Shown: in pieces, positions 1 to 64,000 of the stretch | Layout of the letters: each line of letters begins with the position of its first letter | Position numbering within the stretch: position 1 is the first letter of the stretch | Assembly: GCA_043812195.1 (NCBI GenBank) | Contig: JBDRML010000029.1 | Location: forward strand, 14,212-78,211 | Source: Candidatus Woesearchaeota archaeon | Lineage (GTDB): Archaea > Nanobdellota > Nanobdellia > SCGC-AAA011-G17 > PNOQ01 | Direction of reading: 5' to 3' | DNA: 64,000 nucleotides | Notes under the pieces: model-generated | Told to the model about the DNA's origin: nothing | The model's input: the letters and a program-made list of their open reading frames with translations, nothing else | The model's database searches: none | Program-made: the position numbers and the translations under genes

Positions 1-599
1 ATAGAGAAGAAAATAAACTAATATCCTTAAGATTAGGATTATTTAATTTAGATGGTAGATTAACAAAAATCATACCATTGAGAGGAAAATACATACCAAA
101 ATCCAACGATATGGTTATTGGTAGAATAAAAGACGTAGGAATATCAAATTGGAGAATAAATATAGGTTGGGCATTCGATGCTACTTTATTTCTAAAAGAA
201 GGAAGTAAAGATTACATTCCAAATGGAGCAGATCTAGGAAAATATTATGACATAGGAGAAGTAATAGTTGCAAAAATAACAAATGTTTTCAGCTCAAAGG
301 CAATAGACTTGTCAATGAAAGCTCCAGGTTGTAGAAAATTAACAGGTGGAAGAGTAATAGAAGTCGAACCTTCAAAAGTTCCAAGAATTATTGGAAAACA
401 AGGAAGTATGATATCAATGATTAAAGACGCAACAGAATGTTATATTACTGTAGGCCAAAATGGTTTAGTTTGGATTTCAGGACCAAGTTTTGAAAAAGAA
501 AAACTAGCCACAGATGCAATCAAAAAGGTTGAACAATTGGCACATTCAGAAGGATTAACAGACAAGATTAGCGAATTCCTAAAGGAGAATAAAAAATGA
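1..599 (+). CDS. rrp4: Exosome RNA-binding subunit Rrp4 (S1 + KH domains), 5'-partial at window edge
   Basis: The frame is open from nt 3 with no stop before the listed ORF at 78. S1-like GDxVIGRI and KH-like IIGKQGSMI motifs are present. It is followed by rrp41 and rrp42 with 4-nt overlaps. Confidence 0.85.
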   Translation, partial: REENKLISLRLGLFNLDGRLTKIIPLRGKYIPKSNDMVIGRIKDVGISNWRINIGWAFDATLFLKEGSKDYIPNGADLGKYYDIGEVIVAKITNVFSSKAIDLSMKAPGCRKLTGGRVIEVEPSKVPRIIGKQGSMISMIKDATECYITVGQNGLVWISGPSFEKEKLATDAIKKVEQLAHSEGLTDKISEFLKENKK

Positions 600-1300
600 C
601 ATACGCAAAAAGATTTGACGGAAGAAAACCTGATCAAATAAGAGAAATGGAAGCTAAAATTGGAATAATTAAAAGAGCAGATGGAAGCGCAATGTTTAGA
701 ATGGGAAAAACAATAGCAATTGCAGCTGTTTATGGACCAAGAGAATTGTTTCCAGCATTCTTACAAGAACCAGCAAGAGGAAGATTAAAAGTTATTTATG
801 ACTTATTAAGTTTTTCAGTTACTGAAAGAAAAAAACCTGGTCCTTCAAGAAGAAGTACTGAAGTGTCTATGGTTACAGAAAACTCACTTGAACCAGCTTT
901 GAATCTAACCAAATTCGGATATACAGGATTAGATATTTATATTTATATAACACAAGCAGATGCTGGGACAAGATGTGCAGGTATAAATGCAGCTACATTA
1001 GCATTAGTAGATGCTGGAATTCCAATGAAAGATTTAGTAGCAGCAGTAGCAGTAGGAAAGGTTTCTGATAAAATAGTTGTAGACCTTAATAAAGAAGAAG
1101 AAGATCATCCTGATGGTGCTACAGATATGCCAGTTGCTATGATGCCAAGAACAGGAAAAATAACTTTATTACAATTAGATGGAAGTATGACCAAAGACGA
1201 AATAAAACAAGCACTTGAAATGGCAAAAAAAGCTTGTCAAGAAATAAATAAGGTACAAATAAAAGCACTTAAAGAAAAGTATATGGAGGCAGAAAAATGA
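596..1300 (+). CDS. rrp41: Exosome RNase PH subunit Rrp41
   Basis: DGRKPDQIREM...ADGSAMF..GKT is a typical RNase PH N-terminus. The start overlaps the rrp4 stop (ATGA). Confidence 0.9.
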   Translation: MTYAKRFDGRKPDQIREMEAKIGIIKRADGSAMFRMGKTIAIAAVYGPRELFPAFLQEPARGRLKVIYDLLSFSVTERKKPGPSRRSTEVSMVTENSLEPALNLTKFGYTGLDIYIYITQADAGTRCAGINAATLALVDAGIPMKDLVAAVAVGKVSDKIVVDLNKEEEDHPDGATDMPVAMMPRTGKITLLQLDGSMTKDEIKQALEMAKKACQEINKVQIKALKEKYMEAEK

Positions 1301-2064
1301 ATGACTACATAAAATCAATATTAGAAAAAGGCCTCAGATTAGACGGAAGAAAACTAGATGAAATAAGAAAACCTATTACAGTAGAATTAGGAGTTTCTGA
1401 TAAAGCTGAAGGTTCAGCTAGAGTTAAGATAGGAGATACAGAAGTTATAGCTGGTATTAAAATGGATGTTGGTAAACCATATACAGACAGTCCAGACAAA
1501 GGAGTTTTAATAACAACTGCAGAGCTTCTACCTTTATCATCTCCAGATTTCTTTCCTGGACCACCTGATCAAAGAGCAATTGAATTAGCTAGAGTAATAG
1601 ACAGAGGGATAAGAGAATCCAAAATGATAGATTTCAAAAAACTTTGTATTAAAGAAGGAGAATTAGTATGGATAATATTTTTAGATATCTATACAATAAA
1701 TAATGCAGGAAATCTATTAGATGCCTCAGCTTTAGCAGCAATAGCAGCACTAAAGTCAGCTGTCTTACCGAAACTAGAAGAAAACAAAGTAAAGTTCGGA
1801 GAATTCACCAAGAAATCGTTGCCTTTAACAGAAATTCCATTAACAACAACAGTTACAAAAATAGGAAACAATTTAATTGTAGATTCCAGCTTAGAAGAAG
1901 AACAAGCAATGGAAGCAAGATTATCAATAGGAATATCTGAGAAAGGGAATATTCATGCACTACAGAAAGGTGGAGAGACAGGAATGACAGTAGAAGAAAT
2001 AGACAAAGCAATTGAAATGGCAACAAAAGCATTTAAAACCTTAAATCAGGCTTTACCAAAATGA
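1297..2064 (+). CDS. rrp42: Exosome subunit Rrp42 (RNase PH-like, non-catalytic)
   Basis: LRLDGRKLDEIRKP...AEGSARVKIGDTEV. It occupies the operon position after rrp41 with an overlapping start. Confidence 0.9.
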   Translation: MNDYIKSILEKGLRLDGRKLDEIRKPITVELGVSDKAEGSARVKIGDTEVIAGIKMDVGKPYTDSPDKGVLITTAELLPLSSPDFFPGPPDQRAIELARVIDRGIRESKMIDFKKLCIKEGELVWIIFLDIYTINNAGNLLDASALAAIAALKSAVLPKLEENKVKFGEFTKKSLPLTEIPLTTTVTKIGNNLIVDSSLEEEQAMEARLSIGISEKGNIHALQKGGETGMTVEEIDKAIEMATKAFKTLNQALPK

Positions 2065-2252
2065 AAATAACAAAATATGAAAAAGCAAGATTAGTAGGAG
2101 CAAGAGCTCTTCAATTAGCAATGGGTGCACCAATTTTACTAAAGTTATCTAAAGAAGATTTTGAAAAATTAAGTTACGACCCAATAAAAATTGCAGAAAA
2201 AGAAATGACAGAAGAAGTGCTCCCAATAACAATTAAAAGGCCTATGCCTTAA
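2061..2252 (+). CDS. rpoK: RNA polymerase subunit K (Rpo6/omega-like)
   Basis: TKYEKARLVGARALQLAMGAPILL is the conserved Rpo6 core. The protein is 63 aa. Confidence 0.8.
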   Translation: MKITKYEKARLVGARALQLAMGAPILLKLSKEDFEKLSYDPIKIAEKEMTEEVLPITIKRPMP

Positions 2253-2262
2253 TTTTTTCTTT

Positions 2263-3213
2263 TTAAATTATTTTTAATAAACTATCTTCAATTGATTTTT
2301 TAACTGAATTTATTGTTTTAATTCTTTCATCAGAAAATTCATCTATACATTCATTATTATCAAAAGTTTCAACTGCAATGCCTACTTTATTATTTTTAGA
2401 AATCAAATAAGGTTGAATCGGATTTCTGCAAAGTTTTTCTAAAACTTTACATCCACAGCGATTTTCTAAAGAACAATATTCTTTTACTTTCAATAAAATA
2501 ATTGGAATATCTGAATCTGTAGAGATTATAGCAGTATTTTTATTATCAACTATTGACAAATAAAGTGCACTAGCAACTAATTGTTCATCAGTAAAAAATT
2601 TGCCCATCTCTCCATATACAGAAAAAGACTCTCTTTTAATTCCAGAATTATTAACAACATTCATTACCATTTTCTCAATTTCATTATATTTATTCCTATC
2701 ATCTGGATTAAAAATTTTTTTTAAAGCATCCTTATGGAATTTATGTAAAGAAAAGCAAACATCAGCTAAAGAATTTGCTTTTAATGCAGTATAAAAATCA
2801 TAATCATCTTGTCTCATTTTATCTTTTCTAGATCGTAATTTTTCTCTCTGGCGTAACCAGGAAAGCTTGTCTTTTGCAATTTTACCATGATTAGCAATTT
2901 CATAAGCAACTCCCTCAGTTGTAACAATTTTAGGATTTAAAAATAACCTTTTAGCAGTTTCAACATTTTCACAGACTTCTGATAATAGATTACTATCTAA
3001 TTGAGAAAAATATTTTGCATAAAAAACATGGTCTTCATACCAAGAATGAGTATTTCTAGAAGTAGTTACACCCGTATCCAATAAAACAATATCATGTTTC
3101 TCCAAAATTTCATCTATGCAATAATTTCCACAAGATTCTATATGTATTCTCATCAAACAAGCAGATATAAGAAGATATTTAAAAATTGCTATTTCTAAAG
3201 TTTTAAATAACAA
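2263..3213 (-). CDS. Hypothetical protein, possibly a PIN-like nuclease fold with a large insertion
   Basis: IVLLDTGV lies near the N-terminus and AIISTDSDI near the C-terminus, resembling PIN acidic motifs. The true start may be the internal Met at 3153 (MRIHIES). Confidence 0.4.
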   Translation of the reverse strand: MLFKTLEIAIFKYLLISACLMRIHIESCGNYCIDEILEKHDIVLLDTGVTTSRNTHSWYEDHVFYAKYFSQLDSNLLSEVCENVETAKRLFLNPKIVTTEGVAYEIANHGKIAKDKLSWLRQREKLRSRKDKMRQDDYDFYTALKANSLADVCFSLHKFHKDALKKIFNPDDRNKYNEIEKMVMNVVNNSGIKRESFSVYGEMGKFFTDEQLVASALYLSIVDNKNTAIISTDSDIPIILLKVKEYCSLENRCGCKVLEKLCRNPIQPYLISKNNKVGIAVETFDNNECIDEFSDERIKTINSVKKSIEDSLLKII

Positions 3214-3247
3214 AATTTATATAATCGTAAAAAGATAGCATAAATCA

Positions 3248-4444
3248 ATGATAATTAAAAAAATCAAAGCCAATAAAATAAAAAATTCTAGGGGCGAAGA
3301 TGCAATAAAAGTAGAAATCAAATCAGATAAGACAAAGGCAGAGGCATCAGCGCCAAGTGGAGCAAGCACAGGAAAGCACGAAATTAAAGCTTTTACGTCT
3401 ACTCCAAAAGAAGCAGCAGACCAAATAAACAAAAATAAAAAATTAATAGGACTAGAAATAAATTCTTACCAAGATCTTAAAAAAATAGAAGATGAATTAT
3501 CTTATTTAGGTGGAAACTCTGTAATAGCAACAGAATATGCAGCTTTAAAATGTATAGGGCCTATCTGGGAACAAATTAATCCAAATACAAGAAAATTACC
3601 AAAACCATTAGGAAATGTAATTGGTGGTGGAAGACATTTCAAAGGAAACTGCACAGAATTTCAAGAATTCTTACTATTGCCCTTCACAAGCAAAAAACTA
3701 GATGATTCAATATTAGCAAATAACAAAATACATGAATTAGTAAAAAAGAATTTGAAAAAAGTAGACCATAACTTCGATGACCAAATGAATGACGAAGGAG
3801 GATGGGTAACATCATTAACTAATGAAGATACTCTTAAATTCCTAAAAGAAACAATAAAAGATGCAGACTTAAAAGTAAAAGTTAAATTAGGAGTAGATGT
3901 TGCAGCTTCATCTTTCTGGAACGGCAAGTATTATATCTACAAAGATAAAAAATTAACACAAGAAGAACAAATAGAATTCATCTCAGAATTAATTGAAAAA
4001 TATGATTTGCAATATGTAGAAGATCCTTTACATGAAGAAGACTTTGAAGGTTTTTCAAAATTAACTGAACGATTTAGAAATAAATGTATGATTGTAGGAG
4101 ATGACTTAACCACAACAAATGTAGAAAGACTAAAAAAAGCTATAAAATTAAAATCAATAAATGCAGTTATAATAAAACCAAATCAAATAGGTTCTTTAAT
4201 AAAAACAAGAGAAGTCATAAACTTAGCAAAAGAAAACAAAATAACATGTATAATGTCTCATAGATCAGGGGAAACTCTAGACGCTTCAATATCACAATTA
4301 GCAACTGGATTTGAAATTCCAATAATCAAATGTGGCATTTATGGTAAAGAAAGAGTAGCAAAATTAAAAGAACTCAAAAAAATAGAGCAAGAAATGAAAT
4401 TAAAGAATATAAAAAAAATAAATCAGCGAAATATTTATATATAA
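3248..4444 (+). CDS. eno: Enolase-family protein (short, 398 aa)
   Basis: NSRGEDAIKVE...APSGASTGKHE at the N-terminus and SHRSGETLDASISQLA near the C-terminus. Confidence 0.8.
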   Translation: MIIKKIKANKIKNSRGEDAIKVEIKSDKTKAEASAPSGASTGKHEIKAFTSTPKEAADQINKNKKLIGLEINSYQDLKKIEDELSYLGGNSVIATEYAALKCIGPIWEQINPNTRKLPKPLGNVIGGGRHFKGNCTEFQEFLLLPFTSKKLDDSILANNKIHELVKKNLKKVDHNFDDQMNDEGGWVTSLTNEDTLKFLKETIKDADLKVKVKLGVDVAASSFWNGKYYIYKDKKLTQEEQIEFISELIEKYDLQYVEDPLHEEDFEGFSKLTERFRNKCMIVGDDLTTTNVERLKKAIKLKSINAVIIKPNQIGSLIKTREVINLAKENKITCIMSHRSGETLDASISQLATGFEIPIIKCGIYGKERVAKLKELKKIEQEMKLKNIKKINQRNIYI

Positions 4445-4474
4445 TATTAATTTATCCAAAAGATACAATGTAAA

Positions 4475-4813
4475 ATGACACAATATAGTTTACAGGGTAA
4501 TGTAATTGTAGAAGACACAAAAAATTTACCAAAAATAGGTAATCTTTTATTTGATGATTTAGGAAAAGAAGTTATTGCTAAATTTAATAAGAGATTTGAA
4601 GGTGTTGATGGAATAGAATACACACAAAAATACGAGACAAATGAACCAGTTTCTTATTCAAATATACCAAGAGATCAATCTGGTCTCAGGTGGCTTTACC
4701 GGGATAGGGATATCGGCCTGAGTGCCAGGGGAGACTATTTGCTGAATGCCAACGATACTTGTCGGGTGCAAATTTATCCGGACCAAAAGGGTCTTGCGCA
4801 AAAATTGGAGTGA
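4475..4813 (+). CDS. Small hypothetical protein (112 aa), first gene of the radical SAM operon
   Basis: ATG start. The stop lies 2 nt before the next gene's ATG. The 3' third is conspicuously GC-rich relative to its surroundings. No family was recognised. Confidence 0.5.
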   Translation: MTQYSLQGNVIVEDTKNLPKIGNLLFDDLGKEVIAKFNKRFEGVDGIEYTQKYETNEPVSYSNIPRDQSGLRWLYRDRDIGLSARGDYLLNANDTCRVQIYPDQKGLAQKLE

Positions 4814-4815
4814 AT

Positions 4816-5919
4816 ATGTTAAAAAAAATAGAGCGTGCAAAAATAGAATTGATGACTTATGGAATGAATGTTTCTGAAACTGCAAGAAGATCCATAAGTG
4901 GTGACGAAGGAAGACCATTAACATTGGCAGATTATGCATCAACATCTGGTATCTCTATGGTTTTGGGAGATAATATTTGGGTGAATGCACCAATTAGAGA
5001 TTATAACCCAAACTTTGTAAATGAAACATATTATACTCTTGATTTCAGAGATGAAGGATTTTTTGTTGATTCTGATGGTATACAGTTCAAAACAATACCT
5101 GTTCCTGTGCCTGCTTATCATAAGGAAAAAGCACCTAGTGGTGATCCCTATATTTATCTTGCAATTACCCATACTGATAGAGTAAGAATTTCTCCTATTG
5201 GTGGATGTGCAATAGCTTGTCATTTTTGTGATATGTCTTATACATCTAAATATAGAAAAAAAGATATTGAAGATTTAGTTGACTCTGTAAGAGTTGCTTT
5301 GGAAGACCCAATTCAAGAAGCACACCATGTTCTTATTTCTGGAGGAACTCCAAAACCAAAAGATTATGAATACGAGCGAGAAGTTTATAGGGCTGTCGCT
5401 TCAGTATTTCCAGAAATTGATGTAGATGTCATGATGGTTCCTATGCCAGGATTACTAGATGCACAAGAGTTAAAAGAGATAGGTATACATGGGTTATCAA
5501 TAAATCTTGAGTTATACAATCAAGATATGGCCAAAAAAATCATGAAAGGTAAATGGAAGGCTTCAAGACAAATGTATTTAGATTTTATTGAAGATTCTAT
5601 TCCTATTTTTGGAGTGGGAAATGTTCGTTCTTTATTAATGGTTGGTATAGAACCACTAGAAGATACTTTAAGAGGAGTAGAAGCTTTAGCAGAAAGAGGT
5701 TGTGATCCTGTATTGAGTCCTTTTAGGCCAGACCAGTCTACTCCAATGATGAGTGAAAAACCACCTAGTGTTAATTTTTTAATAGAAACATACGAGAGAG
5801 CTAGAGAAATTGTTGAGAAATTTGAAGGAGTAAAACTTGGACCAAGATGTATTCCTTGCCATCACAATACACTTACCTTTCCAGATGACTCTGGTCTTTA
5901 CTACAACTCAGGAGAATAA
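4816..5919 (+). CDS. Radical SAM enzyme
   Basis: CAIACHFC is a CxxxCxxC cluster motif and ISGGTP is GGE-like. I place the start at ATG 4816, preceded by GGAG, rather than the track's 4759, which overlaps the upstream gene. Confidence 0.8.
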   Translation: MLKKIERAKIELMTYGMNVSETARRSISGDEGRPLTLADYASTSGISMVLGDNIWVNAPIRDYNPNFVNETYYTLDFRDEGFFVDSDGIQFKTIPVPVPAYHKEKAPSGDPYIYLAITHTDRVRISPIGGCAIACHFCDMSYTSKYRKKDIEDLVDSVRVALEDPIQEAHHVLISGGTPKPKDYEYEREVYRAVASVFPEIDVDVMMVPMPGLLDAQELKEIGIHGLSINLELYNQDMAKKIMKGKWKASRQMYLDFIEDSIPIFGVGNVRSLLMVGIEPLEDTLRGVEALAERGCDPVLSPFRPDQSTPMMSEKPPSVNFLIETYERAREIVEKFEGVKLGPRCIPCHHNTLTFPDDSGLYYNSGE

Positions 5920-5920
5920 T

Positions 5921-6814
5921 ATGAATAATTTAATAGGAATTGAACAATTAAATAAGGAAGAGATTATCGAATTATTGGAATTAACTAAGGATATTGAAGA
6001 CAATCCAAAAAAATATTTGAAAAAACTGGAAGACAAAAGTTTAGCAACACTTTTTTTTCAAGATTCAACAAGAACAAGATTAAGTTCATCTTTGGCTATG
6101 CAAAAATTAGGGGGGAAGGTTATAGAATTAGATAAAGCAAAATTTAATGAAGAAATGGGTGAGGAAGAAAGTTTTGAAGATATTATAAAAGTTGTTGGAG
6201 ATTATGTAGACATAATATGTTTGAGACACAGCGATGAAAAATCACCAAATCATGCAGGAAGCTTAACAAAAGCAAAGATTATTAATTGTGGAAATGGAAG
6301 AGATCAACATCCCACCCAAGCACTCTTAGATTTATATACAATTTGGAAAGAATTCAAAAGATTGCATAATCTAAATATTGTGATAGTTGGAGATTTAAAA
6401 CATTCGCGATCTGCACACTCCTTATTTATTGCCTTGTCATTTTTTGAAAAGAATAAAATTAAACTAATTTCTCCAAATATTTTCAAAATGCCAAAAAGAT
6501 ATTTTAGTTTAATTAGAAATGAAATAGATATAAACAAAACTGAAAAATTTGAATTAGAAAATGAAGATATTATTTACATGGCCGGATTTCCTATAGTAGA
6601 GAAATATGATAATTATTTTTTATACGATCTTTCGATAGACAAAGTTAAAAATTTAAAAGAAACTTCAATAATCATGTGTCCTTTGCCACGAATAGGTGAA
6701 ATTAAAAAAGAAGTAGATGCATTACCGCAGGCAAGATATTTTCAACAAAGTAAAAATGGAATTTTTGTCAGAATGGCTATCTTTATAAAATTATTAGAGG
6801 GATTAAATGAATGA
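5921..6814 (+). CDS. Aspartate/ornithine carbamoyltransferase-family protein (PyrB-like, with a divergent acceptor-site motif)
   Basis: STRTR, RH, HPTQ, GDLKHSRSAHS and CPLPR motifs are present. The ATCase MTRVQKER segment is replaced by MAGFPIVEK. Start at ATG 5921, 1 nt after the upstream stop. Confidence 0.8.
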   Translation: MNNLIGIEQLNKEEIIELLELTKDIEDNPKKYLKKLEDKSLATLFFQDSTRTRLSSSLAMQKLGGKVIELDKAKFNEEMGEEESFEDIIKVVGDYVDIICLRHSDEKSPNHAGSLTKAKIINCGNGRDQHPTQALLDLYTIWKEFKRLHNLNIVIVGDLKHSRSAHSLFIALSFFEKNKIKLISPNIFKMPKRYFSLIRNEIDINKTEKFELENEDIIYMAGFPIVEKYDNYFLYDLSIDKVKNLKETSIIMCPLPRIGEIKKEVDALPQARYFQQSKNGIFVRMAIFIKLLEGLNE

Positions 6815-7979
6815 TAAAGAACTAATCACTGATGGAAAAAAAGTATTATCTAAAGTTATGAGGATACTTAGAAAAGACTCATTGAAAAACCTTGAACCCA
6901 AGTCAGGATACTTTATGATTCCCTCAGATGTTGGAGGACCTGAACAACCTTTATTTTGGATTCCAACACAGGGATGTTCCTATGCTAAATCAGATTCTGG
7001 TGGATGTACTATGTGTAATTTTGGGGGATCTCTTGAACGTTTTACAGATGAATTTTTGTTAGAGCAATTTATTGATATGCTTGAAAATCCTATTATAAAA
7101 AGTTCTACTGTCTTAAATTATGGGGGACAGGGATCTTTTTTTGATGAAAAAGAGCATTCTAGATGGTTAAGAGAAAAAATATTAGAAGAAGTCGCTAAAA
7201 GGGATTGGGTAAATGTTTTTGTCTGTGAATCCAGACCTGAATATGCGACAAGAGATAAAATAAGGCATATGAGGGAAGTTTTAGAAGATAAAATAATCGA
7301 AGTTGGAGTAGGAGTCGAAAGTACAAACCAATTGGTAAGAGAAGGAATAATCAACAAAAATTTTAATGAGAATACCTACAATAGTCTTTTAGATTATGCA
7401 AGAGGATATGATATAGAGGTTTCACTAAATGTGATGTTTAAACCAAATCTTTTAACTGAATCAGAAGCAATAAGTGATAGCGTAAATACTATAAGACAAC
7501 TTCTTGAAGGAGTTTCTGAAGATGATCCGATTAAAAGAATTGTTTTAATGATGATCAACATTAAGCCAGGCACTTTAGTTGAATGGGCTTATAGAAAAGG
7601 ATATTACGAATCCCCATTGCTTTGGTCTGGCATAGAAGTATTAAGTAGGTTGACACAAAGAGAAAGAGAATTTGTTAAGGTTCTCGGTTTTGATACAGGT
7701 GTTAGTCCTTTAGGTTATATAAGTAATAATGATAAGACAACAGAAGAAGTCAGAGAAGCATTAAAAGATTTTAGTAGGAATCATGAAATTAAACCATTGC
7801 TAAAATTAAGGGAAATATATGGGGACTCTCCATCTTATCTTTTGTGGGAGAACAAAATGAGTCGACCTCAATTTAATGGAGAATTCCCTGGCCAAGAGAT
7901 GGAACCTTTGAAAAGAAGACTAGTCAATTTTTATCGTCTTCTAGAAAAAGAATTTAACTTAAAACCTTATATATTCTAA
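6807..7979 (+). CDS. Radical SAM-like Fe-S protein with Cx10CxxC spacing (COG1244/TIGR01210-like, the class containing RaSEA; assigned from memory)
   Basis: The motif is QGCSYAKSDSGGCTMCNFG. The start overlaps the upstream stop by 8 nt. Confidence 0.6.
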   Translation: MNDKELITDGKKVLSKVMRILRKDSLKNLEPKSGYFMIPSDVGGPEQPLFWIPTQGCSYAKSDSGGCTMCNFGGSLERFTDEFLLEQFIDMLENPIIKSSTVLNYGGQGSFFDEKEHSRWLREKILEEVAKRDWVNVFVCESRPEYATRDKIRHMREVLEDKIIEVGVGVESTNQLVREGIINKNFNENTYNSLLDYARGYDIEVSLNVMFKPNLLTESEAISDSVNTIRQLLEGVSEDDPIKRIVLMMINIKPGTLVEWAYRKGYYESPLLWSGIEVLSRLTQREREFVKVLGFDTGVSPLGYISNNDKTTEEVREALKDFSRNHEIKPLLKLREIYGDSPSYLLWENKMSRPQFNGEFPGQEMEPLKRRLVNFYRLLEKEFNLKPYIF

Positions 7980-8002
7980 TTTTATTGTAATATTTAGTTT
8001 AC

Positions 8003-8641
8003 TTAAGAAGAGGATAATATTTCAAACTTTTTCTTCCTTTTTTTAGGTTTGGGGTCTTCGTTCGGAAATCCTATACATACTGTAGTAAAATAATCTCTAT
8101 CCGGCTGATTATAAATTTTTTTTATTGTTTCTGAGATACAGGTTGGATCAATACACCAAAACCCTCCCAAACCAAATGAGTGAGAAGCTAGGAGCATGTT
8201 TTCAACGCAGGCTGATAAGCTAGCAATTTCAACGCTATAAGATACTATATGTCTTCTATGTTCCTGATTAGCATGAAGTTCACTTATTAAATCAATCCCA
8301 CCTGAAAATGGATGATCTGAAAAAACTTGTATTGCTAAAGGTGCTTCTCTCATACCACTAGAAGAAATTAACCTTGAATTATTTGTTCCATTAAAAAGGC
8401 CTTTTGTTGGGTGAAGTGGATTCCAATCAGAAGGATCTTCATGTTCTTCCATCGCACTGGCAACAAGATTTTTTCTATTGGTAGTATCTGCAATAATATA
8501 CCAGGGTTGAATATGTTTTGAAGAGGGTGCATGAATCCCTGCATAAAGTATTTTTTCAATATACTCTATTGGAATCGGCTCATTAGTAAATCTTCTAATA
8601 CTTCTGCGAGTAACCAAACATTCATATGCATCCATTTTCAT
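8003..8641 (-). CDS. Nitroreductase-family flavoprotein
   Basis: The N-terminal RRSIRRFTNEPIP is the nitroreductase signature. The protein is 212 aa. Confidence 0.75.
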   Translation of the reverse strand: MKMDAYECLVTRRSIRRFTNEPIPIEYIEKILYAGIHAPSSKHIQPWYIIADTTNRKNLVASAMEEHEDPSDWNPLHPTKGLFNGTNNSRLISSSGMREAPLAIQVFSDHPFSGGIDLISELHANQEHRRHIVSYSVEIASLSACVENMLLASHSFGLGGFWCIDPTCISETIKKIYNQPDRDYFTTVCIGFPNEDPKPKKRKKKFEILSSS

Positions 8642-8688
8642 AGGTAAAACTAGTTAATTTAAGTATTTTTCTATCACAAAATACTATT

Positions 8689-10056
8689 TCATATAGTATA
8701 AAGATTAAAACATTCCGATATAATTGTTTCACTCTCAGACAAAATACACTTTAAAACTTCTTTATAAGAATCACCACTTTTTATTAAGTAACCAACACAA
8801 CCCCCAAAAAATATGCTATCTGTTGGATAGTATAGTACTTTAAAAATAGAACCTTTATTAGTAAATGGTAGAGTAACATTACCCTCATCAAAATCGCTAT
8901 TAATAGTAGTAAAATCATAATAAGGCTTTAGCTTAACATGCCCCCATATATAATCAACCTGAAAATCTTCATAAGATGGCAGAGATAATTCTTCACCGAG
9001 AGCAATTTTTAATTCTAACTCAATCAGATTAATTTTATTAGACATTAGGACATTACATAAATATCCGCCCTGCCTTCTAGGATTAAGATCTACAGTATAA
9101 AGATTATTTTTACTATCTACAATAAAATCAAGTCCGAAAACTCCTCTAAAACTAGAAAAAGACATATAATTTCCAATTTTTTTTGAAACTTCAATTATTT
9201 TATCTTTTATTTCATCACTTAGAATAGAAGGATAAATATTTCCAAGATATTTATGCTGTCTCAATATTTGATCAGTTATACAAATAATTTGAGTTTTATT
9301 TTCACCAAGAACTATACAACTAACATTTGGCGAATGTTTAACATCTTTTATTAATTTAGACACAACAAATTTATTATATTTATTATTTAATCTAAGATTA
9401 GAATTAAATTTTTCAAGATCCTGTTTACTAAAAATTGGTCCATTCTCAAATCCTCCAGAACTATAAGTAGCAGAGATAAAAAAAGGATATCTCTCTTTTT
9501 CTTCTATATCTGTTATATTCTCATAAATCTTCGATTCATTTCTAGGAAGATTTAATTCTTTAAAGACATTGATTTGTTCAACCTTACTATCAAATCTAAA
9601 CACAATTTCTGGTTTTGGGCCCAAAAAGATTATTTTGGGATTATCAAAACTAAAGAAAACATTAGTCCAACTAAGGATAAAAATTCTATCTTGCTTCTCT
9701 GCTAATCGATCAATTATATTCTTTACAGTCTTAGAATTAGAAAACAATCTATTTAAATCGTCTGGCTCCTCCTGAATACACAGATTGTTCCCCCTATTTT
9801 TTAAATCACTAAACTTTTCTTCAATGAGAGTATTAATTATAATATAATTTTCTTTATCTTTCATAAGACTTTCTTTTTGTTTCGTAGACAATACCCATAT
9901 TGGCTTAAATTTCTTATTAAACCTTTTTTCTAGCTCATTAATCCAAAGTCCTACCATAGCCTCAAACCTATCTGTCAAAAATGAGAAAAAATATTCATAA
10001 TCATCGGAAAATATGCCTTCTTTTAGCTTTTTTTCTATTATTCCTTCCATATTCAT
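8689..10056 (-). CDS. ATP-grasp family ligase
   Basis: FRGVFGLDFIVDSKNNLYTVDLNPRRQGG is a typical ATP-grasp C-terminal core. It is co-oriented with, and 47 nt upstream of, the nitroreductase gene. Confidence 0.65.
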   Translation of the reverse strand: MNMEGIIEKKLKEGIFSDDYEYFFSFLTDRFEAMVGLWINELEKRFNKKFKPIWVLSTKQKESLMKDKENYIIINTLIEEKFSDLKNRGNNLCIQEEPDDLNRLFSNSKTVKNIIDRLAEKQDRIFILSWTNVFFSFDNPKIIFLGPKPEIVFRFDSKVEQINVFKELNLPRNESKIYENITDIEEKERYPFFISATYSSGGFENGPIFSKQDLEKFNSNLRLNNKYNKFVVSKLIKDVKHSPNVSCIVLGENKTQIICITDQILRQHKYLGNIYPSILSDEIKDKIIEVSKKIGNYMSFSSFRGVFGLDFIVDSKNNLYTVDLNPRRQGGYLCNVLMSNKINLIELELKIALGEELSLPSYEDFQVDYIWGHVKLKPYYDFTTINSDFDEGNVTLPFTNKGSIFKVLYYPTDSIFFGGCVGYLIKSGDSYKEVLKCILSESETIISECFNLYTI

Positions 10057-10262
10057 AATCTTAAATTTATATTAATTTATAAATTTATATGAACCCTAAA
10101 ATCTAATTAACAATTCCATCAACCTTGCCAACCACCATATTTAGTTACTGACAAAAGTAAGTTATATTAATATATCTTAGAAATAGCTTAAGGTGTTAAA
10201 TAATGGAAAAATCTTTAATAGTTTTTATATTTTATTTATGTCGTAAACTAATTAATAGAAAC

Positions 10263-10272
10263 TTTTATAAAA
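10263..10272 (+). promoter_or_regulatory. TATA box for rps2 (leaderless-type spacing)
   Basis: TTTTATAAAA lies 23 nt upstream of ATG 10295. The same aaaCTTTATAAA pattern recurs before many first genes in the window. Confidence 0.55.
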
Positions 10273-10294
10273 GCCTCATATCCTCAATCTCACT

Positions 10295-10894
10295 ATGACA
10301 GAACAAAAATTACTAATGCAATTGGATGATTATCTTAAAGCTGGAATTCACATTGGAACTAGATTTAGAACTAAATTCATGTCAAAATTTATATATAAAA
10401 TAAAACCAGATGGATTATCAGTTTTAAACGTAGAACAAATTAATATCAGATTAATACTAGCAGCCAATTTACTAAGCCAATACGAACCAAAAGACATATT
10501 AGTTGTATCAAGAAGAGAAAATGGTTGGAAGCCTGTAAAATTGTTCTCAAAGGTAACAGGAATTAAAAATTTCACAGGTAGATATCCACCAGGAATTTTA
10601 ACTAATGTCCAACTAGAAGACTTTGTGGAAACAAAATTAATTCTAGTAATAGATCCGATTCCAGATAAAAATGTAATTAAAGACGCAGAAAAGCTAAGTA
10701 TTCCAGTAATGGCTTTATGTGACACAAATAACGAGCAAACAAGCATAGACTTAGTTATTCCTTGCAATAATAAAGGCAAAAAAAGTCTAGCATTAATTCT
10801 ATATGTTTTAGCAAGAGAATATGCAAAATCAAAAGGGATTATAAAATCAGATAAAGACTTCAAATATACAGTTGATGATTTTACATCAGAATAA
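10295..10894 (+). CDS. rps2: Ribosomal protein uS2
   Basis: YLKAGIHIGTRFRT...VVSRRENG...FTGRYPPGILTN. Confidence 0.9.
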   Translation: MTEQKLLMQLDDYLKAGIHIGTRFRTKFMSKFIYKIKPDGLSVLNVEQINIRLILAANLLSQYEPKDILVVSRRENGWKPVKLFSKVTGIKNFTGRYPPGILTNVQLEDFVETKLILVIDPIPDKNVIKDAEKLSIPVMALCDTNNEQTSIDLVIPCNNKGKKSLALILYVLAREYAKSKGIIKSDKDFKYTVDDFTSE

Positions 10895-10952
10895 AATTAA
10901 AAATTAGCCAAAAATCCCCTATTAAAATCTCGTACATACTTTTCTTTAGTGG

Positions 10953-11150
10953 TCAGTCTTCTTCTCTACGTCTTTTTCTGTTAAATGATGTCTCTTCATT
11001 ATACCCCTGCATAAAACCTTCTTCTTCAGGGGAGATTGAGTCGTCATTAATTGCTTCTTCGACACCATCTTCACCATATACATCAAAGTCACTAGTCTCA
11101 AAGTCACTAAATTTTTCGTCCTCTTCATAAAATTCGTTTGGCTTAGCCAT
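10953..11150 (-). CDS. Small, highly acidic hypothetical protein (65 aa)
   Basis: ATG start with a D/E-rich sequence and an RKRRREED tail. I chose it over the overlapping ORF 10946..11173, whose composition is less protein-like. Confidence 0.35.
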   Translation of the reverse strand: MAKPNEFYEEDEKFSDFETSDFDVYGEDGVEEAINDDSISPEEEGFMQGYNEETSFNRKRRREED

Positions 11151-11235
11151 TTCTGAATGTGGTATGAAGTCATATATAAAGTTTATGAAAAAACAATAAT
11201 CTTTATAAAGGAAATCAGATTTTATCTATTTTAAA

Positions 11236-12045
11236 ATGAGATATTCAGCTTACAGTGATATATTATATAATAAATCTTTCGATGATTTAGATAAACAGAT
11301 TAAAGAGTGTTTTTATACAGATTTAGGACCTGGTGACTTACCATCAAAGAGAGAAAACAGAAAAGTTTTTGGCATTATATCTCCAAATTCAGAATATAAA
11401 TACTCTGGCGCTTGTGCAGCATGGGCATTTAAGGAATTAGCAGAATCAGAATTTCAAGATACCTACATAATCTTAGGAACAGACAAAAACAATACCTCAT
11501 GTTATATCTCAACAGAAGACTGGGAAACCCCATTAGGAAAAGTTCAGATAGACAAAGAACTAGCAAATGTTTTAATGAGTAATTTAAATTTTATAAAAGA
11601 AAATAATGATATACACAAAGATAAACATGAAATAGAAGTTCAATTACCTTTTTTACAATTTGTTTCAAAAGATAAACTACATGAACTAAAAATACTTCCA
11701 ATAACAATAGGAAAAATAACAATAGAACAAATGAAAGAATTTGCAGATCTGCTAGAAAGTTTAGACAGACAAATATGTGTAATAGCTAGTACAAATTTAA
11801 CAAGAAAAGAAGAATCCAACAAAAAAATAATAGCAGCAATAAAAGAAATGGACTCAAAAGAAGTTTTAGCAGCACTAGACGAAGAAAGACAAAGCATAGA
11901 TAGCATAAACTCAATACTAACTTGCATAGAAATTTCAAAAAGTTTCGGATCAAAATGGGCAAGATTATTAAGAGAGTATCATTCTTCAAAAGTAAAAAAA
12001 GATTTTAATAGTGCAACAGGCTACGCTGCAATAAGTTTTGAATAA
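11236..12045 (+). CDS. MEMO1 / AmmeMemoRadiSam system protein B-like
   Basis: GIISPNSEYKYSGACAAWAF resembles the PHAGYxYSG motif, but the His is replaced by Asn. Confidence 0.6.
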   Translation: MRYSAYSDILYNKSFDDLDKQIKECFYTDLGPGDLPSKRENRKVFGIISPNSEYKYSGACAAWAFKELAESEFQDTYIILGTDKNNTSCYISTEDWETPLGKVQIDKELANVLMSNLNFIKENNDIHKDKHEIEVQLPFLQFVSKDKLHELKILPITIGKITIEQMKEFADLLESLDRQICVIASTNLTRKEESNKKIIAAIKEMDSKEVLAALDEERQSIDSINSILTCIEISKSFGSKWARLLREYHSSKVKKDFNSATGYAAISFE

Positions 12046-12050
12046 AAAAG

Positions 12051-12458
12051 ATGAAAATAATTCATAAAGAAGAAGTGATAATAGACAATGCAAAAATATC
12101 CTCGGCCCTGAATGGATTAATGTTCTCAAAAAAATTAAAAATCAATCAAGCTATAATAATTAAAAGAAAAAGAGAATCAATATTAGATTCAGCAATCCAT
12201 ATGTTATTTGTTTTTCAAAAATTAAAAATTATATGGCTAAATGAAAATAAAGAAGTAGTTGACGTCAAAACTGCACACCCATTTATTTCTTTCTTAAAAC
12301 CAAAAAAGCCAGCAAAGTATATCATAGAAATGTGTCCAGAAAATAAATTAGTTGACAATCTAATAGGAGAAAAACTTGAATTCACAGTAAATGGGAAAAA
12401 TAATGAAGCTGTTATTGAATTGATTAAAAACGCATTAGAAAATGAAAGAAATGCATAA
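12051..12458 (+). CDS. DUF192-like protein
   Basis: GLMF motif, about 135 aa, with a beta-rich pattern typical of COG1430 proteins. Confidence 0.55.
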   Translation: MKIIHKEEVIIDNAKISSALNGLMFSKKLKINQAIIIKRKRESILDSAIHMLFVFQKLKIIWLNENKEVVDVKTAHPFISFLKPKKPAKYIIEMCPENKLVDNLIGEKLEFTVNGKNNEAVIELIKNALENERNA

Positions 12459-12545
12459 ATGATGAATTCCTTATTTCATAGTGATATCACAAATTATTTA
12501 TAAAATAAAAAATTGTTTATATTCAAATTGGGGAGGTGCTTGTAA

Positions 12546-15500
12546 TTGTTTACAAAAAAGTGGACTAAATTACTAATCCTTGTTGTAGCAACTTTATTCA
12601 CAACTTTTATAGGCTCCGGTACTGATACGGGTGCTTTTGATATTAATTTTATACTTGGTAAAGATATCACAATCAATAATATAAATGCAGGTTCTGATAA
12701 TGTGATAATAAGCTCAAAAGAAATTAAAAACATAGATGATTCTAATGCCTTAGATAAATTTACACATTTAAAAGGGTTTAAGGATATAAGTTTTGATGTT
12801 TCTTCTTCTAAGGGTTTTAATGTTGATGAAATTAAGGAAGTTTATGTTTCTTCTGAAGATAAAGTTGAAAGTACCTTTAAATTGAATAATTTAGAAATAA
12901 TTACGAAATACAAAGAAATAGATACTAGTTTTTTTAATAGAGCACAAAAACCAATAAAACAAACCTATATTATAAAAAATTTATTAAATGAACCCAGAAA
13001 CATAAAATTAAATATAAAATATGAGATCGATTCTGATGTTGTAACTTGGAATAATATAGAATATGAAATTACTAAAGAATCTAAATATTTTAAAGCCTTT
13101 TATGCTGAAGGGTCCTTTCCTGAAATAGATGAACCTTCCTTAACTGGTCATATTTTATATTTTGATCATAATTATTACGATTTTAAAGATATTGTCAATT
13201 TAGATTATAAAATCTCTGTTTACTCCAGTAATAAAAAAAATTATATTTATTTAGAAATTAATTTTAATATTGATAGATTAGAAGAATTTGTATTAGATCC
13301 AGAAATAGGATGGACAACTAGAGTAATAGATAACTCTGCTTATGGCACAGAATATGTTTATGCTATAGATATAAATAATGATGTAGATGTTGATGTAGTG
13401 GCTAATATATGGGATGATGACAAGATAGTTTGGTATGAAAATGATGGTTCTAATCCCCCGACTTGGACTAAAAGAGATGTAGGTGCAATTGATTCTCCAT
13501 CTTCTGTTTATGCAGAAGATTTGGATGAAGATACTAACGTTGATGTTTTAAGCACTGCCCATTTTGATAATGTTTTGTATTGGTATGAAAATGATGGTTC
13601 TAATCCCCCTAGCTGGACAAGGTATACAATTGGTAGTGGATTAGATCACCCACGCTCTGTTTACGCAACATACATAGATGGAGATGAATATATAGATATT
13701 GTAGTAGGAGATGGTTATGATTCCCCTAGTACTGGGAATGTATATTGGTATGAGAACAATGAAGATTCGCCTCCGACTTGGACTCGCTATACTATTGATA
13801 GCTCTCTAGACGTAATTACTTCTGTTTATGCAATAGATATAAATGGTGATAATGATATTGATGTTGTAGCAGGATCCTGGATGGATGATACAGTAAGATG
13901 GTATGAGAACCCGACTTGGACCCCTAGGGACATAACTACCTTAGCAAATGGGGTACGTTCAATTTATGCAATAGATATAAATGGGGATGAGGATATAGAT
14001 GTTCTCTCTGCAGATCAATATAATGATGATATAGCTTGGTATAAGAATGACGGTTCTGATCCACCAAGCTGGACAAGATATATAATTAACTCTTCTATTG
14101 ATTCTCCTCTTTGGGTTTTTGCAAAAGATTTAGATAAAGATGGAGATGCAGATGTAATTGCTTCCAGCCAAACAGAAGATGTGGTAGTGTGGTATGAAAA
14201 TGATGGTTCAAGCACTCCGACTTGGACTGCACATACAATAACGAGTTCTGCTGATGGTGTACGTGGAGTTTATGCAATAGACTTGGATGAAGATAGTGAT
14301 GTTGATGTTGTGAGTGCTTCTTATTTTGATGATACAGTGAGATGGTATAAAAGCGATTTTATTAATTGTGGAGATGGTCTTTGTAACAGTGGTGGTGGAG
14401 AAAATCCAGAAAATTGTCCAGATGATTGTGATTATAAGTATACTTATTTATGGATTCCTTTTGGGAATTGGAGTTCACAAGAAGAATTTGAAAATGCTGT
14501 TGAAGCAAGAGCAGATTTCTTTATGGATATCTCTCCATTAGGAGATTGTAAGAAGTTTATTAATAATATTCCAGTTCCTGTTTCGTGGGTCAACAATTGG
14601 TGTCCATATGTTAAGGAAGAGTCTAAAGCTTCTTTACTGACCGATACTTATTTATGTGCAGAAACATATAGGCTTCTTTCCAATCCTATTTTTTATGAGA
14701 AAGCAATAGGTCTTTCTAAAGATCATTTTTGTTTTGATGGTGGAGGACACTGTAGAGGGATATCTAGAAGGGGGTCAAGATATGCTTATGCTGAAACACC
14801 ATACTGGCTAAATCGTTTAGAAGTTCCTGCCCATGAATTAGGTCATGCTTATTCTTTATGTGATGAATATAATTATGCAAACTGGAGTAGCCAAAATAGT
14901 AGCTGGTTAAGTGGGATATGCCCTAATCTTTGGGAGGACACATATGATGAAGATAATCCAATTAACCACCCATGTTCTACTTCTGATGACGGAAAATGTA
15001 TAGATAGTGGTTGGTGTTGTGGCTCTCGTTCTTATAGTAATTATTCTGGAATTTATACTGCTAGTGGAAATAATTGTAGTGATGGAGGAGATTTGTATAA
15101 CGTTATGGGTTATGGTGCTACAAAAAGAAGGTGTGGGTATAGTTATGGTTCTTATAATAAGTTAGGGGAATTCTTAGATTGTTCTGGAGCAAGGGATGAA
15201 GAAGAAACAAATATAGTTCATTTAACATTTGAATTTAATATATCCAATCCAACACAGGAAAATGTGTCTTTAGATGAAATTTATACTTATTATGATTATC
15301 TTCCTGCTGTATCTACTGAAGAATCTCTTTACGAATTAAAAATTTTAGATGGAAGCGAAATAATGGTGCACTCCGAGAACTTACAAGTATTTTATTTTGA
15401 ATTTGTTGATTATGATTATGAATTTTTCAATTCAACAGGAGGTTCAATCAATGAAAAAAATGATACTTTCACAACAGTGGAGTTAGAATATAATTCATCT

Positions 15501-15992
15501 TACGAAATATTGCAAGTATTTAAGAATGATACTCTTATTTATGAAGAGAATATTTCTACCTTGCTCTGTAATGAAAATGATGTTTGTGATGGAAAGGAAA
15601 ATTATTTTAGCTGTTCTCAAGATTGTTCTTCTGGTAGTCAAGATGGAATATGCGATAGACAAGATGATGGAATATGCGATCCAGACTGTTCCGAAGGTGC
15701 AGATTTAGACTGTCAAATATATGGTTTTGAGTTAAAATATCAAAATTTAACTGAAACAATTTTTTCATTTAATTTATTAAATAACCTTACTAATCAGTTA
15801 AATATATCTTGGAATTTAACAATAGGAGATGGCAATAAAATATCTTCTAATCTTATTGGATTAGAATCGGATGAAACAATATTTAATTATGTAAATTATA
15901 ATTATTCAAGTGCTGGAAATTATTTGGTTAATTTATTTACATATAATTCAACTACTATAATTGATAATAAAACTATTAATATTACAATATAG
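12546..15992 (+). CDS. Large secreted protein: signal peptide, 7 FG-GAP/VCBS-like propeller blades, HExxH zincin domain and Cys-rich modules
   Basis: TTG start lies 8 nt after GGAGGTG, followed by a hydrophobic N-terminus. There are seven D-x-D-x-D...WYENDGS..P.WT repeats. HELGHAYSLCDEY is at about 14830. CGDGLCN..ENCPDDCD and CDGKENYFSCSQDCS modules are present. Confidence 0.7.
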   Translation: MFTKKWTKLLILVVATLFTTFIGSGTDTGAFDINFILGKDITINNINAGSDNVIISSKEIKNIDDSNALDKFTHLKGFKDISFDVSSSKGFNVDEIKEVYVSSEDKVESTFKLNNLEIITKYKEIDTSFFNRAQKPIKQTYIIKNLLNEPRNIKLNIKYEIDSDVVTWNNIEYEITKESKYFKAFYAEGSFPEIDEPSLTGHILYFDHNYYDFKDIVNLDYKISVYSSNKKNYIYLEINFNIDRLEEFVLDPEIGWTTRVIDNSAYGTEYVYAIDINNDVDVDVVANIWDDDKIVWYENDGSNPPTWTKRDVGAIDSPSSVYAEDLDEDTNVDVLSTAHFDNVLYWYENDGSNPPSWTRYTIGSGLDHPRSVYATYIDGDEYIDIVVGDGYDSPSTGNVYWYENNEDSPPTWTRYTIDSSLDVITSVYAIDINGDNDIDVVAGSWMDDTVRWYENPTWTPRDITTLANGVRSIYAIDINGDEDIDVLSADQYNDDIAWYKNDGSDPPSWTRYIINSSIDSPLWVFAKDLDKDGDADVIASSQTEDVVVWYENDGSSTPTWTAHTITSSADGVRGVYAIDLDEDSDVDVVSASYFDDTVRWYKSDFINCGDGLCNSGGGENPENCPDDCDYKYTYLWIPFGNWSSQEEFENAVEARADFFMDISPLGDCKKFINNIPVPVSWVNNWCPYVKEESKASLLTDTYLCAETYRLLSNPIFYEKAIGLSKDHFCFDGGGHCRGISRRGSRYAYAETPYWLNRLEVPAHELGHAYSLCDEYNYANWSSQNSSWLSGICPNLWEDTYDEDNPINHPCSTSDDGKCIDSGWCCGSRSYSNYSGIYTASGNNCSDGGDLYNVMGYGATKRRCGYSYGSYNKLGEFLDCSGARDEEETNIVHLTFEFNISNPTQENVSLDEIYTYYDYLPAVSTEESLYELKILDGSEIMVHSENLQVFYFEFVDYDYEFFNSTGGSINEKNDTFTTVELEYNSSYEILQVFKNDTLIYEENISTLLCNENDVCDGKENYFSCSQDCSSGSQDGICDRQDDGICDPDCSEGADLDCQIYGFELKYQNLTETIFSFNLLNNLTNQLNISWNLTIGDGNKISSNLIGLESDETIFNYVNYNYSSAGNYLVNLFTYNSTTIIDNKTINITI
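13300..14355 (+). repeat. Seven tandem in-frame repeats of about 150 nt (propeller blades)
   Basis: tggtatgaaaatgatggttc recurs at about 13431, 13584 and 14192, with diverged copies between. The repeats are coding, not a CRISPR array. Confidence 0.85.
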
Positions 15993-16004
15993 GGGTGATA
16001 ATAA

Positions 16005-16286
16005 ATGAAGAAGAAGAAAAATTATTGGGTATGGATTTTTTTAGTTTTAGTAATAATGGTGGTGATAATTGGTGTTGTATCATATTTTGACGCTATAAAC
16101 ATAACGCCTCCCCCACCGAGTGTTATTGATGCAGGAATAATATGTTCTGAGCTAGAACCAAATTCTGCCAAAGAAGAATATTGCCATCAATTTTGTATTG
16201 AAAGGGGTTCAGGTCCTCATGGTGGTTATGATTGTAATGGTGACAATGGAACGTTAAGATGTCATTGTCCAATATACTTAGACTAA
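16005..16286 (+). CDS. Small secreted or membrane-anchored Cys-rich protein (93 aa)
   Basis: KKKK followed by a hydrophobic helix, then 6 Cys within 45 aa (C..C...C...C...C.C). Confidence 0.5.
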   Translation: MKKKKNYWVWIFLVLVIMVVIIGVVSYFDAINITPPPPSVIDAGIICSELEPNSAKEEYCHQFCIERGSGPHGGYDCNGDNGTLRCHCPIYLD

Positions 16287-18106
16287 TGAAGAAATATAAG
16301 ATAAAAGGAAAGAGAACATCTTTAGTAATTATTTCTCTATTCCTAATTATATTTTCTTTAGCTTTCTCAACCATATCAGCAGATAGCCAAATAGGCTACG
16401 AACACACAGACAACTTCCTACACACATGGAATCAAAATCCTTTAGGAGAGGCAGAAGCTAATATCTGGCAGAATGTAAATTCTAATTACATGCAATTCTT
16501 TAATGGTAAGAATATAACAGATGCAATAGAGAGGTCAGGTTGGGTTAATTTTGTTTTTGGATTAGGATATTATCAAGGTGGAAGTTTCAAAACATTTGAA
16601 AGTGATGTATTAAGTAATCCAATCGTTATAATTGAATCTGATAATTCTACATACTGGAATCAATCTGTATATAAATCTGAGGCATTATGGGGTGCTGGTT
16701 GGAATAGAGAACAATCATTAAATGATTTGTTTATGGAAAATACTTTCTGGTGGGATACTAATTTTGAATCACCACACCAGCTTTACTATGTCTGGAAATT
16801 TAAAGATATAAATATCCTTAATGATAATTCAGACGACATATTTAGATACTGTTATGATGAAATAATATCTAATGAATCAGTAACGAGACATTGCCCAGAA
16901 GTAGCAATAGACTCTACTTCTTCATTTGAAGAAAATATAGTAGACAGCTTCCAGATAATAGACAGTAAAACAAAAGTAGGACATTACATCACTTGGGATG
17001 AAAATGATAACATAATTTTAAGATATGATGGTGATGGTGAGCCTATGCTATTAAGGAAAATAGAAAATCTACAGGGTTATGATGAGATTAAATATAATTG
17101 GATAGACGCGGGTCAGCCAATATGTGAAAATGGTCTTGACGCTGATGGAAGTGCTATTATGTGCAATTATCATAATGAATCAGGCTCAGGTTATATTTAT
17201 TACTATGCGACTTTAATGAGTTCTGGTTATTTAGCTTACATAGATGTTAATTTAAAGATTGGAGAGAGAAGAGTTGTATCTAATTCTACTGAATACAGAG
17301 GTTATTATTTATTTGATACTAATACAAGTGGCATTCCTGAAGGATCTAATATTACAGCTGTTTCTATATGGCATGGAGTTCCACCAGTTCCTTTTGCTAC
17401 TGGTACTGTTTCAGATTGGAGAAGTGGGTTTTATACTTGTGGTGATGATTGTATAATGGATGATGGAGGAATAAATAATACTGAAACTGAATTTAATGAT
17501 GGTAATTATACTACTTTAATTGATTGGGACGACGATACAGGAAAACATAGTCCTATATGTGGAGGAAATGAACCTTGTGAAAGTTTAATAATGCTGGGTG
17601 ATGATGTAAATGACATAGCAGTGAAAGATTTTCAAGAAGCATTTGATAATAATAGGTTTTACTCAGTTGTTATAAGAGACGCGTCCTTATGGTCTTCTGA
17701 CGAAGAGTGGTGGCATTTATCTGACGGAGTTGATAGTAATGGAGCAGATTCTACGAATATGACTTATTTAAAAATTAATTTTACAGCCCCAGATTATGTT
17801 TATAATGAAACAGAAGCAAGAGACGCTATATCAGAAGGAATTAATAATACAATACCAACAGCAACCCAATATCAGGACCAGCAGATTTATACAGTTACAT
17901 TAAACAATACTCAGACTACAGGATATTTTGATTTTATAGCTATTTTAAACAATCAGACATGGGCATTTAATTATTTAACTGGAAGCGATTCTTATACTAA
18001 TGTTAATTCTTTAAGTTATATTGTCAATGTCTGGGAAAACGAAAAATTAAACTATGATGAAATTGTTACTCAAGTAGAGAGTTTGATAAATGATACAAAA
18101 ATTTGA
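16286..18106 (+). CDS. Secreted hypothetical protein rich in N-x-S/T sequons
   Basis: I place the start at ATG 16286 (TAATG overlap with the upstream stop), giving MKKYKIKGKRTSLVIISLFLIIFSLAFS, a signal-like N-terminus. Confidence 0.55.
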   Translation: MKKYKIKGKRTSLVIISLFLIIFSLAFSTISADSQIGYEHTDNFLHTWNQNPLGEAEANIWQNVNSNYMQFFNGKNITDAIERSGWVNFVFGLGYYQGGSFKTFESDVLSNPIVIIESDNSTYWNQSVYKSEALWGAGWNREQSLNDLFMENTFWWDTNFESPHQLYYVWKFKDINILNDNSDDIFRYCYDEIISNESVTRHCPEVAIDSTSSFEENIVDSFQIIDSKTKVGHYITWDENDNIILRYDGDGEPMLLRKIENLQGYDEIKYNWIDAGQPICENGLDADGSAIMCNYHNESGSGYIYYYATLMSSGYLAYIDVNLKIGERRVVSNSTEYRGYYLFDTNTSGIPEGSNITAVSIWHGVPPVPFATGTVSDWRSGFYTCGDDCIMDDGGINNTETEFNDGNYTTLIDWDDDTGKHSPICGGNEPCESLIMLGDDVNDIAVKDFQEAFDNNRFYSVVIRDASLWSSDEEWWHLSDGVDSNGADSTNMTYLKINFTAPDYVYNETEARDAISEGINNTIPTATQYQDQQIYTVTLNNTQTTGYFDFIAILNNQTWAFNYLTGSDSYTNVNSLSYIVNVWENEKLNYDEIVTQVESLINDTKI

Positions 18107-18115
18107 AGTTTTTAT

Positions 18116-18589
18116 TTAATATTTGAGTCCTTTCCTCTTTTGTTTATACTTAAATAAGATATAAAGAAGATAAATTCCAACTATACCAAATAAAATAACA
18201 AATATTATGTCAATTGGATCTTTATCTGCTAACACTTTTACAAATGGATGTGCTGCAATAAGAATTAAAATAACTGTAAGAGTAGAAATTGTTTCAGAGT
18301 GAAAAGAACTTTTTATGTTGAATCTATCAATATTCTTATCTAACCTATTAATGGATCTGCCAAATCTTACTTGATTAATGAATTCGTAGCCTTCTATACT
18401 AATCTTAACTTTTTCATCTTTTTCGTGCAGAAATCTTTTGCCTTGAACCCCATCTTTTAAAGAAGACCAAAAATCATCGCTAATCTTAAATCCAATATTT
18501 TCAAGAGCTGTGCGACTATTAGAATTAGAATTTTTGTCAATTTCGTCTAAGATTTTAAATATTTGTTCTGTCTTTGAATTATTTTCCAT
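18116..18589 (-). CDS. Hypothetical membrane protein
   Basis: Two C-terminal hydrophobic helices. No motif was recognised. Confidence 0.4.
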   Translation of the reverse strand: MENNSKTEQIFKILDEIDKNSNSNSRTALENIGFKISDDFWSSLKDGVQGKRFLHEKDEKVKISIEGYEFINQVRFGRSINRLDKNIDRFNIKSSFHSETISTLTVILILIAAHPFVKVLADKDPIDIIFVILFGIVGIYLLYILFKYKQKRKGLKY

Positions 18590-18719
18590 AGAAAAAGAAT
18601 TCTCAAAGTATTAAAAAATTTTTCTATATTATACTATTTAAACTGCTTATACAAATTTATACTTTCTAAAATAAACCACACAGAAACCTATATAAACAAA
18701 CAAAACTCAGATTTTTATA

Positions 18720-20063
18720 ATGACATTAGAATTAATGGCCGTTGGCGGTTATTCAGAAGTTGGAAAGAATATGACCGCAATAAAATACAATGATGAAGTA
18801 GTAATTTGCGATATAGGTTACTTTATACCAAAATTAATAGATTATGAAGAACTAGAAGGAACTAACAAAAGAACTTCAATGGGACTAAAAAGAATAGGAG
18901 CAGTTCCAGATGACAGAGTTCTAAAACCATGGCAAAACAAAGTAAAAGCCATAGTTTCAACACATGCTCATTTAGATCATATAGGAGCCATTCCATTCTT
19001 AGCAGATAAATACAACAGCTGTCCAATAATAGCTACACCATTTACCATAGAAGTTCTAAAAGGAGAACTCAAAAACGAAAAAATTAAAATTTCAAATCCT
19101 CTAAAAGTTCTAAATGCAGGTTCTATATTAAAAATTTCAAAAAATATTCAAATAGAATTCATTAATTCAACACATTCTACACCTCAAACAGTTATAATAG
19201 CAATTCACACACCAGACGGCACAGTAATTTACACAAACGATTTCAAATTAGATAATAATCCTACTCTAGGAAAAAAACCAGATTATGATAGAATGAAAAA
19301 GATTGCAAGTGAAAAAGAAGTGGTAGCTTTGATTACAGATTCATTATATGCAGATACAGAAGGCAAAACACCTTCAGAAGCAATAGCAAAACAAATGCTT
19401 AAAGATGTTTTATTGGGGATTGATAACGAAAAAAATGCTATAATAGTCACAACATTTGCGAGCCATATTGCAAGACTAAAAAGTATTGTAGAATTAGGAA
19501 AAAGAATGCATAGAAAAGTAGTATTCTTAGGCAGAAGTTTAGCAAAATACTCAGCAGCAGCTGAAAATATTGGATTAGTTAATTTTACTCAAGATGTAGA
19601 AATAGCAGGTTATTCAAGACAAATTCAAAAGAAACTACAACAAATAGAAAAAAAAGACAGACATAAATATCTAATAGTATGTACAGGAAATCAAGCAGAA
19701 GAAGGAAGTGTTTTAGTAAGATTATCAACTGGAAAATTACATTTCAAATTCATCAATGGTGATCATGTAATATTCTCATGCAGAACAATACCAGCAGAAG
19801 ACAATATATTAAACAGAGCTAAGTTAGAAACAAGATTAAAACAAAAAAAAGTAAGAATTTTCAAAGATATTCATGTTTCAGGTCACGGCCATAGAGAAGA
19901 TATCGTAGAACTAATCAACCTATTCAAACCAAAAATATTAATTCCATCACACGCAGGACACGATAAAGCAAAACACACTTTAGATATAGGAAAAGATTTA
20001 GGATATAAGAATAATAAAACAATGTTTATGCTTTCTGACGGAAGAACATTAAAGCTAAAATGA
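18720..20063 (+). CDS. rnj: Archaeal RNase J (metallo-beta-lactamase/beta-CASP)
   Basis: HAHLDHIGAIP (HxHxDH) and the C-terminal HVSGHGHREDI. Confidence 0.8.
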   Translation: MTLELMAVGGYSEVGKNMTAIKYNDEVVICDIGYFIPKLIDYEELEGTNKRTSMGLKRIGAVPDDRVLKPWQNKVKAIVSTHAHLDHIGAIPFLADKYNSCPIIATPFTIEVLKGELKNEKIKISNPLKVLNAGSILKISKNIQIEFINSTHSTPQTVIIAIHTPDGTVIYTNDFKLDNNPTLGKKPDYDRMKKIASEKEVVALITDSLYADTEGKTPSEAIAKQMLKDVLLGIDNEKNAIIVTTFASHIARLKSIVELGKRMHRKVVFLGRSLAKYSAAAENIGLVNFTQDVEIAGYSRQIQKKLQQIEKKDRHKYLIVCTGNQAEEGSVLVRLSTGKLHFKFINGDHVIFSCRTIPAEDNILNRAKLETRLKQKKVRIFKDIHVSGHGHREDIVELINLFKPKILIPSHAGHDKAKHTLDIGKDLGYKNNKTMFMLSDGRTLKLK

Positions 20064-20242
20064 AACTTAAACCAATATTAGCAATAATAATCATAATAGT
20101 ATTAATTTTAAATATAATTCTCTATGTTTTAAGCACAATATCAACCTTATTATTTTGGATAATTTTATTAATAGCTTTCGGTATAAGTTATTATATAAAA
20201 AAGGGAAATAAAAATGTCAGGTCCAGCTCACGGAAAAAATAA
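20060..20242 (+). CDS. Small two-helix membrane protein
   Basis: Almost entirely hydrophobic. The start overlaps the rnj stop (ATGA). Confidence 0.35.
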   Translation: MKLKPILAIIIIIVLILNIILYVLSTISTLLFWIILLIAFGISYYIKKGNKNVRSSSRKK

Positions 20243-20438
20243 AATAAAAGTAGAAGTATATATTCATGAAAAAGGTAAAGCTGGAGCAAGAATCACACAT
20301 TTAGACATAGAAGGCGAACAAATTTCTAAAATAATTAAACCAGGAGAAATAACATTCATTAAAGGCAAACCAGGCGGAGCATTCATAGCTCTAAAAAAAG
20401 ATATGATTAAAAGAGCTGAAAAATTAATAAAAAAATAA
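20214..20438 (+). CDS. Hypothetical 74-aa protein
   Basis: An ORF with an ATG start and lysine-rich, beta-like composition. No family was recognised. Confidence 0.35.
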   Translation: MSGPAHGKNKIKVEVYIHEKGKAGARITHLDIEGEQISKIIKPGEITFIKGKPGGAFIALKKDMIKRAEKLIKK

Positions 20439-20451
20439 ATTATTAAATTTG

Positions 20452-20796
20452 TTACCTTTTCCTTCTAAAACGTGGAACATAAAATACTCGTTCATCAAAT
20501 GGGGTTCCTGGTAATTTTGCTTTTTCATATTCAATGTAACGTAATGGATCTAAAACAGTATTTCTTATAATAGAACCATCAAATTCAAAATTGTTATACC
20601 TTAAAGAATACCAATCTATAAACCCCTGATCGTATAAAAATAGTAAAGAATTTTTCACTTCATCTTCAGGATACATAGTCTCAACAATAATATCAGAATG
20701 AACCATATTAAATTGATTTAGAATAAGCAATACTTTAAATGCTATTCCATCTTTCGGTAATTCAGACACATCTCTTAGTTTTTCTTTTTTGTCCAT
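20452..20796 (-). CDS. Hypothetical protein (114 aa)
   Basis: ORF only. Confidence 0.4.
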   Translation of the reverse strand: MDKKEKLRDVSELPKDGIAFKVLLILNQFNMVHSDIIVETMYPEDEVKNSLLFLYDQGFIDWYSLRYNNFEFDGSIIRNTVLDPLRYIEYEKAKLPGTPFDERVFYVPRFRRKR

Positions 20797-20872
20797 ATTT
20801 TATAAATATTATAATCAGAAATATAAACTTTTCTAAAAAGGTTTAAAAACAACAACAGATTCTCTTTCTTAA

Positions 20873-21526
20873 ATGACATTTATCGCAATAGCAGGAAACA
20901 TAGCCGCAGGAAAAACTACATTAGGCAGAATAATAGGAAAAAAATTAGAATTCAAATTACATGAAGAGCCAATTAACCCCGAAACATTAAGCGCATTCTA
21001 TAAAGATATAGAAAATAATGTCAAACCATCAGAAAGAGCATTCCTATTTCAAAAAAGTTTTCTAGGATTAAGAACTGCAGTAATGGCAGACGCTCAAATG
21101 ACTGGAAGAAACTGCATACAAGACAGAACTGTTTTTGAGGATAGATATGTATTTGCCGAATCATTGCATAATCAAGGATTTATTTCTGATGAAAAATTTA
21201 ATATATATTGTAGCCTTTATACGCTACAGATGACTGATTTAAAACACCCAGATTTATTAGTTTATTTAGATGCTCCCATAGAAAAACTAAGAGAAAGAAT
21301 AAATAAAAGAGGAAGAATAAGTGAAATATCATTAATAGATCCAAACAATAAATATTTAGAACATCTAGATGAATTATATAAAAAAATGATGAGTAAATAT
21401 GAAGGAACATCAATTCATATAGACACAAAAGAACTCGATTTAGAATCTAATTTTAGTGATCAAGAATATGTATCAAACCTTATAAGTGGTTTTTTGAAAT
21501 ACAGATTACAAAACGTTAAAAAATAA
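20873..21526 (+). CDS. Deoxynucleoside kinase family protein
   Basis: P-loop IAGNIAAGKTTL, a DR..FED segment and the lid KRGRISE. Confidence 0.75.
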   Translation: MTFIAIAGNIAAGKTTLGRIIGKKLEFKLHEEPINPETLSAFYKDIENNVKPSERAFLFQKSFLGLRTAVMADAQMTGRNCIQDRTVFEDRYVFAESLHNQGFISDEKFNIYCSLYTLQMTDLKHPDLLVYLDAPIEKLRERINKRGRISEISLIDPNNKYLEHLDELYKKMMSKYEGTSIHIDTKELDLESNFSDQEYVSNLISGFLKYRLQNVKK

Positions 21527-21649
21527 GTAAAATATATAAATAAGTAAAATAAAATAAAGGTATAAAATGGGCGCAGATTCAAACGGTTAAGGATAAAGTA
21601 TATCATTTAGTATAACTATATTTTTTAAATAAGGTTAATTCTCTTTATT

Positions 21650-22834
21650 ATGAAATTCGCTCACATGGCTGACTGTCATATTGGTGGTTGGTCAGAACCA
21701 GAACTTGAAAAATTAGGTATTAAATCATTTGAAAAAGCTATAGACATTTGTATTAAAAAACACGTAGCTTTTGTAATAATAGCTGGAGATTTATTCAATA
21801 CTTCATTACCCCCAATAGACTTAATCAAAGAAACAACAAGAATCCTAAACAAATTAAAAGAACAAGAGATCTCATGCTACATAATTCCTGGCTCACACGA
21901 TTATTCTCCATCTGGAAAAACAATGATAGATGTATTAGAAAAAGCTACTTTAGTTGAAAATGTAGCAAAATATAACGAAACAGATGGGAAAATTAAACTA
22001 AAATTCACCACAGACAAAACAGGAGTCAAATTAACAGGGATATTCGGTAAAAAACAAGGTCTAGAAACAGAATTCTATAAATCATTAGACAGAACAAACT
22101 TAGAACAAGAAAAAGGAACAAAAATATTTCTATTCCACACCCTATTATCTGAACTAAAAACAAAAGAACTAGAAATGGTAAATTCAGAATCTTTAGCAAT
22201 TTTACCTAAAAACTTCAATTATTATGCTGGTGGACATCCACATATAGTAAAATCAACAAATAAAGAAGGCTATGGTCTAATCGCTTATCCTGGCCCAATA
22301 TTCCCAAATAATTTTGCAGAACTAGAAAAATTAAAACACGGTGGTTTTAATATCCTTAATGATAATTTTGAAATAGAACACATCCCAATTGAATTAAAAG
22401 AAGTAATTAGTTTAAAAGTAGATGTTAATGATAAATCACCTCAAGAAGCTCAAGAAATAATAATAAAAGAAATCAGAAATAATGACATAAAAGACAAAAT
22501 ACTAATTTTAAGAATATTCGGAGCATTAAATTCAGGAAAAATATCAGATATCAACTTCAAAGACATATTAAGCGAAACAAAAGAATCATACATCACACTA
22601 AAAAACACAAATAAATTAACAACAAAAGAATTTGAAGAAATTAAAGTAGAGACAGGCAACGTGACTGATGTAGAAGACAAAATTATAACAGAAAATATTA
22701 AAGAAGACTCAATTCTTAATAAAGAAAAAATAGTTGCTTTAATGGATATTTTATCCTTGGAAAAACAAGAAGGCGAAACAAACTCAACTTTTGAAGAAAG
22801 ATTAATTAAAAACATTGAAGAAACTCTAAAATAA
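21650..22834 (+). CDS. mre11: DNA double-strand break repair nuclease Mre11
   Basis: Phosphoesterase motifs ADCHIG, AGDLFN, PGSHD and GGHPH. Confidence 0.8.
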   Translation: MKFAHMADCHIGGWSEPELEKLGIKSFEKAIDICIKKHVAFVIIAGDLFNTSLPPIDLIKETTRILNKLKEQEISCYIIPGSHDYSPSGKTMIDVLEKATLVENVAKYNETDGKIKLKFTTDKTGVKLTGIFGKKQGLETEFYKSLDRTNLEQEKGTKIFLFHTLLSELKTKELEMVNSESLAILPKNFNYYAGGHPHIVKSTNKEGYGLIAYPGPIFPNNFAELEKLKHGGFNILNDNFEIEHIPIELKEVISLKVDVNDKSPQEAQEIIIKEIRNNDIKDKILILRIFGALNSGKISDINFKDILSETKESYITLKNTNKLTTKEFEEIKVETGNVTDVEDKIITENIKEDSILNKEKIVALMDILSLEKQEGETNSTFEERLIKNIEETLK

Positions 22835-22868
22835 TAAGATTTATAAATAAATTCAGATTAGCAAATTT

Positions 22869-23324
22869 ATGCCATTAATAAAAAAATTAAAATATAGACT
22901 TCCAAAAGAAGAAGAACCAAAACCAGAATATATTTTAAAAGTTTTAAAAGATGTTCAAACTTCTATAAACTCAAATATTCCATATCCAATAAAAACCTTA
23001 ACTAGAATTTTAGACATAATTGAACCAGGCATATACACTGTGCTAGAAAAAACAGGCAGTTTAGAAATGGACTTTAGAGCAGTAAGAAAACTAATTGAAG
23101 ATTATAAGCTGCAATCAACACCAGGTTGTCGTTCTTGTACTCATGTTGGAAAAACATTAGAGATGACATTTTGTTCATTAAAAGAATCAGAAAAAACAGC
23201 TAGAAGAAGTGGCAATCTTTACGAATATGGATCATCACCTACTGTTGATCAGCATTTATTCAAACCATGTGAAGATTGGCAGGAAAAATACCCTACAATA
23301 GAAAAAATTATAGAAAATTCATAA
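22869..23324 (+). CDS. Hypothetical Cys-containing protein inserted between mre11 and rad50
   Basis: PGCRSCTH...FCSLKE...PCEDW. No family was recognised. Confidence 0.45.
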   Translation: MPLIKKLKYRLPKEEEPKPEYILKVLKDVQTSINSNIPYPIKTLTRILDIIEPGIYTVLEKTGSLEMDFRAVRKLIEDYKLQSTPGCRSCTHVGKTLEMTFCSLKESEKTARRSGNLYEYGSSPTVDQHLFKPCEDWQEKYPTIEKIIENS

Positions 23325-23368
23325 TTAAACACAATAATTCTTAATAAATAATACACATTCTACTTTTT

Positions 23369-25426
23369 ATGTTACTAAAAAAAATAAAACTAGAGAATAT
23401 TAGATCATATCTAAATCATGAGATAAACTTTCCAGAAGGTTCTACATTATTATCAGGAAATATAGGCTCAGGTAAATCAACTATCTTATTAGCAATAGAT
23501 TTCGCTTTATTCGGATTAAGAAAAGGAGAATTATCCGGATCAGCATTACTAAGAAATGGGACCCAAAATGGATCAGTAGAATTGCATTTCAAAATAGAAA
23601 ATAAAGACATAGTAATAAAAAGAACTCTAAAAAAAGATTCAAAATCAATATCACAAGCAGAAGGTTTTATGTTAATAGATGACGCAAAACAAATTTTATC
23701 AGCACAAGAATTAAAACAAAGAATATTAGAATTATTCAATTACCCAAAAGAACTTCTAACAAAAACTAAATCTTTAATATATAAATACACAATATACACA
23801 CCACAAGAAGAAATGAAACAAATTCTATTAGGAGATAAAGACTTTAGACTAGATACTCTAAGAAAAGTTTTCGGAATAGATAAATACAAAAGAATAAATG
23901 AAAATTTAATAATATATGTAAAATATCTAAAAGACCAGAAAAAATTTCTAAAAATAAAAACAGATGATCTATATCAAAAACAAGAAGAAAAAGAAAAAGA
24001 ACTTCTTAAAGAAAAAGAAATCCAATCACAATTAACAATTTTAAACAGTCAAATCATAAATTCAGAAACTCAATTAAAAGAAAAAAAACAAACTCTTGAA
24101 ACCACAGAATCTAAAATAAAAGAATTAACAGAAATAAAACAGAGAATAGCTCTTAATGAAAATAATTTATTACATTTTATCAACCAAAAAGAGGTAAACT
24201 CAAAGAAATTAGAAGAAATAAAAATAGAAATCCAGCAAACAAAAATATCTCAAGAACCTATAAATTTAGAATCAATAAGACAAAGAATAAAAGACAAAGA
24301 AAAAGATATAACAAACATAGAAGCTAAAAATAAAAACACATTATTCAAAACTCATGAAGCTGAAATTAAAATAACAAATTCTGAAAATATTAAAACAAAC
24401 ATAAATAAATTAGATCATTGTCCAACATGCAAACAAAAAGTCACAGAGCAACATAAACACAAAATAGAAGAAATAGAAGATTTAGAAATCAAACAATATA
24501 AAGAAATTCTAGAACAAGAGAATAAACAAAAACAAAAAAACGAATCTCAAGTTAAAGAAATAAAAATAGAAATAGAAGAATTAAGAAAAAAAGAATCCGA
24601 ATTAACTCTATTAAAACTAAAAGTAGAAAGGTTAGAAGATAAAAACAAACAACTTCAAATATTAACTCAAGAACAAGAAGAATTAAAGAAAAAAATAGGA
24701 GAAATAAACATAAAAAAAATAGAACTAAATGAAAAGCTAGAAAATTACAAAGGAATAGAAGAAATAAATAAAGAAATAAAAGAACAATTAGAAACAATAC
24801 AACAAGAACACAGAAAATTAGAAATTCAAAATGCATCTTTAAACAACGAATTCAAAAATATCTCAAAAAACATAGAAAATTTAGAAAAAGAAATCATAGA
24901 GAAAAAACAAACACAAAATAAAATAATACAAATCACAAAACTGCAAGACTTTTTAGAAATACATTTCTCAAATTTAATGCAAACTATGGAAAGACAAATC
25001 ATGCTAAGAGTCCATCAAGACTTTGATTCTCTATTCCAAAAATGGTTCTCCCTATTAATAAACAATGAACAATTACAAATCAAACTAGATTATGAATTCT
25101 CACCACAAATAATACAAAATGGCCATGATATAGAATACACTAATTTATCTGGGGGAGAAAAAACAGCAGCAGCATTAGCATACAGATTATCTTTAAATCA
25201 AACCATAAACAAATTAATGTCAAAAATTAAAACAAAAGATATAATTATATTAGACGAACCAACAGACGGTTTCTCAGCAGAGCAAATAGACAGAATGAGA
25301 TTAGTTTTAGACGAACTAGAAGTAAAACAATTAATTATAGTAAGTCACGATGCAAAGATAGAAAGTTTTGTAGATAACGTAATAAGATTAAATAAACAAG
25401 AACATATTAGTTCTATTCTTAACTAA
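23369..25426 (+). CDS. rad50: Rad50 ATPase
   Basis: Walker A GNIGSGKST, a long K/E-rich coiled coil, the zinc hook CPTC, the signature LSGGEKTAAALAYRL and Walker B IIILDEPTDGF. Confidence 0.88.
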   Translation: MLLKKIKLENIRSYLNHEINFPEGSTLLSGNIGSGKSTILLAIDFALFGLRKGELSGSALLRNGTQNGSVELHFKIENKDIVIKRTLKKDSKSISQAEGFMLIDDAKQILSAQELKQRILELFNYPKELLTKTKSLIYKYTIYTPQEEMKQILLGDKDFRLDTLRKVFGIDKYKRINENLIIYVKYLKDQKKFLKIKTDDLYQKQEEKEKELLKEKEIQSQLTILNSQIINSETQLKEKKQTLETTESKIKELTEIKQRIALNENNLLHFINQKEVNSKKLEEIKIEIQQTKISQEPINLESIRQRIKDKEKDITNIEAKNKNTLFKTHEAEIKITNSENIKTNINKLDHCPTCKQKVTEQHKHKIEEIEDLEIKQYKEILEQENKQKQKNESQVKEIKIEIEELRKKESELTLLKLKVERLEDKNKQLQILTQEQEELKKKIGEINIKKIELNEKLENYKGIEEINKEIKEQLETIQQEHRKLEIQNASLNNEFKNISKNIENLEKEIIEKKQTQNKIIQITKLQDFLEIHFSNLMQTMERQIMLRVHQDFDSLFQKWFSLLINNEQLQIKLDYEFSPQIIQNGHDIEYTNLSGGEKTAAALAYRLSLNQTINKLMSKIKTKDIIILDEPTDGFSAEQIDRMRLVLDELEVKQLIIVSHDAKIESFVDNVIRLNKQEHISSILN

Positions 25427-25460
25427 AAAACCTTATAAAATCAATCATCCTACCTAAACT

Positions 25461-26027
25461 ATGCCAGAAATCATAGATTTTAAGGATATCAATAAAAATG
25501 ATATTATAAAAAGAATAAAGGCTGGAGAAATTTTCATATATCCAACAGATACTATATATGGAATAGGATGTAATGCTCTAAAACCAGCTTCAGTTCAACT
25601 AATAAAAGATATAAAAAAAAGAGAAGATAGACCTTTCTCAATAATAGCACCATCTAAAGAATGGATCAATAAAAACCTAAAAGTTCCTAATAAGTCCTAC
25701 ATACAAAAATTACCAGGCCCTTACACATACATCTTAGAAATAAAAAAAAGAGCAACAGCAAGAAATGTCAATCCAGGTTACAAGACGTTAGGAGTAAGAA
25801 TACCAAACCATCCATTCACAAACTTAGTAAAATCAGCAAATGTACCTTTCATAACAACATCAGTCAATTTATCAGAACAAAAACCAATTAGAAGCATAAA
25901 AGAGATTCCAAGATCAATAAAGAAAAAAGTAGATATTATCATAGATAATGGCTATTTACCAAATTATCCTTCTACCATAATAGATTTAACACATACACCA
26001 CCAAAACTCATAACAAGAAGGCTATAA
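25461..26027 (+). CDS. tsaC: Threonylcarbamoyl-AMP synthase (YrdC/TsaC domain only)
   Basis: IYPTDTIYGIGCNA and LGVRIPNHP. Confidence 0.8.
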   Translation: MPEIIDFKDINKNDIIKRIKAGEIFIYPTDTIYGIGCNALKPASVQLIKDIKKREDRPFSIIAPSKEWINKNLKVPNKSYIQKLPGPYTYILEIKKRATARNVNPGYKTLGVRIPNHPFTNLVKSANVPFITTSVNLSEQKPIRSIKEIPRSIKKKVDIIIDNGYLPNYPSTIIDLTHTPPKLITRRL

Positions 26028-26175
26028 CTACTAAAAAATAACATTTATATACTAAAAAATAAAGTCAAATATATCCAAAATGGACCAAGATAAGATATAT
26101 GAACATAGTATATAAAGACAATTAAGAGAAAATTCTGAAGCATATCACCAATTAGACTATTTTTTAAGAGAAACA

Positions 26176-26454
26176 ATGAAATTAAATAGAAAATTACCAG
26201 AAGGTCCAAGATATGCATTAATAGACACTAAAAATACAAATGGTATCTCTAGCGAAGGATATGGGTTATTATTAGAAGCCAATAGGGCATTAAGAGCTCG
26301 TAATGGATATTTAGTTTTACACAGTTTTAACAAAACAATTGAAAATAAACTAAGAATAACTAAATTAAACACCATATTTACTATATTCAATACAAGAGAA
26401 GAAGCTCTGGAATTTCTAGCAGAAGAATCAGAGAACCCATTCGCCAGGTTCTAA
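26176..26454 (+). CDS. STAS-domain-like small protein
   Basis: The pattern LVLHSFNKTIENKLRITKLNTIFTIFNTREEAL resembles SpoIIAA/STAS. Confidence 0.45.
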   Translation: MKLNRKLPEGPRYALIDTKNTNGISSEGYGLLLEANRALRARNGYLVLHSFNKTIENKLRITKLNTIFTIFNTREEALEFLAEESENPFARF

Positions 26455-26498
26455 AACTACAAAAAGCTTATAAATTTGCACGCATTCTCCCAAACCTA

Positions 26499-27905
26499 AT
26501 GAAAAAAAGAGTCTTATTCTGGATACTATTAATTCTCATAATTATACCAATTTCATACTCAGCAGATATATTGCTAATGGAATCTCCTTTACAAGATATT
26601 ATTGTAGGAGATAATGGAGAAGTTCAATACACAGTTCTAATTACAAACAATCAAGAAGTAAAAGACAGCTTCAGATTTGTACTCCCATCAGTATATACAG
26701 GTTGGAGAATAGAAAATGTACCAGCCCAAATAACAATACAATCACTAGAATCAGAAGATGTTTTATTAAAGATTATACCAACAAAACTTCCTTTACCAGA
26801 TGATTACGGACTAGGCATTAAGGTAGTTTCAAATGCAAATGAAAGCCAGTTCATAGAACATACATTTACATTCAAAGTTGTAACATATAAAGATGCAATC
26901 AAAACCAAATTAATAGCACCAGAAAATATAAACCCAAATCAAGAAAATCTAATAAGAGTACAATTAGAAAATAAATATGATGTAACAATTAAAGATATCA
27001 AACTAATTTTAGAAAATGAATATTTTACAGAAGAAATGTTAATAGCTTTAAGACCATACGAAACTGTAACAAAGGATTTTGTAATTAATTTTGAACCTCC
27101 AGTAGAAAAGGGATTAACTGATGTTAAAATAAAAATCCAAAAAACAAAAGATGATCAAATAGTAATAGAAAAAACAGAAACAATAGAAGTAGGTGATTTC
27201 GATATAATAGAAAGTATAACAAGTCCTCTAAGTGAATTCTTACTAAAAAAAGAGGTTATAACAAAAACAAATAATGGCAACACAATATCCACAGAAACTT
27301 TCACAAAAAGAATCGGTTTTTTTGAAAAATTATTCACAAAAACAAATATAGATCCAAACCAAGTAACAAAAGATGGAAATTCTTATTTATTAACTTGGGA
27401 ATTTAAATTAGAACCTAATGAAACTAGATTAATAGAAATAGAAACAAACTACAGATATTTTATATTAGCACTTATAGTTTTAGCATTTTTAATTTATTTA
27501 ATTTACAGAATGAGAAGAAGAGATTTATCAATTTCAAAAAAATTAACATACTTAACAAGATCTAAAGAAGGAATATCTTCAATGAATATTCAATTATCAG
27601 TTAGAAACATTTCAGGAAAAACTCTTAATAACATAAAAGTTATGGACGCAACAATAAGAACCACAGAAAAACCAGATAATTTCGGTTCTTTAAAACCAAA
27701 AACAATACAGATAGGAGAATTTTCAACAAGAATGATGTGGGAAATTCCAGTTATTAGAAAAAATGAAGAAATCATAATATCATATACAGCTAAATCTAAA
27801 ATCCCTTTAATGTTAGATGTTAAATTACCACCAGCAATGTTAAAATATATATCAGGAAAAAGAAGATTTATAATAAAATCAAATACTATTAAATTATTCA
27901 GTTAA
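26499..27905 (+). CDS. Signal-peptide protein with beta-sandwich (S-layer/CARDB-like) repeats and one TM helix
   Basis: N-terminal hydrophobic signal and the TM helix YFILALIVLAFLIYLIY. The family assignment is tentative. Confidence 0.45.
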   Translation: MKKRVLFWILLILIIIPISYSADILLMESPLQDIIVGDNGEVQYTVLITNNQEVKDSFRFVLPSVYTGWRIENVPAQITIQSLESEDVLLKIIPTKLPLPDDYGLGIKVVSNANESQFIEHTFTFKVVTYKDAIKTKLIAPENINPNQENLIRVQLENKYDVTIKDIKLILENEYFTEEMLIALRPYETVTKDFVINFEPPVEKGLTDVKIKIQKTKDDQIVIEKTETIEVGDFDIIESITSPLSEFLLKKEVITKTNNGNTISTETFTKRIGFFEKLFTKTNIDPNQVTKDGNSYLLTWEFKLEPNETRLIEIETNYRYFILALIVLAFLIYLIYRMRRRDLSISKKLTYLTRSKEGISSMNIQLSVRNISGKTLNNIKVMDATIRTTEKPDNFGSLKPKTIQIGEFSTRMMWEIPVIRKNEEIIISYTAKSKIPLMLDVKLPPAMLKYISGKRRFIIKSNTIKLFS

Positions 27906-27938
27906 CTTTATAAATAAAATACATACTTTTAATTCTAT

Positions 27939-28059
27939 CTCGCGGTAGCTCAATGGCAGAGTACTCGGCTGTAGATGCTATTCGACTAGGCGCTTAGCTT
28001 TGAATGAAAAATAGCCAGCCGATCCCGAGAGGTTGTGGGTTCAAATCCCACCCGCGAGA
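27939..28059 (+). tRNA. tRNA-Tyr(GUA) with a 49-nt intron (27975..28023) at canonical 37/38
   Basis: Hand fold: acceptor CTCGCGG/CCGCGAG with the archaeal C1:G72 pair, anticodon arm CTCGG-CTGTAG..C-CCGAG, T arm GTGGG-TTCAAAT-CCCAC and discriminator A. The BHB has bulges AG|A and AU|C. Confidence 0.85.
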
Positions 28060-28070
28060 TATTTTTTTAT

Positions 28071-28102
28071 CTTGCCATACACCACCAAAAATGATTTATA
28101 AA
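28071..28102 (+). promoter_or_regulatory. Conserved 5' cassette plus TATA box of a LAGLIDADG gene (shared with 61209..61238)
   Basis: cttgccatacaccaccaaaaatgatTTATAAA lies 21 nt before ATG 28123 and is near-identical to the sequence upstream of ATG 61261. Confidence 0.6.
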
Positions 28103-28122
28103 TAAAAATTAATGTACAATTA

Positions 28123-28782
28123 ATGAGAATCACCAAGAAGTTAGCAGAGTTATGTGGTATCATAGTTGGAGATGGTTGTATAACTTATTATAAAAAGAAT
28201 GGTGATTATAAGGTAGAAATTTTTGGAGATTATAAAGAATTAGAATATCATAGTTACATAAAAACTCTTTTCAAAGAAATATTCAATAAAGAGCCAAAAA
28301 CAAAATTGAATAAAGATGGAATTTCTCTTTGCTTACATTCAAAAGAAGTCTTAGACAAATTGATAGGATTAGGTATTCCAATAGGAAAGAAAAAAGATGT
28401 AATTAGAATTCCTCCCAAAATAATGTCAAACAAAGGATTAACAAAATGTTTTATTAGAGGATTAGCCGATACAGATTTCAGTGTTTGTTTTAAAAAAGGA
28501 GGAAGAATCAAAAACTCTTATCCTAGAATTACTGTAGAAATGCATTCTAAAAAACTGATAAAAGATATAAAACTAAGTTTGGAATCTTTAGGAATTACAT
28601 GCTACTACTATGAAAGAACCAGAAATACACCTTTTGGTATATTTCAATCATATAGTTTAGATATAAATGGAAACAAAAAATTTGAAAAATGGATGAGATT
28701 AATAGGATTTAAAAATAAAAAACATCTATCAAAAATAGAATTCTGGAAGAAAAACGGATATTATCAAAAGAATTGTTCTTAA
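28123..28782 (+). CDS. Free-standing LAGLIDADG homing endonuclease (two-motif)
   Basis: LAELCGIIVGDGCI and FIRGLADTDFSV. It is clearly paralogous to the intron ORF at 32033 (GIPIGKKKDVIRIP vs GLPLGKKENINIP; YPRITVEM vs YPRIQISS). Confidence 0.8.
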   Translation: MRITKKLAELCGIIVGDGCITYYKKNGDYKVEIFGDYKELEYHSYIKTLFKEIFNKEPKTKLNKDGISLCLHSKEVLDKLIGLGIPIGKKKDVIRIPPKIMSNKGLTKCFIRGLADTDFSVCFKKGGRIKNSYPRITVEMHSKKLIKDIKLSLESLGITCYYYERTRNTPFGIFQSYSLDINGNKKFEKWMRLIGFKNKKHLSKIEFWKKNGYYQKNCS

Positions 28783-28869
28783 TTCCTGTTAAGTACGTCA
28801 AATTTAAAATCTTTCAGCAACATTTTTATTTATTCTAGAAATAATTTTTTCATTAAATCATTCAAATTT

Positions 28870-29487
28870 TTACTGTCTTAATAATTCAATTGCCTTTTTT
28901 GCTCGCAGGTAAGAACTTCCTTCTAAATAAGAATCTCGTCCAAATAATACAATGCCTAATCTTTCCAAACTTGTTTTTCCTGCTAAATGCTTTTCAAATT
29001 CGCCAGTCATTGCTTCAACTGCTTCTTCTAGTGGAACTTGATATAATCCTGTTCCCAAAGCCGGAAATCCAATTGATGTTAATCCATGTTCTTTTCCAAG
29101 TTCCAATACATTTCTTGTACTCTCAGCAATGACATCTTTATTGCAATATAATCCAGATTCAGGATCATAATTTAAAGCAACAGAATGAATAACATGTTTT
29201 GCAGGCAATTTTCCACCAGTTGTCAAATGGGCTGAATATAATGGTACTTTTCCTCGCATCCCATGAATATCCAATTCTCCATGTTCTTAAGCGTATCTGT
29301 CTGCAACTCTGGATGCTTCGTCAAAAATTTCAATTCCACCATCTCTTGCTACAAATCCTTGAACGCCCATACCTGCAAAATCTAAATCTGGATTCGCAGA
29401 AATAACAATTGCGTCGGCATTGTATCTTGTGATGCTTCCTTCAGCAAGTTCTATTTTTCCCTTACCTGCTCGATATTCTGTTTTCAT
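28870..29487 (-). pseudogene. Macro-domain (ADP-ribose-binding) gene interrupted by a single in-frame TAA
   Basis: The two track ORFs are in the same frame, separated only by TAA at 29287..29289 (..SRVADRYA*EHGELDIHG..). ADAIVISAN and GFPALGTGLYQVP are macro motifs. The region is GC-richer than its flanks. Confidence 0.7.
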
Positions 29488-29592
29488 ACTATAGAGAATA
29501 AAATTAATCTTTATAAATCTTTCGGTTTTTGACTATTTCTTAGTAGTTACAAAAATCATAAAATTGCCAAATTTAAAAGCTCGCAACAACTT

Positions 29593-30027
29593 TTATCTAA
29601 TATCACCCACATTAATCAAATATTCAATATTCGGAGCAACTTTATACTTTCCAGCTTTAATCTCTTCAATATCCAACCACTTAACTTCAACAGTTGGTGC
29701 CATAGCTTTCAAATCCTCTCTATTAGAAATCAACTTAGCCAAATAATGTATCAAAACAATAGTCATCTTCTCTTTCGTAGTAGGATTTTCCCATAAAATC
29801 ATCGGATGCAATGGTTTAATTATTTCAATTTCTCCACCAACTTCTTCTTTAAACTCTCTTCTGCATGCCTCTTCCAAACTTTCAACATTTTCCTCAACAG
29901 CACCACCGGGTATTTTATAGAAATCATCCTTAGTATCTTTATTAACTAATAACTTTCCATCTTCAATAATCACAGGTCCAGAAGCAATTATGTATTTTCC
30001 TTCCATAATACCAATAACATATAACAA
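29593..30027 (-). CDS. Nudix hydrolase
   Basis: Nudix-box-like GGAVEENVESLEEACRREFKEEVGGEI. Confidence 0.8.
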   Translation of the reverse strand: MLYVIGIMEGKYIIASGPVIIEDGKLLVNKDTKDDFYKIPGGAVEENVESLEEACRREFKEEVGGEIEIIKPLHPMILWENPTTKEKMTIVLIHYLAKLISNREDLKAMAPTVEVKWLDIEEIKAGKYKVAPNIEYLINVGDIR

Positions 30028-30097
30028 TTTAAAAATCTTCGTTTTAAAACAAATCCATCCAAAAGCCTTAAAAATACAGTAACATTACCTAAAACAC

Positions 30098-30835
30098 ATG
30101 GAACATATAAAAGAAGAGGTACCCAGATTAGTTGATGAATATTCTAAAGAAGATAATAACGAATTCAGGCATGTAATACCATCAATTCTCAAAAAAGGGT
30201 TAGATAAGGTAAATTTATCAATGTTTGATGAAGAAACCAAAAAAAGACTTCTTATAGCAGTAGGAGATGAATATTTAAAAAGAGGAAGTATAACAGAAGC
30301 ATTCAATATTTTTAAACAATTAAACTACAAAGAAAAACTAGCAGAAGTAGGTGACGAACAATACAAACTAGGCCTATACAATCAAGCAATAGAATCTTAC
30401 AGATTATCAGAAAATCATTCAAAATTAAGAAATATAGGTGAAAATTTATTAAGAAATGGTCACTTAAATGAAGCAATAAAATCATTCACAATCCTAAAAG
30501 ACACAGAACAACTAAAAGAAGTAGGACAAATTTGTTTAGAAAAAAACAAATATCCACAAGCAATAGAAATTTTTAAAGCATTAGAAGACACCACAAAAAT
30601 AATAGAGTTAGGAGAACACTGCCTAAAAGATAATCAACTAGACTTAGCACTAAGAGCATTTGAAATAATACAAGACAAAGAAAGATTAAACAAAGTAGCA
30701 GATAAATTTTTAAAATTCGGTTCAGTATCAAAAGCAGTAAAAGCATATGAGTTAGCAGGAAATCATTCCATGATAACATTTATAAAAGAAAATTTCAGTG
30801 AAAGCACAATAAAAAGAGATAGTTCTTACATATAA
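30098..30835 (+). CDS. Helical-repeat (TPR/HEAT-like) hypothetical protein
   Basis: Repeats of about 30-35 aa of the form ..A...F..L.D...L..(V/L)G...L. Confidence 0.4.
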   Translation: MEHIKEEVPRLVDEYSKEDNNEFRHVIPSILKKGLDKVNLSMFDEETKKRLLIAVGDEYLKRGSITEAFNIFKQLNYKEKLAEVGDEQYKLGLYNQAIESYRLSENHSKLRNIGENLLRNGHLNEAIKSFTILKDTEQLKEVGQICLEKNKYPQAIEIFKALEDTTKIIELGEHCLKDNQLDLALRAFEIIQDKERLNKVADKFLKFGSVSKAVKAYELAGNHSMITFIKENFSESTIKRDSSYI

Positions 30836-30875
30836 TCTACAAATCTTTATATAATTCCTATAACTTCATAAATAT

Positions 30876-31709
30876 ATGAAGAAGATTCAAGAAATTTTAG
30901 GTATAGCAGTAACAAGGATAGCAAGAGAAATCGAAGCTAATATTATTGTTTCTATAGATTCTATTCCAGATATAGAATACGAAGATACTGATGATTTTCA
31001 GGTAAAGATAATAATATTCAAAAAAATAAAAGAGGAGGTCTACAGAAAAACTGAATATGTCATAAAAATAAAAAACTTAGAATATGGATCAATTACACCA
31101 GTAAAAGAAATAATAATGGATGCAATTACAAAAGGTCACATTAATAAAGGCGATACAGTAATATGCACCCAAGACAGCAAATTAGGATTTGGCTATAAAG
31201 GAGTTATTTTTATATTTGAAATAGACGATACTTTCTTCCAAATAAGCAGACATAAATTATCTGAAAAAATAGGATCAGAAGTTATAGAAGCAACATTAAA
31301 TATATCAAAAGAAATAGCACAAGAAGGCAGAGAAGGAAAAAGAGTTGGAACAGCTTTTATAATAGGAAATATATCAGAACTATCAAAATATATGAAACAA
31401 TTAATTATTAACCCATTTCAAAACCTAGAAGAAAGACCTAAAGTTACAGACCCAAAAATGAGAGAATCAATAAAAGAGTTTGCGCAGTTAGACGGAGTGT
31501 TTATACTAGATGAAGAAGGCCATATAATAAGTGCAGGAACATATATAAATATAGATCATTCAGATATAAATTTGCCAGAGGGTTTTGGGACAAAACATAG
31601 ATCAGCTATAGCTTTAACAAGTAAAACAGATTCATTAGCTATTGTTATTTCAGAATCAGGTGGAAAAATAAGAGTCATAAAAGCAGGAAAAATTATACTT
31701 AAAATCTAA
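30876..31709 (+). CDS. dacZ: Diadenylate cyclase, archaeal DacZ-type (N-terminal regulatory domain + DAC domain)
   Basis: DAC motifs LDGVFIL (DGA-like) and GTKHRSA (RHR-like), with GTAFIIG upstream. Confidence 0.7.
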   Translation: MKKIQEILGIAVTRIAREIEANIIVSIDSIPDIEYEDTDDFQVKIIIFKKIKEEVYRKTEYVIKIKNLEYGSITPVKEIIMDAITKGHINKGDTVICTQDSKLGFGYKGVIFIFEIDDTFFQISRHKLSEKIGSEVIEATLNISKEIAQEGREGKRVGTAFIIGNISELSKYMKQLIINPFQNLEERPKVTDPKMRESIKEFAQLDGVFILDEEGHIISAGTYINIDHSDINLPEGFGTKHRSAIALTSKTDSLAIVISESGGKIRVIKAGKIILKI

Positions 31710-31866
31710 ATATAACGTCTTATTTAAATACTCATCGTCTTAAAAACAAAAGCTTTATATATTACCTCTTTTCCCAGAATATATTACAAAGCAAAGGTAC
31801 CTCTCTACAATGTCCAACCATGATTACTAAAAGTCATATTTACTAACGACCTAGAGAGTGCTATGT

Positions 31867-31969
31867 GCCCTGATGGTGTAGTTGGCTATCATACGGCCCT
31901 GTCGAGGCCGTGACCCGGGTTCAAATTTCCCATAGCCTAAAAAAAGGATTGAAAGTCCCGGTCAGGGCG
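31867..31969 (+). tRNA. tRNA-Asp(GUC) with a 30-nt intron (31926..31955) in the T-loop (59/60)
   Basis: Acceptor GCCCTGA/TCAGGGC, anticodon arm CGGCC-CTGTCGA-GGCCG. T stem CCGGG (31915-19) pairs with CCCGG (31957-61). BHB: central helix UUCA 31920-23/UGAA 31950-53, bulges AA|U and AG|U. Confidence 0.85.
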
Positions 31970-31986
31970 TATCTTTGCAAAAAGAT

Positions 31987-32712
31987 GGACTGGTAGCTCA
32001 GCTTGGTAGAGCACTTGAGGAGATAAGCAAAAATGAAAGTACAAATTCCAAATGAACCAACAATCAATTTAGCAGAAGAGTTCGGAATACATATTGGTGA
32101 TGGGAGTATGAACTTTTATAAAGAAAAGGGATTGGTATCTATAGCAATAAATCCAAACGAAAAAAAATATATGGATTTCATTAAAAGACTTTATTGGAGT
32201 CTATATAAAGTAAGTGTTAACTTAAGAAATTGGAGTAGGGCATATGGATTTCAACTAAGCTCTAACGAATTGGTTGAATTCAAATATAAACAAGGTCTCC
32301 CATTAGGAAAAAAGGAAAATATAAATATTCCTCATTGGATAAAGAAAAACGAACAATATCAAAAAGCATGTCTAAGAGGAATATTTGACACAGATGGTAC
32401 ACTGTATATTGAAAAAAAGTACAATAAACCCTATCCAAGAATACAAATTTCGAGTATATCTCAAAATTTAATTAAAGATATACATGAAATATTAGTCAAT
32501 TTGGATTTTAAAGTTAGTCTATGGAAAGAAAATTTTAGAAATAAGAACTGGAAAACAAGACATGTAATTGCCTTAAGAGGATATAAACAAGTTCAAAAAT
32601 GGATGGATGAAATAGGCACTAATAATCCCAAAAATTTAGAAAAATATAATAAGCTTATCTTCAGGTGAAGCTTTTAACCAAGGGGTCGCGGGTTCAAATC
32701 CCGTCCGGTCCA
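31987..32712 (+). tRNA. tRNA-Lys(UUU) interrupted by a 652-nt intron (32018..32669) in the anticodon stem (30/31)
   Basis: Exons GGACTGGTAGCTCAGCTTGGTAGAGCACTTG and GCTTTTAACCAAGGGGTCGCGGGTTCAAATCCCGTCCGGTCCA form a perfect cloverleaf. BHB: central CACU 32012-15/GGUG 32664-67, bulges UG|A and AA|G, and a 10-bp intron helix 32019-28/32653-62. Confidence 0.85.
32033..32668 (+). CDS. tRNA-intron-encoded LAGLIDADG homing endonuclease (211 aa)
   Basis: LAEEFGIHIGDGSM and CLRGIFDTDGTLY. The ORF fills the intron: ATG is 15 nt after the 5' splice site and TGA ends 1 nt before the 3' splice site. Confidence 0.8.
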   Translation: MKVQIPNEPTINLAEEFGIHIGDGSMNFYKEKGLVSIAINPNEKKYMDFIKRLYWSLYKVSVNLRNWSRAYGFQLSSNELVEFKYKQGLPLGKKENINIPHWIKKNEQYQKACLRGIFDTDGTLYIEKKYNKPYPRIQISSISQNLIKDIHEILVNLDFKVSLWKENFRNKNWKTRHVIALRGYKQVQKWMDEIGTNNPKNLEKYNKLIFR

Positions 32713-32733
32713 CTTTTAAATTACGAGAAAAAA

Positions 32734-32973
32734 ATGGAAGAATTTGACATAAAAAAACATAGCTTAGCCACAGTACATACAAAGCTAACAGAGGAAGAAA
32801 AACAAGAGCTTCTTAAAAAATTCAACATCACAATAGATCAATTACCAATGATTCAAAAAAAAGATCCTGCTATTCAACATTTAGAACCAAGAATCGGAGA
32901 TATCATTAAAGTCATAAGAGATACTCCAACTAATAAAGATAGTCCATTCTTTAGGGTTATTGTACATGGTTAA
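32734..32973 (+). CDS. rpoH: RNA polymerase subunit H (Rpo5)
   Basis: HSLATVHTKLTEEEKQELLKKFNITIDQLPMI..DPA...GDIIKVIR. I place the start at ATG 32734, because the track's 32665 start runs through the tRNA-Lys 3' exon. Confidence 0.85.
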   Translation: MEEFDIKKHSLATVHTKLTEEEKQELLKKFNITIDQLPMIQKKDPAIQHLEPRIGDIIKVIRDTPTNKDSPFFRVIVHG

Positions 32974-34453
32974 AAATTACAAAAAAATTATAGGGAACTA
33001 TTTCAAAGAACATTCTTTTATAGAGCATGATATAGATTCATTCAATTTATTCTTAGAAAAAAACTTACAAAGTGTTATAGATGAAGTAAAAGAAATTGTA
33101 CCAACTATAATTCCACAAGAATATGAAAACTTTAAAATTAAATTAAGTAGAATTAGAGTAGAGAAACCAGAAATTGTAGACGCAGATGGATCTAAAAGAG
33201 CAATATATCCTACAGAAGCAAGATTAAGAAAGTTAACATATTCAGCTCCAGTATATCTAGAAATAAGTGCATATATAAATGATATTCAAAGGGATTCTTT
33301 CACAACACAAATAGGAAAGCTACCAATAATGTTAAAATCAAAATTCTGTCATTTATATGGTTTAAATAAAGAAGAACTAATAAAACACGGAGAAGATCCT
33401 GATGACCCTGGTGGATATTTTATACTAAACGGAAATGAAAGAGTTTTAGTAACAATTGAAGACTTAGCATCAAACAAAATATTTGTATCACCAGCAGCAA
33501 CAGGACCAAGTAAATTTGTAGGTAAAATGTATTCTGAAAAAGAAAATTACAGAATTCCACACACACTAGAACACACTAAAGATGGAATATATTACTTAAG
33601 TTTTGCAAGATTCAAACGTGTGCCTGCTATTGCAATAATCAAGGCACTTGGTCTTTTAAAAGACCAAGAAATTATGCAATCTATTTCTCCTGACAAAATT
33701 TACGATGATGTTCTAATAAACCTTTACAATTCTATTGAGCTAAAAACAAAAGAAGAAGCATTAGAATTTTTAGCCAAAAAAATAGGTCTAACACAAAAGG
33801 ATTTGAGAGAAGAAAAAACAATGGAACAATTAGATAGATACTTACTTCCTCATTTAGGAACTACACCAAAAGACAGAACATTAAAAGCCCATAATCTATG
33901 TAAATTCATAAGAAAATTCATACTAGTTTCTCAAGAAGGAATAAAACTTCCACCAAAAGATCATTACATGAATAAAAGACTTAAATTAAGTGGAGATTTA
34001 TTATCAGATTTATTCAGGGTAAATATTAGATCGTTAATTCAAGATATATTATACAATTTCCAGAGACTTGTTAAGAGAGGAAAATTTACATCAATAAGAA
34101 CAGTCATAAGAGAACAACTTCTAACTTCAAGAATTAAAAGTGCTATGGCAACAGGAACATGGCCAGGTGGTAGATCAGGAGTAAGTCAAAATATGGCAAG
34201 AACCAACTCAATAGATACAATGTCTAATTTACAAAGAATTGTTAGTTTATTAACATCCAGTCAAGAAAATTTTGAAGCTAGAGCATTACATGCAACACAT
34301 TGGGGAAGGTTGTGTCCAGTTGAAACTCCAGAAGGTACTCCAATTGGACTAAGAAAGAACTTATCTTTAATGGCAACTATAACAAAAGTAGATTCAAGTG
34401 AAGAAAAAATAAAAAAAAGTATGGAAAACATAGGTCTAACCATAATAAAATGA
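32966..34453 (+). CDS. rpoB2: RNA polymerase subunit B'' (N-terminal half of Rpo2)
   Basis: Conserved Rpo2 N-terminal blocks (HHIDSFN-like, GYFILNGNERV, RLCPVETPEG). ATG 32966. Confidence 0.9.
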   Translation: MVKNYKKIIGNYFKEHSFIEHDIDSFNLFLEKNLQSVIDEVKEIVPTIIPQEYENFKIKLSRIRVEKPEIVDADGSKRAIYPTEARLRKLTYSAPVYLEISAYINDIQRDSFTTQIGKLPIMLKSKFCHLYGLNKEELIKHGEDPDDPGGYFILNGNERVLVTIEDLASNKIFVSPAATGPSKFVGKMYSEKENYRIPHTLEHTKDGIYYLSFARFKRVPAIAIIKALGLLKDQEIMQSISPDKIYDDVLINLYNSIELKTKEEALEFLAKKIGLTQKDLREEKTMEQLDRYLLPHLGTTPKDRTLKAHNLCKFIRKFILVSQEGIKLPPKDHYMNKRLKLSGDLLSDLFRVNIRSLIQDILYNFQRLVKRGKFTSIRTVIREQLLTSRIKSAMATGTWPGGRSGVSQNMARTNSIDTMSNLQRIVSLLTSSQENFEARALHATHWGRLCPVETPEGTPIGLRKNLSLMATITKVDSSEEKIKKSMENIGLTIIK

Positions 34454-36249
34454 TAGATGTATACCTAAACGATAAATTTATAGGAACTGTAGAAAACAAA
34501 CAGTTTATTGAGGACTTCAAAATTAAGAGAAGAAAGGGAGAAATTAGTAAAGAATCTAATATAAATTACAATGAAGATCTCAATGAGATTCATATTGATA
34601 TAGATAAAGGAAGATGTAGAAGACCCTTAATCATAGTAGATAATGGAGTATCAAGACTAACAGATAAACACCTAGAATTAATAGAACATGACAAATTAAA
34701 ATGGGACGAGATGGTTGAACAAGGAATTATCGAATATTTAGATGCCTCTGAAGAAGAAAATGCTTATGTTGCGTTATATCCTGAAAATTTAACAAAAGAA
34801 CATACTCATTTAGAAATAAGCCCTGTGACAATTTTAGGATTATGTACTTCATTAGTTCCATATTCAAACTTCGGAAGTTCATCAAGATTGATAAGAGGTT
34901 CAAAAATTCAGAAGCAATCTATAGGAATCTACTCTAAAAATTACCAAATAAGATTAGATACAGATGTAAGCACATCTTATTATCCACAAAGACCAATAGT
35001 TAAAACTTTCATGCATGATGTATTCAAATATGATGAATATCCTTCAGGACAAAATTTAACAATTGCAGTTATGAGTTATGAAGGTTACAACATGCAAGAC
35101 GCTATCATACTAAATAAAGGAAGTATTCAAAGAGGTCTAGCAAGATCAACATTCTATAAACCATATTCAATTGAAGAATTAAGATACTCGGGTGGATTAA
35201 CAGATGAAATAAGCATACCTGACAAAGAAGTTAAAGGTTATAGATCAGAAAAAGATTATAGATTATTAGAAGAGGATGGTATAATTTATCCAGGAGCATC
35301 AACAAAAGAAGAAGATGTAATCATAGGTAAAACAAGTCCACCAAGGTTCCTAAGCAGCTTAGAAGAATTCAGTGTTGCTGCAAGCACAAGAAGAGAAAGT
35401 TCTTCAGCATTAGGAGAAGGAGAATCTGGAATCATAGACACAATTATACTAACAGAAAATGAAGAAGGTAATAGATTAGTACAAGTAAAAATAAGAAAAG
35501 AAAGAATTCCTGAACTAGGAGATAAATTCGCATCAAGACATGGTCAAAAAGGTGTAATTGGTTTACTAGTACCACATTATGATATGCCCTACAGTTCATC
35601 TGGTATAGTTCCAGATCTAATTTTTTCGCCTCATAGTATACCAGGCAGAATGACAGTATCACACTTATTAGAAATATTAGCAGGCAAGGTTGGTGCAATA
35701 ACAGGAAAATGTATAGATGCAACAGCATTTGATACACCACCAGAAGAAGACTTAAGAAAAACATTATCAGACGCAGGATTTAGAGAAGATGGAACTGAAA
35801 CATTTTATAATGGTATAACAGGACAAAGATTCAAAGCTAAAATCTACGTTGGTAACATTTATTATCTAAAACTTAAACACATGGCTGCAAACAAACTACA
35901 TGCAAGAGCTTCTGGAAGAGTTCAATTATTAACAAGACAACCTGTAGAAGGTAGAGCAATGGGTGGAGGTTTAAGATTAGGAGAAATGGAAAAAGATTGT
36001 TTAGTAGCACATGGAACATCTTTATTACTTAAAGAAAGATTCGATTCAGATAAAACAATATTCCATATTTGTGAAAGCTGTGGTATGTTTGCAATGTATG
36101 ATAATTACAAAAACAAAGCAACATGTTCAAGATGTGGAACAAATCCAAAAATAAGCACAGTAGAAATGAGCTACGCTTTCAAGTTACTATTAGATGAAAT
36201 AAGAGCTTTAGGAATAAATTCAAAAATAAACTTAAAAGATAAATTTTAA
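34450..36249 (+). CDS. rpoB1: RNA polymerase subunit B' (C-terminal half of Rpo2)
   Basis: GYNMQDAII, SRHGQKGV, GGLRLGEMEKDC and the C-terminal Zn ribbon CESCG...CSRCG. It has a 4-nt overlap with B''. Confidence 0.92.
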   Translation: MIDVYLNDKFIGTVENKQFIEDFKIKRRKGEISKESNINYNEDLNEIHIDIDKGRCRRPLIIVDNGVSRLTDKHLELIEHDKLKWDEMVEQGIIEYLDASEEENAYVALYPENLTKEHTHLEISPVTILGLCTSLVPYSNFGSSSRLIRGSKIQKQSIGIYSKNYQIRLDTDVSTSYYPQRPIVKTFMHDVFKYDEYPSGQNLTIAVMSYEGYNMQDAIILNKGSIQRGLARSTFYKPYSIEELRYSGGLTDEISIPDKEVKGYRSEKDYRLLEEDGIIYPGASTKEEDVIIGKTSPPRFLSSLEEFSVAASTRRESSSALGEGESGIIDTIILTENEEGNRLVQVKIRKERIPELGDKFASRHGQKGVIGLLVPHYDMPYSSSGIVPDLIFSPHSIPGRMTVSHLLEILAGKVGAITGKCIDATAFDTPPEEDLRKTLSDAGFREDGTETFYNGITGQRFKAKIYVGNIYYLKLKHMAANKLHARASGRVQLLTRQPVEGRAMGGGLRLGEMEKDCLVAHGTSLLLKERFDSDKTIFHICESCGMFAMYDNYKNKATCSRCGTNPKISTVEMSYAFKLLLDEIRALGINSKINLKDKF

Positions 36250-36252
36250 AAA

Positions 36253-38829
36253 ATGAAAGAAGAACATGTAACAAAAAAGATAGATTCAATTGATTTTGAA
36301 GTACTATCACCATCTGAAATTAAAAAAATAGCTGTAGCTAAAGTTGTTACTCCAGAACTTTATGATAGAGAAGGTTATCCAGTAGATGGTGGATTAATGG
36401 ATATTAGAATGGGAGTTATCGACCCAGGTCTAAGATGTAAAACCTGTGGAGGAAAATTAAAAGAATGTATAGGCCATTTTGGATTTATAGATTTAGCAAG
36501 ACCAGTTTATCATATTAAATACATAAGTCACATTTTAACACTATTAAGATCAACATGTAATTCTTGTGGAAAAATTTTAGCTTCTAAAGAAAAGATAGAT
36601 GAACACTTAAAACTAAAAAAAATTCTAAGGAGAACTAAGAAAACAAGAGAATATAATAGAGAAATCAAACTATTTATCGATAGTATAAAAGGAACTAAAA
36701 AATGTCCACACTGTTTGATAAAACAAAAGAAAATAATGCTAGAAAAACCATCAACATTTCTAGAAGACAGCAAGAAAATCACACCAACACAAGTAAGAGC
36801 AAGATTAGAAAAGATTCAAAATGAAGACTTAATAATCTTAAATATTAATCCAAAAGCATTCAGACCAGAATGGGTTGTATTAAATTTACTTCCAGTTCCA
36901 CCAGTAACAATCAGACCAAGTATCACACTAGAAAGTGGAGAAAGAAGTGAAGATGATCTAACTCACAAATTAAGTGATATAGTAAGAATCAACCAAAGAC
37001 TATTTGAAAATATAAATGCTGGGGCACCAGAAATAATTATAGAAGACCTTTGGGATCTATTACAATATCACATAACAACATTCTTTGATAATGATATATC
37101 ACAATTACCAACTGCAAGACATAGGTCAGGACAACCCCTAAAAACAATAACAGAAAGAATAAAAAGTAAAGAAGGAAGATTTAGACACAATCTAGCAGGT
37201 AAAAGAGTAAACTTCTCATCAAGAGCTGTTATTAGTCCAGATCCTAAAATAAAATTCAATGAAGTTGGTATTCCATTAGAAGTTGCAAAAGAACTTACAA
37301 TTCCAGAAAAGGTTACAGAATGGAATTTAGAATGGTTGACAGAACTTGTTAAGAAAGCTCCAGAAGAATATCCAACTGCAAACTATGTAATAAGACCAGA
37401 TGGAAAAAAGAAAAGAATTACAGATGAAACTAAAGAAGCACTTTTAGAAGAATTAGAACCCGGATATATAGTTGAAAGGCATATTATAGATGGTGACATT
37501 TCAATTTTCAACAGACAGCCAAGTCTTCACAGAATGAGTATTATGTGTCATAGAATTAAAGTTTTACCTGGTAAAAGTTTCAGATTAAATCCAGCAGTAT
37601 GTACTCCTTATAACGCAGATTTCGATGGTGATGAAATGAATCTACACATCCCACAAACAGAAGAAGCAAGAGCAGAAGCAAAAATATTAATGAGTGTCCA
37701 ATATCATATTATTACTCCTAAAAATGGATTAAACGTAATTGGTTCAATTGAAGATGCAGTTTCAGGAACTTATCTATTAACTAAAGAATTAGAATTTTCA
37801 AAACAAGAAGCCATTGCTTTACTAATATCTGCAGGAATCTCAAATAGAGAAGTTATGAATAAATTCAGTAATAATGTATCTGGCAAAGAAATATTCAGTG
37901 CACTTTTACCTAATGATTTCAATTTCATAGCACAATCAAAAGATGGAAGCCCAGTTAAAATTAAAAATGGTAGATTAATAGAAGGTATAATAGACAAAGC
38001 CACAATAGGTGAAGATAACGGTTCTTTAATAAGAGCAATATATGCAAAGTATAATGAAGATGTTGGTATTGAATTATTAAGTAAAATTTTAAAATTAGGA
38101 ATTGCAGTTTTACTAAAAACTGGATTTACAACAGGAATCTCAGACAGTGATATTCCAGAACATATTAAGAAAAAAAACAAAGAACTAATTCAAGAAGCAA
38201 GAGATAAAGTAGACCAATTAATAATCCAATATAATAATGGAAAATTAGAAACCTTGCCTGGAAATACTCTAACAGAAACATTAGAAATAAAAATTTCTGA
38301 AGTTCTGAACAAAGTAAGAGATAAAATAAGCAATCATGTTGCACAAACTATAGACAAAAGCAATCACACAATAATTATGGCAGAATCAGGAGCAAAAGGT
38401 AGCTTACTAAACCTAGCTATGATGGCTGCTTGTGTAGGCCAGCAAGCCATAGGTGGAAGAAGAATAAGAGAAGGTTACAATAAAAGAACATTATCAATGT
38501 TTAAGAAAAATGAATTGAGCCCAGAGTCTGGTGGATTTGTAGAAGTTGGATATAAACAAGGTCTAAATCCTTCAGGATATTTTTTCAGTGCTATGACTGG
38601 TAGGGATGGATTAATGGATACTGCTTTAAGAACTCCAAAATCTGGATACTTTTATAGAAGAATGTCTAGTGCTCTACAAGATCTAAAAATAGAGTACGAT
38701 CAAACCGTAAGAGATGCAGAAAAGAGAATAGTACAATTCAAATATGGAGAAGATGGAATAGATGTTTCAAAGAGTGACGGTGGTACAATCAACGTTAAAA
38801 AAATCATAAAGCAAATAAGAGGAAAATAA
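36253..38829 (+). CDS. rpoA1: RNA polymerase subunit A' (Rpo1N)
   Basis: Zn motif CKTCGG..KECIGHFG and the catalytic NADFDGDEMNLH. Confidence 0.93.
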   Translation: MKEEHVTKKIDSIDFEVLSPSEIKKIAVAKVVTPELYDREGYPVDGGLMDIRMGVIDPGLRCKTCGGKLKECIGHFGFIDLARPVYHIKYISHILTLLRSTCNSCGKILASKEKIDEHLKLKKILRRTKKTREYNREIKLFIDSIKGTKKCPHCLIKQKKIMLEKPSTFLEDSKKITPTQVRARLEKIQNEDLIILNINPKAFRPEWVVLNLLPVPPVTIRPSITLESGERSEDDLTHKLSDIVRINQRLFENINAGAPEIIIEDLWDLLQYHITTFFDNDISQLPTARHRSGQPLKTITERIKSKEGRFRHNLAGKRVNFSSRAVISPDPKIKFNEVGIPLEVAKELTIPEKVTEWNLEWLTELVKKAPEEYPTANYVIRPDGKKKRITDETKEALLEELEPGYIVERHIIDGDISIFNRQPSLHRMSIMCHRIKVLPGKSFRLNPAVCTPYNADFDGDEMNLHIPQTEEARAEAKILMSVQYHIITPKNGLNVIGSIEDAVSGTYLLTKELEFSKQEAIALLISAGISNREVMNKFSNNVSGKEIFSALLPNDFNFIAQSKDGSPVKIKNGRLIEGIIDKATIGEDNGSLIRAIYAKYNEDVGIELLSKILKLGIAVLLKTGFTTGISDSDIPEHIKKKNKELIQEARDKVDQLIIQYNNGKLETLPGNTLTETLEIKISEVLNKVRDKISNHVAQTIDKSNHTIIMAESGAKGSLLNLAMMAACVGQQAIGGRRIREGYNKRTLSMFKKNELSPESGGFVEVGYKQGLNPSGYFFSAMTGRDGLMDTALRTPKSGYFYRRMSSALQDLKIEYDQTVRDAEKRIVQFKYGEDGIDVSKSDGGTINVKKIIKQIRGK

Positions 38830-38830
38830 A

Positions 38831-39985
38831 ATGGCAAATATATTCGAAAAAAACAAAGAAAATTTACCAAGCGCAATCTTAGATAATATAAAGAAAGAAA
38901 GCGAAGAACAAAAACTATCCCAATCAGAATTATCAAAATTAATAGATCAATCAATTGAAGAATATAGAGAAGCATTAATTAGCCCCGGAGAAGCAATTGG
39001 AATTATAACAGCAGAAAGCATTGGTGAACCAAGTACCCAAATGGCCCTGGATGTATTCCATCTTGCAGGAGTTGCAGAAGTACAAGTTACAAGAGGCCTG
39101 CCAAGACTTATAGAAATCTTTGATGCTAGGAAAGAAACAAGCACACCATCCATGACTATAGCAATAAAACCAGAATATACAAAAGACGAAAAAACAATAA
39201 AAAGAGTTGCTTCGCACATAAAAGAAATGACACTAAAAGAAATAACAGAAGAATTCGCAATCAACGCATTAAAGGGATGTATAGAAGTAACACTAGACAA
39301 TTCAAAGATGAAATTATTTGGTTTTACAATTAAACAAGTAGCAGATACACTAAAAGAAAACTTAAAAACATTAAACATAAAAGAAACTAAAAAAGGTTTG
39401 ATAATAGAACCCCCATCAGAAAATCAAAATATTATAGAATTATATAAAGTAAAAGTAAAAGTAAAAGATTCAAAAATAAGAGGAATAGAAGGGATTACAC
39501 AAGTATTGCCAATTAAAAAATTAGGAAAATATATAATTTTATGTGCTGGTTCAAATTTAAAAGAAGTTCTTAATATGAAAGAAGTAGATGCAAAAAATAC
39601 TACTACAAATAATATTTTCGAAATATCTAAAGTATTAGGTATAGAAGCTGCAAGGCAAGCAATAATAAATGAAGCCGTAGCTGTTCTAGAACATCAAGGA
39701 TTAGATATTGATATAAGACATATGATGCTTTTAGCAGACATAATGACACACACAGGAGCAATTAAAGGGGTAACAAGAGGAGGAATTACAGGAGAAAAGC
39801 AAAGTGTTTTTGCAAGAGCAAGTTTTGAAACTCCAATCGATCAATTTATAAAAGCAAGTATGGAAGGAGAAAGAGACCATCTAAGAAGTGTTATTGAAAA
39901 CGTTATTGTCAATCAACCAATCCCATTGGGTACAGGATTACCTGGTTTAGTAACAAAAATGAAAAAGAAAGGCGCAAAAAAATGA
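38831..39985 (+). CDS. rpoA2: RNA polymerase subunit A'' (Rpo1C)
   Basis: GEAIGIITAESIGEPSTQMAL and the trigger-loop region. It immediately follows A'. Confidence 0.9.
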   Translation: MANIFEKNKENLPSAILDNIKKESEEQKLSQSELSKLIDQSIEEYREALISPGEAIGIITAESIGEPSTQMALDVFHLAGVAEVQVTRGLPRLIEIFDARKETSTPSMTIAIKPEYTKDEKTIKRVASHIKEMTLKEITEEFAINALKGCIEVTLDNSKMKLFGFTIKQVADTLKENLKTLNIKETKKGLIIEPPSENQNIIELYKVKVKVKDSKIRGIEGITQVLPIKKLGKYIILCAGSNLKEVLNMKEVDAKNTTTNNIFEISKVLGIEAARQAIINEAVAVLEHQGLDIDIRHMMLLADIMTHTGAIKGVTRGGITGEKQSVFARASFETPIDQFIKASMEGERDHLRSVIENVIVNQPIPLGTGLPGLVTKMKKKGAKK

Positions 39986-40236
39986 CAATAAAAGAATTAA
40001 AAGCAGCAATAAAGGAAAATAAAGTAATCATGGGAACTGAAAGAACAATAAAAGACATTAAAAGGGGAAAGCCAAAAGAAGTCTTCATAGCAAAAAATTG
40101 TCAAGAAGATTTAAAAAAGCAGATCAAACACTATTGCAAGTTATCAAAGATAACATTGACAGAACTAGATGAAACAAATGAAGAACTAGGAACTTTATGT
40201 AAAAAACCTTTTTCTATAAATATGTGCTATTGTTAA
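39982..40236 (+). CDS. rpl30e: Ribosomal protein eL30
   Basis: VIMGTERTIKDIKRGKPKEVFIAKNC, in the conserved position between rpoA'' and nusA. Confidence 0.75.
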   Translation: MTIKELKAAIKENKVIMGTERTIKDIKRGKPKEVFIAKNCQEDLKKQIKHYCKLSKITLTELDETNEELGTLCKKPFSINMCYC

Positions 40237-40237
40237 A

Positions 40238-40648
40238 ATGAAATATGATTTAGAAACAATTCAATTCATAAATCTTTTTGAGAAAAAAACTCAGACTAAT
40301 GTTAAAGATTGCTTTTTTGAAAATGGATTATTAATTTTTATAGTAATGCCAGGTCAAGCAAGCAAAGCAGTTGGAAAACAAGGTATTAACGTTAAACAAC
40401 TAGCAAGTTTAATAAATAAAAAAATAAAAATAGTAGAATTCAATGAAAATCCTATCAGATTCATAAAAAGTTATATAGCTCCAATTACAGCAGAAGATAT
40501 AACAGCAGAAAATGATGTAATTTTTATAAAAGCAAGCTCAACTAAAGATAAAGGTATGTTAATTGGTAGAGATGCTAACAGATTAAATCATCTTAAAAAA
40601 ATAACACAAAAATACTATCCAAATGTAAAAGACATCAAGATAGTTTAA
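40238..40648 (+). CDS. nusA: Archaeal NusA-like KH-domain protein
   Basis: Two KH-like segments (GKQGINVKQL, GRDANRLNHL), in the conserved operon position. Confidence 0.8.
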   Translation: MKYDLETIQFINLFEKKTQTNVKDCFFENGLLIFIVMPGQASKAVGKQGINVKQLASLINKKIKIVEFNENPIRFIKSYIAPITAEDITAENDVIFIKASSTKDKGMLIGRDANRLNHLKKITQKYYPNVKDIKIV

Positions 40649-40683
40649 TTTATAACCAGATATTCAATAAATCAAACAAAAAC

Positions 40684-40691
40684 TTTATAAA
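40684..40691 (+). promoter_or_regulatory. TATA box for rps12-rps7
   Basis: aaaCTTTATAAAcc lies 27 nt upstream of ATG 40719. Confidence 0.55.
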
Positions 40692-40718
40692 CCGCCCTAC
40701 TTCTCGAAATCATAGAAA

Positions 40719-41156
40719 ATGGCTAAAAAAAGCAAAGGACTAAACGCTGGAAAGAAACTTCTGAAAAGGAGAAAACAATCCAGATGGCAAGATCAATATT
40801 ATATTAGAAAAAAATTAGGTCTTAAAAAGAAATCAGATCCTCTTAAAGCTAGTCCTCAAGCTAAAGCAATAGTTTTAGAAAAAGTAGAAAAAGAAGCTAA
40901 ACAACCAAATTCAGCACTGAGAAAGTGTGTAAAATGCCAATTAGTTAAAAATGCTAAGAAAGTTACAGCTTTCGTTCCAGGATATAACGCTATTAAAATG
41001 ATTGATGAACACGATGAAGTAATTATAGAATGTATCGGTGGATCAAAAGGAAGATCAAAAGGAGATATTCCTTCCATTAGATGGCAAGTTATAAAAGTTA
41101 ATGATCAAAGTCTTAATGCTTTAATAAGAGGTAAGATAGAGAAGGGTAGAAGATGA
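40719..41156 (+). CDS. rps12: Ribosomal protein uS12
   Basis: [24 protein letters not shown]...IDEHDEV. Confidence 0.93.
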
Positions 41157-41752
41157 TAAAATTATTCGACAAATGGGATATTTCAGGTATAAAAGTAAAA
41201 GAAATAGCTCTAGAACCCTACATAAATCTTACACCAGTTTTAGTTCCAAGAACTGCAGGTAGAGCAGCTCAAGGTCAGAGAATCTGGATACAGAAAAATA
41301 ACATTGTTGAAAGATTAATAAATAAATTAATGGTTCCAGGTCATAAAGGTAAGAAACATAAAATAAGTTCTGGACATTGCTCAGGAAAAGCTTCAACAAC
41401 ATATAAAATAGCAAAAGAAGCTTTGGAAATCATAGAAAAAGAAACTAAACAAAACCCAGTAGAAGTTTTCGTAAGAGCTATAGAAAACGCAGCTCCTAGA
41501 GAAGAAGTTGCAAGTATTGAATATGGTGGAGCAAGATATTCAAAAGCAGTTGAAGTAGCTCCTCAAAGAAGAGTAGACATAACTTTAAAATTAATGGTTC
41601 AAGGTGCATATCAAAAAGCATTTAATTCTAAGAAAAAAATGGCAAGAGCTTTAGCAGAAGAAATTTTAGCTGCATATAAATTAGATCAACAGGGTAGTGC
41701 TGCATTAGGTAAGAAATTAGAACTTGAAAGACAAGCAGACTCAAGTAGATAA
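41153..41752 (+). CDS. rps7: Ribosomal protein uS7
   Basis: LINKLM..GHKGKK...A..I...A.E and the C-terminal AAP.EE. It has a 4-nt overlap with rps12. Confidence 0.93.
41714..41744. repeat. 31-bp direct repeat, copy 1 (the last codons of rps7)
   Basis: aaattagaacttgaaagacaagcagactcaa is identical to 42401..42431. Confidence 0.95.
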
Positions 41753-41754
41753 AA

Positions 41755-42020
41755 TTAATTTTTTTCTAAGAACTTATCAATATAATACATTATTTTTTCT
41801 TTCATTTTAGAATTTACTGAGATTTCTTCTCCATAATGTGTTGGTTTACTAAACAATATATTTTCTTTTTTTAATTCTTCAGCCATCGTTTTAACTCTTT
41901 TTCTAATATCTAAAGGAAATCCCTTTGGTAGATTATCTATAGATGTATGTCTATGTTTAAATTTTCCTAAACGAGTTAATTTATGTAAAACTTGCCTTTT
42001 ATTTCTTCATCTGTCCACAT
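41755..42020 (-). pseudogene. Frameshifted small ORF (MWTDEEIKGK / VLHKLTRLGKFKHRHTSIDNLPKGFPLDIRKR...)
   Basis: My translation of the minus strand gives ATG 42020 open for 14 codons. The reading then continues in another frame to TAA 41755-57. The total of 266 nt is not divisible by 3. The ORF is not in the track. Confidence 0.4.
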
Positions 42021-42071
42021 AAACAGACTTTGAATAAGTTTTATATACTTTTTTAAACTATAAAGTATACT

Positions 42072-42389
42072 ATGGAAAAATCATTATTGATAAAATTCTT
42101 AGGAGAAAACCCACTATTTGAAATTATAGATTTTTTAATAGAAAATAAGGGTATGGATGTAACTAAAAAAGATATTATTGAAGGAGCAAGTATTTCAAGA
42201 GCATCTTTATTTAAGTATTGGAATCAAATTGAAGAACAAGAAATAGTAAAGATTACAAGACAATTTGGAAAAACAAAACTTTATACTTTGAATTCAGGAA
42301 ACCCAATAGTTAAAAAATTACTTGAGTTGGAAAGTATTTTAATAGAAAAGGCTTTAAATAAGCATAAATTAGTTGAAGTTACAACTTAA
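42072..42389 (+). CDS. Small winged-helix (wHTH) DNA-binding protein
   Basis: The pattern ..EIIDFLIENKGMDVTKKDIIEGASISRASLFKYWNQIEEQEIVK.TRQFGKTKLY is typical of a wHTH fold. Confidence 0.5.
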   Translation: MEKSLLIKFLGENPLFEIIDFLIENKGMDVTKKDIIEGASISRASLFKYWNQIEEQEIVKITRQFGKTKLYTLNSGNPIVKKLLELESILIEKALNKHKLVEVTT

Positions 42390-42400
42390 AACAATATAAA

Positions 42401-42431
42401 AAATTAGAACTTGAAAGACAAGCAGACTCAA
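42401..42431. repeat. 31-bp direct repeat, copy 2 (orphan rps7 3' end)
   Basis: Identical to 41714..41744. If read in the rps7 frame it would end ..ADSTK* instead of ..ADSSR*. Confidence 0.95.
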
Positions 42432-42514
42432 CCAAGTAAGAATATATCAAAAATTATTTATTACAGAAAATTCTAAACAATAACTTATTTAAACCAATAG
42501 ACTAAAATAAATTT

Positions 42515-43909
42515 ATGAATAAAAGAGGAATTTCGCCACTGATTGCGACTGTCCTAATTATTGGTTTCACAATAGTATTAGCAGTTTTAGTAATTGTATG
42601 GTTATCTGGAGTATTTGAAGGAGAACTAGATAAATCACAATGTGGAATTAAAGGACAAGATTTTTGTGCAAGCCTTAGTGGTATCGGCGGACTATTAGAC
42701 GTGACAGCAACACAAGCAGGTACTGATGCTGCTGTTGATATAACAGCTGTTTGGGCAGGAGACATAGCAGAAGCTCCAGATCTAAGAATATCTGTAATGG
42801 ATAACACAGGAAATGTTGTTACAATAGTAAATATCGGTCCAGACACTACTGATGATGCAAATTATAATGCAAATGGAATAGCTACATACCAAATACCAAC
42901 ATTCACTGGAACAGCAGAAAATGCAAAAGTAAGAGCATTACATACCCCAGATGTTTCAGGCGTTGTATGTGAAGAAATGATGTGTACACCAATCACAGAA
43001 TCTGTAAAGCAAGGAGAAGTAGTAACTCCACCTCCAGGAGTTCCCCCAACCATAATTCACACAGCAATAACAGAAACAATGGAAGGCACAACAGATTTAA
43101 CAATTACAGCAGAAATTACAGATGATGGAACGGTTTCATCAGCTACACTTTATTATGGAGACAGATCAGGAGATCCAACTTCTCAAATTCCTATGATTCC
43201 TGTAGTAGGAGAAGAAGATGATTGGCAAACACAAACCCCAATACCCTCGGGAGAAGTATCCTATGAATATGGTCTACAATATTATATATACGCTGAAGAT
43301 GATGAAGAAAATGGAGCCAGAACAGAGGGTACATATCAAGTTAATGTTATGACAGAAGCTCAAATAACACCAATTATAGATAAAGACGTATATTGGTATA
43401 CTGGTAATAATTATGGTATTACTGACGATCCTTTAAGATTGCGTTTTGGATTTAGACTTAGTGGAAGTTTAGACTTCATATATAGATCCTTCATAGACTT
43501 TGATACATCGGGAATCCCAGAAGAAAATGAGATCAATAATATAAAACTTAAGATTTATTCACTTGAATATCATCATTTAGATCAAGGTTTATTTATCATA
43601 AGATTCTCGGACGATACAAAAGGAAATGATTACACTTCAAATCAACTACTTTATGAAGATATTGGTAACGGAGATGATTATTATGTAAATAACCCCCCAT
43701 TTTATTTTCAAAGCACAATGGACTATCCTGAAATAGATTTAGGAGGATCAGCAGTTAATGATATTGATACATTACATCCTTCTTGGTTTAGTGTTGGTCT
43801 ATTAGCATATGATGAGAGCACTATTGAAGATAATTACGGGGCTATTGCACCAATGGGGTCAGCATACCCTCCAACTTTAATAGTAAATCACTATAAATTA
43901 TTCTCTTAA
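42515..43909 (+). CDS. Archaeal type IV pilin-like protein (class III signal peptide) with a large extracellular domain
   Basis: MNKRGISPLIATVLIIGFTIVLAVLVIVW is the classic archaeal prepilin N-terminus. The 5' half is GC-richer than its surroundings. Confidence 0.65.
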   Translation: MNKRGISPLIATVLIIGFTIVLAVLVIVWLSGVFEGELDKSQCGIKGQDFCASLSGIGGLLDVTATQAGTDAAVDITAVWAGDIAEAPDLRISVMDNTGNVVTIVNIGPDTTDDANYNANGIATYQIPTFTGTAENAKVRALHTPDVSGVVCEEMMCTPITESVKQGEVVTPPPGVPPTIIHTAITETMEGTTDLTITAEITDDGTVSSATLYYGDRSGDPTSQIPMIPVVGEEDDWQTQTPIPSGEVSYEYGLQYYIYAEDDEENGARTEGTYQVNVMTEAQITPIIDKDVYWYTGNNYGITDDPLRLRFGFRLSGSLDFIYRSFIDFDTSGIPEENEINNIKLKIYSLEYHHLDQGLFIIRFSDDTKGNDYTSNQLLYEDIGNGDDYYVNNPPFYFQSTMDYPEIDLGGSAVNDIDTLHPSWFSVGLLAYDESTIEDNYGAIAPMGSAYPPTLIVNHYKLFS

Positions 43910-44481
43910 ATATATCCATAACCCAAAACTAAAAGTATCACACTAATTCCCAAAGCAACAAAATAAATAGCTTTATTCCATCTCAAAACTTTCGCACCAT
44001 CAAAATTCCATACAGGTATTAAATTAAAAGCAGCTATTAAACTATTAATAAAAAATCCAATTGTAGTAAATATATTAACAAACCCAATTAAGATAGCACC
44101 AAAAAATCCTAAAGCTAAAACAATATTCACAATAGGACCAGCAATACTTATTTTTCCATTTCTTTCAGTATCAACCCAACCTCTAATCATCACAGCTCCA
44201 GGTGCAGCAAATATAAAACCAAAAAAACTCATAGCAATAGCTAATAATAACATTTTATTAGAAGCCCTAAACTCAGCATAGCAACGATATTTTTGAGCAA
44301 CATATTTATGGGCTATTTCATGCAATAAAAATCCAATTCCCACTGTAAAAGCAGAAACCAAAAGCATAATCAAAAACCCAGAAGACATAAAATTACCATT
44401 ACTTAATAAGATACCAAAAGCTAAAGAAATCGCTATCCAAGCTCTAAATAAATGCTTTTTTTCTATATCACTAAATTTCAT
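43906..44481 (-). CDS. M50-family (site-2 protease-like) membrane metalloprotease
   Basis: HEIAHKY (HExxH) in a TM helix and NLIPVWNFDGAKV (NxxPxxxxDG). Confidence 0.8.
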   Translation of the reverse strand: MKFSDIEKKHLFRAWIAISLAFGILLSNGNFMSSGFLIMLLVSAFTVGIGFLLHEIAHKYVAQKYRCYAEFRASNKMLLLAIAMSFFGFIFAAPGAVMIRGWVDTERNGKISIAGPIVNIVLALGFFGAILIGFVNIFTTIGFFINSLIAAFNLIPVWNFDGAKVLRWNKAIYFVALGISVILLVLGYGYI

Positions 44482-44521
44482 ATTTATTCAAAACTCTGAA
44501 GCACTTATAAAACTTATTAAT

Positions 44522-44989
44522 TTAAAAAAATTCTAATACTTTCCCTGAAAAGAGATAATCATCAACAAAACCCATTTGATTTATAATCATAGTAGTCATG
44601 TTAGATGAATTTACTATATCAATTAATTTTCGCCTGTCATCTTCTCTCGCATTATCAAATCTTATTTTTCTAAAAAACTTGATCATACCATGTGCAGAAT
44701 CACAAAGTTCAATTATTAGATTGGATTCGGGAATGTATCCTTTAATATATTCCAGCAGCTTTCCTGCTTCAATTTCGTTTTTCACAAGCCTAAATGAACC
44801 GTATTCGAGAGGTACCCATTCAGCACCTTCAGCAGCACGATCTACGCTTTCAATTACACGTTGCATAGCTAAATTATATCTCCTTCTTGAATATTCATGA
44901 ATTTTATCTTTATTTAATATGCCTTCTCCGACACAACCACCACTACAAAGTCCAAAATATAATTTTAATTCAGCATATCTTTCCAACAT
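44522..44989 (-). CDS. Hypothetical protein (155 aa)
   Basis: ORF only. A CSGGC motif lies near the N-terminus. Confidence 0.4.
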   Translation of the reverse strand: MLERYAELKLYFGLCSGGCVGEGILNKDKIHEYSRRRYNLAMQRVIESVDRAAEGAEWVPLEYGSFRLVKNEIEAGKLLEYIKGYIPESNLIIELCDSAHGMIKFFRKIRFDNAREDDRRKLIDIVNSSNMTTMIINQMGFVDDYLFSGKVLEFF

Positions 44990-45154
44990 TTTACAAAAAG
45001 CAGTTTAGTTTCATTTATAAAATTTCTTAATATAATTTAAATACTATCTTTTCCTGATATTCTAGTTCTTGTGGGATTTCATATGACATTTTAGGGACCT
45101 CCACTAGATTTTAAAAAAAGTAAGTTTTAAAAATAAACTAATAAATTGGTTAAT

Positions 45155-46048
45155 ATGCATAAACTTACAAGGGGAAAAAGAATTCTATGTGTTTGCGCAG
45201 TGGGAACAAACAGAAGTAGATATCTCGCTAGTTACTTAAAAAAGAAAGGATATTCAACTAAATTCGGTGGTGTTGATTATAGAGAAGAAGGATATTATAA
45301 TCCATTAAAACAAGAGGATGTAGATTGGGCTAACACAATAATTATTACTAGAAAGAGATTGAAACCAATATTTGATAAAAAATTCAAATTTAAGAACAAA
45401 AGAGTAATTGTTTTGGATGTTACTGATTCAAAGAGGTTGATACCTGAGAAACTTGCTCATTTGAGAGATCTAGATTTTGAAACATTTCAAAAAAAGTGGA
45501 CAAGACCCCAATTAAGGAAGGCTATTAAAAAGTACTTGCAAAATACTAAGGGATATTTTATAATTTTAAGAGGTCCACTTGGAATTGGAAAAACTACAGT
45601 GGCAAAAGAGTTAGTAAAGATTTTAAAAGCTGGATATGTTTCAATAGATAAGGTTCTTGAAAAATACAAATTGGATAGGGTTAAAGGTAGCAAGGGAATA
45701 CCATTAAAAAATTTTATTAAAGGAGATAAAATAGTTATCCAGAAAGTAAAAAATAAATTAAAAAGGAGTAAGATAATAATAATTGATGGCTGCTTTTATC
45801 ATAAAGAGCAAATTAAAAATTTAATTGAAAATCTACCATTCCCTTATTATGTGTTTACTCTCAAAGCGTCCTTAAAAACTTGTATAGAAAGAGATAGGGA
45901 AAGGAAAGAAGCATATGGTATAGATGCAACTAATGCTGTCTATAAGATGGTATCAAAGTTTGACTATGGAGAAGTAATAGATACAGAAAATAAAAATGTT
46001 AATAAAACCGTAAATAAGATTCTTTCTTATTTGCCTAATGACCTATAA
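45155..46048 (+). CDS. Fusion protein: LMW phosphatase-like (CX5R) N-domain + P-loop kinase-like C-domain
   Basis: VCAVGTNRS matches C-X5-R-S, followed by the P-loop RGPLGIGKTTVAKE. I prefer ATG 45155 over TTG 45146. Confidence 0.5.
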   Translation: MHKLTRGKRILCVCAVGTNRSRYLASYLKKKGYSTKFGGVDYREEGYYNPLKQEDVDWANTIIITRKRLKPIFDKKFKFKNKRVIVLDVTDSKRLIPEKLAHLRDLDFETFQKKWTRPQLRKAIKKYLQNTKGYFIILRGPLGIGKTTVAKELVKILKAGYVSIDKVLEKYKLDRVKGSKGIPLKNFIKGDKIVIQKVKNKLKRSKIIIIDGCFYHKEQIKNLIENLPFPYYVFTLKASLKTCIERDRERKEAYGIDATNAVYKMVSKFDYGEVIDTENKNVNKTVNKILSYLPNDL

Positions 46049-46051
46049 AAG

Positions 46052-46984
46052 ATGAAACTTAAAACAAATCAAATCAAAATAATTTGTAATAAACTTAAAT
46101 GTGACTTAATTAGCGGGCGTTTGCTGGCTCGCGGAAGCCATAATGAAAGTTATTTAATTAAAACGAAAAAGAAGAATTACATACTTAAAGTAGAGAATAA
46201 TCCAGGTTACGTTAAGAGAGAATACAAGATGCTTGCTGGTTTAAAAGAAGGTCTTGCTCCAAAAGTTTATTTCTTTGATTCTTCTAGGAAGATAATACCA
46301 AAGCCATATCTAATTGAAGAATTTTTAAAAGGAAAAAATCCACCAAAGAAAGCAAATAAAGGTTTTATAATTCAAATGGCGAAATGGTATAAAAAGCTTC
46401 ATTCAATCAAATCCTTAAAAATACCCAATGATGAGAAGAAAAGAATATATTCATTATTCTACTGGTTTGAATCAAATTATAAAAAATTTGAAAAAAATAA
46501 AACCATGTTGGATAAAAAATTAGGCAAAGAAATATCTGATAAATTTAAACGAGCTTTGGAAATTTGTAAACAAAATGATAAAATATTTTCAAACATAATT
46601 AATTTCTCATTAAATCACAATGATCCCTCTAAAGAAAATGTATTTATTAATAAAAAAAAGATTAGACTGATAGATTGGGAATTTTCTGGATTTGGAATTC
46701 CAGAAAGAGATATTCTCACTTTTTTTAGGCAATATAAACTAAATAAGAATCAGAAGAATCTATTCCTTAAATCCTACAAATATCCAACCAAGAGCATTAA
46801 AAAGCTTAATGTGTTATTCTTAATACTATTAGCTTCAGATATTAATTATCTGATAAACCGCTTAAATTCTGTAAAAGAAGGAAAAATTAGTTCTAAACAG
46901 CAAAACACAAATGAAAGTTCCCTAAATAAAAGGATTTTGGAGATTTTTTGTATGTTTAAGATAGCTTTAAAAGAAATTGATTAG
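46052..46984 (+). CDS. Aminoglycoside/choline-kinase-fold (APH family) kinase
   Basis: LNHNDPSKENVFI...IRLIDWEFSG (HxDxxxxN ... IDWE). Confidence 0.65.
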   Translation: MKLKTNQIKIICNKLKCDLISGRLLARGSHNESYLIKTKKKNYILKVENNPGYVKREYKMLAGLKEGLAPKVYFFDSSRKIIPKPYLIEEFLKGKNPPKKANKGFIIQMAKWYKKLHSIKSLKIPNDEKKRIYSLFYWFESNYKKFEKNKTMLDKKLGKEISDKFKRALEICKQNDKIFSNIINFSLNHNDPSKENVFINKKKIRLIDWEFSGFGIPERDILTFFRQYKLNKNQKNLFLKSYKYPTKSIKKLNVLFLILLASDINYLINRLNSVKEGKISSKQQNTNESSLNKRILEIFCMFKIALKEID

Positions 46985-47081
46985 TGTTATCAATAATCTT
47001 CGGAACTATTATCCAATTTTCTTATAATGCAAGTTTCCCCCTTTACATTACGCATTTAAATACAAAAAAATAAGCAAAAAC

Positions 47082-47089
47082 TTTATAAA
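47082..47089 (+). promoter_or_regulatory. TATA box for aEF-2
   Basis: aaaCTTTATAAAc lies 24 nt upstream of ATG 47114. Confidence 0.55.
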
Positions 47090-47113
47090 CAATTCCAATT
47101 CTCAAATTCTGTA

Positions 47114-50100
47114 ATGGCAGAAAAATCAGTAGAACAAATAAAAAAAGTAATGAATAACCCAAGCCATATAAGAAACATCGCTATCGCAGCCCATATCGAT
47201 TTTTTTTGAGATAAATTCTCAAAAGACGAGTGCATGGGAAATGCATAGCACCAGATTCAAGGCTCATTCTAAGAGATGGAACTATGTTAACTGCTAAAAA
47301 ATTATTTAACTTAGCAGAGAAAAAAGGAACAAAATTTGAAGAAACGAAAGACCATATAATTTATGATACTAACTCATTAAATTTAGAAGCATTTTCCCTA
47401 AACAAAACTAATGGAAAATTAGAAAAAAAACCAATACAACTAGCCTGGAAATTAAAAGGTGGGGACTTAATAAATATTAAATTAAGAAACAATTTCAACA
47501 TTTCCACAACACCAGAACACAAATATTTAGTCTTAGAAAATTTAGAGTTTACAGAAAAAGAAGCTAAAGATATAAAATTAGGAGATAGAATAATCTGCCC
47601 AAGAAAGCTTGAAACTAATTCAAATATTAACATAAAACGCACAATTCTACTAAAATTAGCTGAAAAAAGATTTTACGTTAAAGTAAACAAAATCTTAGGA
47701 GAAAAAATAAAAAAATTCGTTCTGAAAGAAAAAGAAACAATAAAAAAAATAAACAAAGAAATAAAGTATAAATCATTTTATCATGGTTCATGGCAAAATA
47801 GATATTTATTAAAAGACTTAATAGAAATTTCAAGTTTAATAAATATAAACTTGGAGTATTTGTATAACAATATAGAAACAATAATTTATAGAAGCGGAGC
47901 TCAAAGAGGAAAAAGCTCGCTGCCAACAAAATTACCACAAAACTTTCAAAACTTTTATTATCTAGCAGGATTGTTTGTAGGAGATGGACATCATAAAAAA
48001 TTCATAGTCGGAAAAAATGAGTTAAAATCTAAATTTGTAGAAATTTGCAATGAATTAGGAATAAATGTAACATATAGAAATTATGAATACAGAACAGAAG
48101 AAATAGTAACAAACGCTACCTTATTAGAAATATTAAACTCATTATTTGATTATCCAAAAGTCAAAAAAAGCCATAATGTAAAAATATCAGAATTTCTTCT
48201 ACTATCTCCAAAAAAATATTCTTCAAAATTCTTAAGAGGATACTTCGATACTGATGGATGTGTAGAAAAAAGCAGAAGAGCAGTAACAATATCGTCTGCC
48301 AGTGATAAAATGATAGCAGATTTAAGTATGTTTTTATTAAGATTCGGTTGCATACCAATCATAGAAAAAGACAACACAATAACAATTAGTGGACAATCCA
48401 TGATAAATTTTATAGCAGAAATAGGATTTGAAATTAAAGCAAAAATAGCCAAAGCAAACTCCATAAAACAAACAATAATCGGAAGCATGGTTTCAGATGT
48501 TATACCAGTAACACATAGTAACGGAATGATTTCACTACAAAAAAACTTCACCAATTCAGAAAAATTAATTAATTTTTGTGAAAAAAATGATATCAGCATA
48601 GAAAATATAAGTAAAATATTAAGTAAAGATATCTCATACATAGAAGTAAAAGCTATAGAAACAAAAAATGAAGAATTTGTATATGACTTCACAGTAAAAG
48701 ACAACCATAACTTTGCTGCAGAAGGTATGATTATTCATAATACCACATTTTCAGACAATCTTTTAGCAGGTGCAGGCATGATTTCTAAAGAACTAGCAGG
48801 TAAACAATTAGCCTTAGATTTTCACGAAGATGAGGCAACAAGAGGTATTACAATAGATTCAGCTAGCGTATCTATGCTTCACACAGTAAAGGGAGAAGAT
48901 TACTTAATCAATTTAATAGACACACCAGGTCACGTAGATTTTGGTGGAGATGTTACTAGGGCTATGAGAGCAGTTGACGGTGCAATTGTATTAGTAGATG
49001 CAGTTGAAGGAATAATGCCTCAAACAGAAACAGTTCTAAAACAAGCTCTAAGAGAAATGGTAAAACCAGTTCTTTTCATAAATAAAGTTGACCGTTTAAT
49101 CAAAGAAGTTAAACTAACACCACAAGCAATGCAAGAAAGATTCATTAAAATTATATCAGACGCTAATGGGTTCATTGAAACTTTTGCACCAGACGAATTC
49201 AAAAAGAAATGGCAATCAAACGTACAAGACGGAAGCGTAGCTTTTGGTTCAGCATTTCATAATTGGGCATTAAGTTTCCCATACATGCAAGAAAAAGGAA
49301 TAAGCTTCAAAGATATTATAGATGCTTATGAAAAAGAAGATTGGAAAATTTTAGCAAAGAAAGCACCATTACATGAGGTTGTTTTGGGTATGATAATTAA
49401 ACACCACGTAAATCCAATCACAGCACAAGCATACAGAATTCCAAAAATATGGAAAGGAGATTTAGATACAGAAATAGGAAAATCTTTATTAAATTGTGAT
49501 CCAAAAGGACCTGTAGCATTTATAGTAACAAAAATAGTAATAGATAAACATGCAGGAGAAGTATCTGCAGGAAGATTATTCTCAGGAACATTAAAACAAG
49601 GTGATGAAGTTTGGCTTAACATGGGTAAAAAGAAAGTTAGGTTACAACAGGTATCAATTTACAAAGGCGCACAAAGAACTGCTTTTAATGAAATTCCAGC
49701 AGGAAACATAGCAGGTTTAGTAGGATTAAAAGATACATTCGCAGGTGAAACTATATCTTCAGAACCAATGGAACCTTTCGAAGCAATTAAACATATCTTT
49801 GAACCTGTAATCACAAAATCCATAGAAGCTAAAAAAGCATCAGACTTAGCAAAATTAATTGATGTTTTAAAACAAGTTGGAAAAGAAGATCCAAGTATCA
49901 AAATAGAAATCAATGAAGAAACTGGAGAAAATTTGATGCATGGTATGGGAGAATTACATTTAGAGATTATAGAAAACAGAATTAAATCTGAAAAAGGTTT
50001 AGATGTAACAACTTCAGAACCAATCGTTGTTTACAGAGAAACAGTTTCAAAAGTAAGTGCAGAAAAAGAAGGTAAAAGTCCAAATAAGCATAATAAATTC

Positions 50101-50811
50101 TATATGGTTGTAGAACCTCTAGAAGATAGTGTGTATGATGCAATAAAAGCAGGAGATTTACCAGAAGGTAGAATAAAGAAAAAAGATACAGAAACTATTC
50201 AAAAATTAGTGAAATTAGGATATGATGCCAAAGAAGCTAAAAATGTAAGACAAATTTACAAAGGAAACATGCTAATTGACAACACAAGAGGTATTGTTCA
50301 TATCGGAGAAGTTATAGAAATGATTATGGATGCTTATCAACAAGTTATAGACGCAGGTCCTATTTGTAGAGAACCTTGTGGAAAACTAAAAGTAAGAATT
50401 ATGGATATGAGACTACACGAAGATGCAATTCATAGAGGTCCAGCACAAGTTTATCCTGCTATCAGAGAATCAATAAAAGAAGCAATGGCAGATGCTAAAT
50501 CTCACTTACTAGAACCTATTCAAATTGTACAAATAGAAAGTCCAGCAGAATATTTAGGAGAACTATCAGCATTAGTTCAAAATAAAAGAGGACAACTATT
50601 AAATGTAGATCAAGAAGGTGAACACATTACTGTAAAAGCAAAATTACCAGTAGCAGAAATGTTCGGCCTAGCATCAGATTTAAGATCAACAACATCCGGA
50701 AGAGGAGTATACTTCATAGTAGATCAAATGTATGAGAAATTACCAGAAACTCTACAAGAAAAAATCAGAAAACAAATAAGATCAAGAAAAGGTTTAAGTG
50801 AAAACGCTTAA
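47114..50811 (+). CDS. fusA: Translation elongation factor aEF-2, interrupted by a 32-nt frame-breaking insert and a 500-aa intein; predicted join(47114..47200,47233..50811) before protein splicing
   Basis: N-terminus MAEKS..IRNIAIAAHID, then HGK, the intein, then TTFSDNLLAGAG, DTPGHVDF and NKVDR. The C-terminal domains are intact. Mature size is about 721 aa. Confidence 0.9.
47201..47232 (+). other. Candidate bulge-helix-bulge intron within the aEF-2 coding sequence (32 nt)
   Basis: Hand-folded BHB: helix 47190-94/47234-38, bulge UG|C, central helix 47195-98/47227-30, bulge AU|U, 10-bp helix 47202-11/47217-26. Removing the insert restores GAT|CAT (D|H) in frame. Confidence 0.6.
47242..48741 (+). 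mobile_element. Intein (500 aa) with a LAGLIDADG endonuclease domain, inserted in the EF-2 P-loop (GK|TT)
   Basis: It starts with Cys (CIAPDSRLIL), has block B TTPEH, LAGLIDADG motifs YYLAGLFVGDGHH and FLRGYFDTDGCV, ends ..GMIIHN, and the +1 residue is Thr. Confidence 0.88.
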
Positions 50812-51215
50812 TTTTCTTCTTTTTCTTCAGCAACTTTATTTTCTAAACCATTAGTTTTTTTATTATTCCAATGATTTGGTAAATTTGTAAATATATTACT
50901 ATGGTCATCTTTATAATTCTTTAATGTAGCAAATGCACCAACACCAGCAATAGCTCCAAAAATCTCTGGTAAAAGAAGATTATATGCCTTATTTAACACA
51001 GGAATATTCCTTAATCCAGGCATTTGACTAAGAATCGCTAAACCAGCCCTAACACCAAGTATTATACCATCAAGCTCCAAAGCTTCATTTAAATTAGGAT
51101 CAGCCCCCACAACAGCTCTTAAAAGCAAACTACTACCATAACCAGGCACAAATGCCCCAAAAAGAGTCATTGAACTATAACCTAAAACAGCCAATCCTTG
51201 TTTCACATATTTCAT
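50808..51215 (-). CDS. Hypothetical membrane protein (Gly/Ala-rich helices)
   Basis: ORF with three hydrophobic segments. It is on the opposite strand between fusA and tuf. Confidence 0.4.
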   Translation of the reverse strand: MKYVKQGLAVLGYSSMTLFGAFVPGYGSSLLLRAVVGADPNLNEALELDGIILGVRAGLAILSQMPGLRNIPVLNKAYNLLLPEIFGAIAGVGAFATLKNYKDDHSNIFTNLPNHWNNKKTNGLENKVAEEKEEN

Positions 51216-51330
51216 TTTAACTCGACTATGAGAATATACAAAATCTTATAAAGCATTCTAAAACACAAACAAAACATTTATAAACCCCCTAATTGTTCAA
51301 AATCTGTTATAATCAAGAGGAGGATTACAA

Positions 51331-52617
51331 ATGGCTAAAGAAAAACCACACATAAATATTGTATTTGTAGGTCACGTAGATCACGGTAAGTCTACTACAG
51401 TAGGTAGACTAATGTATGACTCTGGAAATCTACCAGAACAGGAACTTAGAAAATTAAAAGAGAAAGCTCAAGAGTTAGGAAAAGCAGGTTTCGAATTTGC
51501 TTTTGTTATGGATAACTTAAAAGAAGAAAGAGAAAGAGGAGTTACAATTGACTTATCTCACAAAAAATTCAATACTCAAAAATTTGAATACACAATTATA
51601 GATGCTCCTGGACACAGAGACTTTGTTAAGAACATGATTACTGGAGCAAGTCAAGCAGACGTAGCTTTCTTAGTTATTGCAGCTGGTGAGGGTATTATGG
51701 CCCAAACTAAAGAACACTTAATTCTTTGTAAAACAATGGGAATTAATCAAATCGCTATTGCAGTTAATAAGATGGATACTGTTAATTATGCTGAAGATAA
51801 ATTTAACGCTGTTAAAGTAGAAATCTCAAAGTTTTTAACACCTATGGGATATAATCCTGCTGAAACACCTTTCTTAGCAATTAGTGCTCTTAAAGGAGAT
51901 AACATTGCTAAAAAATCTGAAAATATGTCTTGGTATAAAGGTCCAACAATACTTGAACAATTAGATTTATTCAAAGAACCTGAAAAACCAACAAATTTAC
52001 CATTAAGACTACCTATTCAAGATGTTTATAACATCCCAGGTATTGGAACAGTACCAGTAGGAAAAGTAGAAACAGGTGTAATGAAAGTAGGACAAAAAGT
52101 AATTGTTATTCCTGCAAGAGAAGGTAAAGGTGTTACAGGCGAAGTTAAGACTATAGAAATGCATCATGAACAAATGCAAGAAGCTATACCTGGAGACAAC
52201 GTTGGTTTCAGTGTAAGAGGAATTGGTAAGAAAGACATTGCAAGAGGAGATGTTCTTGGAGATGTTAACAATCCACCTACACTAGTAAGTGAATTTACAG
52301 CACAGATATTTCTCATGGACCATCCAAGTGTTATGACAGTAGGATACACACCAGTATTTCACATACACACAGCACAGGTAGCATGTCAAATAACTAAGTT
52401 AATAAAAAAGATTAACCCAGCAACAGGTGAAACAATAGAAGAAAATCCAGATATGTTAAAAAATGGAGAAGCAGCTATTGTTCAAGTTAAACCATCTAAA
52501 CCTTTAGTAATTGAAAAGAAATCAGACATTCCACAAATGTCAAGATTTGCCATTAGGGATGCTGGATCAACAGTTGCAGCTGGAACCTGTATTGACTTAA
52601 TAAAGAAGACACTTTAA
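51331..52617 (+). CDS. tuf: Translation elongation factor EF-1alpha
   Basis: [18 protein letters not shown] and NKMD. GAGGAGG lies upstream of the ATG. Confidence 0.95.
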
Positions 52618-52619
52618 AT

Positions 52620-53288
52620 TTAATCTATTTCTTTTATTTTTTTATTTATTTTATCTCTGTATAAATATATTAATACACTTAATATAGACACAGCTAATAT
52701 TAAAACAAAAACCTGTGTAAAATTATAATGTGAAACACCTGCTCCTATTAAAGTTGCTATTAATATGCTCGGAAATCTTCCCAAAATAAGTACAAATAAA
52801 AATGGACCTAATCTAATTCCAGATGCTCCAGCCAAAAAAACAATAATATCAGAAGGAGTTATAGGTATAGCAAATATAATAAATAAAAATAATAATTTCT
52901 TTCTTGCCGGAAAGTTCTCAAGCCTTTCAATATTTTCTTTCTTAAATATTTTAATAAGAAATGGTTTTCCAAATTTTTCTCCTATCTTAAATGCAATATA
53001 TCCACCGATAATAGTTCCAATTATAGCATAAAGAGTTCCTTCCCAAAATCCAAATATAAAACCAGCTGCAGTCACAAAAGGCGCACCAGGTATAGGAGCC
53101 AATAATATCTGTGCAATAATCATAAAAACCATAGCTATTCCAGCAAAATCTCCAAATCCTAAAATATGCTCTTTAACAGCATTTAAATTTTGAATAAAAG
53201 TTAAGATATTTTCTCTAAAAATAAAACTAAGAAAAACTAAAATTAATAAAATAAAAACAACAATAAATGATTTAGTATATTTTTTCAT
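52620..53288 (-). CDS. DedA/TVP38-family membrane protein
   Basis: A multi-TM protein with ..PIPGAPF..AAGF..G motifs. Confidence 0.65.
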   Translation of the reverse strand: MKKYTKSFIVVFILLILVFLSFIFRENILTFIQNLNAVKEHILGFGDFAGIAMVFMIIAQILLAPIPGAPFVTAAGFIFGFWEGTLYAIIGTIIGGYIAFKIGEKFGKPFLIKIFKKENIERLENFPARKKLLFLFIIFAIPITPSDIIVFLAGASGIRLGPFLFVLILGRFPSILIATLIGAGVSHYNFTQVFVLILAVSILSVLIYLYRDKINKKIKEID

Positions 53289-53330
53289 TATTCTTTAAAT
53301 TTAAAAATAAAAGATTATAAACATATCTGT

Positions 53331-54311
53331 TTAATTTGGAACCCTTATTCTATAACCTGCTGAAATTCTATTATAATTCTTAATATCTAGATTGACTATT
53401 TTAAGTTCATCTACTGGTACATTATGTTTTATACTCACATCATTAAATGTTTCTTTATTTCCAAGACTATATGGTCTTGTATTCTCAATTTTCTTAGAGA
53501 ATAATTCTCTTTGTTCATATCCTAATTGATTAGTTTCTATTAATTTCATTAATGCACCGGTCTTTGCAATATAATCTCTTAAATGAGAATATCTATTTAA
53601 TAAAGAATTGCCACTAAGTTTAGTATAAACTCCATCATGATACGTTACAAGAACTTGCTCCATAGTTGGATTATTATTCCCTCTTTCTTTATATTCTTCC
53701 TTTATTTCCATAATATGGTTTCTAAACATTTTTATACTTTCATTAGGCAAATATCTTGTATCAAAATCTCTTTCTATTACAGCTCCATTTCTTTTAGCAG
53801 TTTCAGCATTAAACTGATACAATCCCTTTGGACCTGTTGGAGATTTAGCTCTTGGATCGCCCATTGATTCAGCAATAGCCAAAGCATAAGCAAAAGAAGT
53901 GTCTATACCAGAAGAGTTTACATAATCCATATAACTTGATAATTTGCTTCTTGCTTCTGAATATGATTTATATTCAAAATTTTGATCTCCATTACTATTT
54001 CTCCTTAAAATCCTATCCGCTCTCCTATCAATAATTCCCTCAAGATCATCAGATAACTCAAATCCAATTCTTGGAGTTTCAACTTTTACATATTTAGCTT
54101 CGTTAGTTAATTCAACAGCTGTACTATCTTCAGCTAAACTATCTAAATTTTCTCTATTATTAAATGAAGATCCTGTAGAACTTGCAAGTATTAAAGCAAA
54201 TACAACAGCAGAAGACAAGCTAGCTATACCATTTAATAGGCTTCTTCTATTTCTCCTTCTTATTAAGTCTCTTCTCATTTTAAATTGAAAACATTTTGTC
54301 CAGAACAGCAT
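53331..54311 (-). CDS. Secreted lytic transglycosylase (SLT)-like domain + C-terminal LysM-like domain
   Basis: ALAIAESMGDPRAKSPTGPKGLYQF (ES...S..G..GL.Q) and the C-terminal ..VPVDELKIVN......ISAGYRIRVP. An N-terminal TM/signal segment is present. Confidence 0.65.
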   Translation of the reverse strand: MLFWTKCFQFKMRRDLIRRRNRRSLLNGIASLSSAVVFALILASSTGSSFNNRENLDSLAEDSTAVELTNEAKYVKVETPRIGFELSDDLEGIIDRRADRILRRNSNGDQNFEYKSYSEARSKLSSYMDYVNSSGIDTSFAYALAIAESMGDPRAKSPTGPKGLYQFNAETAKRNGAVIERDFDTRYLPNESIKMFRNHIMEIKEEYKERGNNNPTMEQVLVTYHDGVYTKLSGNSLLNRYSHLRDYIAKTGALMKLIETNQLGYEQRELFSKKIENTRPYSLGNKETFNDVSIKHNVPVDELKIVNLDIKNYNRISAGYRIRVPN

Positions 54312-54475
54312 ATTTATATAAATTTCGATGCTATAGTGTATTTTTTGCCCCTATTTTAAAAGATGTATTTTTTTATAACAACTTATTTATAAATCTTTCT
54401 ATTTGTTATTACTAATTAGAAGTTATAGAAACTAAAAACAACTCTTTAAAGAACCAGCAGAGAGCAGCAGAAACC

Positions 54476-54483
54476 TTTATAAA
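54476..54483 (+). promoter_or_regulatory. TATA box for rps10
   Basis: aaaCCTTTATAAAt lies 25 nt upstream of ATG 54509. Confidence 0.55.
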
Positions 54484-54508
54484 TAGCCTATTCACCACAA
54501 CTATTTAA

Positions 54509-54820
54509 ATGCAAAAAGCAAGAATAAATTTATCAAGTATAAATATAGGAAAACTAAATCAAATCTGCGAATCTATTAAAGATATCGCTGAAAAAACTAA
54601 AGTTGTATTAAAGGGTCCTATTCCTTTACCAACTAAAAAATTAAAACACACAGTAAGAAAATCTCCAGATGGAGAAGGTAAAGCTTCTTGGGAAAACTAT
54701 GAATTAAGAATCCATAAAAGATTAATAGATTTAGGTGTAGATGACAGAGCTTTAAGACTAATTATGAGAGTTCCAATCCCAGAAGGTGTAGATATAGAAA
54801 TTGAACTTTTAGAAGAATAA
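54509..54820 (+). CDS. rps10: Ribosomal protein uS10
   Basis: KGPIPLPTKKLKHTVRKSPDGEG...ELRIHKRLID. Confidence 0.93.
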   Translation: MQKARINLSSINIGKLNQICESIKDIAEKTKVVLKGPIPLPTKKLKHTVRKSPDGEGKASWENYELRIHKRLIDLGVDDRALRLIMRVPIPEGVDIEIELLEE

Positions 54821-54885
54821 AATATAAAAGCTTAAAAAGAACAAATATCCTATAATATCATATCAAACTTAAAAAGGAGGCAAAA

Positions 54886-55386
54886 ATGGGAAGATTAAAA
54901 AGACCTGAAAAAGGAATTACAGGAGCAATAACACACCCAGTAAGAACTCTAAAAAAATTAACTACATATGCATTAATAGGATATGGTGTATATTGTTTTG
55001 GTGGAGGAGCAGTTTCTACCTTAACAAAACCAGAAGCAGACAGAAAATTTTCAACATATGTTGGAGAAGTAATTAAAAGAGCAGATGATCCAATTATTCT
55101 TTATGGAAATATTGCTAGAGAAGTAAGTGAATTTAGAGAAGGTTATAACAAGAGTATGGAAGAATCAGATTATAAAAAAATACATAAAGAAGTTATTGAA
55201 AATTTAGAAAAATTAAGAGATGCAACAAAAAATAAAAAACTTAAAGATACGTATCAAAGACAGATAGATGAAATCGAAAAAATTACACCTGAAGAAAGAG
55301 CAAAATTAATAAGAATGTTTGAAGCAATAGGTGAGGGGTTCGAAAGTGCAGGAAATAAAGGAAAAACTGAAGAGACTTCACAATAA
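54886..55386 (+). CDS. Hypothetical protein with one TM segment
   Basis: ORF with AGGAGG upstream and a hydrophobic segment YALIGYGVYCFGGGAV. Confidence 0.4.
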   Translation: MGRLKRPEKGITGAITHPVRTLKKLTTYALIGYGVYCFGGGAVSTLTKPEADRKFSTYVGEVIKRADDPIILYGNIAREVSEFREGYNKSMEESDYKKIHKEVIENLEKLRDATKNKKLKDTYQRQIDEIEKITPEERAKLIRMFEAIGEGFESAGNKGKTEETSQ

Positions 55387-56140
55387 AATAAAAAAGTCTT
55401 TCAAACCTTTCTTAAAATTTGGTTCAGCAATAAAATTAATTTATTTATATGGATCTGTAACTAAAAAATACAAACCAACTTCTGACATAGACATACTCAT
55501 AGTTATAGATAACACAAAACAGCTAAAAGAATCCAAAATAAAAAACATAGAAAAAACAGCAGCTAAGATTACAAAAGATTTTAAAAAAATGGGAATGGAT
55601 CTACACATTCAACCATTAAAGCCATTAAGCTTATGGTGGAAAATTTTAATCGATGGTGAACCCTGGATGATAACATCTATTAAAAATAGTATAGTAATCC
55701 AAGATAAAGATAATTTAATGAAAGAAATAAAACAATTCATTAAGAAAAAAACAGTTTATAGCAGAGAAGAAAGAGCAGAAAAGTTATTAGAAAGAGCAGA
55801 AAAATTTCATTCTGAAAACAGAGATTTATTATTAGACACAATTTCATTATTGTCCAACGCAGCCACAGAATCAGCACAGATCTTGTTATTATTCGATAAT
55901 AAAATAATTTTCAATAAAGAAAAAATACTAGAATCACTAAAAAAGAAATATTCTAAAGAAATCAATTTAGGAACATATCAAGAAATAATAGATTTAGAAA
56001 AAAAAGCCAGAAAAGGAACGCTAACAGAATTTTCAGGAAAAAATTTATCTTATTACACAAACAAAGTTCAAAATTTCATAGAACAAATAGAAATTCTAAC
56101 TTTAAAAATATCAGAGGAATATATTAAGAATGAAAAATAA
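55331..56140 (+). CDS. Nucleotidyltransferase-domain protein (MNT/Pol-beta superfamily) with a helical C-domain
   Basis: LYGSVTKKYKPTSDIDILIVID (GS..DxD). There is no ATG near the 5' end, so a GTG start is assumed. Confidence 0.55.
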   Translation: MRGSKVQEIKEKLKRLHNKIKKSFKPFLKFGSAIKLIYLYGSVTKKYKPTSDIDILIVIDNTKQLKESKIKNIEKTAAKITKDFKKMGMDLHIQPLKPLSLWWKILIDGEPWMITSIKNSIVIQDKDNLMKEIKQFIKKKTVYSREERAEKLLERAEKFHSENRDLLLDTISLLSNAATESAQILLLFDNKIIFNKEKILESLKKKYSKEINLGTYQEIIDLEKKARKGTLTEFSGKNLSYYTNKVQNFIEQIEILTLKISEEYIKNEK

Positions 56141-56810
56141 TATATTAAACATAAAAAAAGAATTAATCAAAAATATAAAAGAAATAAAATCCATATGGAT
56201 TATTAATGAAGATATATACATTCTAATCCCTGATAGCATAAAAAAAGAAAAAAAAGAAATAATTCAAAAAATTAAAAAAATAACAAAAGATATTAAAATT
56301 AATGTTTTAGAAATTGATGAATTATTTAGGGAAATAACAGATTATAATAAAAAATTACTAATTGATATTAGAGATGGCGATCTATTATATGATAAGTTAG
56401 GATTTATTAAATCAATCAAAATAAATATCAGAGAAGGAAATATAGTGGGCACAAAAGAATCTCTTTTTAGAAAATTTGTAAATATTGAAAAAAATTTAAA
56501 AGAAATAGAGCAAATAAAACGCGAGATAATATCAAATTTATATACATCTGCAATAGAAGCCTCACAAGCCATGATGCTAGCTTCAGGACTTGATATAACA
56601 ACACAAAAAAAAGTCCCAATTAGATTAAAAAAATTGTACAAAAGAGAGATAATTGATAAAGAGAGTTTAAATTTAATTAAAGAAATAATAAAAGCTTACA
56701 AAAACTTTGAATATATAAAATCAAAAATTCCAAGCCCGGAAATATTAGACAATTATATTAAAAAAATGGACAACTTTTTAATAAAAACAAGAAATGCAAT
56801 ATATAAATAA
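56130..56810 (+). CDS. Paralog-like protein with a degenerate NTase N-domain and a helical C-domain
   Basis: Its length and architecture match the upstream gene (..AIEASQAMML vs ..ATESAQILLL), but the GS/DxD catalytic residues were not recognised. Confidence 0.4.
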   Translation: MKNNILNIKKELIKNIKEIKSIWIINEDIYILIPDSIKKEKKEIIQKIKKITKDIKINVLEIDELFREITDYNKKLLIDIRDGDLLYDKLGFIKSIKINIREGNIVGTKESLFRKFVNIEKNLKEIEQIKREIISNLYTSAIEASQAMMLASGLDITTQKKVPIRLKKLYKREIIDKESLNLIKEIIKAYKNFEYIKSKIPSPEILDNYIKKMDNFLIKTRNAIYK

Positions 56811-56811
56811 A

Positions 56812-57309
56812 TTAATTAACTTCCCTTTTCTCAGGTTTAACATATTCCAATCCAAGAGCCTTAAAAACTCCCTCTTCAGTTTTGCCAGCTATTTTTTTAC
56901 CTGTTTTTCTATTAAAAACCCCATATTCATTTAATTTTAAGCCTTTTCTAATCGCCTTTATTCTTAAAACAATATCATATTCTTTGCTCCCAGTAAAGTA
57001 TTGTAAAGCAGCACCATAACTAGAATCATCAACAACTCTTAAATCAACATTTATTCCTTTTTTTAGTTTAACAGAAGATCTAGTAGAACCCTTAGACACA
57101 ACACTTCCAACTTCAGACATATTAACAAATTTTTCAATAACCAATTCATGATTTTTAGCTGAAACTAATATATCTATATCTTTAACCATTTCTTTTTTTC
57201 TTCTAATAGAACCAGCTATTTCAACTCTGACAACACCTTTGATTTTTTTTAATTTATTTTTAATTTTATTAGCAATAGGCAATAATTCACTTCTAGGATA
57301 TTTTTTCAT
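56812..57309 (-). CDS. Stand-alone Pol X (Pol beta-like) nucleotidyltransferase core, 165 aa
   Basis: AGSIRRKKEMVKDIDILV, NVDLRVV, GAALQYFTGSKEY and GLKLNEYG. It has no 8-kDa or PHP domains. Confidence 0.65.
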   Translation of the reverse strand: MKKYPRSELLPIANKIKNKLKKIKGVVRVEIAGSIRRKKEMVKDIDILVSAKNHELVIEKFVNMSEVGSVVSKGSTRSSVKLKKGINVDLRVVDDSSYGAALQYFTGSKEYDIVLRIKAIRKGLKLNEYGVFNRKTGKKIAGKTEEGVFKALGLEYVKPEKREVN

Positions 57310-57331
57310 ATTAAACTTTTAGAAATACTAA

Positions 57332-57754
57332 TTAAAAAAGTTTTCCTTGTATATATTTTGGAATATTATCAAATTTTTTTCTATCTCTAATATAATCCGC
57401 TTCATTATACTCAGTAGAAGCTAACGTAAATAATAAACAATCATCAGAATAGTTATACATTTTATGCCATATCATCGGTTTAACAATCAAAATATTGTCT
57501 CCCCTTAAACTTACTTCAACTTTTTCATATCCATTATTTAATTCTATATCGCAGCTTCCTCTAGCACAAAATAATGCCTGAATTGGTTCTTCAGGATGAA
57601 CATGATCTCCTCTCTTTATTAAAAGGCTTGTAGCGCCAGCCCAAAAAATTCTCTCAATTTTAAAAGGCAAATCAGAATTCTGAATAACAGACAAATCACC
57701 TCTTTGATCCTTAACTTGTTTAATTTTCAATAATTTATATTCTAACATCTGCAA
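57332..57754 (-). CDS. Cupin, WxcM/FdtA-like sugar ketoisomerase fold
   Basis: DQRGDLSVIQ...PFKIERIFW...RGDHVH. Confidence 0.55.
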   Translation of the reverse strand: MQMLEYKLLKIKQVKDQRGDLSVIQNSDLPFKIERIFWAGATSLLIKRGDHVHPEEPIQALFCARGSCDIELNNGYEKVEVSLRGDNILIVKPMIWHKMYNYSDDCLLFTLASTEYNEADYIRDRKKFDNIPKYIQGKLF

Positions 57755-57798
57755 AAGAAAGCATCAAAGAATCATTTATATAAGCTCCTATTTCACAG

Positions 57799-59250
57799 TT
57801 ATTCTGATAATAAAAACTCATTTAAATCTTTTTTGACCTTTTTCCCAAAATCTGTTAAATTCCCTTTTCCATCAAGTATATCGAATTTATTCAATTGTCC
57901 TATCAACCAATTGGAAGTTTTCTTATTTTTACCCAATAGGTATCTTGCACAACCTGTATTTCCTAGCCTCTCTTTCAAAATCCTTCTTCTTTTTGGATAA
58001 TATTTGAATATTTTATCTTTCAAAATTGAGATATTTTTTATTAATTCTAATGACCAAAATCTTATATACCCTTTATTTAAACCCTCCATATAAACTTTAT
58101 AATTAAATCCTGTTATCTTTACGATTTCTTCTAATATTTTTAATTCTTTAGCATTAGAGGTAATGATAATATGCCCATGCGATTTAGAACTTACTGAACC
58201 ATCCCCTTCCAAAACACCAAATATAAAATCCATTGCTAAACTTTTATCATTATTTACTTTAATTTCTTTCAATAATCGATTTAATAATTTATTATAATAA
58301 ATTTGAACTAATTGTTTATGTTCTTTTAAAATTAAAGATCCAAAAGGATTTATTGCTGGAGAAGATCCTTTATCTGAAAAATTAAGTCTAACTCTCTTTT
58401 GTTCTATATGAAAAGGTGTATTTTTCTCCCATGCATTAATCAAATAGTTTTTAATAGATTTCTCATCTCTATACTCAATTTCAGTAAAAGAGATACTTGG
58501 AATTATTTTAGAATTAAACACCAAAGAAGTATGCATTTTTAAATAATAATTGGCTTGTTCAAATGTTGAAGCACAAATCCCCCAATCATTTCCCCTTTTA
58601 GTCCCATCTGCAAAATAACAACCTAAATAATTAGCGAAATCTTTCAACATAATATCCAATTTTATAATTATAGGCATCCTATTTCCTAAAAAAATTATTC
58701 CATATTCATCATCTACTTTTGCAAAATTAAAATCACCAAACATTGCATTATTTTCATTTGAAGTTCTATTTAATTTTCTAATTATTTTAAATATGCCCTT
58801 TTTTCTTGATTTCTTTGAATCAAAAACACAAGTATATTCTTCTCTCCTTTTTCTTTTTGAACTATTTATTTTACAAAATTTAGTTATGTTATTTCCATCT
58901 ATAATTGACTTAATCTCTACAATATCCCCTGCTTCAAACAAGTACCTCGATGCAATATAATCAGGAATATACAACCTACCATCCGAACTTATTGTTGTAT
59001 AAAACCCATCAACTTTTTTTATTTTGATATTAATCTTTTTACCCAATAAACTACCATCTTTCATAATTCTACAAGGAACATAAAATCCCAAAGTACCATA
59101 GAACTTAACTTTGGAAAAAAAGCTAATTTTAGAATTTAAAATTAGTTCAACACAATCGTTTAAGGAGAAAGCATCTCTACTTCCCAATGGAATAGAAATA
59201 AAACCCACCCCCTTATTATTTCCCTTTTTCAAAATAGCTTGAAATTCCAT
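57799..59250 (-). CDS. LAGLIDADG endonuclease with an N-terminal AbrB/SpoVT-like duplicated domain (483 aa)
   Basis: C-terminal half: YLGCYFADGTK and FIFGVLEGDGSV. N-terminus: GFISIPLGSRDAF and DGRLYIPDYIASRYLFEAGDIVEI, resembling swapped-hairpin AbrB motifs. Confidence 0.7.
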   Translation of the reverse strand: MEFQAILKKGNNKGVGFISIPLGSRDAFSLNDCVELILNSKISFFSKVKFYGTLGFYVPCRIMKDGSLLGKKINIKIKKVDGFYTTISSDGRLYIPDYIASRYLFEAGDIVEIKSIIDGNNITKFCKINSSKRKRREEYTCVFDSKKSRKKGIFKIIRKLNRTSNENNAMFGDFNFAKVDDEYGIIFLGNRMPIIIKLDIMLKDFANYLGCYFADGTKRGNDWGICASTFEQANYYLKMHTSLVFNSKIIPSISFTEIEYRDEKSIKNYLINAWEKNTPFHIEQKRVRLNFSDKGSSPAINPFGSLILKEHKQLVQIYYNKLLNRLLKEIKVNNDKSLAMDFIFGVLEGDGSVSSKSHGHIIITSNAKELKILEEIVKITGFNYKVYMEGLNKGYIRFWSLELIKNISILKDKIFKYYPKRRRILKERLGNTGCARYLLGKNKKTSNWLIGQLNKFDILDGKGNLTDFGKKVKKDLNEFLLSE

Positions 59251-59315
59251 ATTTTATCTTAAATAATTAAATATTTAAAGATTTGTATAGTATAGAAAAT
59301 AAAAAGATTCTGCGG

Positions 59316-61145
59316 TTACTCCACAGAAACACATTTCGCTAAATTTTTAGGATGATCAATTTCGCAACCTCTTAATTTTGCCATGTGATAAGCTAATAAT
59401 TGTGTAGGAATAACAGAAAGTATAGGTGTTAAATATTCACTAGTACTAGGAATATAAATCACATCATCAACTCTTTTCATCAATTCATCATTTAAATCAG
59501 TAGTAATTGCTATTACTTTCCCACCACGACTTTTAATCTCCTCTATATTGTTTAAAACTTTCTTATACAATCTATCTAAGGGAGCAATAAAAATACTTGG
59601 CATATTTTCATCAATCAAGGCGATAGGTCCATGTTTCATCTCTGCAGCAGGATATCCTTCAGCATGAATATAACTAATCTCTTTTAACTTTAAAGCACCT
59701 TCCAAAGCTACAGGAAAATTATACCCCCTACCTAAATACAAAGCATTATTTGATTTATAATATTTATCAGCAACAGATTTAATCTTATCATTACTTCTCA
59801 AAACATCATCAATCAAAGAAGGCAACCTAACTAATTCATTAATAAGCTCTTTAGCTTTTTCATCTGAAATCTTCTCTCTAATTCTTCCAAAATACAAAGC
59901 CAACAAATATAATATAATACAATGAGATGTAAATGTTTTAGTAGAAGCCACACCTATTTCCTGACCAGCATATAAATATACCCCTCCATGAACCTTTCTA
60001 GCAATTGTAGAAGAAACAGTATTAACAATACCTAAAGTCTTAACTTCATATTTTTTAGCTTCATCAATAGCAGCTATAGTATCAGCAGTTTCTCCACTCT
60101 GAGATAATGCAATCAATAAATCCCCTTTCTTTAAAGCCGGATTTCTATATCTAAATTCAGATGCATACTCAACCTGACAAGGAATATCAACCAAATCCTC
60201 AAATAAATATTTACCATACAAACATGCATGCCATGAAGTTCCACACCCAGTTAAAATAATTCTTTTTATATCTTTTATTTCATTATCATCTAAATTCAAA
60301 CCACTAAACTTGGCATTAATTTTATCCTTATCTATTCTCCAACTAAAAGCCTCACTAACAGTTCTTGGCTGCTCAAAAATTTCCTTAAGCATATAATGTT
60401 CAAAATTACCTTTACTTATCTCATCTAAATCCATTTTTAATTTAGTAACTTCTCTATTAATATGCAACTCAGACAAATTCTGTATACTATAATCATTCTT
60501 CTTAATTATTGCCACATCATTATCATGCAAATAAATTACATCTTTAGTATAAGGCAACACAGGAGCAACATCAGAAGCAACAATCATTTCATTATTTCCA
60601 ATTCCAATTACTAAAGAACTACTTTTCTTAGCAATAAATAATCTATCTGGTATATCAGAATGTAACATCACAAAAGCATAAGCCCCTTCCAATAATTTTA
60701 AAGATTTAATAAACGCATCCTCAATATTATTATTTTTCATAAACTCCTCAACTAAATGAGCCATAACCTCAGTATCTGTTTCACTATCAAACTTATGCCC
60801 TTTTTCTTCTAATAGATTTCTAAGTTCCAAAACATTCTCTATTATTCCATTATGCACTATAGAAATTTTCTTACTGCAATCTGAAAGTGGGTGAGCATTG
60901 AAATCAGTAACAATACTTGAAGTAGCCCACCTTGTATGGCCAATCCCAATACAAGAGTCAGGCAAATTGCCAATATTATCTTCTAAAACTTGTATTCTTC
61001 CAACATTTTTCTTAGTATGAATTATATCATCTTTCAAAACAGAAATCCCACAAGAATCATAACCCCTATATTCTAATTTATTTAAACCACTAATAATAAC
61101 ATCTTTAGCTTCTTTTTCCCCAATATATCCAACTATTCCACACAA
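59316..61145 (-). CDS. glmS: Glutamine--fructose-6-phosphate aminotransferase
   Basis: CGIVGYIG is the Ntn catalytic Cys and the C-terminus is ..DHPKNLAKCVSVE. I place the start at TTG 61145, immediately before the Cys codon, because the Cys must be residue 1 after Met removal. The track start is 61160. Confidence 0.9.
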   Translation of the reverse strand: MCGIVGYIGEKEAKDVIISGLNKLEYRGYDSCGISVLKDDIIHTKKNVGRIQVLEDNIGNLPDSCIGIGHTRWATSSIVTDFNAHPLSDCSKKISIVHNGIIENVLELRNLLEEKGHKFDSETDTEVMAHLVEEFMKNNNIEDAFIKSLKLLEGAYAFVMLHSDIPDRLFIAKKSSSLVIGIGNNEMIVASDVAPVLPYTKDVIYLHDNDVAIIKKNDYSIQNLSELHINREVTKLKMDLDEISKGNFEHYMLKEIFEQPRTVSEAFSWRIDKDKINAKFSGLNLDDNEIKDIKRIILTGCGTSWHACLYGKYLFEDLVDIPCQVEYASEFRYRNPALKKGDLLIALSQSGETADTIAAIDEAKKYEVKTLGIVNTVSSTIARKVHGGVYLYAGQEIGVASTKTFTSHCIILYLLALYFGRIREKISDEKAKELINELVRLPSLIDDVLRSNDKIKSVADKYYKSNNALYLGRGYNFPVALEGALKLKEISYIHAEGYPAAEMKHGPIALIDENMPSIFIAPLDRLYKKVLNNIEEIKSRGGKVIAITTDLNDELMKRVDDVIYIPSTSEYLTPILSVIPTQLLAYHMAKLRGCEIDHPKNLAKCVSVE

Positions 61146-61208
61146 TGTAATATACGCCAAAATACTGCTCTTATAAATTTAATGAAAGTAACATTTAGAT
61201 TAAGTAAG

Positions 61209-61238
61209 CTTGCCATACACCACAAAATCATTTATAAA
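61209..61238 (+). promoter_or_regulatory. Conserved 5' cassette plus TATA box of a LAGLIDADG gene (second copy)
   Basis: cttgccatacaccacaaaatcaTTTATAAA lies 22 nt before ATG 61261 and matches 28071..28102. Confidence 0.6.
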
Positions 61239-61260
61239 GTTAAAAATCAATGCATCAAAC

Positions 61261-61968
61261 ATGAATCTATCAGAAAGAGGAAAAAGGAATGTAAGAATAA
61301 GATGGAATAGAATACATCAAAAAGAGATTGATTATATAAGGAAAAATTTAGATAAAACTTTTAATTTTAAATCTAGGTTATGTGGTTACTTAGCAGGAGA
61401 TGGCAATATTCTTACTGCTAATAGCAAAACATGTACTCATTATACAATTCGTTTTTTCCCAGATCATTATTCACTAATTAAACCATTTAAAGAAGCGTTT
61501 ATCAAAACATATAATAAAAATCCAAAAGTGAAAAAATTAAAAAACTATTATTTTATAACTATTGATTCCAAACCAATAGTATATGATCTCTTGTCACTAG
61601 TTGAATTTGGTACTTCAAATTGGAGTATTCCAAATAAAATTTTAACCAATGATAAAAATAAAATAGAATGGTTAAGAGCATTTTTTGATGCTGAAGCACA
61701 TATTCATGAAAAATATATTAGAATTCAATCAGTTAATGGAAAAGGATTAAAACAAGTAAAAGAATTATTAAACCAATTTTCTATTAATTCCAAAATTTAT
61801 GAATACGTTCCAAAAAATAAAAAATGGAATAAGGTGTACATACTAAATATTTTAAGGAAAAAAGATAAAATAAATTATTTAAAATTAATAGGATTTAATC
61901 ACACCATAAAGCTTAAAAAGTTAAATAAAAATCTTGATTTTGCCTTAAATAAAGCCGCGGTCGCGTAA
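61261..61968 (+). CDS. Free-standing LAGLIDADG homing endonuclease whose last 15 nt overlap tRNA-Ser
   Basis: LCGYLAGDGNI and WLRAFFDAEAHI. I prefer ATG 61261, because the track's TTG 61210 start lies inside the promoter cassette. Confidence 0.75.
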   Translation: MNLSERGKRNVRIRWNRIHQKEIDYIRKNLDKTFNFKSRLCGYLAGDGNILTANSKTCTHYTIRFFPDHYSLIKPFKEAFIKTYNKNPKVKKLKNYYFITIDSKPIVYDLLSLVEFGTSNWSIPNKILTNDKNKIEWLRAFFDAEAHIHEKYIRIQSVNGKGLKQVKELLNQFSINSKIYEYVPKNKKWNKVYILNILRKKDKINYLKLIGFNHTIKLKKLNKNLDFALNKAAVA

Positions 61969-62071
61969 TCTGGTATCGCACAGATCCTTAAAAGAAATAA
62001 AATTTTTATGGAGTGTAAGCCTGGAAAGCCTGACCCTTTTGGGTGTCTGGGTTCAAATCCCAGTCGCGGCG
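61954..62071 (+). tRNA. tRNA-Ser(GGA), class II, with a 35-nt intron (61984..62018) in the anticodon stem (29/30)
   Basis: Acceptor GCCGCGG/TCGCGGC, 3-bp D stem GCG/CGC, anticodon arm CAG|GC-CTGGAAA-GCCTG, long variable arm ACCC-TTTT-GGGT, T arm CTGGG-TTCAAAT-CCCAG and G73. BHB: central GCAC/GUGU, bulges AG|A and AA|G. Confidence 0.8.
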
Positions 62072-62138
62072 CTCATACTATTAGGCAAACGCCACATAAT
62101 TAAGAAAGTTTTAAATACTATTTTCAAGAAATATTTAT

Positions 62139-62597
62139 ATGGTTTTACCAAGAATAAATAAATTTGAAGATAAAAAGAAACTATATTCCTATATAATAAA
62201 CAAATTTAGAAATTCTATGGTTATATTAGTTCACGGTTCTACTGCCAATAAAAAAATTAGAAACTATTCAGATTTTGATGTAGAAATTTATGGAAAAAAT
62301 ATTAAAAAACCATACTATGAAATTCTCTTTATTAAAGAAGCTCCAGTCTTGTTATCTGTTTATTTTTACAAATATAAATCAGGTAAAAAAACAATACCAA
62401 AAAAAGGAATAAAAGTTATCAAAGGGGATTTTAGTAATAATTTAGATGGTGGAATTACTCCAATATATGGTGAAGGAAAATATACAAGTAAAGAGAGGTT
62501 AAAAAGAGATTGTCAACTGGTAACTGATTTTATGTTTAAATATTTTAGGTCTAAGGATAAAACATATCTCAAATATGTACAAAAAAGAATTAAATAG
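62139..62597 (+). CDS. Small nucleotidyltransferase (MNT/KNTase-like)
   Basis: VHGSTANKKIRNYSDFDVEIY (GS...DxD). Confidence 0.6.
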   Translation: MVLPRINKFEDKKKLYSYIINKFRNSMVILVHGSTANKKIRNYSDFDVEIYGKNIKKPYYEILFIKEAPVLLSVYFYKYKSGKKTIPKKGIKVIKGDFSNNLDGGITPIYGEGKYTSKERLKRDCQLVTDFMFKYFRSKDKTYLKYVQKRIK

Positions 62598-62647
62598 GGT
62601 GGTAAGGGTAAGAAGTAATTAGCCCTTGCCTAATAATCCTGCTACCA

Positions 62648-62659
62648 AGTCGCGGCGCT
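62648..62659. repeat. Duplicate of the tRNA-Ser 3' acceptor strand (agtcgcggcgct; first copy 62062..62073)
   Basis: A 12-nt exact repeat, 17 of 19 with flanks. A 10-bp inverted pair tattaggcaa 62079-88 / ttgcctaata 62626-35 lies inside the repeats. Confidence 0.8.
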
Positions 62660-62737
62660 TATAATTTTACAAAAAAGAATTAATTTATAAAAAAGAAAAA
62701 GTCCTACCATTATTAGGTAGGATTAATGAAATTATTT

Positions 62738-63415
62738 TTAATCTGTTCTTTTAATACATTCTATCTCTATAATACCATCATCATTTAATCCTTTAATGAT
62801 ATATTCTCTATAATGTTCTGTAAGAGATTCCATACTATGTTTTATATGTCTATTTGAAAGAGGAATTATCATTCCTCCTTTTTTATCTTTATCTAAAGGA
62901 AAATAAGGACGGATTCCATTTGACCAAGTTCCATAAAAACTTCCAAGATTAATAGCAGTATGATAAATAGGAGAATCTTCTCCTTCTTTAATAAGACTCC
63001 TAAATTCATTAGATGCTTTCCTTAATTTTTGTGCTTTTTCATGTGCTTTTTTATATGATTCATTAAATCTTGCAAAAGCCATATTTCCACACATACTTTC
63101 AACATTTTCTTCATCAGTAGATGTATATTTTATTTTACATTTTAATTGCCTATCATCATCCGGATTAAGAAAATTTATCTTTGAAGAATAATCATTATTT
63201 AAATAATCTTCAAGAAATTGTTCTTGAATCTCTCCCAATTCTTTAGTAGCATAAGCTAAAAAAACTATTTCTGCTGTTGCTTCTTGACAAATATGAATAT
63301 TTCCATTATATCTTTCTCCTAATTTATGAATACTATCACAATCTCCAAGACCTTCTTCTCTTCCCCTTTCATAAGTACTTGCAACAAGGTGAGATTCTAA
63401 AACCAATCTTTCCAA
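62738..63415 (-). CDS. Hypothetical protein; the frame stays open upstream to 63580
   Basis: The track ORF starts at TTG 63415. Another 55 stop-free codons precede it, headed by ATG-GAT-TAA (63589..63581). Confidence 0.45.
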   Translation of the reverse strand: MERLVLESHLVASTYERGREEGLGDCDSIHKLGERYNGNIHICQEATAEIVFLAYATKELGEIQEQFLEDYLNNDYSSKINFLNPDDDRQLKCKIKYTSTDEENVESMCGNMAFARFNESYKKAHEKAQKLRKASNEFRSLIKEGEDSPIYHTAINLGSFYGTWSNGIRPYFPLDKDKKGGMIIPLSNRHIKHSMESLTEHYREYIIKGLNDDGIIEIECIKRTD

Positions 63416-63590
63416 ATCTAATTCGGAAATTTTTCTTATAGTTTTAATAGCTAACTGTTTGATTGACTCTCCATGTTGAAGATTTATTCTTTCAGCTACA
63501 TATTCTTTTTGAGCATCTACAATTTGACTTACAAAAGGATCTGTCTTTGCATCATAAATTTTTTGTATATATTGTTCTAATTAATCCATT

Positions 63591-64000
63591 TTATTCACCC
63601 TTCTTATCTATTTTTTTCCAATATTCTTTTGAACCTAAAATATAATTATTACCTTCTCCATCATCTATAATCGCACCATCAAGATTTGCTCCCTTAAAGT
63701 TTGTATTATAAAGACTTGCATCCTCAAGATTTGCATTTCTAAGGTTTGCATCAGTAAGGTTTGCATCAGTAAGGTTTGCTCTTTTAAGGGATGCACCTAT
63801 AAGAGATGAACTTCTAAGGATTGCTTTTCTAAGAAATACATCATCAAGAATTACACCATCAAGAATTGCATCTTTAAGATTTGTATATTCAAGGTTTACA
63901 TCTTTAAGATTTGCACCTAAAAAGCTTGCACCAGTAAAGTTTGCCCTCTCAAGATTTGCCCTCTCAAGGTTTGCCCTCTCAAGATTTGCATTTTTAAGAT
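63591..64000 (-). CDS. Pentapeptide-repeat protein, 5'-partial (continues past the window end)
   Basis: My translation of the minus strand gives ..ANLERANLERANLERANFTGASFLGANLKDVNL...ANLTDANLTDANLRNANLEDASL...KKIDKKGE*, stopping at TAA 63591-93. It is not in the ORF track because no start lies within the window. Confidence 0.8.
   Translation of the reverse strand, partial: LKNANLERANLERANLERANFTGASFLGANLKDVNLEYTNLKDAILDGVILDDVFLRKAILRSSSLIGASLKRANLTDANLTDANLRNANLEDASLYNTNFKGANLDGAIIDDGEGNNYILGSKEYWKKIDKKGE

Follow-up and report, generated by a model that had tools for sequence, protein, structure and literature searches.

A recurrent radical SAM and ATP-grasp gene cassette with an ATCase paralogue: a candidate pathway of amino-acid chemistry in archaea and bacteria

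Six tightly packed genes (g1 to g6) in a window of 64 kb, i.e., the whole stretch of archaeal DNA analysed here, raise the question whether they form one pathway and what such a pathway would make. The coordinates, spacings and GGAG sites given by a first-pass annotation were all reproduced on re-reading the sequence. The gaps between g1 and g2 and between g2 and g3 measure 2 nt and 1 nt, respectively, g3 and g4 overlap by 8 nt, and GGAG/GAGG motifs lie 4–8 nt 5' of the start codons of g2, g3, and g4; g5 and g6 on the minus strand are convergent with g4. The motifs quoted earlier were found as well, CAIACHFC in g2 and STRTR, HPTQ, PLPR, GDLKHSRSAHS, and MAGFPIVEK in g3. The block sits between the genes of enolase and rpsB; in a related archaeon (L003), these two are direct neighbours. 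Our best reading, to which we assign a probability of roughly 0.55, is that g2 to g6, but not g1, constitute a cassette that moves horizontally and encodes an uncharacterised pathway, in which amino-acid chemistry yields a small molecule.

For comparison, approximately 100 non-redundant related loci from archaea and bacteria were collected. Co-location frequencies refer to the 38 non-redundant loci flanked on each side by 4 kb or more (well-flanked loci); a gene was counted when it lay no farther than 9 kb from the radical SAM gene. Of these loci, 84% have an ATP-grasp gene, 58% an ATC-like gene (a count that may miss ATP-grasp fusions, of which the full set contains four), and 34% a nitroreductase gene, which hardly ever occurs without the ATC-like one. 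The RaSEA-like gene corresponding to g4 is present in about 11% of loci. The invariant core pair consists of g2 and the convergent g6, to which g3, g5, and g4 are added in that order of frequency; a four-gene core of g1 to g4, as proposed from the window sequence, gives way to g2 plus g6 as the co-conserved unit. Locus L043 shows the same gene order, with identities of 66, 62, 58, 63, and 56% for g2 to g6, and a CPR bacterium (L010) carries all five genes. Gene fusions in other genomes indicate that g3 is physically coupled to the ATP-grasp enzyme or to g4: ATC-like::RaSEA-like fusions occur in Nanoarchaeota-type loci (P0123, 675 aa; P0240, 679 aa), and ATC-like::ATP-grasp fusions of 744–747 aa in Thermoanaerobaculia-type loci (L016, L073, L077, and L082). 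Among loci devoid of an ATC-like gene, other tailoring genes come up, for an N-methyltransferase-like enzyme or a LysA-like PLP decarboxylase, and in L045 its place is taken by a RutB/BiuH-like isochorismatase-family hydrolase.

The cassette was not found in Rfam, on plasmids, on viral contigs or in the literature, the radical SAM gene is located on no viral contig, and a search of PADLOC-DB 2.0 with the six window proteins gave no defence-system match. Because of the co-location in two domains, the two independent fusions and this lack of matches, g2 to g6 represent one functional unit mapping to no known pathway, in agreement with the first-pass annotation. Its spread is sparse, covering more than 10 phyla in two domains. 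Horizontal mobility, which belongs to the joint reading given above and shares its slightly better than even odds, is suggested by the location between enolase and rpsB, the sparse spread, the identity of 50–77% between domains, and the transposase, recombinase, and ParE genes near cassette loci. The cassette is retained by small-genome fermentative CPR and DPANN organisms, and the source samples are groundwater, soil, and sediment metagenomes, none of them notably saline.

The first gene of the block lies outside this unit and marks the left edge of the cassette. Whereas g1 (4475–4813, plus strand, 112 aa) had been taken for an intact small protein and a member of the system, a full phmmer search returned 50 homologues of 230–280 aa; residues 1–68 of g1 align to the N-termini of the approximately 250-aa homologues and residues 50–112 to their C-termini. 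The alignments identify g1 as an in-frame, internally deleted relic of an unrelated archaeal hypothetical protein of about 250 aa. This longer family has no Pfam match, its full-length members occur in unrelated gene contexts, and no g1 homologue is present in any of the 126 related loci examined.

The most conserved core component of the cassette is g2 (4816–5919, plus strand, 367 aa), which matches PF04055 with 52.1 bits (cut-off 29.5) and NF045502 ('variant_rSAM') with 129.2 bits (cut-off 125) over positions 7–357 of 357. Its homologues (n = 1351) show 55–77% identity across archaea and bacteria. The canonical CxxxCxxC motif, rightly recognised before, consists of C131-x3-C135-x2-C138; three more cysteines (C296, C345, and C348) are invariant, and the N-terminus forms a beta-rich domain of about 120 aa. 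For an AF2 model (pLDDT 88), the best PDB folds are MqnE, HydE, and LipA, with TM values of only about 0.5. The nearest named relative is the radical SAM protein MSMEG_0568 of the Nit1C nitrilase cluster (TIGR04043, 70.3 bits, below the cut-off of 303.7), with approximately 26% identity between g2 and plasmid-borne members, and neither these profile nor fold matches revealed a close characterised relative. Both MSMEG_0568 and g2 have a flavoprotein, an ATP-using enzyme, and a carbon-nitrogen enzyme as partners in a conserved cluster; the partner families, however, differ, those of MSMEG_0568 being nitrilase, GNAT, and AIR-synthase-like proteins. MSMEG_0568 likewise has no assigned function.

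In case of g3 (5921–6814, plus strand, 297 aa; PF02729 and PF00185), the best PDB match is the M. jannaschii ATCase 2rgw, and the same two-domain fold is shared with PyrB (TIGR00670; 2rgw). g3 scores 243.4 bits against TIGR00670 (cut-off 236.95), while its cluster-linked orthologues in L013 and L043 reach 214 and 234 bits, both below cut-off. The carbamoyl-phosphate residues are present in STRTR, LRHS, HPTQ, and CPLPR (sites S52-T53-R54-T55, R105, H134, Q137, and the region of L267), R167 is also shared with PyrB, and S-x-R-T-R (mostly STRTR), R105, HP[TS]Q, and PLPR are retained in most of the aligned g3 subfamily. In contrast, the aspartate-binding residues K84, R229, and Q231 of PyrB are replaced in g3 and gone in all cluster-linked family members aligned. 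Relative to 2rgw, g3 has a five-residue deletion at the TRIQKER segment, where it reads MAGFP, and GEEES stands in place of AKGES. The altered acceptor site suspected earlier from MAGFPIVEK holds for the family as a whole, whose signature Y-x-A-G-[LF]-P takes the place of TR[VI]QKER. Judged by these residues, g3 is a neofunctionalised ATCase paralogue of a distinct family, in which the carbamoyl-phosphate site is predicted to be intact and the site for the aspartate side chain (beta-carboxylate) to be lost. No source of carbamoyl phosphate was found in the window.

For g4 (6807–7979, plus strand, 390 aa), a resemblance to the COG1244/TIGR01210 (RaSEA) class had been noted, and it is borne out by a TIGR01210 score of 174 bits (E = 4e-51), under the cut-off of 212.15, and by the three cysteines of the N-terminal Cx9-10CxxC cluster motif (C57, C67, and C70), none of which varies when g4 is aligned with annotated RaSEAs. 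Of the motif described at the time as Cx10CxxC, the cysteine cluster holds and the spacing does not, since GCSYAKSDSGGCTMC reads C-x9-C-x2-C. The closest relatives of g4 are 47–58% identical, two of them being ATC::RaSEA-like fusions, and annotated RaSEAs reach at most 32%. In g4 and this 47–58% clade, the C-terminal CxxC...CxC of RaSEA is replaced by N-D-K-T ... S-P-S. g4 is best classed as a putative RaSEA-like protein of the COG1244/TIGR01210 superfamily, from a small clade linked or fused to the ATCase paralogue. RaSEA itself was rejected as its identity on the sub-cut-off score and the missing C-terminal motif. Activity of RaSEA requires complex formation with ArcS, its transferase partner (PMC11298593). 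Both g4 and the RaSEA of this system belong to the same fold family and have the same unusual Cx9CxxC cluster motif, and the pairing with a group-transfer enzyme is paralleled by the overlap of g4 with g3 and by the fusion of this pair in other genomes. However, the cassette partner is a carbamoyltransferase, not ArcS, homologous cassettes exist in bacteria, and a tRNA-guanine transglycosylase is not nearby.

The two convergent genes encode a flavoprotein and a ligase. g5 (8003–8641, minus strand, 212 aa) is a nitroreductase-fold flavoprotein (PF00881, 81.2 bits, cut-off 23.5; BluB TIGR02476, 60.6 bits, cut-off 150) and a frequent cassette accessory. g6 (8689–10056, minus strand, 455 aa) matches PF02655 with 38.6 bits (cut-off 23.2). 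The best PDB matches of the g6-family profile are the dipeptide-forming ATP-grasp enzymes BesA and LdmS (49.5 and 47 bits; 8yi6, 7r8p), but g6 stays far under the equivalog cut-offs (LdmS NF047900, 44 bits, cut-off 475; BesA NF042917, 32 bits, cut-off 750) and has an extra N-terminal segment of approximately 100 aa. It is predicted to be an ATP-grasp ligase closest to the L-amino-acid ligases, an assignment at the level of superfamily membership.

From superfamily membership, each chemical step of a pathway may be proposed. g2 would convert a common amino acid or diamino acid to a non-standard amine-bearing intermediate, and g3 would transfer the carbamoyl group of carbamoyl phosphate to an amino group, yielding a ureido compound. 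g6 would activate a carboxylate as acyl phosphate and then form an amide bond, by ligation or ring closure. g4, in complex with g3 as RaSEA is with ArcS, might perform radical C-N chemistry on the adduct, and g5 might contribute a flavin-dependent dehydrogenation or reduction. The product is probably a small molecule that derives from an amino acid and is carbamoylated; one would expect a capped amino acid or a pseudo-dipeptide, rich in nitrogen (ureido/amide). An amino-acid theme appears in the BesA/LdmS-like ATP-grasp profile and the LysA-like or N-methyltransferase-like alternative tailoring genes, and a nitrogen theme in NadE-like and QueC-like PP-loop enzymes and a RutB/BiuH-like isochorismatase, which recur as neighbours. 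Pyrrolysine biosynthesis by PylB-PylC-PylD starts with radical SAM remodelling of an amino acid, which an ATP-grasp ligase then links to a second one before an oxidoreductase completes the product. The cassette follows the same logic, but homology exists only at the superfamily level, the Pyl route is without carbamoyl transfer, and PylC was not seen among the PDB matches of the cassette searches. The RutB/BiuH-like hydrolase of L045 fits carbamoyl removal as well as addition, which counts against the pathway proposed here, as do the distance of g2 from characterised enzymes, a window in which no carbamoyl-phosphate source was found, and the negative PADLOC and viral-contig results.

Could the genes belong to a pathway of a familiar kind instead? 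Ordinary pyrimidine biosynthesis, with g3 as the pyrB of the organism and its neighbours there by chance, is suggested by a TIGR00670 score just above cut-off and by fused homologues that NCBI names 'aspartate carbamoyltransferase'. It is highly improbable: an orthodox pyrB with pyr partners is contradicted by the loss of K84, R229, and Q231 throughout the subfamily, by a canonical pyrB in L013 (TIGR00670, 321 bits) a few kb away from the 214-bit paralogue, by the linkage and fusions that bind g3 to ATP-grasp and RaSEA-like genes, and by a Pfam scan of ORFs with 150 aa or more from the 64-kb window, which revealed neither pyrI nor any other pyr gene. Scarcely credible at all is a RiPP pathway with the 112-aa g1 product as precursor peptide, as once envisaged. 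That g1 ends 2 nt before the radical SAM gene, where a coupling site seems to lie, would suit such a cluster, but a conserved precursor gene beside the maturase is missing: g1 derives by deletion from an unrelated family, approximately 100 loci have no conserved small ORF 5' of the radical SAM gene, and the closest relatives show a wHTH-like 83-aa ORF at the g1 position. RNA or tRNA base modification akin to archaeosine, in which an intermediate bound to nucleic acid would be the substrate of g4 as a RaSEA-type enzyme, draws on the TIGR01210 E-value of g4, on the name 'archaeosine synthase beta-subunit' given by JGI to one member of the g4 clade, and on a QueC-like gene in L045. Against this, g4 lies under the curated cut-off, is without the C-terminal Cys4 motif of RaSEA and is found in so few loci; members of the ATCase family are known to act on small molecules only, neither ArcTGT nor ArcS is encoded in the 64-kb window, and homologous cassettes occur in bacteria, which to our knowledge lack archaeosine. 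Nothing positive beyond the distant similarity of g4 to RaSEA speaks for the modified-nucleoside role considered at first, and we regard it as very unlikely.

Two small-molecule alternatives differ in the direction or purpose of the chemistry. In an energy-yielding, catabolic cassette, the ATCase paralogue would work phosphorolytically, like the catabolic ornithine and putrescine carbamoyltransferases. Its substrate would be a ureido compound made or opened by the radical SAM and ATP-grasp enzymes, and the carbamoyl phosphate set free would be used by carbamate kinase for ATP synthesis. The hydrolase replacing the ATC-like gene in L045, whose best matches are the ureido/biuret amidohydrolases RutB and BiuH, would achieve by hydrolysis what decarbamoylation does; about 29% of well-flanked loci have Liv/Urt-type ABC importer genes next to the cassette, and its retention in fermentative CPR and DPANN organisms fits too. 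We nevertheless consider this reading unlikely, as an ATP-consuming ligase in 84% of loci suits degradation poorly, carbamate kinase was not seen in the loci inspected, the RutB and BiuH matches are weak (57 and 48 bits, cut-offs near 370), and the linkage to SIR2 and STAND genes described below stays unexplained. Compatible solutes such as N-acetylglutaminylglutamine amide (made by Ngg, with an ATP-grasp domain, and AsnO) and N-alpha-carbamoyl-glutamine-1-amide offer another analogy. On this view, the cassette would make an amino acid or dipeptide amide with capped charges, whose nitrogen bears a carbamoyl or methyl group and whose carboxyl group is lost or turned into an amide. The mutually exclusive tailoring enzymes (ATC-like, LysA-like decarboxylase, methyltransferase) would all neutralise an amino-acid terminus, members of the recurring NadE-like and QueC-like families amidate carboxylates, and the ATP-grasp enzyme is of the amino-acid-ligase type. 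But the invariant radical SAM enzyme and the SIR2/STAND/TIR linkage are left unexplained, the methyltransferase fits its best match, glycine/sarcosine N-methyltransferase, only weakly (79 bits, cut-off 350), and the source environments are not notably saline, which makes solute synthesis quite unlikely.

Returning to the mobile small-molecule cassette as the preferred reading, its bacterial versions point to a role of the product. SIR2_2 genes occur in 45% and nSTAND1-pentapeptide genes in 47% of the well-flanked loci, counted over the same distance of 9 kb; loci with this linkage are dispersed among most of the bacterial branches in the radical SAM tree, and TIR-pentapeptide genes and transposases recur near bacterial cassettes. 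Because SIR2 and STAND-pentapeptide genes lie between the cassette genes in many bacterial loci and in several gene orders, the product may serve in conflict between organisms, as an antimetabolite, antiviral or immune-linked molecule. The SIR2_2 proteins and nSTAND1 NTPases with pentapeptide repeats resemble SIR2-STAND antiviral proteins (Avs5, DSR-type; PF13289, PF20703); in the cassettes, however, SIR2 and STAND are separate genes, often amid biosynthetic ones, and the bacterial partners match PADLOC only marginally and below significance (E-values of 4e-4 and 5e-3). SIR2 and STAND genes are missing from all archaeal and CPR versions, this window included, and therefore the conflict role may not apply to the window. 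The SIR2/STAND/TIR interleaving in bacteria was not foreseen by the first-pass annotation. Among the archaeal-type cassettes, that of L043 holds a free pentapeptide-repeat protein.

Our analysis identifies genes g2 to g6 of the window as a coherent, mobile, cross-domain cassette for a small molecule not yet described, with g1 as a bystander. Four of the six flagged genes are located on the plus strand: g1 (4475-4813, 112 aa), the radical SAM gene g2 (4816-5919, 367 aa), the ATCase-like g3 (5921-6814, 297 aa), and g4 (6807-7979, 390 aa), which resembles the archaeosine enzyme RaSEA. They are separated by 2 nt and 1 nt and, between g3 and g4, overlap by 8 nt; the starts of g2, g3, and g4 are each preceded at 4-8 nt by GGAG or GAGG. 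Facing g4 convergently on the minus strand are g5 (8003-8641, 212 aa) and g6 (8689-10056, 455 aa), which family searches assign to the nitroreductase fold and the ATP-grasp enzymes, respectively. Coordinates, strands, spacings, and GGAG sites, re-read in the sequence, agree with the first-pass annotation. Its radical SAM motif in g4 is present as well, with the spacing C-x9-C-x2-C rather than the Cx10CxxC it had given.

Ordinary pyrB is a rival identity for g3, which contains both ATCase/OTCase domains and scores 243 bits with TIGR00670 against a cut-off of 237, but the data contradict it. No pyrimidine-biosynthesis genes were found among the scanned window ORFs of at least 150 aa. We aligned g3 and its cluster-linked homologues to PyrB of M. 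jannaschii and of E. coli. The carbamoyl-phosphate site is kept in most cluster-linked members (S-x-R-T-R, mostly STRTR; R105; HP[TS]Q; PLPR), and R167 in every aligned one. In all of them, the 80s-loop residue K84 is lost, as are the TR[VI]QKER segment with R229 and Q231, replaced by Y-x-A-G-[LF]-P, and the GRT[VI]HS motif, which reads SRSAHS. In ATCase, R229 and Q231 bind the beta-carboxylate of aspartate. The Saccharimonadales locus L013 encodes both a canonical PyrB (TIGR00670, 321 bits) and the paralogue (214 bits). Because these three elements are lost and a true PyrB occurs in one locus in addition to the paralogue, the acceptor of g3, judged by its residues, is not aspartate, and we regard g3 as a neofunctionalised ATCase paralogue. 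The altered acceptor site suspected from the window sequence is thus borne out, as the aspartate-binding residues are missing from all aligned cluster-linked members. Given the retention of R167 together with the loss of positive charges, the putative acceptor would be an alpha-amino acid whose side chain is neutral or basic. Since the TIGR00670 scores of the paralogues fall on both sides of the curated cut-off, annotation pipelines name them aspartate carbamoyltransferase; this is the NCBI name of the fused members.

A RiPP pathway is likewise contradicted by the data. It would have g1 as its precursor, as the first-pass annotation had considered, and a GGAG site retained in g1 apparently couples it to g2. 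A word-indexed search returned g1 itself as the sole match, and full phmmer, run against 1.8 billion representatives, recovered 50 homologues of 230-280 aa. Residues 1-68 of g1 match their N-termini and residues 50-112 their C-termini. Since the two parts align to opposite ends, some 135 codons have been lost in frame: by this alignment, g1 is an internally deleted copy of a conserved archaeal hypothetical protein family of about 250 aa, a relic and not a partner, and the precursor reading was rejected on this ground. The family has no match in Pfam, and its full-length members lie in other contexts, as a tandem pair in locus L127 and next to BatA/VWA/MoxR genes in locus L128. In the related loci, neither a g1 homologue nor a conserved small ORF was found upstream of the radical SAM gene. 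The 3' third of g1 forms a patch of 53% GC in a genome of 30% GC. A structured RNA at this patch (4680-4810) was rejected: Rfam gave no credible match (snoR41 only, at 20 bits with a gathering score of 40, E = 1.1), the fold z-score is -0.95, there is no similarity to related loci, and what the patch encodes is the C-terminal motif conserved in the g1 family.

The g2 family comprises 1351 detectable members, with identities of 55-77% between archaea and bacteria. Our sample comprised 38 loci of species-representative genomes and 80 metagenomic loci, with flanks of up to 10 kb each. Archaeal hosts named among them are Aenigmatarchaeota and Nanoarchaeota-type, and the CPR hosts are Saccharibacteria, Jorgensenbacteria, and Parcubacteria. 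The other bacterial hosts belong to Acidobacteriota (Thermoanaerobaculia, Holophagales), Actinomycetota, Chloroflexota, Gemmatimonadota, Omnitrophota, and several Proteobacteria. The ORFs of all sampled loci were clustered; partners were then counted in the 38 loci that are non-redundant and flanked by at least 4 kb on each side, considering genes at most 9 kb from the radical SAM gene. ATP-grasp genes accompany it in 84% of these loci, ATCase-like genes in 58%, nSTAND1-pentapeptide genes in 47%, SIR2_2 genes in 45%, nitroreductase genes in 34%, and RaSEA-like genes in 11%. The figure for the ATCase-like genes is probably an undercount, since the clustering put ATCase-like::ATP-grasp fusions (four loci in the full set) into the ATP-grasp family. 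The full orthologous set in the order of the window occurs in locus L043 (identities of 66, 62, 58, 63, and 56% for g2 to g6), and all five cassette genes are present in a Jorgensenbacteria locus. Enolase and S2 are immediate neighbours in L003, a related archaeon (1-1251), whereas the six-gene block lies between them in the window (3248-10894), which suggests an insertion. A phage- or plasmid-borne cassette was rejected, as no viral contigs with a g2-type radical SAM gene were found and the plasmid search yielded only the distant MSMEG_0568 family. Searches of the literature on the enzyme families of the cassette and on SIR2, nSTAND, Nit1C, NF045502, and RaSEA found no description of the cluster.

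g2 matches PF04055 and, over its full length, the 'variant_rSAM' family NF045502 (129 bits, cut-off 125). The closest named family, the MSMEG_0568 enzyme of the Nit1C cluster, is equally uncharacterised. The predicted model of g2 is confident (pLDDT 88), and its nearest folds in the PDB are MqnE, HydE, LipA, NifB, and RlmN; with TM values of about 0.5 at most, these provide no specific lead to function. The sequence profile found only ThiH and HydG in the PDB, with E-values of 1e-3 or worse. Three extra invariant cysteines (C296, C345, and C348) could hold an auxiliary cluster. For g6, a single-sequence AF2 model reached a pLDDT of only 31; the best matches of the ATP-grasp family profile are the L-amino-acid ligases BesA and LdmS, followed by carboxyphosphate-forming enzymes.

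RNA modification is a rival reading of the cassette as a whole. g4 scores 174 bits with the RaSEA model TIGR01210, under the cut-off of 212. Its nearest relatives form a small clade (47-58% identity), followed by annotated RaSEAs at no more than 32%. The clade keeps Cx9CxxC and is devoid of the C-terminal CxxC...CxC common to RaSEAs. P0123 (675 aa) and P0240 (679 aa) belong to this clade and are fusions of the type ATCase-like::RaSEA-like. The ATCase-like::ATP-grasp fusions (744-747 aa, signature YVAGLP) occur in four Thermoanaerobaculia-type loci (L016 11038-13278; L073, L077, L082). As far as gene structure tells, such fusions tie the cassette enzymes together. Published work has shown RaSEA to be functional only as a complex with ArcS, its transferase partner (PMC11298593). 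The overlap of g3 and g4 and the fusions fit this ArcS-RaSEA design, but with a different transferase.

Catabolic decarbamoylation and compatible-solute synthesis are further rivals. Loci without the ATCase-like gene contain one of two alternatives, a LysA-like PLP decarboxylase or a methyltransferase (best match, weak, to glycine/sarcosine N-methyltransferase), neither of which occurs together with the ATCase-like gene. NadE-like and QueC-like PP-loop enzymes, a RutB/BiuH-like isochorismatase, a gamma-carbonic-anhydrase-like protein, FAD monooxygenases, and Liv/Urt-type ABC importers recur nearby. A variant cassette without the ATCase paralogue (L045, 6901-13620) has, in this order, radical SAM, RaSEA-like, RutB/BiuH-like isochorismatase, LysA-like decarboxylase, QueC-like PP-loop (413 aa), and ATP-grasp genes, with a ParE toxin gene upstream. 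NAD biosynthesis, a reading that the NadE-like, isochorismatase, SIR2, and TIR neighbours had suggested, was not adopted: the NadE-like proteins reach 88-144 against 255 for the NadE equivalog model, and the matches of the isochorismatase include RutB and BiuH and no nicotinamidase model. The ligase-type ATP-grasp enzyme, the alternative tailoring enzymes, and the recurring neighbours suggest that the chemistry is that of amino acids or diamino acids and involves N-C1 units (carbamoyl, carbamate) and the formation of amides. In the pathway we propose, an amino acid would be remodelled by radical chemistry and N-carbamoylated; ATP-dependent amide formation, RaSEA-like C-N chemistry, and a flavin redox step would follow.

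In many loci from many bacterial phyla, a SIR2_2 protein (about 650 aa, the N-terminal 480 aa or so without domain assignment) and an nSTAND1 NTPase of about 740 aa whose C-terminus carries pentapeptide repeats are encoded between the cassette genes, in several gene orders (L001 12311-16347; L008, L026, L027, L036, and others). They occur across most of the bacterial branches in the radical SAM tree but not on the archaeal or CPR branches. In Holophagales- and Thermoanaerobaculia-type loci (L012 8687-9796; L015, L017, L019, L023, L065, L083), the radical SAM gene is closely preceded by one for a pentapeptide-repeat and TIR protein, which has a DDE transposase (PF07592) as its partner, and recombinase and ParE genes occur near some loci. 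The archaeal-type cassette of L043 includes a free-standing pentapeptide-repeat protein; the cassette of the window carries none of these partners. A known defence system was rejected for the six window proteins, none of which matched in PADLOC; PADLOC holds no model for the SIR2_2 or nSTAND1-pentapeptide partner, and the Ophion radical SAM defence system differs in its components.

The boldest reading we consider, to which we give odds of roughly one in five, is that a new kind of small molecule, acting as an antiviral antimetabolite or an immune signal, is the product of the module of radical SAM, ATP-grasp, and ATCase-paralogue enzymes. Bacteria would combine this module with a dedicated SIR2 effector and STAND-pentapeptide sensor in an undescribed multi-gene immune system, DPANN archaea and CPR bacteria keeping the biosynthetic module alone. 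The ATCase-paralogue::RaSEA-like pair would be a second case of the ArcS-RaSEA principle, a group-transfer enzyme coupled to a radical C-N lyase. If true, the well-studied ATCase/OTCase family would gain a new substrate specificity, the NF045502 family (more than 1300 members, no characterised relative) its first functional context, and RaSEA-type chemistry a second setting, outside tRNA modification. The biosynthetic module, linked to SIR2, STAND, and TIR genes in many bacterial phyla, would be a candidate for a new conflict system based on a small molecule. CPR and DPANN genomes are small and metabolically reduced, and the retention of the cassette in some of them suggests that its product matters for a symbiotic lifestyle.

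The window derives from an AT-rich archaeon of DPANN type (about 30% GC), and its other genes include those for exosome subunits, enolase, ribosomal protein S2, split RNA polymerase subunits, EF-1alpha, and Sua5. The EF-2 gene (47230-50811, product 1193 aa) contains an intein with a LAGLIDADG homing-endonuclease domain, and three free-standing LAGLIDADG endonuclease-like ORFs lie amid core genes (28123-28782, 32033-32668, and 61210-61968). A DAC (diadenylate cyclase) domain protein is encoded at 30876-31709 and a deoxynucleoside kinase at 20873-21526, the latter fitting nucleotide salvage rather than de novo synthesis. The 1148-aa protein encoded at 12546-15992 carries multiple FG-GAP-like repeats, has Cys-rich C-terminal regions, and is probably secreted or located at the cell surface. 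On the minus strand, 53331-54311 encodes an SLT lytic-transglycosylase domain protein, a peptidoglycan-cleaving enzyme type in an archaeal genome.

Follow-up and report, generated by a model that had tools for sequence, protein, structure and literature searches.

A LAGLIDADG homing endonuclease gene inside a candidate mobile bulge-helix-bulge intron of an archaeal tRNA-Lys(UUU) gene

The window analysed here, a 64-kb stretch of DNA, comes from a DPANN archaeon of the Nanoarchaeota/Woesearchaeota type and carries a tRNA-Lys(UUU) gene that is split by a 652-nt intron (Table 1). A tRNA-Asp gene ends 17 nt ahead of the first tRNA-Lys exon, and the ATG of rpoH lies 21 nt past the second exon, with rpoB'' then beginning at position 32960. 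The coordinates that an initial annotation had assigned to the exons, the intron, the open reading frame (ORF) and the neighbouring genes, as well as both of these spacings, were all reproduced from the sequence. As a conserved downstream neighbour, rpoH was used as an anchor to locate syntenic alleles, and this synteny is present in L001, L002, L084-87, L090, L174 and L175. The conserved gene order suggests that processing of the intron may take place at the head of an RNA polymerase operon.

Table 1. Features of the tRNA-Lys(UUU) locus. Positions are those of the window; a caret marks a splice site.
Feature	Position	Strand	Length, evidence or remark
tRNA-Asp(GUC), interrupted by a T-loop intron of ~30 nt (about 31927-31956)	31867..31969	+	read from sequence
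tRNA-Lys(UUU) exon 1: acceptor 5' strand, D-arm, anticodon-stem positions 27-30	31987..32017	+	31 nt
Bulge-helix-bulge (BHB)-type intron, tRNA position 30/31	32018..32669	+	652 nt; cloverleaf and intron-less alleles
BHB outer helix, AGAG/CTTT	32008-11 / 32671-74	+	extendable by 32004-07 / 32677-80
BHB central helix, 4 bp, CACT/GGTG	32012-15 / 32664-67	+	paired in 9/9 lineages; compensatory change in 3/4 pairs
5' bulge, TG^A	T32016 G32017 ^ A32018	+	splice after second bulge base
Intron helix, 10 bp, 5' strand GGAGATAAGC	32019-28 / 32653-62	+	7/8 scored pairs changed on both sides
LAGLIDADG homing endonuclease gene, both motifs	32033..32668	+	211 aa; Pfam, AF2, Foldseek
3' bulge, AA^G	A32668 A32669 ^ G32670	+	splice after second bulge base
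tRNA-Lys(UUU) exon 2: position 31, anticodon loop CTTTTAA, anticodon-stem 3' strand, variable loop, T-arm, acceptor 3' strand, discriminator A	32670..32712	+	43 nt
rpoH (Rpb5 C-terminal domain)	32734..32973	+	Pfam PF01191 (Rpb5_C), 8e-22

The tRNA-Asp gene is itself interrupted. Its acceptor strand GCCCTGA pairs with TCAGGGC, the 'T-loop' measures 37 nt according to our tRNA-half finder, and a partial Rfam tRNA match of 19.2 bits covers positions 31873-31933; the syntenic tRNA-Asp of L174 lacks the interruption. Many non-canonical tRNA introns occur in the host lineage.

When the two tRNA-Lys exons were joined in silico, the resulting 74 nt were called tRNA-Lys(ttt) with a clean cloverleaf by ARAGORN, in agreement with the perfect cloverleaf proposed initially. 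The anticodon arm of the spliced tRNA reads CTTGG-CTTTTAA-CCAAG. The predicted exon-exon junction joins GAGCACTTG to GCTTTTAACC, and back-splicing of a circular intron would join GGTGAA to AGGAGATAAG. The intron boundaries are fixed by the cloverleaf and by the ligated exons, GGTAGAGCACTTG^GCTTTTAACCAAGG, which exactly match intron-less alleles of related genomes. As a specificity control, moving the splice sites by ±1-3 nt gave no information, since ARAGORN puts up with the mismatches that this creates; the junction rests on its identity with the intron-less alleles. The two tRNA halves follow each other in their normal order on the same strand, separated by 652 nt, whereas the halves of split or permuted tRNA genes occupy separate loci or stand in reversed order.

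Standard tRNA searches fail at this gene. ARAGORN with default settings reported no tRNA in the whole 64-kb window, and at the Rfam gathering threshold the split tRNA-Lys had no match in the window, where only two other tRNAs were detected. The long-intron mode of ARAGORN, which had been suggested for verification, located the ends of the gene but put the intron wrongly in the anticodon loop and reported Ile(tat).

Of the 652 intron nucleotides, 636 belong to the ORF, leaving 15 nt before it and 1 nt between its TGA stop codon and the 3' splice site. The strand GGAGATAAGC includes a Shine-Dalgarno-like GGAG about 10 nt ahead of the ATG. The encoded protein matches Pfam LAGLIDADG_3 (PF14528) with an E-value of 1.3e-9 and a score of 38.6 bits (cut-off 22.5), and contains the two motifs LAEEFGIHIGDGS and ACLRGIFDTDGTL, which end in GIHIGDG (D23) and GIFDTDG (D121). 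The protein has 158 homologues. Across 34 aligned relatives, D121 never varies and D23 is kept in at least 90%. The AF2 model (pLDDT 94.9, pTM 0.91) comprises two repeats of a helix, four strands and helices; together with the Pfam and Foldseek matches it places the protein in the pseudo-dimeric alpha-beta-beta-alpha-beta-beta-alpha fold. A search of the PDB by sequence with the 211-aa protein gave no meaningful match, identity to solved enzymes being only 15-21%, and matches were obtained by fold comparison only. Foldseek assigned a probability of 1.00 to I-Tsp061I, I-DmoI, PI-PfuI and the TliVMA intein endonuclease (E = 7e-12 for the latter; TM-scores of 0.73/0.75 for I-Tsp061I and about 0.63/0.75 for I-DmoI); WhiA (8dy9) was also among the matches. 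The protein thus models confidently as an enzyme of the I-DmoI/I-Tsp061I type, and DNA cleavage activity and a target site are predicted from its fold and context. With a dN/dS of 0.12-0.21 the endonuclease is under purifying selection. Pfam match, modelled fold, conserved acidic residues and dN/dS all agree with the earlier description of an intact two-motif LAGLIDADG ORF that nearly fills the intron.

Around the splice sites the RNA can adopt a BHB motif, with a 4-bp central helix between two 3-nt bulges on opposite strands and flanking helices on both sides (h and h'). The 3' end of the intron (32653-32669) consists of the 3' strand of the intron helix, an unpaired A32663, GGTG, and then A32668 and A32669. 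All helices and bulges of the BHB folded by hand in the initial annotation pair as drawn, but A32663, across from the 5' bulge, has no partner, which makes the motif relaxed instead of strict, and a shifted register is 2.3 kcal/mol more stable: the minimum free energy (MFE) fold of the mini-substrate is register-shifted at -21.9 kcal/mol, compared with -19.6 kcal/mol for the proposed fold with extended outer helix. Shifted MFE folds are usual for relaxed motifs, and thermodynamic preference is not a strict criterion for BHB membership. Comparison with homologous introns favours the proposed register over the shifted one. The homologous introns of L171, L094 and L003 have a strict BHB.

Comparison of nine lineages showed 93.6% of the alignment cells paired, against 73.8% in shuffles, none of 500 shuffles reaching the observed value; as the alignment was registered by hand to the proposed structure, these counts are biased towards that structure. 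When the structure was slid along the alignment, only 31-50% of cells paired. Compensatory changes were found in 10 of the 16 pairs. The central helix varies with the host tRNA (CACT/GGTG, CACT/AGTG, CGAC/GTCG, CGGC/GCCG), and is 100% paired. The 5' bulge conforms to NG^N, with A as the first intron base in eight lineages, L171 having T instead, and the 3' bulge is AA^N, AG^C or TA^C. Covariation thus speaks for the BHB drawn initially.

These nine lineages, the window's included, are distinct from each other and carry homologous endonuclease introns at position 30/31 of tRNA-Lys(UUU) (four lineages), tRNA-Lys(CUU) (one), tRNA-Asn(GUU) (two) and tRNA-Thr(UGU) (two). A tRNA-Thr(UGU) intron of this class, at locus L006, is carried by a closed Woesearchaeota genome (bin1342, CP070803.1). 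All nine yield valid tRNAs when spliced in silico, and their acceptor stems differ by compensatory changes, e.g. GGACTGG/CCGGTCC versus GGGCCTG/CAGGCCC. That the two exons might be unrelated fragments, a possibility raised initially, is contradicted by the recurrence of this split in eight further lineages with valid spliced products and compensated acceptor stems. Nearest-neighbour lists show that the intron endonucleases are mostly each other's closest relatives, which suggests, but does not settle, that they are related to each other; a neighbour-joining tree of 132 endonucleases did not resolve the intron-borne members as one clade.

Upstream of rpoH, the intron is present in the window/L084, L085-87, L001 and L002, whereas L090, L174 and L175/L176 have the same tRNA-Asp/tRNA-Lys/rpoH order and no intron at 30/31. 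The search for intron-less alleles proposed earlier was thus successful at syntenic loci. In three related genomes the uninterrupted site reads as the ligated exons, and the alleles of L090, L174 and L175, which are identical to exon 1 of the window except at position 5, contain the sequence GGTAGAGCACTTGGCTTTTAACCAAGG, a candidate homing target; such a target would be expected to look like this, uninterrupted and with the sequence of the joined exons. The intron looks mobile, because related genomes lack it at exactly that site. Presence and absence at one exact orthologous site, together with the occupation of position 30/31 in four tRNA species of different metagenome-assembled genomes (MAGs), form a pattern of mobility. 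The proposal of an unusual candidate mobile tRNA intron gains support from both the polymorphism and the spread, but the case is not unique and belongs to a family found across several tRNA species.

In many genomes of Woesearchaeota and Pacearchaeota, a free-standing gene immediately ahead of tRNA-Ile(GAT) encodes a relative of the endonuclease; most of its relatives are of this sort, and in 22 such loci the tRNA-Ile(GAT) contains a short, ORF-less 30/31 intron. In L003/L004 the endonuclease lies within a tRNA-Asn intron, and in L007 the closest endonuclease lies 46 nt upstream of a tRNA-Asn carrying a 16-nt 30/31 mini-intron. The short 30/31 introns in tRNA-Ile and tRNA-Asn measure 14-36 nt. 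Our first tRNA-half finder was too permissive in AT-rich DNA and a stricter one was used, with which some false calls of endonuclease genes inside tRNA genes remain, e.g. L113. L023, a candidate for an endonuclease in a 37/38 intron, turned out to have its gene simply downstream of a complete tRNA-Ile. A derivation of L007 from a circularised intron by circular permutation is not claimed, the circular alignment scoring only slightly better than the linear one (87 versus 77 with L003, 64 versus 62 with L004).

We consider it likely, with a probability of roughly 0.75, that the locus represents a mobile, protein-spliced BHB intron in the tRNA-Lys(UUU) gene, a reading that takes in the exon/intron anatomy, the BHB covariation, the exact-site polymorphism, the intact endonuclease fold under selection and the lack of a ribozyme. 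From the sequence we infer that EndA and RtcB splice the transcript, that the ORF is translated, and that its product cuts DNA and drives homing; the steps could be as follows. The tRNA promoter would drive a precursor of about 730 nt, possibly together with tRNA-Asp. In this precursor the 3' strand of the D-stem and the anticodon-stem bases of exon 1 would base-pair with the 3'-terminal intron nucleotides and the anticodon loop, giving the relaxed BHB. The archaeal tRNA-splicing endonuclease EndA would then cut after G32017 and after A32669, RtcB ligase would join the exons into mature tRNA-Lys, and the intron would probably be circularised. DPANN EndA enzymes have been assigned a broad-specificity loop (PMC5829648). 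Either the intron or the precursor may act as mRNA for the monomeric two-domain endonuclease, which would cut intron-less tRNA-Lys DNA around GGTAGAGCACTTG^GCTTTTAACCAAGG, and repair from an intron-bearing copy would spread the intron.

A rather unlikely alternative, though the most serious one, accepts a real and spliced intron but regards its protein as a domesticated DNA or RNA binder, either a WhiA-like regulator or a maturase-like helper, with a host function linked to tRNA genes. Most relatives do stand outside introns at a fixed 20-30 nt upstream of tRNA-Ile(GAT), which resembles vertical conservation, some are named WhiA by JGI in line with the structural match to 8dy9, and purifying selection is compatible with any function; given this stable placement, some family members could be domesticated rather than selfish. 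For the window's protein, however, the retained metal-binding aspartates, best structural matches that are active intron and intein endonucleases, and the presence or absence of the intron at one exact site among syntenic loci and at the same position in four tRNA species speak against domestication, and BHB introns need no maturase.

It is improbable that the tRNA-Lys gene is a pseudogene broken by a free-standing endonuclease gene, so that the 'intron' would stay in the transcript and another gene would supply tRNA-Lys(UUU). Splicing is a prediction, the scope of the tRNA search was the 64-kb window, and relatives of the endonuclease often stand free beside tRNA genes. Against this, both exons are perfect in nine lineages with compensatory changes in acceptor and anticodon stems, the same syntenic gene is a tRNA-Lys(UUU) in intron-less relatives, and the last intron bases co-vary with exon 1 so as to preserve the 4-bp central helix, which only processing of the RNA would explain. 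Still less credible, to the point of being nearly negligible, is the possibility that the intron splices itself as a group I (or group II) intron with a LAGLIDADG gene, in the manner known from tRNA and rRNA genes of bacteria and organelles. Archaeal rRNA genes do host group I introns, often with LAGLIDADG genes (PMC6125680). In bacteria, the anticodon loop of tRNA genes is an insertion site of group I introns; the present intron interrupts the anticodon stem, and its BHB covaries. No group I, group II or other ribozyme was matched in Rfam at E ≤ 10 between positions 31700 and 32900, and no P3-P9 core was found in this region; with 636 of 652 nt taken by the ORF, there is no room for a ribozyme core.

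The origin and movement of archaeal, and ultimately eukaryotic, tRNA introns is an old question. Intron transposition and descent from group I introns have been proposed as answers, for which we know of no demonstrated agent. An intact endonuclease in a tRNA BHB intron, combined with intron-less alleles, suggests a mechanism open to direct tests, for which the enzyme, a 27-bp target and EndA mini-substrates are now defined. We tentatively raise the possibility, which we do not regard as probable, that endonuclease-driven homing is a general source of non-canonical DPANN tRNA introns, a tRNA-adjacent LAGLIDADG lineage repeatedly entering and leaving 30/31 BHB introns, spreading them, and leaving short introns behind after loss or relocation of the ORF. 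If true, L003/L004 and L007 would be two stages of one cycle, and the process would be an archaeal equivalent, with splicing by proteins, of 'collaborative homing' as a route to mobile introns; in that model, of Bonocora and Shub, a free-standing endonuclease with an ORF-less intron is reportedly taken to precede introns that carry the endonuclease. Genes interrupted like the tRNA-Lys gene of the window escape standard tRNA finders. Incomplete tRNA sets have been reported for DPANN genomes, and 'unidentified disrupted tRNA genes' have been suspected (PMC5829648). Long coding introns would account for part of these missing tRNAs and would bear on completeness estimates and auxotrophy inferences for reduced genomes.

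Several known systems resemble the locus. Bacterial and organellar group I tRNA introns also interrupt the anticodon arm and can be mobile; unlike them, the window intron has no ribozyme, so that its splicing must be by proteins. Most relatives of the endonuclease adjoin tRNA-Ile(GAT), much as free-standing endonucleases lie beside their targets, e.g. phage T4 SegB in a tRNA cluster (PMC2330249). In contrast to the phage and collaborative homing systems, the window's gene is inside the intron, and the introns are of the BHB rather than the group I type. The non-canonical tRNA introns of Thermoproteales, ARMAN/Micrarchaeota and Nanoarchaeota are similarly located outside position 37/38, occur several per gene, have a relaxed BHB and depend on a broad-specificity EndA (PMC5829648; PMC4090602), but they contain no protein gene, whereas the window intron is coding. 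Two reviews of tRNA introns from 2014 mention neither homing nor LAGLIDADG, and no description of endonuclease-encoding archaeal tRNA introns was found in the literature searched, in which subscription journals were thinly covered, so that a prior description is possible. As for size, non-canonical archaeal tRNA introns are short, with tens of nucleotides, against 652 nt here. The closest resemblance in kind is to the BHB introns of archaeal rRNA genes (I-DmoI in the 23S rRNA of Desulfurococcus mobilis, I-Tsp061I, I-PorI, I-ApeI, I-Vdi141I), which are likewise protein-spliced, nearly filled by a monomeric two-motif LAGLIDADG gene and hosted by a conserved stable RNA. Here, however, the host is a tRNA with the insertion in the anticodon stem at 30/31, and the BHB, being built from D-stem and anticodon-loop bases, competes with the cloverleaf. 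The tRNA-Lys intron seems to be a mobile element whose kind had until now been reported from archaeal rRNA genes alone.

The initial annotation had joined two exons into one cloverleaf across a 652-nt intron with a 211-aa LAGLIDADG ORF, and had placed the gene 17 nt downstream of tRNA-Asp and 21 nt before rpoH; all of this was borne out. The ligated exons (74 nt) were called tRNA-Lys(ttt) by ARAGORN; the acceptor stem has 7 bp, both the D-arm and the T-arm are normal, and the anticodon arm reads CTTGG-CTTTTAA-CCAAG. The ORF matches Pfam LAGLIDADG_3 with 38.6 bits, above the curated cut-off of 22.5 (E = 1.3e-9). The upstream neighbour is tRNA-Asp(GUC), and rpoH (Rpb5_C, 8e-22) is followed by rpoB''.

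With default settings ARAGORN reported no tRNA over the whole 64-kb window, and Rfam at the gathering threshold gave only two other intron-bearing tRNAs and not the split tRNA-Lys. At least four tRNAs are present, all of them interrupted, and annotated genomes of this lineage probably list too few tRNAs. Ahead of the tRNA pair lies a gene for a DisA_N/DAC-domain protein of the diadenylate cyclase type (2e-20), suggesting that this small-genome archaeon uses cyclic-di-AMP signalling.

Features of the window (unprefixed positions) and related loci from other genomes or metagenome contigs (L numbers)
Feature	Position or locus	Detail
tRNA-Lys(UUU) exon 1	31987-32017
tRNA-Lys(UUU) intron	32018-32669	652 nt
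Endonuclease ORF in this intron	32033-32668	211 aa; sole ORF of the intron
tRNA-Lys(UUU) exon 2	32670-32712
BHB outer helix	32008-11 with 32671-74
BHB central helix	32012-15 with 32664-67	CACT with GGTG
BHB 5' bulge	32016-18	T G / A, predicted cut before A
BHB 3' bulge	32668-70	A A / G, predicted cut before G
Intron helix	32019-28 with 32653-62	10 bp
Interrupted tRNAs in the window	27939-28059, 31867-31969, 31987-32712, 61954-62071
Second LAGLIDADG gene	28123-28782 (+)	219 aa
DisA_N/DAC-domain gene	30876-31709 (+)
Endonuclease intron, Lys(UUU) host	L001, L002, L171
Endonuclease intron, Lys(CUU) host	L035 (= L140)
Endonuclease intron, Asn(GUU) host	L003; L004 (= L092, L093)
Endonuclease intron, Thr(UGU) host	L006, L094
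Two-intron tRNA genes	L001 5955-6705, L002 192-945, L171 147-894, L035 2379-3171, L006 2934-3680, L094 821-1551
tRNA-Asn(GUU) loci compared	L003 677-1427, L004 2960-3711, L007 ~2225-2990
Reading frames extending outside the intron	L003 706-1380, L004 2989-3663, L006 2980-3645, L094 867-1499, L035 2426-3115
Regions with a T-loop intron in relatives	L090 ~2886-2980, L174 ~2156-2247, L175 ~2144-2240, L002 ~873-945	tRNA-Lys(UUU)
Endonuclease ORF inside tRNA at 30/31		~12 ORFs
Endonuclease ORF directly upstream of complete tRNA, same strand	L013, L025, L028-L034, L036-L038, L041-L043, L045-L051; L055-L056, L062-L068, L075, many of L095-L170	~100 ORFs
Endonuclease ORF converging on or overlapping opposite-strand tRNA		~8 ORFs
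Endonuclease ORF, no tRNA detected		~15 ORFs
tRNA-Ile mini-introns	L013-L017, L021, L029, L032, L036, L052, L064; L067, L101, L103, L114, L120, L124, L131, L137, L157, L158, L170
tRNA-Ile-like sequence before ATG	L029-L031, L033, L037, L042, L043, L064, L067, L115, L116, L150, L166

The 158 detectable relatives of the protein come nearly all from metagenomes of Pacearchaeota, Woesearchaeota or Nanoarchaeota, the group in which RpoB'' also puts the window. The DNA around close relatives, together with a scan of GTDB and JGI contigs, yielded eight more distinct lineages with an endonuclease gene between two tRNA halves, exactly between tRNA positions 30 and 31 (30/31). All nine spliced products are valid tRNAs according to ARAGORN (extra short introns removed where present), and the lineages differ by compensatory changes in the acceptor and anticodon stems, which indicates that the two halves belong together and are not unrelated fragments. 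Most of these tRNAs carry a second short intron, at the canonical 37/38 site or in the T-loop, and are thus two-intron genes. In several homologues the reading frame extends outside the intron. The frame of the Asn introns starts with an ATG at the very first base of the intron and terminates in exon 2 at a TAA that belongs to the anticodon loop CTGTTAA; in L006, L094 and L035 the frame crosses exon 2 into a second intron. Translation of the excised intron would then end differently from that of the precursor.

The bulge-helix-bulge (BHB) motif folded by hand in the initial annotation is correctly paired at each base of its three helices and in both bulges, but, with A32663 left without a partner across from the 5' bulge, it counts as a relaxed BHB and not as a strict one. 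The ViennaRNA optimum is a register-shifted fold in which the 3' bulge is GAA and the 5' bulge has just the two bases GG (-21.9 kcal/mol, versus -19.6 kcal/mol for the hand-made fold with extended outer helix), so thermodynamics alone cannot single out the predicted motif; sequence comparison does. In all nine lineages four exon bases pair with four intron bases, each set lying 3-6 nt ahead of its splice site (5' for the exon, 3' for the intron). The central helix varies with the host tRNA (CACT/GGTG, CACT/AGTG, CGAC/GTCG, CGGC/GCCG), and the intron helix differs in sequence in each lineage and stays paired in all. The 5' bulge is always N-G/N, the intron starting with T in L171 and with A in the other eight lineages, and the 3' bulge is AA/N, AG/C or TA/C, the predicted cut lying before the last base in both; strict 3-nt bulges occur in L171, L094 and L003/L004. 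Covariation, counted on a 43-column alignment (A2) hand-registered to the proposed structure and therefore somewhat inflated, gave 93.6% paired cells versus 73.8% after shuffling (observed value reached in 0 of 500 shuffles), with two-sided changes at 10 of 16 pairs; sliding the partner by 1-3 columns left 31-50% paired. The central helix, whose result is independent of gap placement, is 100% paired, with compensatory change at three of its four pairs.

Syntenic loci were recovered through relatives of RpoH and RpoB''. The intron is present in L084 (RpoH 96% identical), L085-87 (81%), L001 and L002. The order tRNA-Asp, tRNA-Lys(UUU), rpoH is conserved at these loci and is shared by L090 (GCA_975903435.1), L174 and L175/L176 (GCA_964596705.1), where tRNA-Lys is uninterrupted at 30/31 and reads ...GGTAGAGCACTTGGCTTTTAACCAAGG... 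These intron-less alleles, which the initial annotation had proposed to look for, equal the ligated exons of the window across the D-arm and anticodon arm, position 5 being the sole exon difference, and so fix the splice junction independently of folding. They also provide the expected homing target. All three bear a short T-loop intron instead, and L002 has both introns. A similar T-loop intron, ending ...TGAAAG/T in tRNA-Lys(UUU) of these relatives, is found in tRNA-Asp(GUC) of the window, at 31867-31969 (intron ~30 nt, about 31927-31956), and is missing from tRNA-Asp of L174; the T-loop introns look like a second, ORF-less family with its own presence/absence pattern.

Both LAGLIDADG motifs keep their aspartate across 34 aligned relatives (D121 is invariant, D23 present in at least 90%), and the G-x-x-D-x-D-G context around it is kept as well. 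The AlphaFold2 model built from this alignment (pLDDT 94.9, pTM 0.91) consists of two alpha-beta-beta-alpha-beta-beta-alpha halves. A sequence search of the PDB gave no match, whereas Foldseek found, with probability 1.00, the intein endonuclease domains TliVMA and PI-PfuI and the archaeal intron enzymes I-Tsp061I (TM 0.73/0.75) and I-DmoI (about 0.63/0.75). The four enzymes from tRNA-Lys(UUU) introns, compared with one another, have dN/dS values of 0.12-0.21 (dS at least 1), so selection maintains the ORF. The endonuclease phylogeny is a distance tree only.

Other identities were rejected. Non-coding sequence in the intron amounts to 15 nt ahead of the ATG and a single nt beyond the stop codon, which leaves no room for a ribozyme, and Rfam at E<=10 over 31700-32900 gave no family match, including group I and II introns. 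A split or permuted tRNA gene is ruled out by the colinear halves. The kept cloverleaf and an intron 3' end that co-varies with exon 1 both contradict a dead pseudogene disrupted by an insertion.

Four features of this tRNA intron, predicted to be protein-spliced, are direct observations: its anatomy, a BHB that covaries, presence or absence at one identical site, and an endonuclease that is intact and under selection. From what is established about the splicing of archaeal RNA and about homing by LAGLIDADG enzymes, the splicing endonuclease EndA would cut after G32017 and after A32669, and the ligase RtcB would join the exons and probably circularise the intron. The intron contains the whole ORF, stop codon included, and either the precursor or the excised intron could therefore serve as its mRNA; some 10 nt ahead of the ATG there is a GGAG, but the intron helix sequesters it. 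The enzyme would then cut intron-less tRNA-Lys DNA near 30/31, and repair would copy the intron into it. The broad BHB specificity attributed to DPANN EndA enzymes (PMC5829648) fits the many non-canonical introns in the window.

Family context was surveyed for 149 endonuclease ORFs in 170 loci, nearly all of them tRNA-associated; most ORFs outside the tabulated arrangements lie just downstream of a same-strand tRNA. In the upstream group the stop codon is 20-30 nt before the tRNA start, within cTTATAAAt, which resembles a TATA box and probably serves the tRNA. Among 90 non-redundant genes of this group, 84 are followed by tRNA-Ile(GAT); in 22 of these 84 the tRNA is interrupted at 30/31 by a short intron of 14-36 nt that has no ORF and shares the 4-bp central-helix register, most of these introns ending GGTGA(T/A/G). 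tRNA-Asn(GUU) exists in two states: L003 and L004 hold the endonuclease within a 667-nt 30/31 intron, whereas L007 has a 16-nt mini-intron (TCATGGATTGGTCGAA), and the endonuclease gene 46 nt upstream of its tRNA encodes the protein closest to the Asn intron enzymes. These arrangements suggest that the gene may move, in one direction or the other, between a place beside a tRNA and one inside its intron. A likeness of the L007 upstream region to a circularised intron junction (score 87 versus 77 for L003, 64 versus 62 for L004) was a weak hint and not convincing.

One subgroup carries, within the 20 nt that immediately precede the endonuclease ATG, the sequence TAGAGCATTATTTTGAT, which resembles tRNA-Ile positions 21-38 (TAGAGCACTGCTCTGATAAG) with transition differences only. 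Compared with the tRNA of the same locus, at least 12 of 18 positions match in 6 of 36 loci at a constant offset (control windows, 0.4%). An old 5' exon may have left this sequence behind and, the loci being related, the resemblance may be a single event. In the window, the second LAGLIDADG gene is a 32% identical paralogue of the intron-borne one; it is free-standing, with its own TATA-like box, 63 nt downstream of the interrupted tRNA at 27939-28059, which ARAGORN calls Tyr(gta) with a 49-nt intron.

The words homing and LAGLIDADG are absent from dedicated 2014 reviews of tRNA introns, and we found no report of endonuclease-encoding archaeal tRNA introns in open-access full texts or in a 2026 Nanobdellota genome survey, an earlier description being possible. 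LAGLIDADG genes inside archaeal BHB introns of rRNA genes are textbook knowledge (PMC4496867; PMC6125680), as the initial annotation held. The machinery is alike in the two cases, but here the host class, tRNA, appears to be new and the position is non-canonical. A connection with free-standing relatives next to tRNA-Ile was not expected either.
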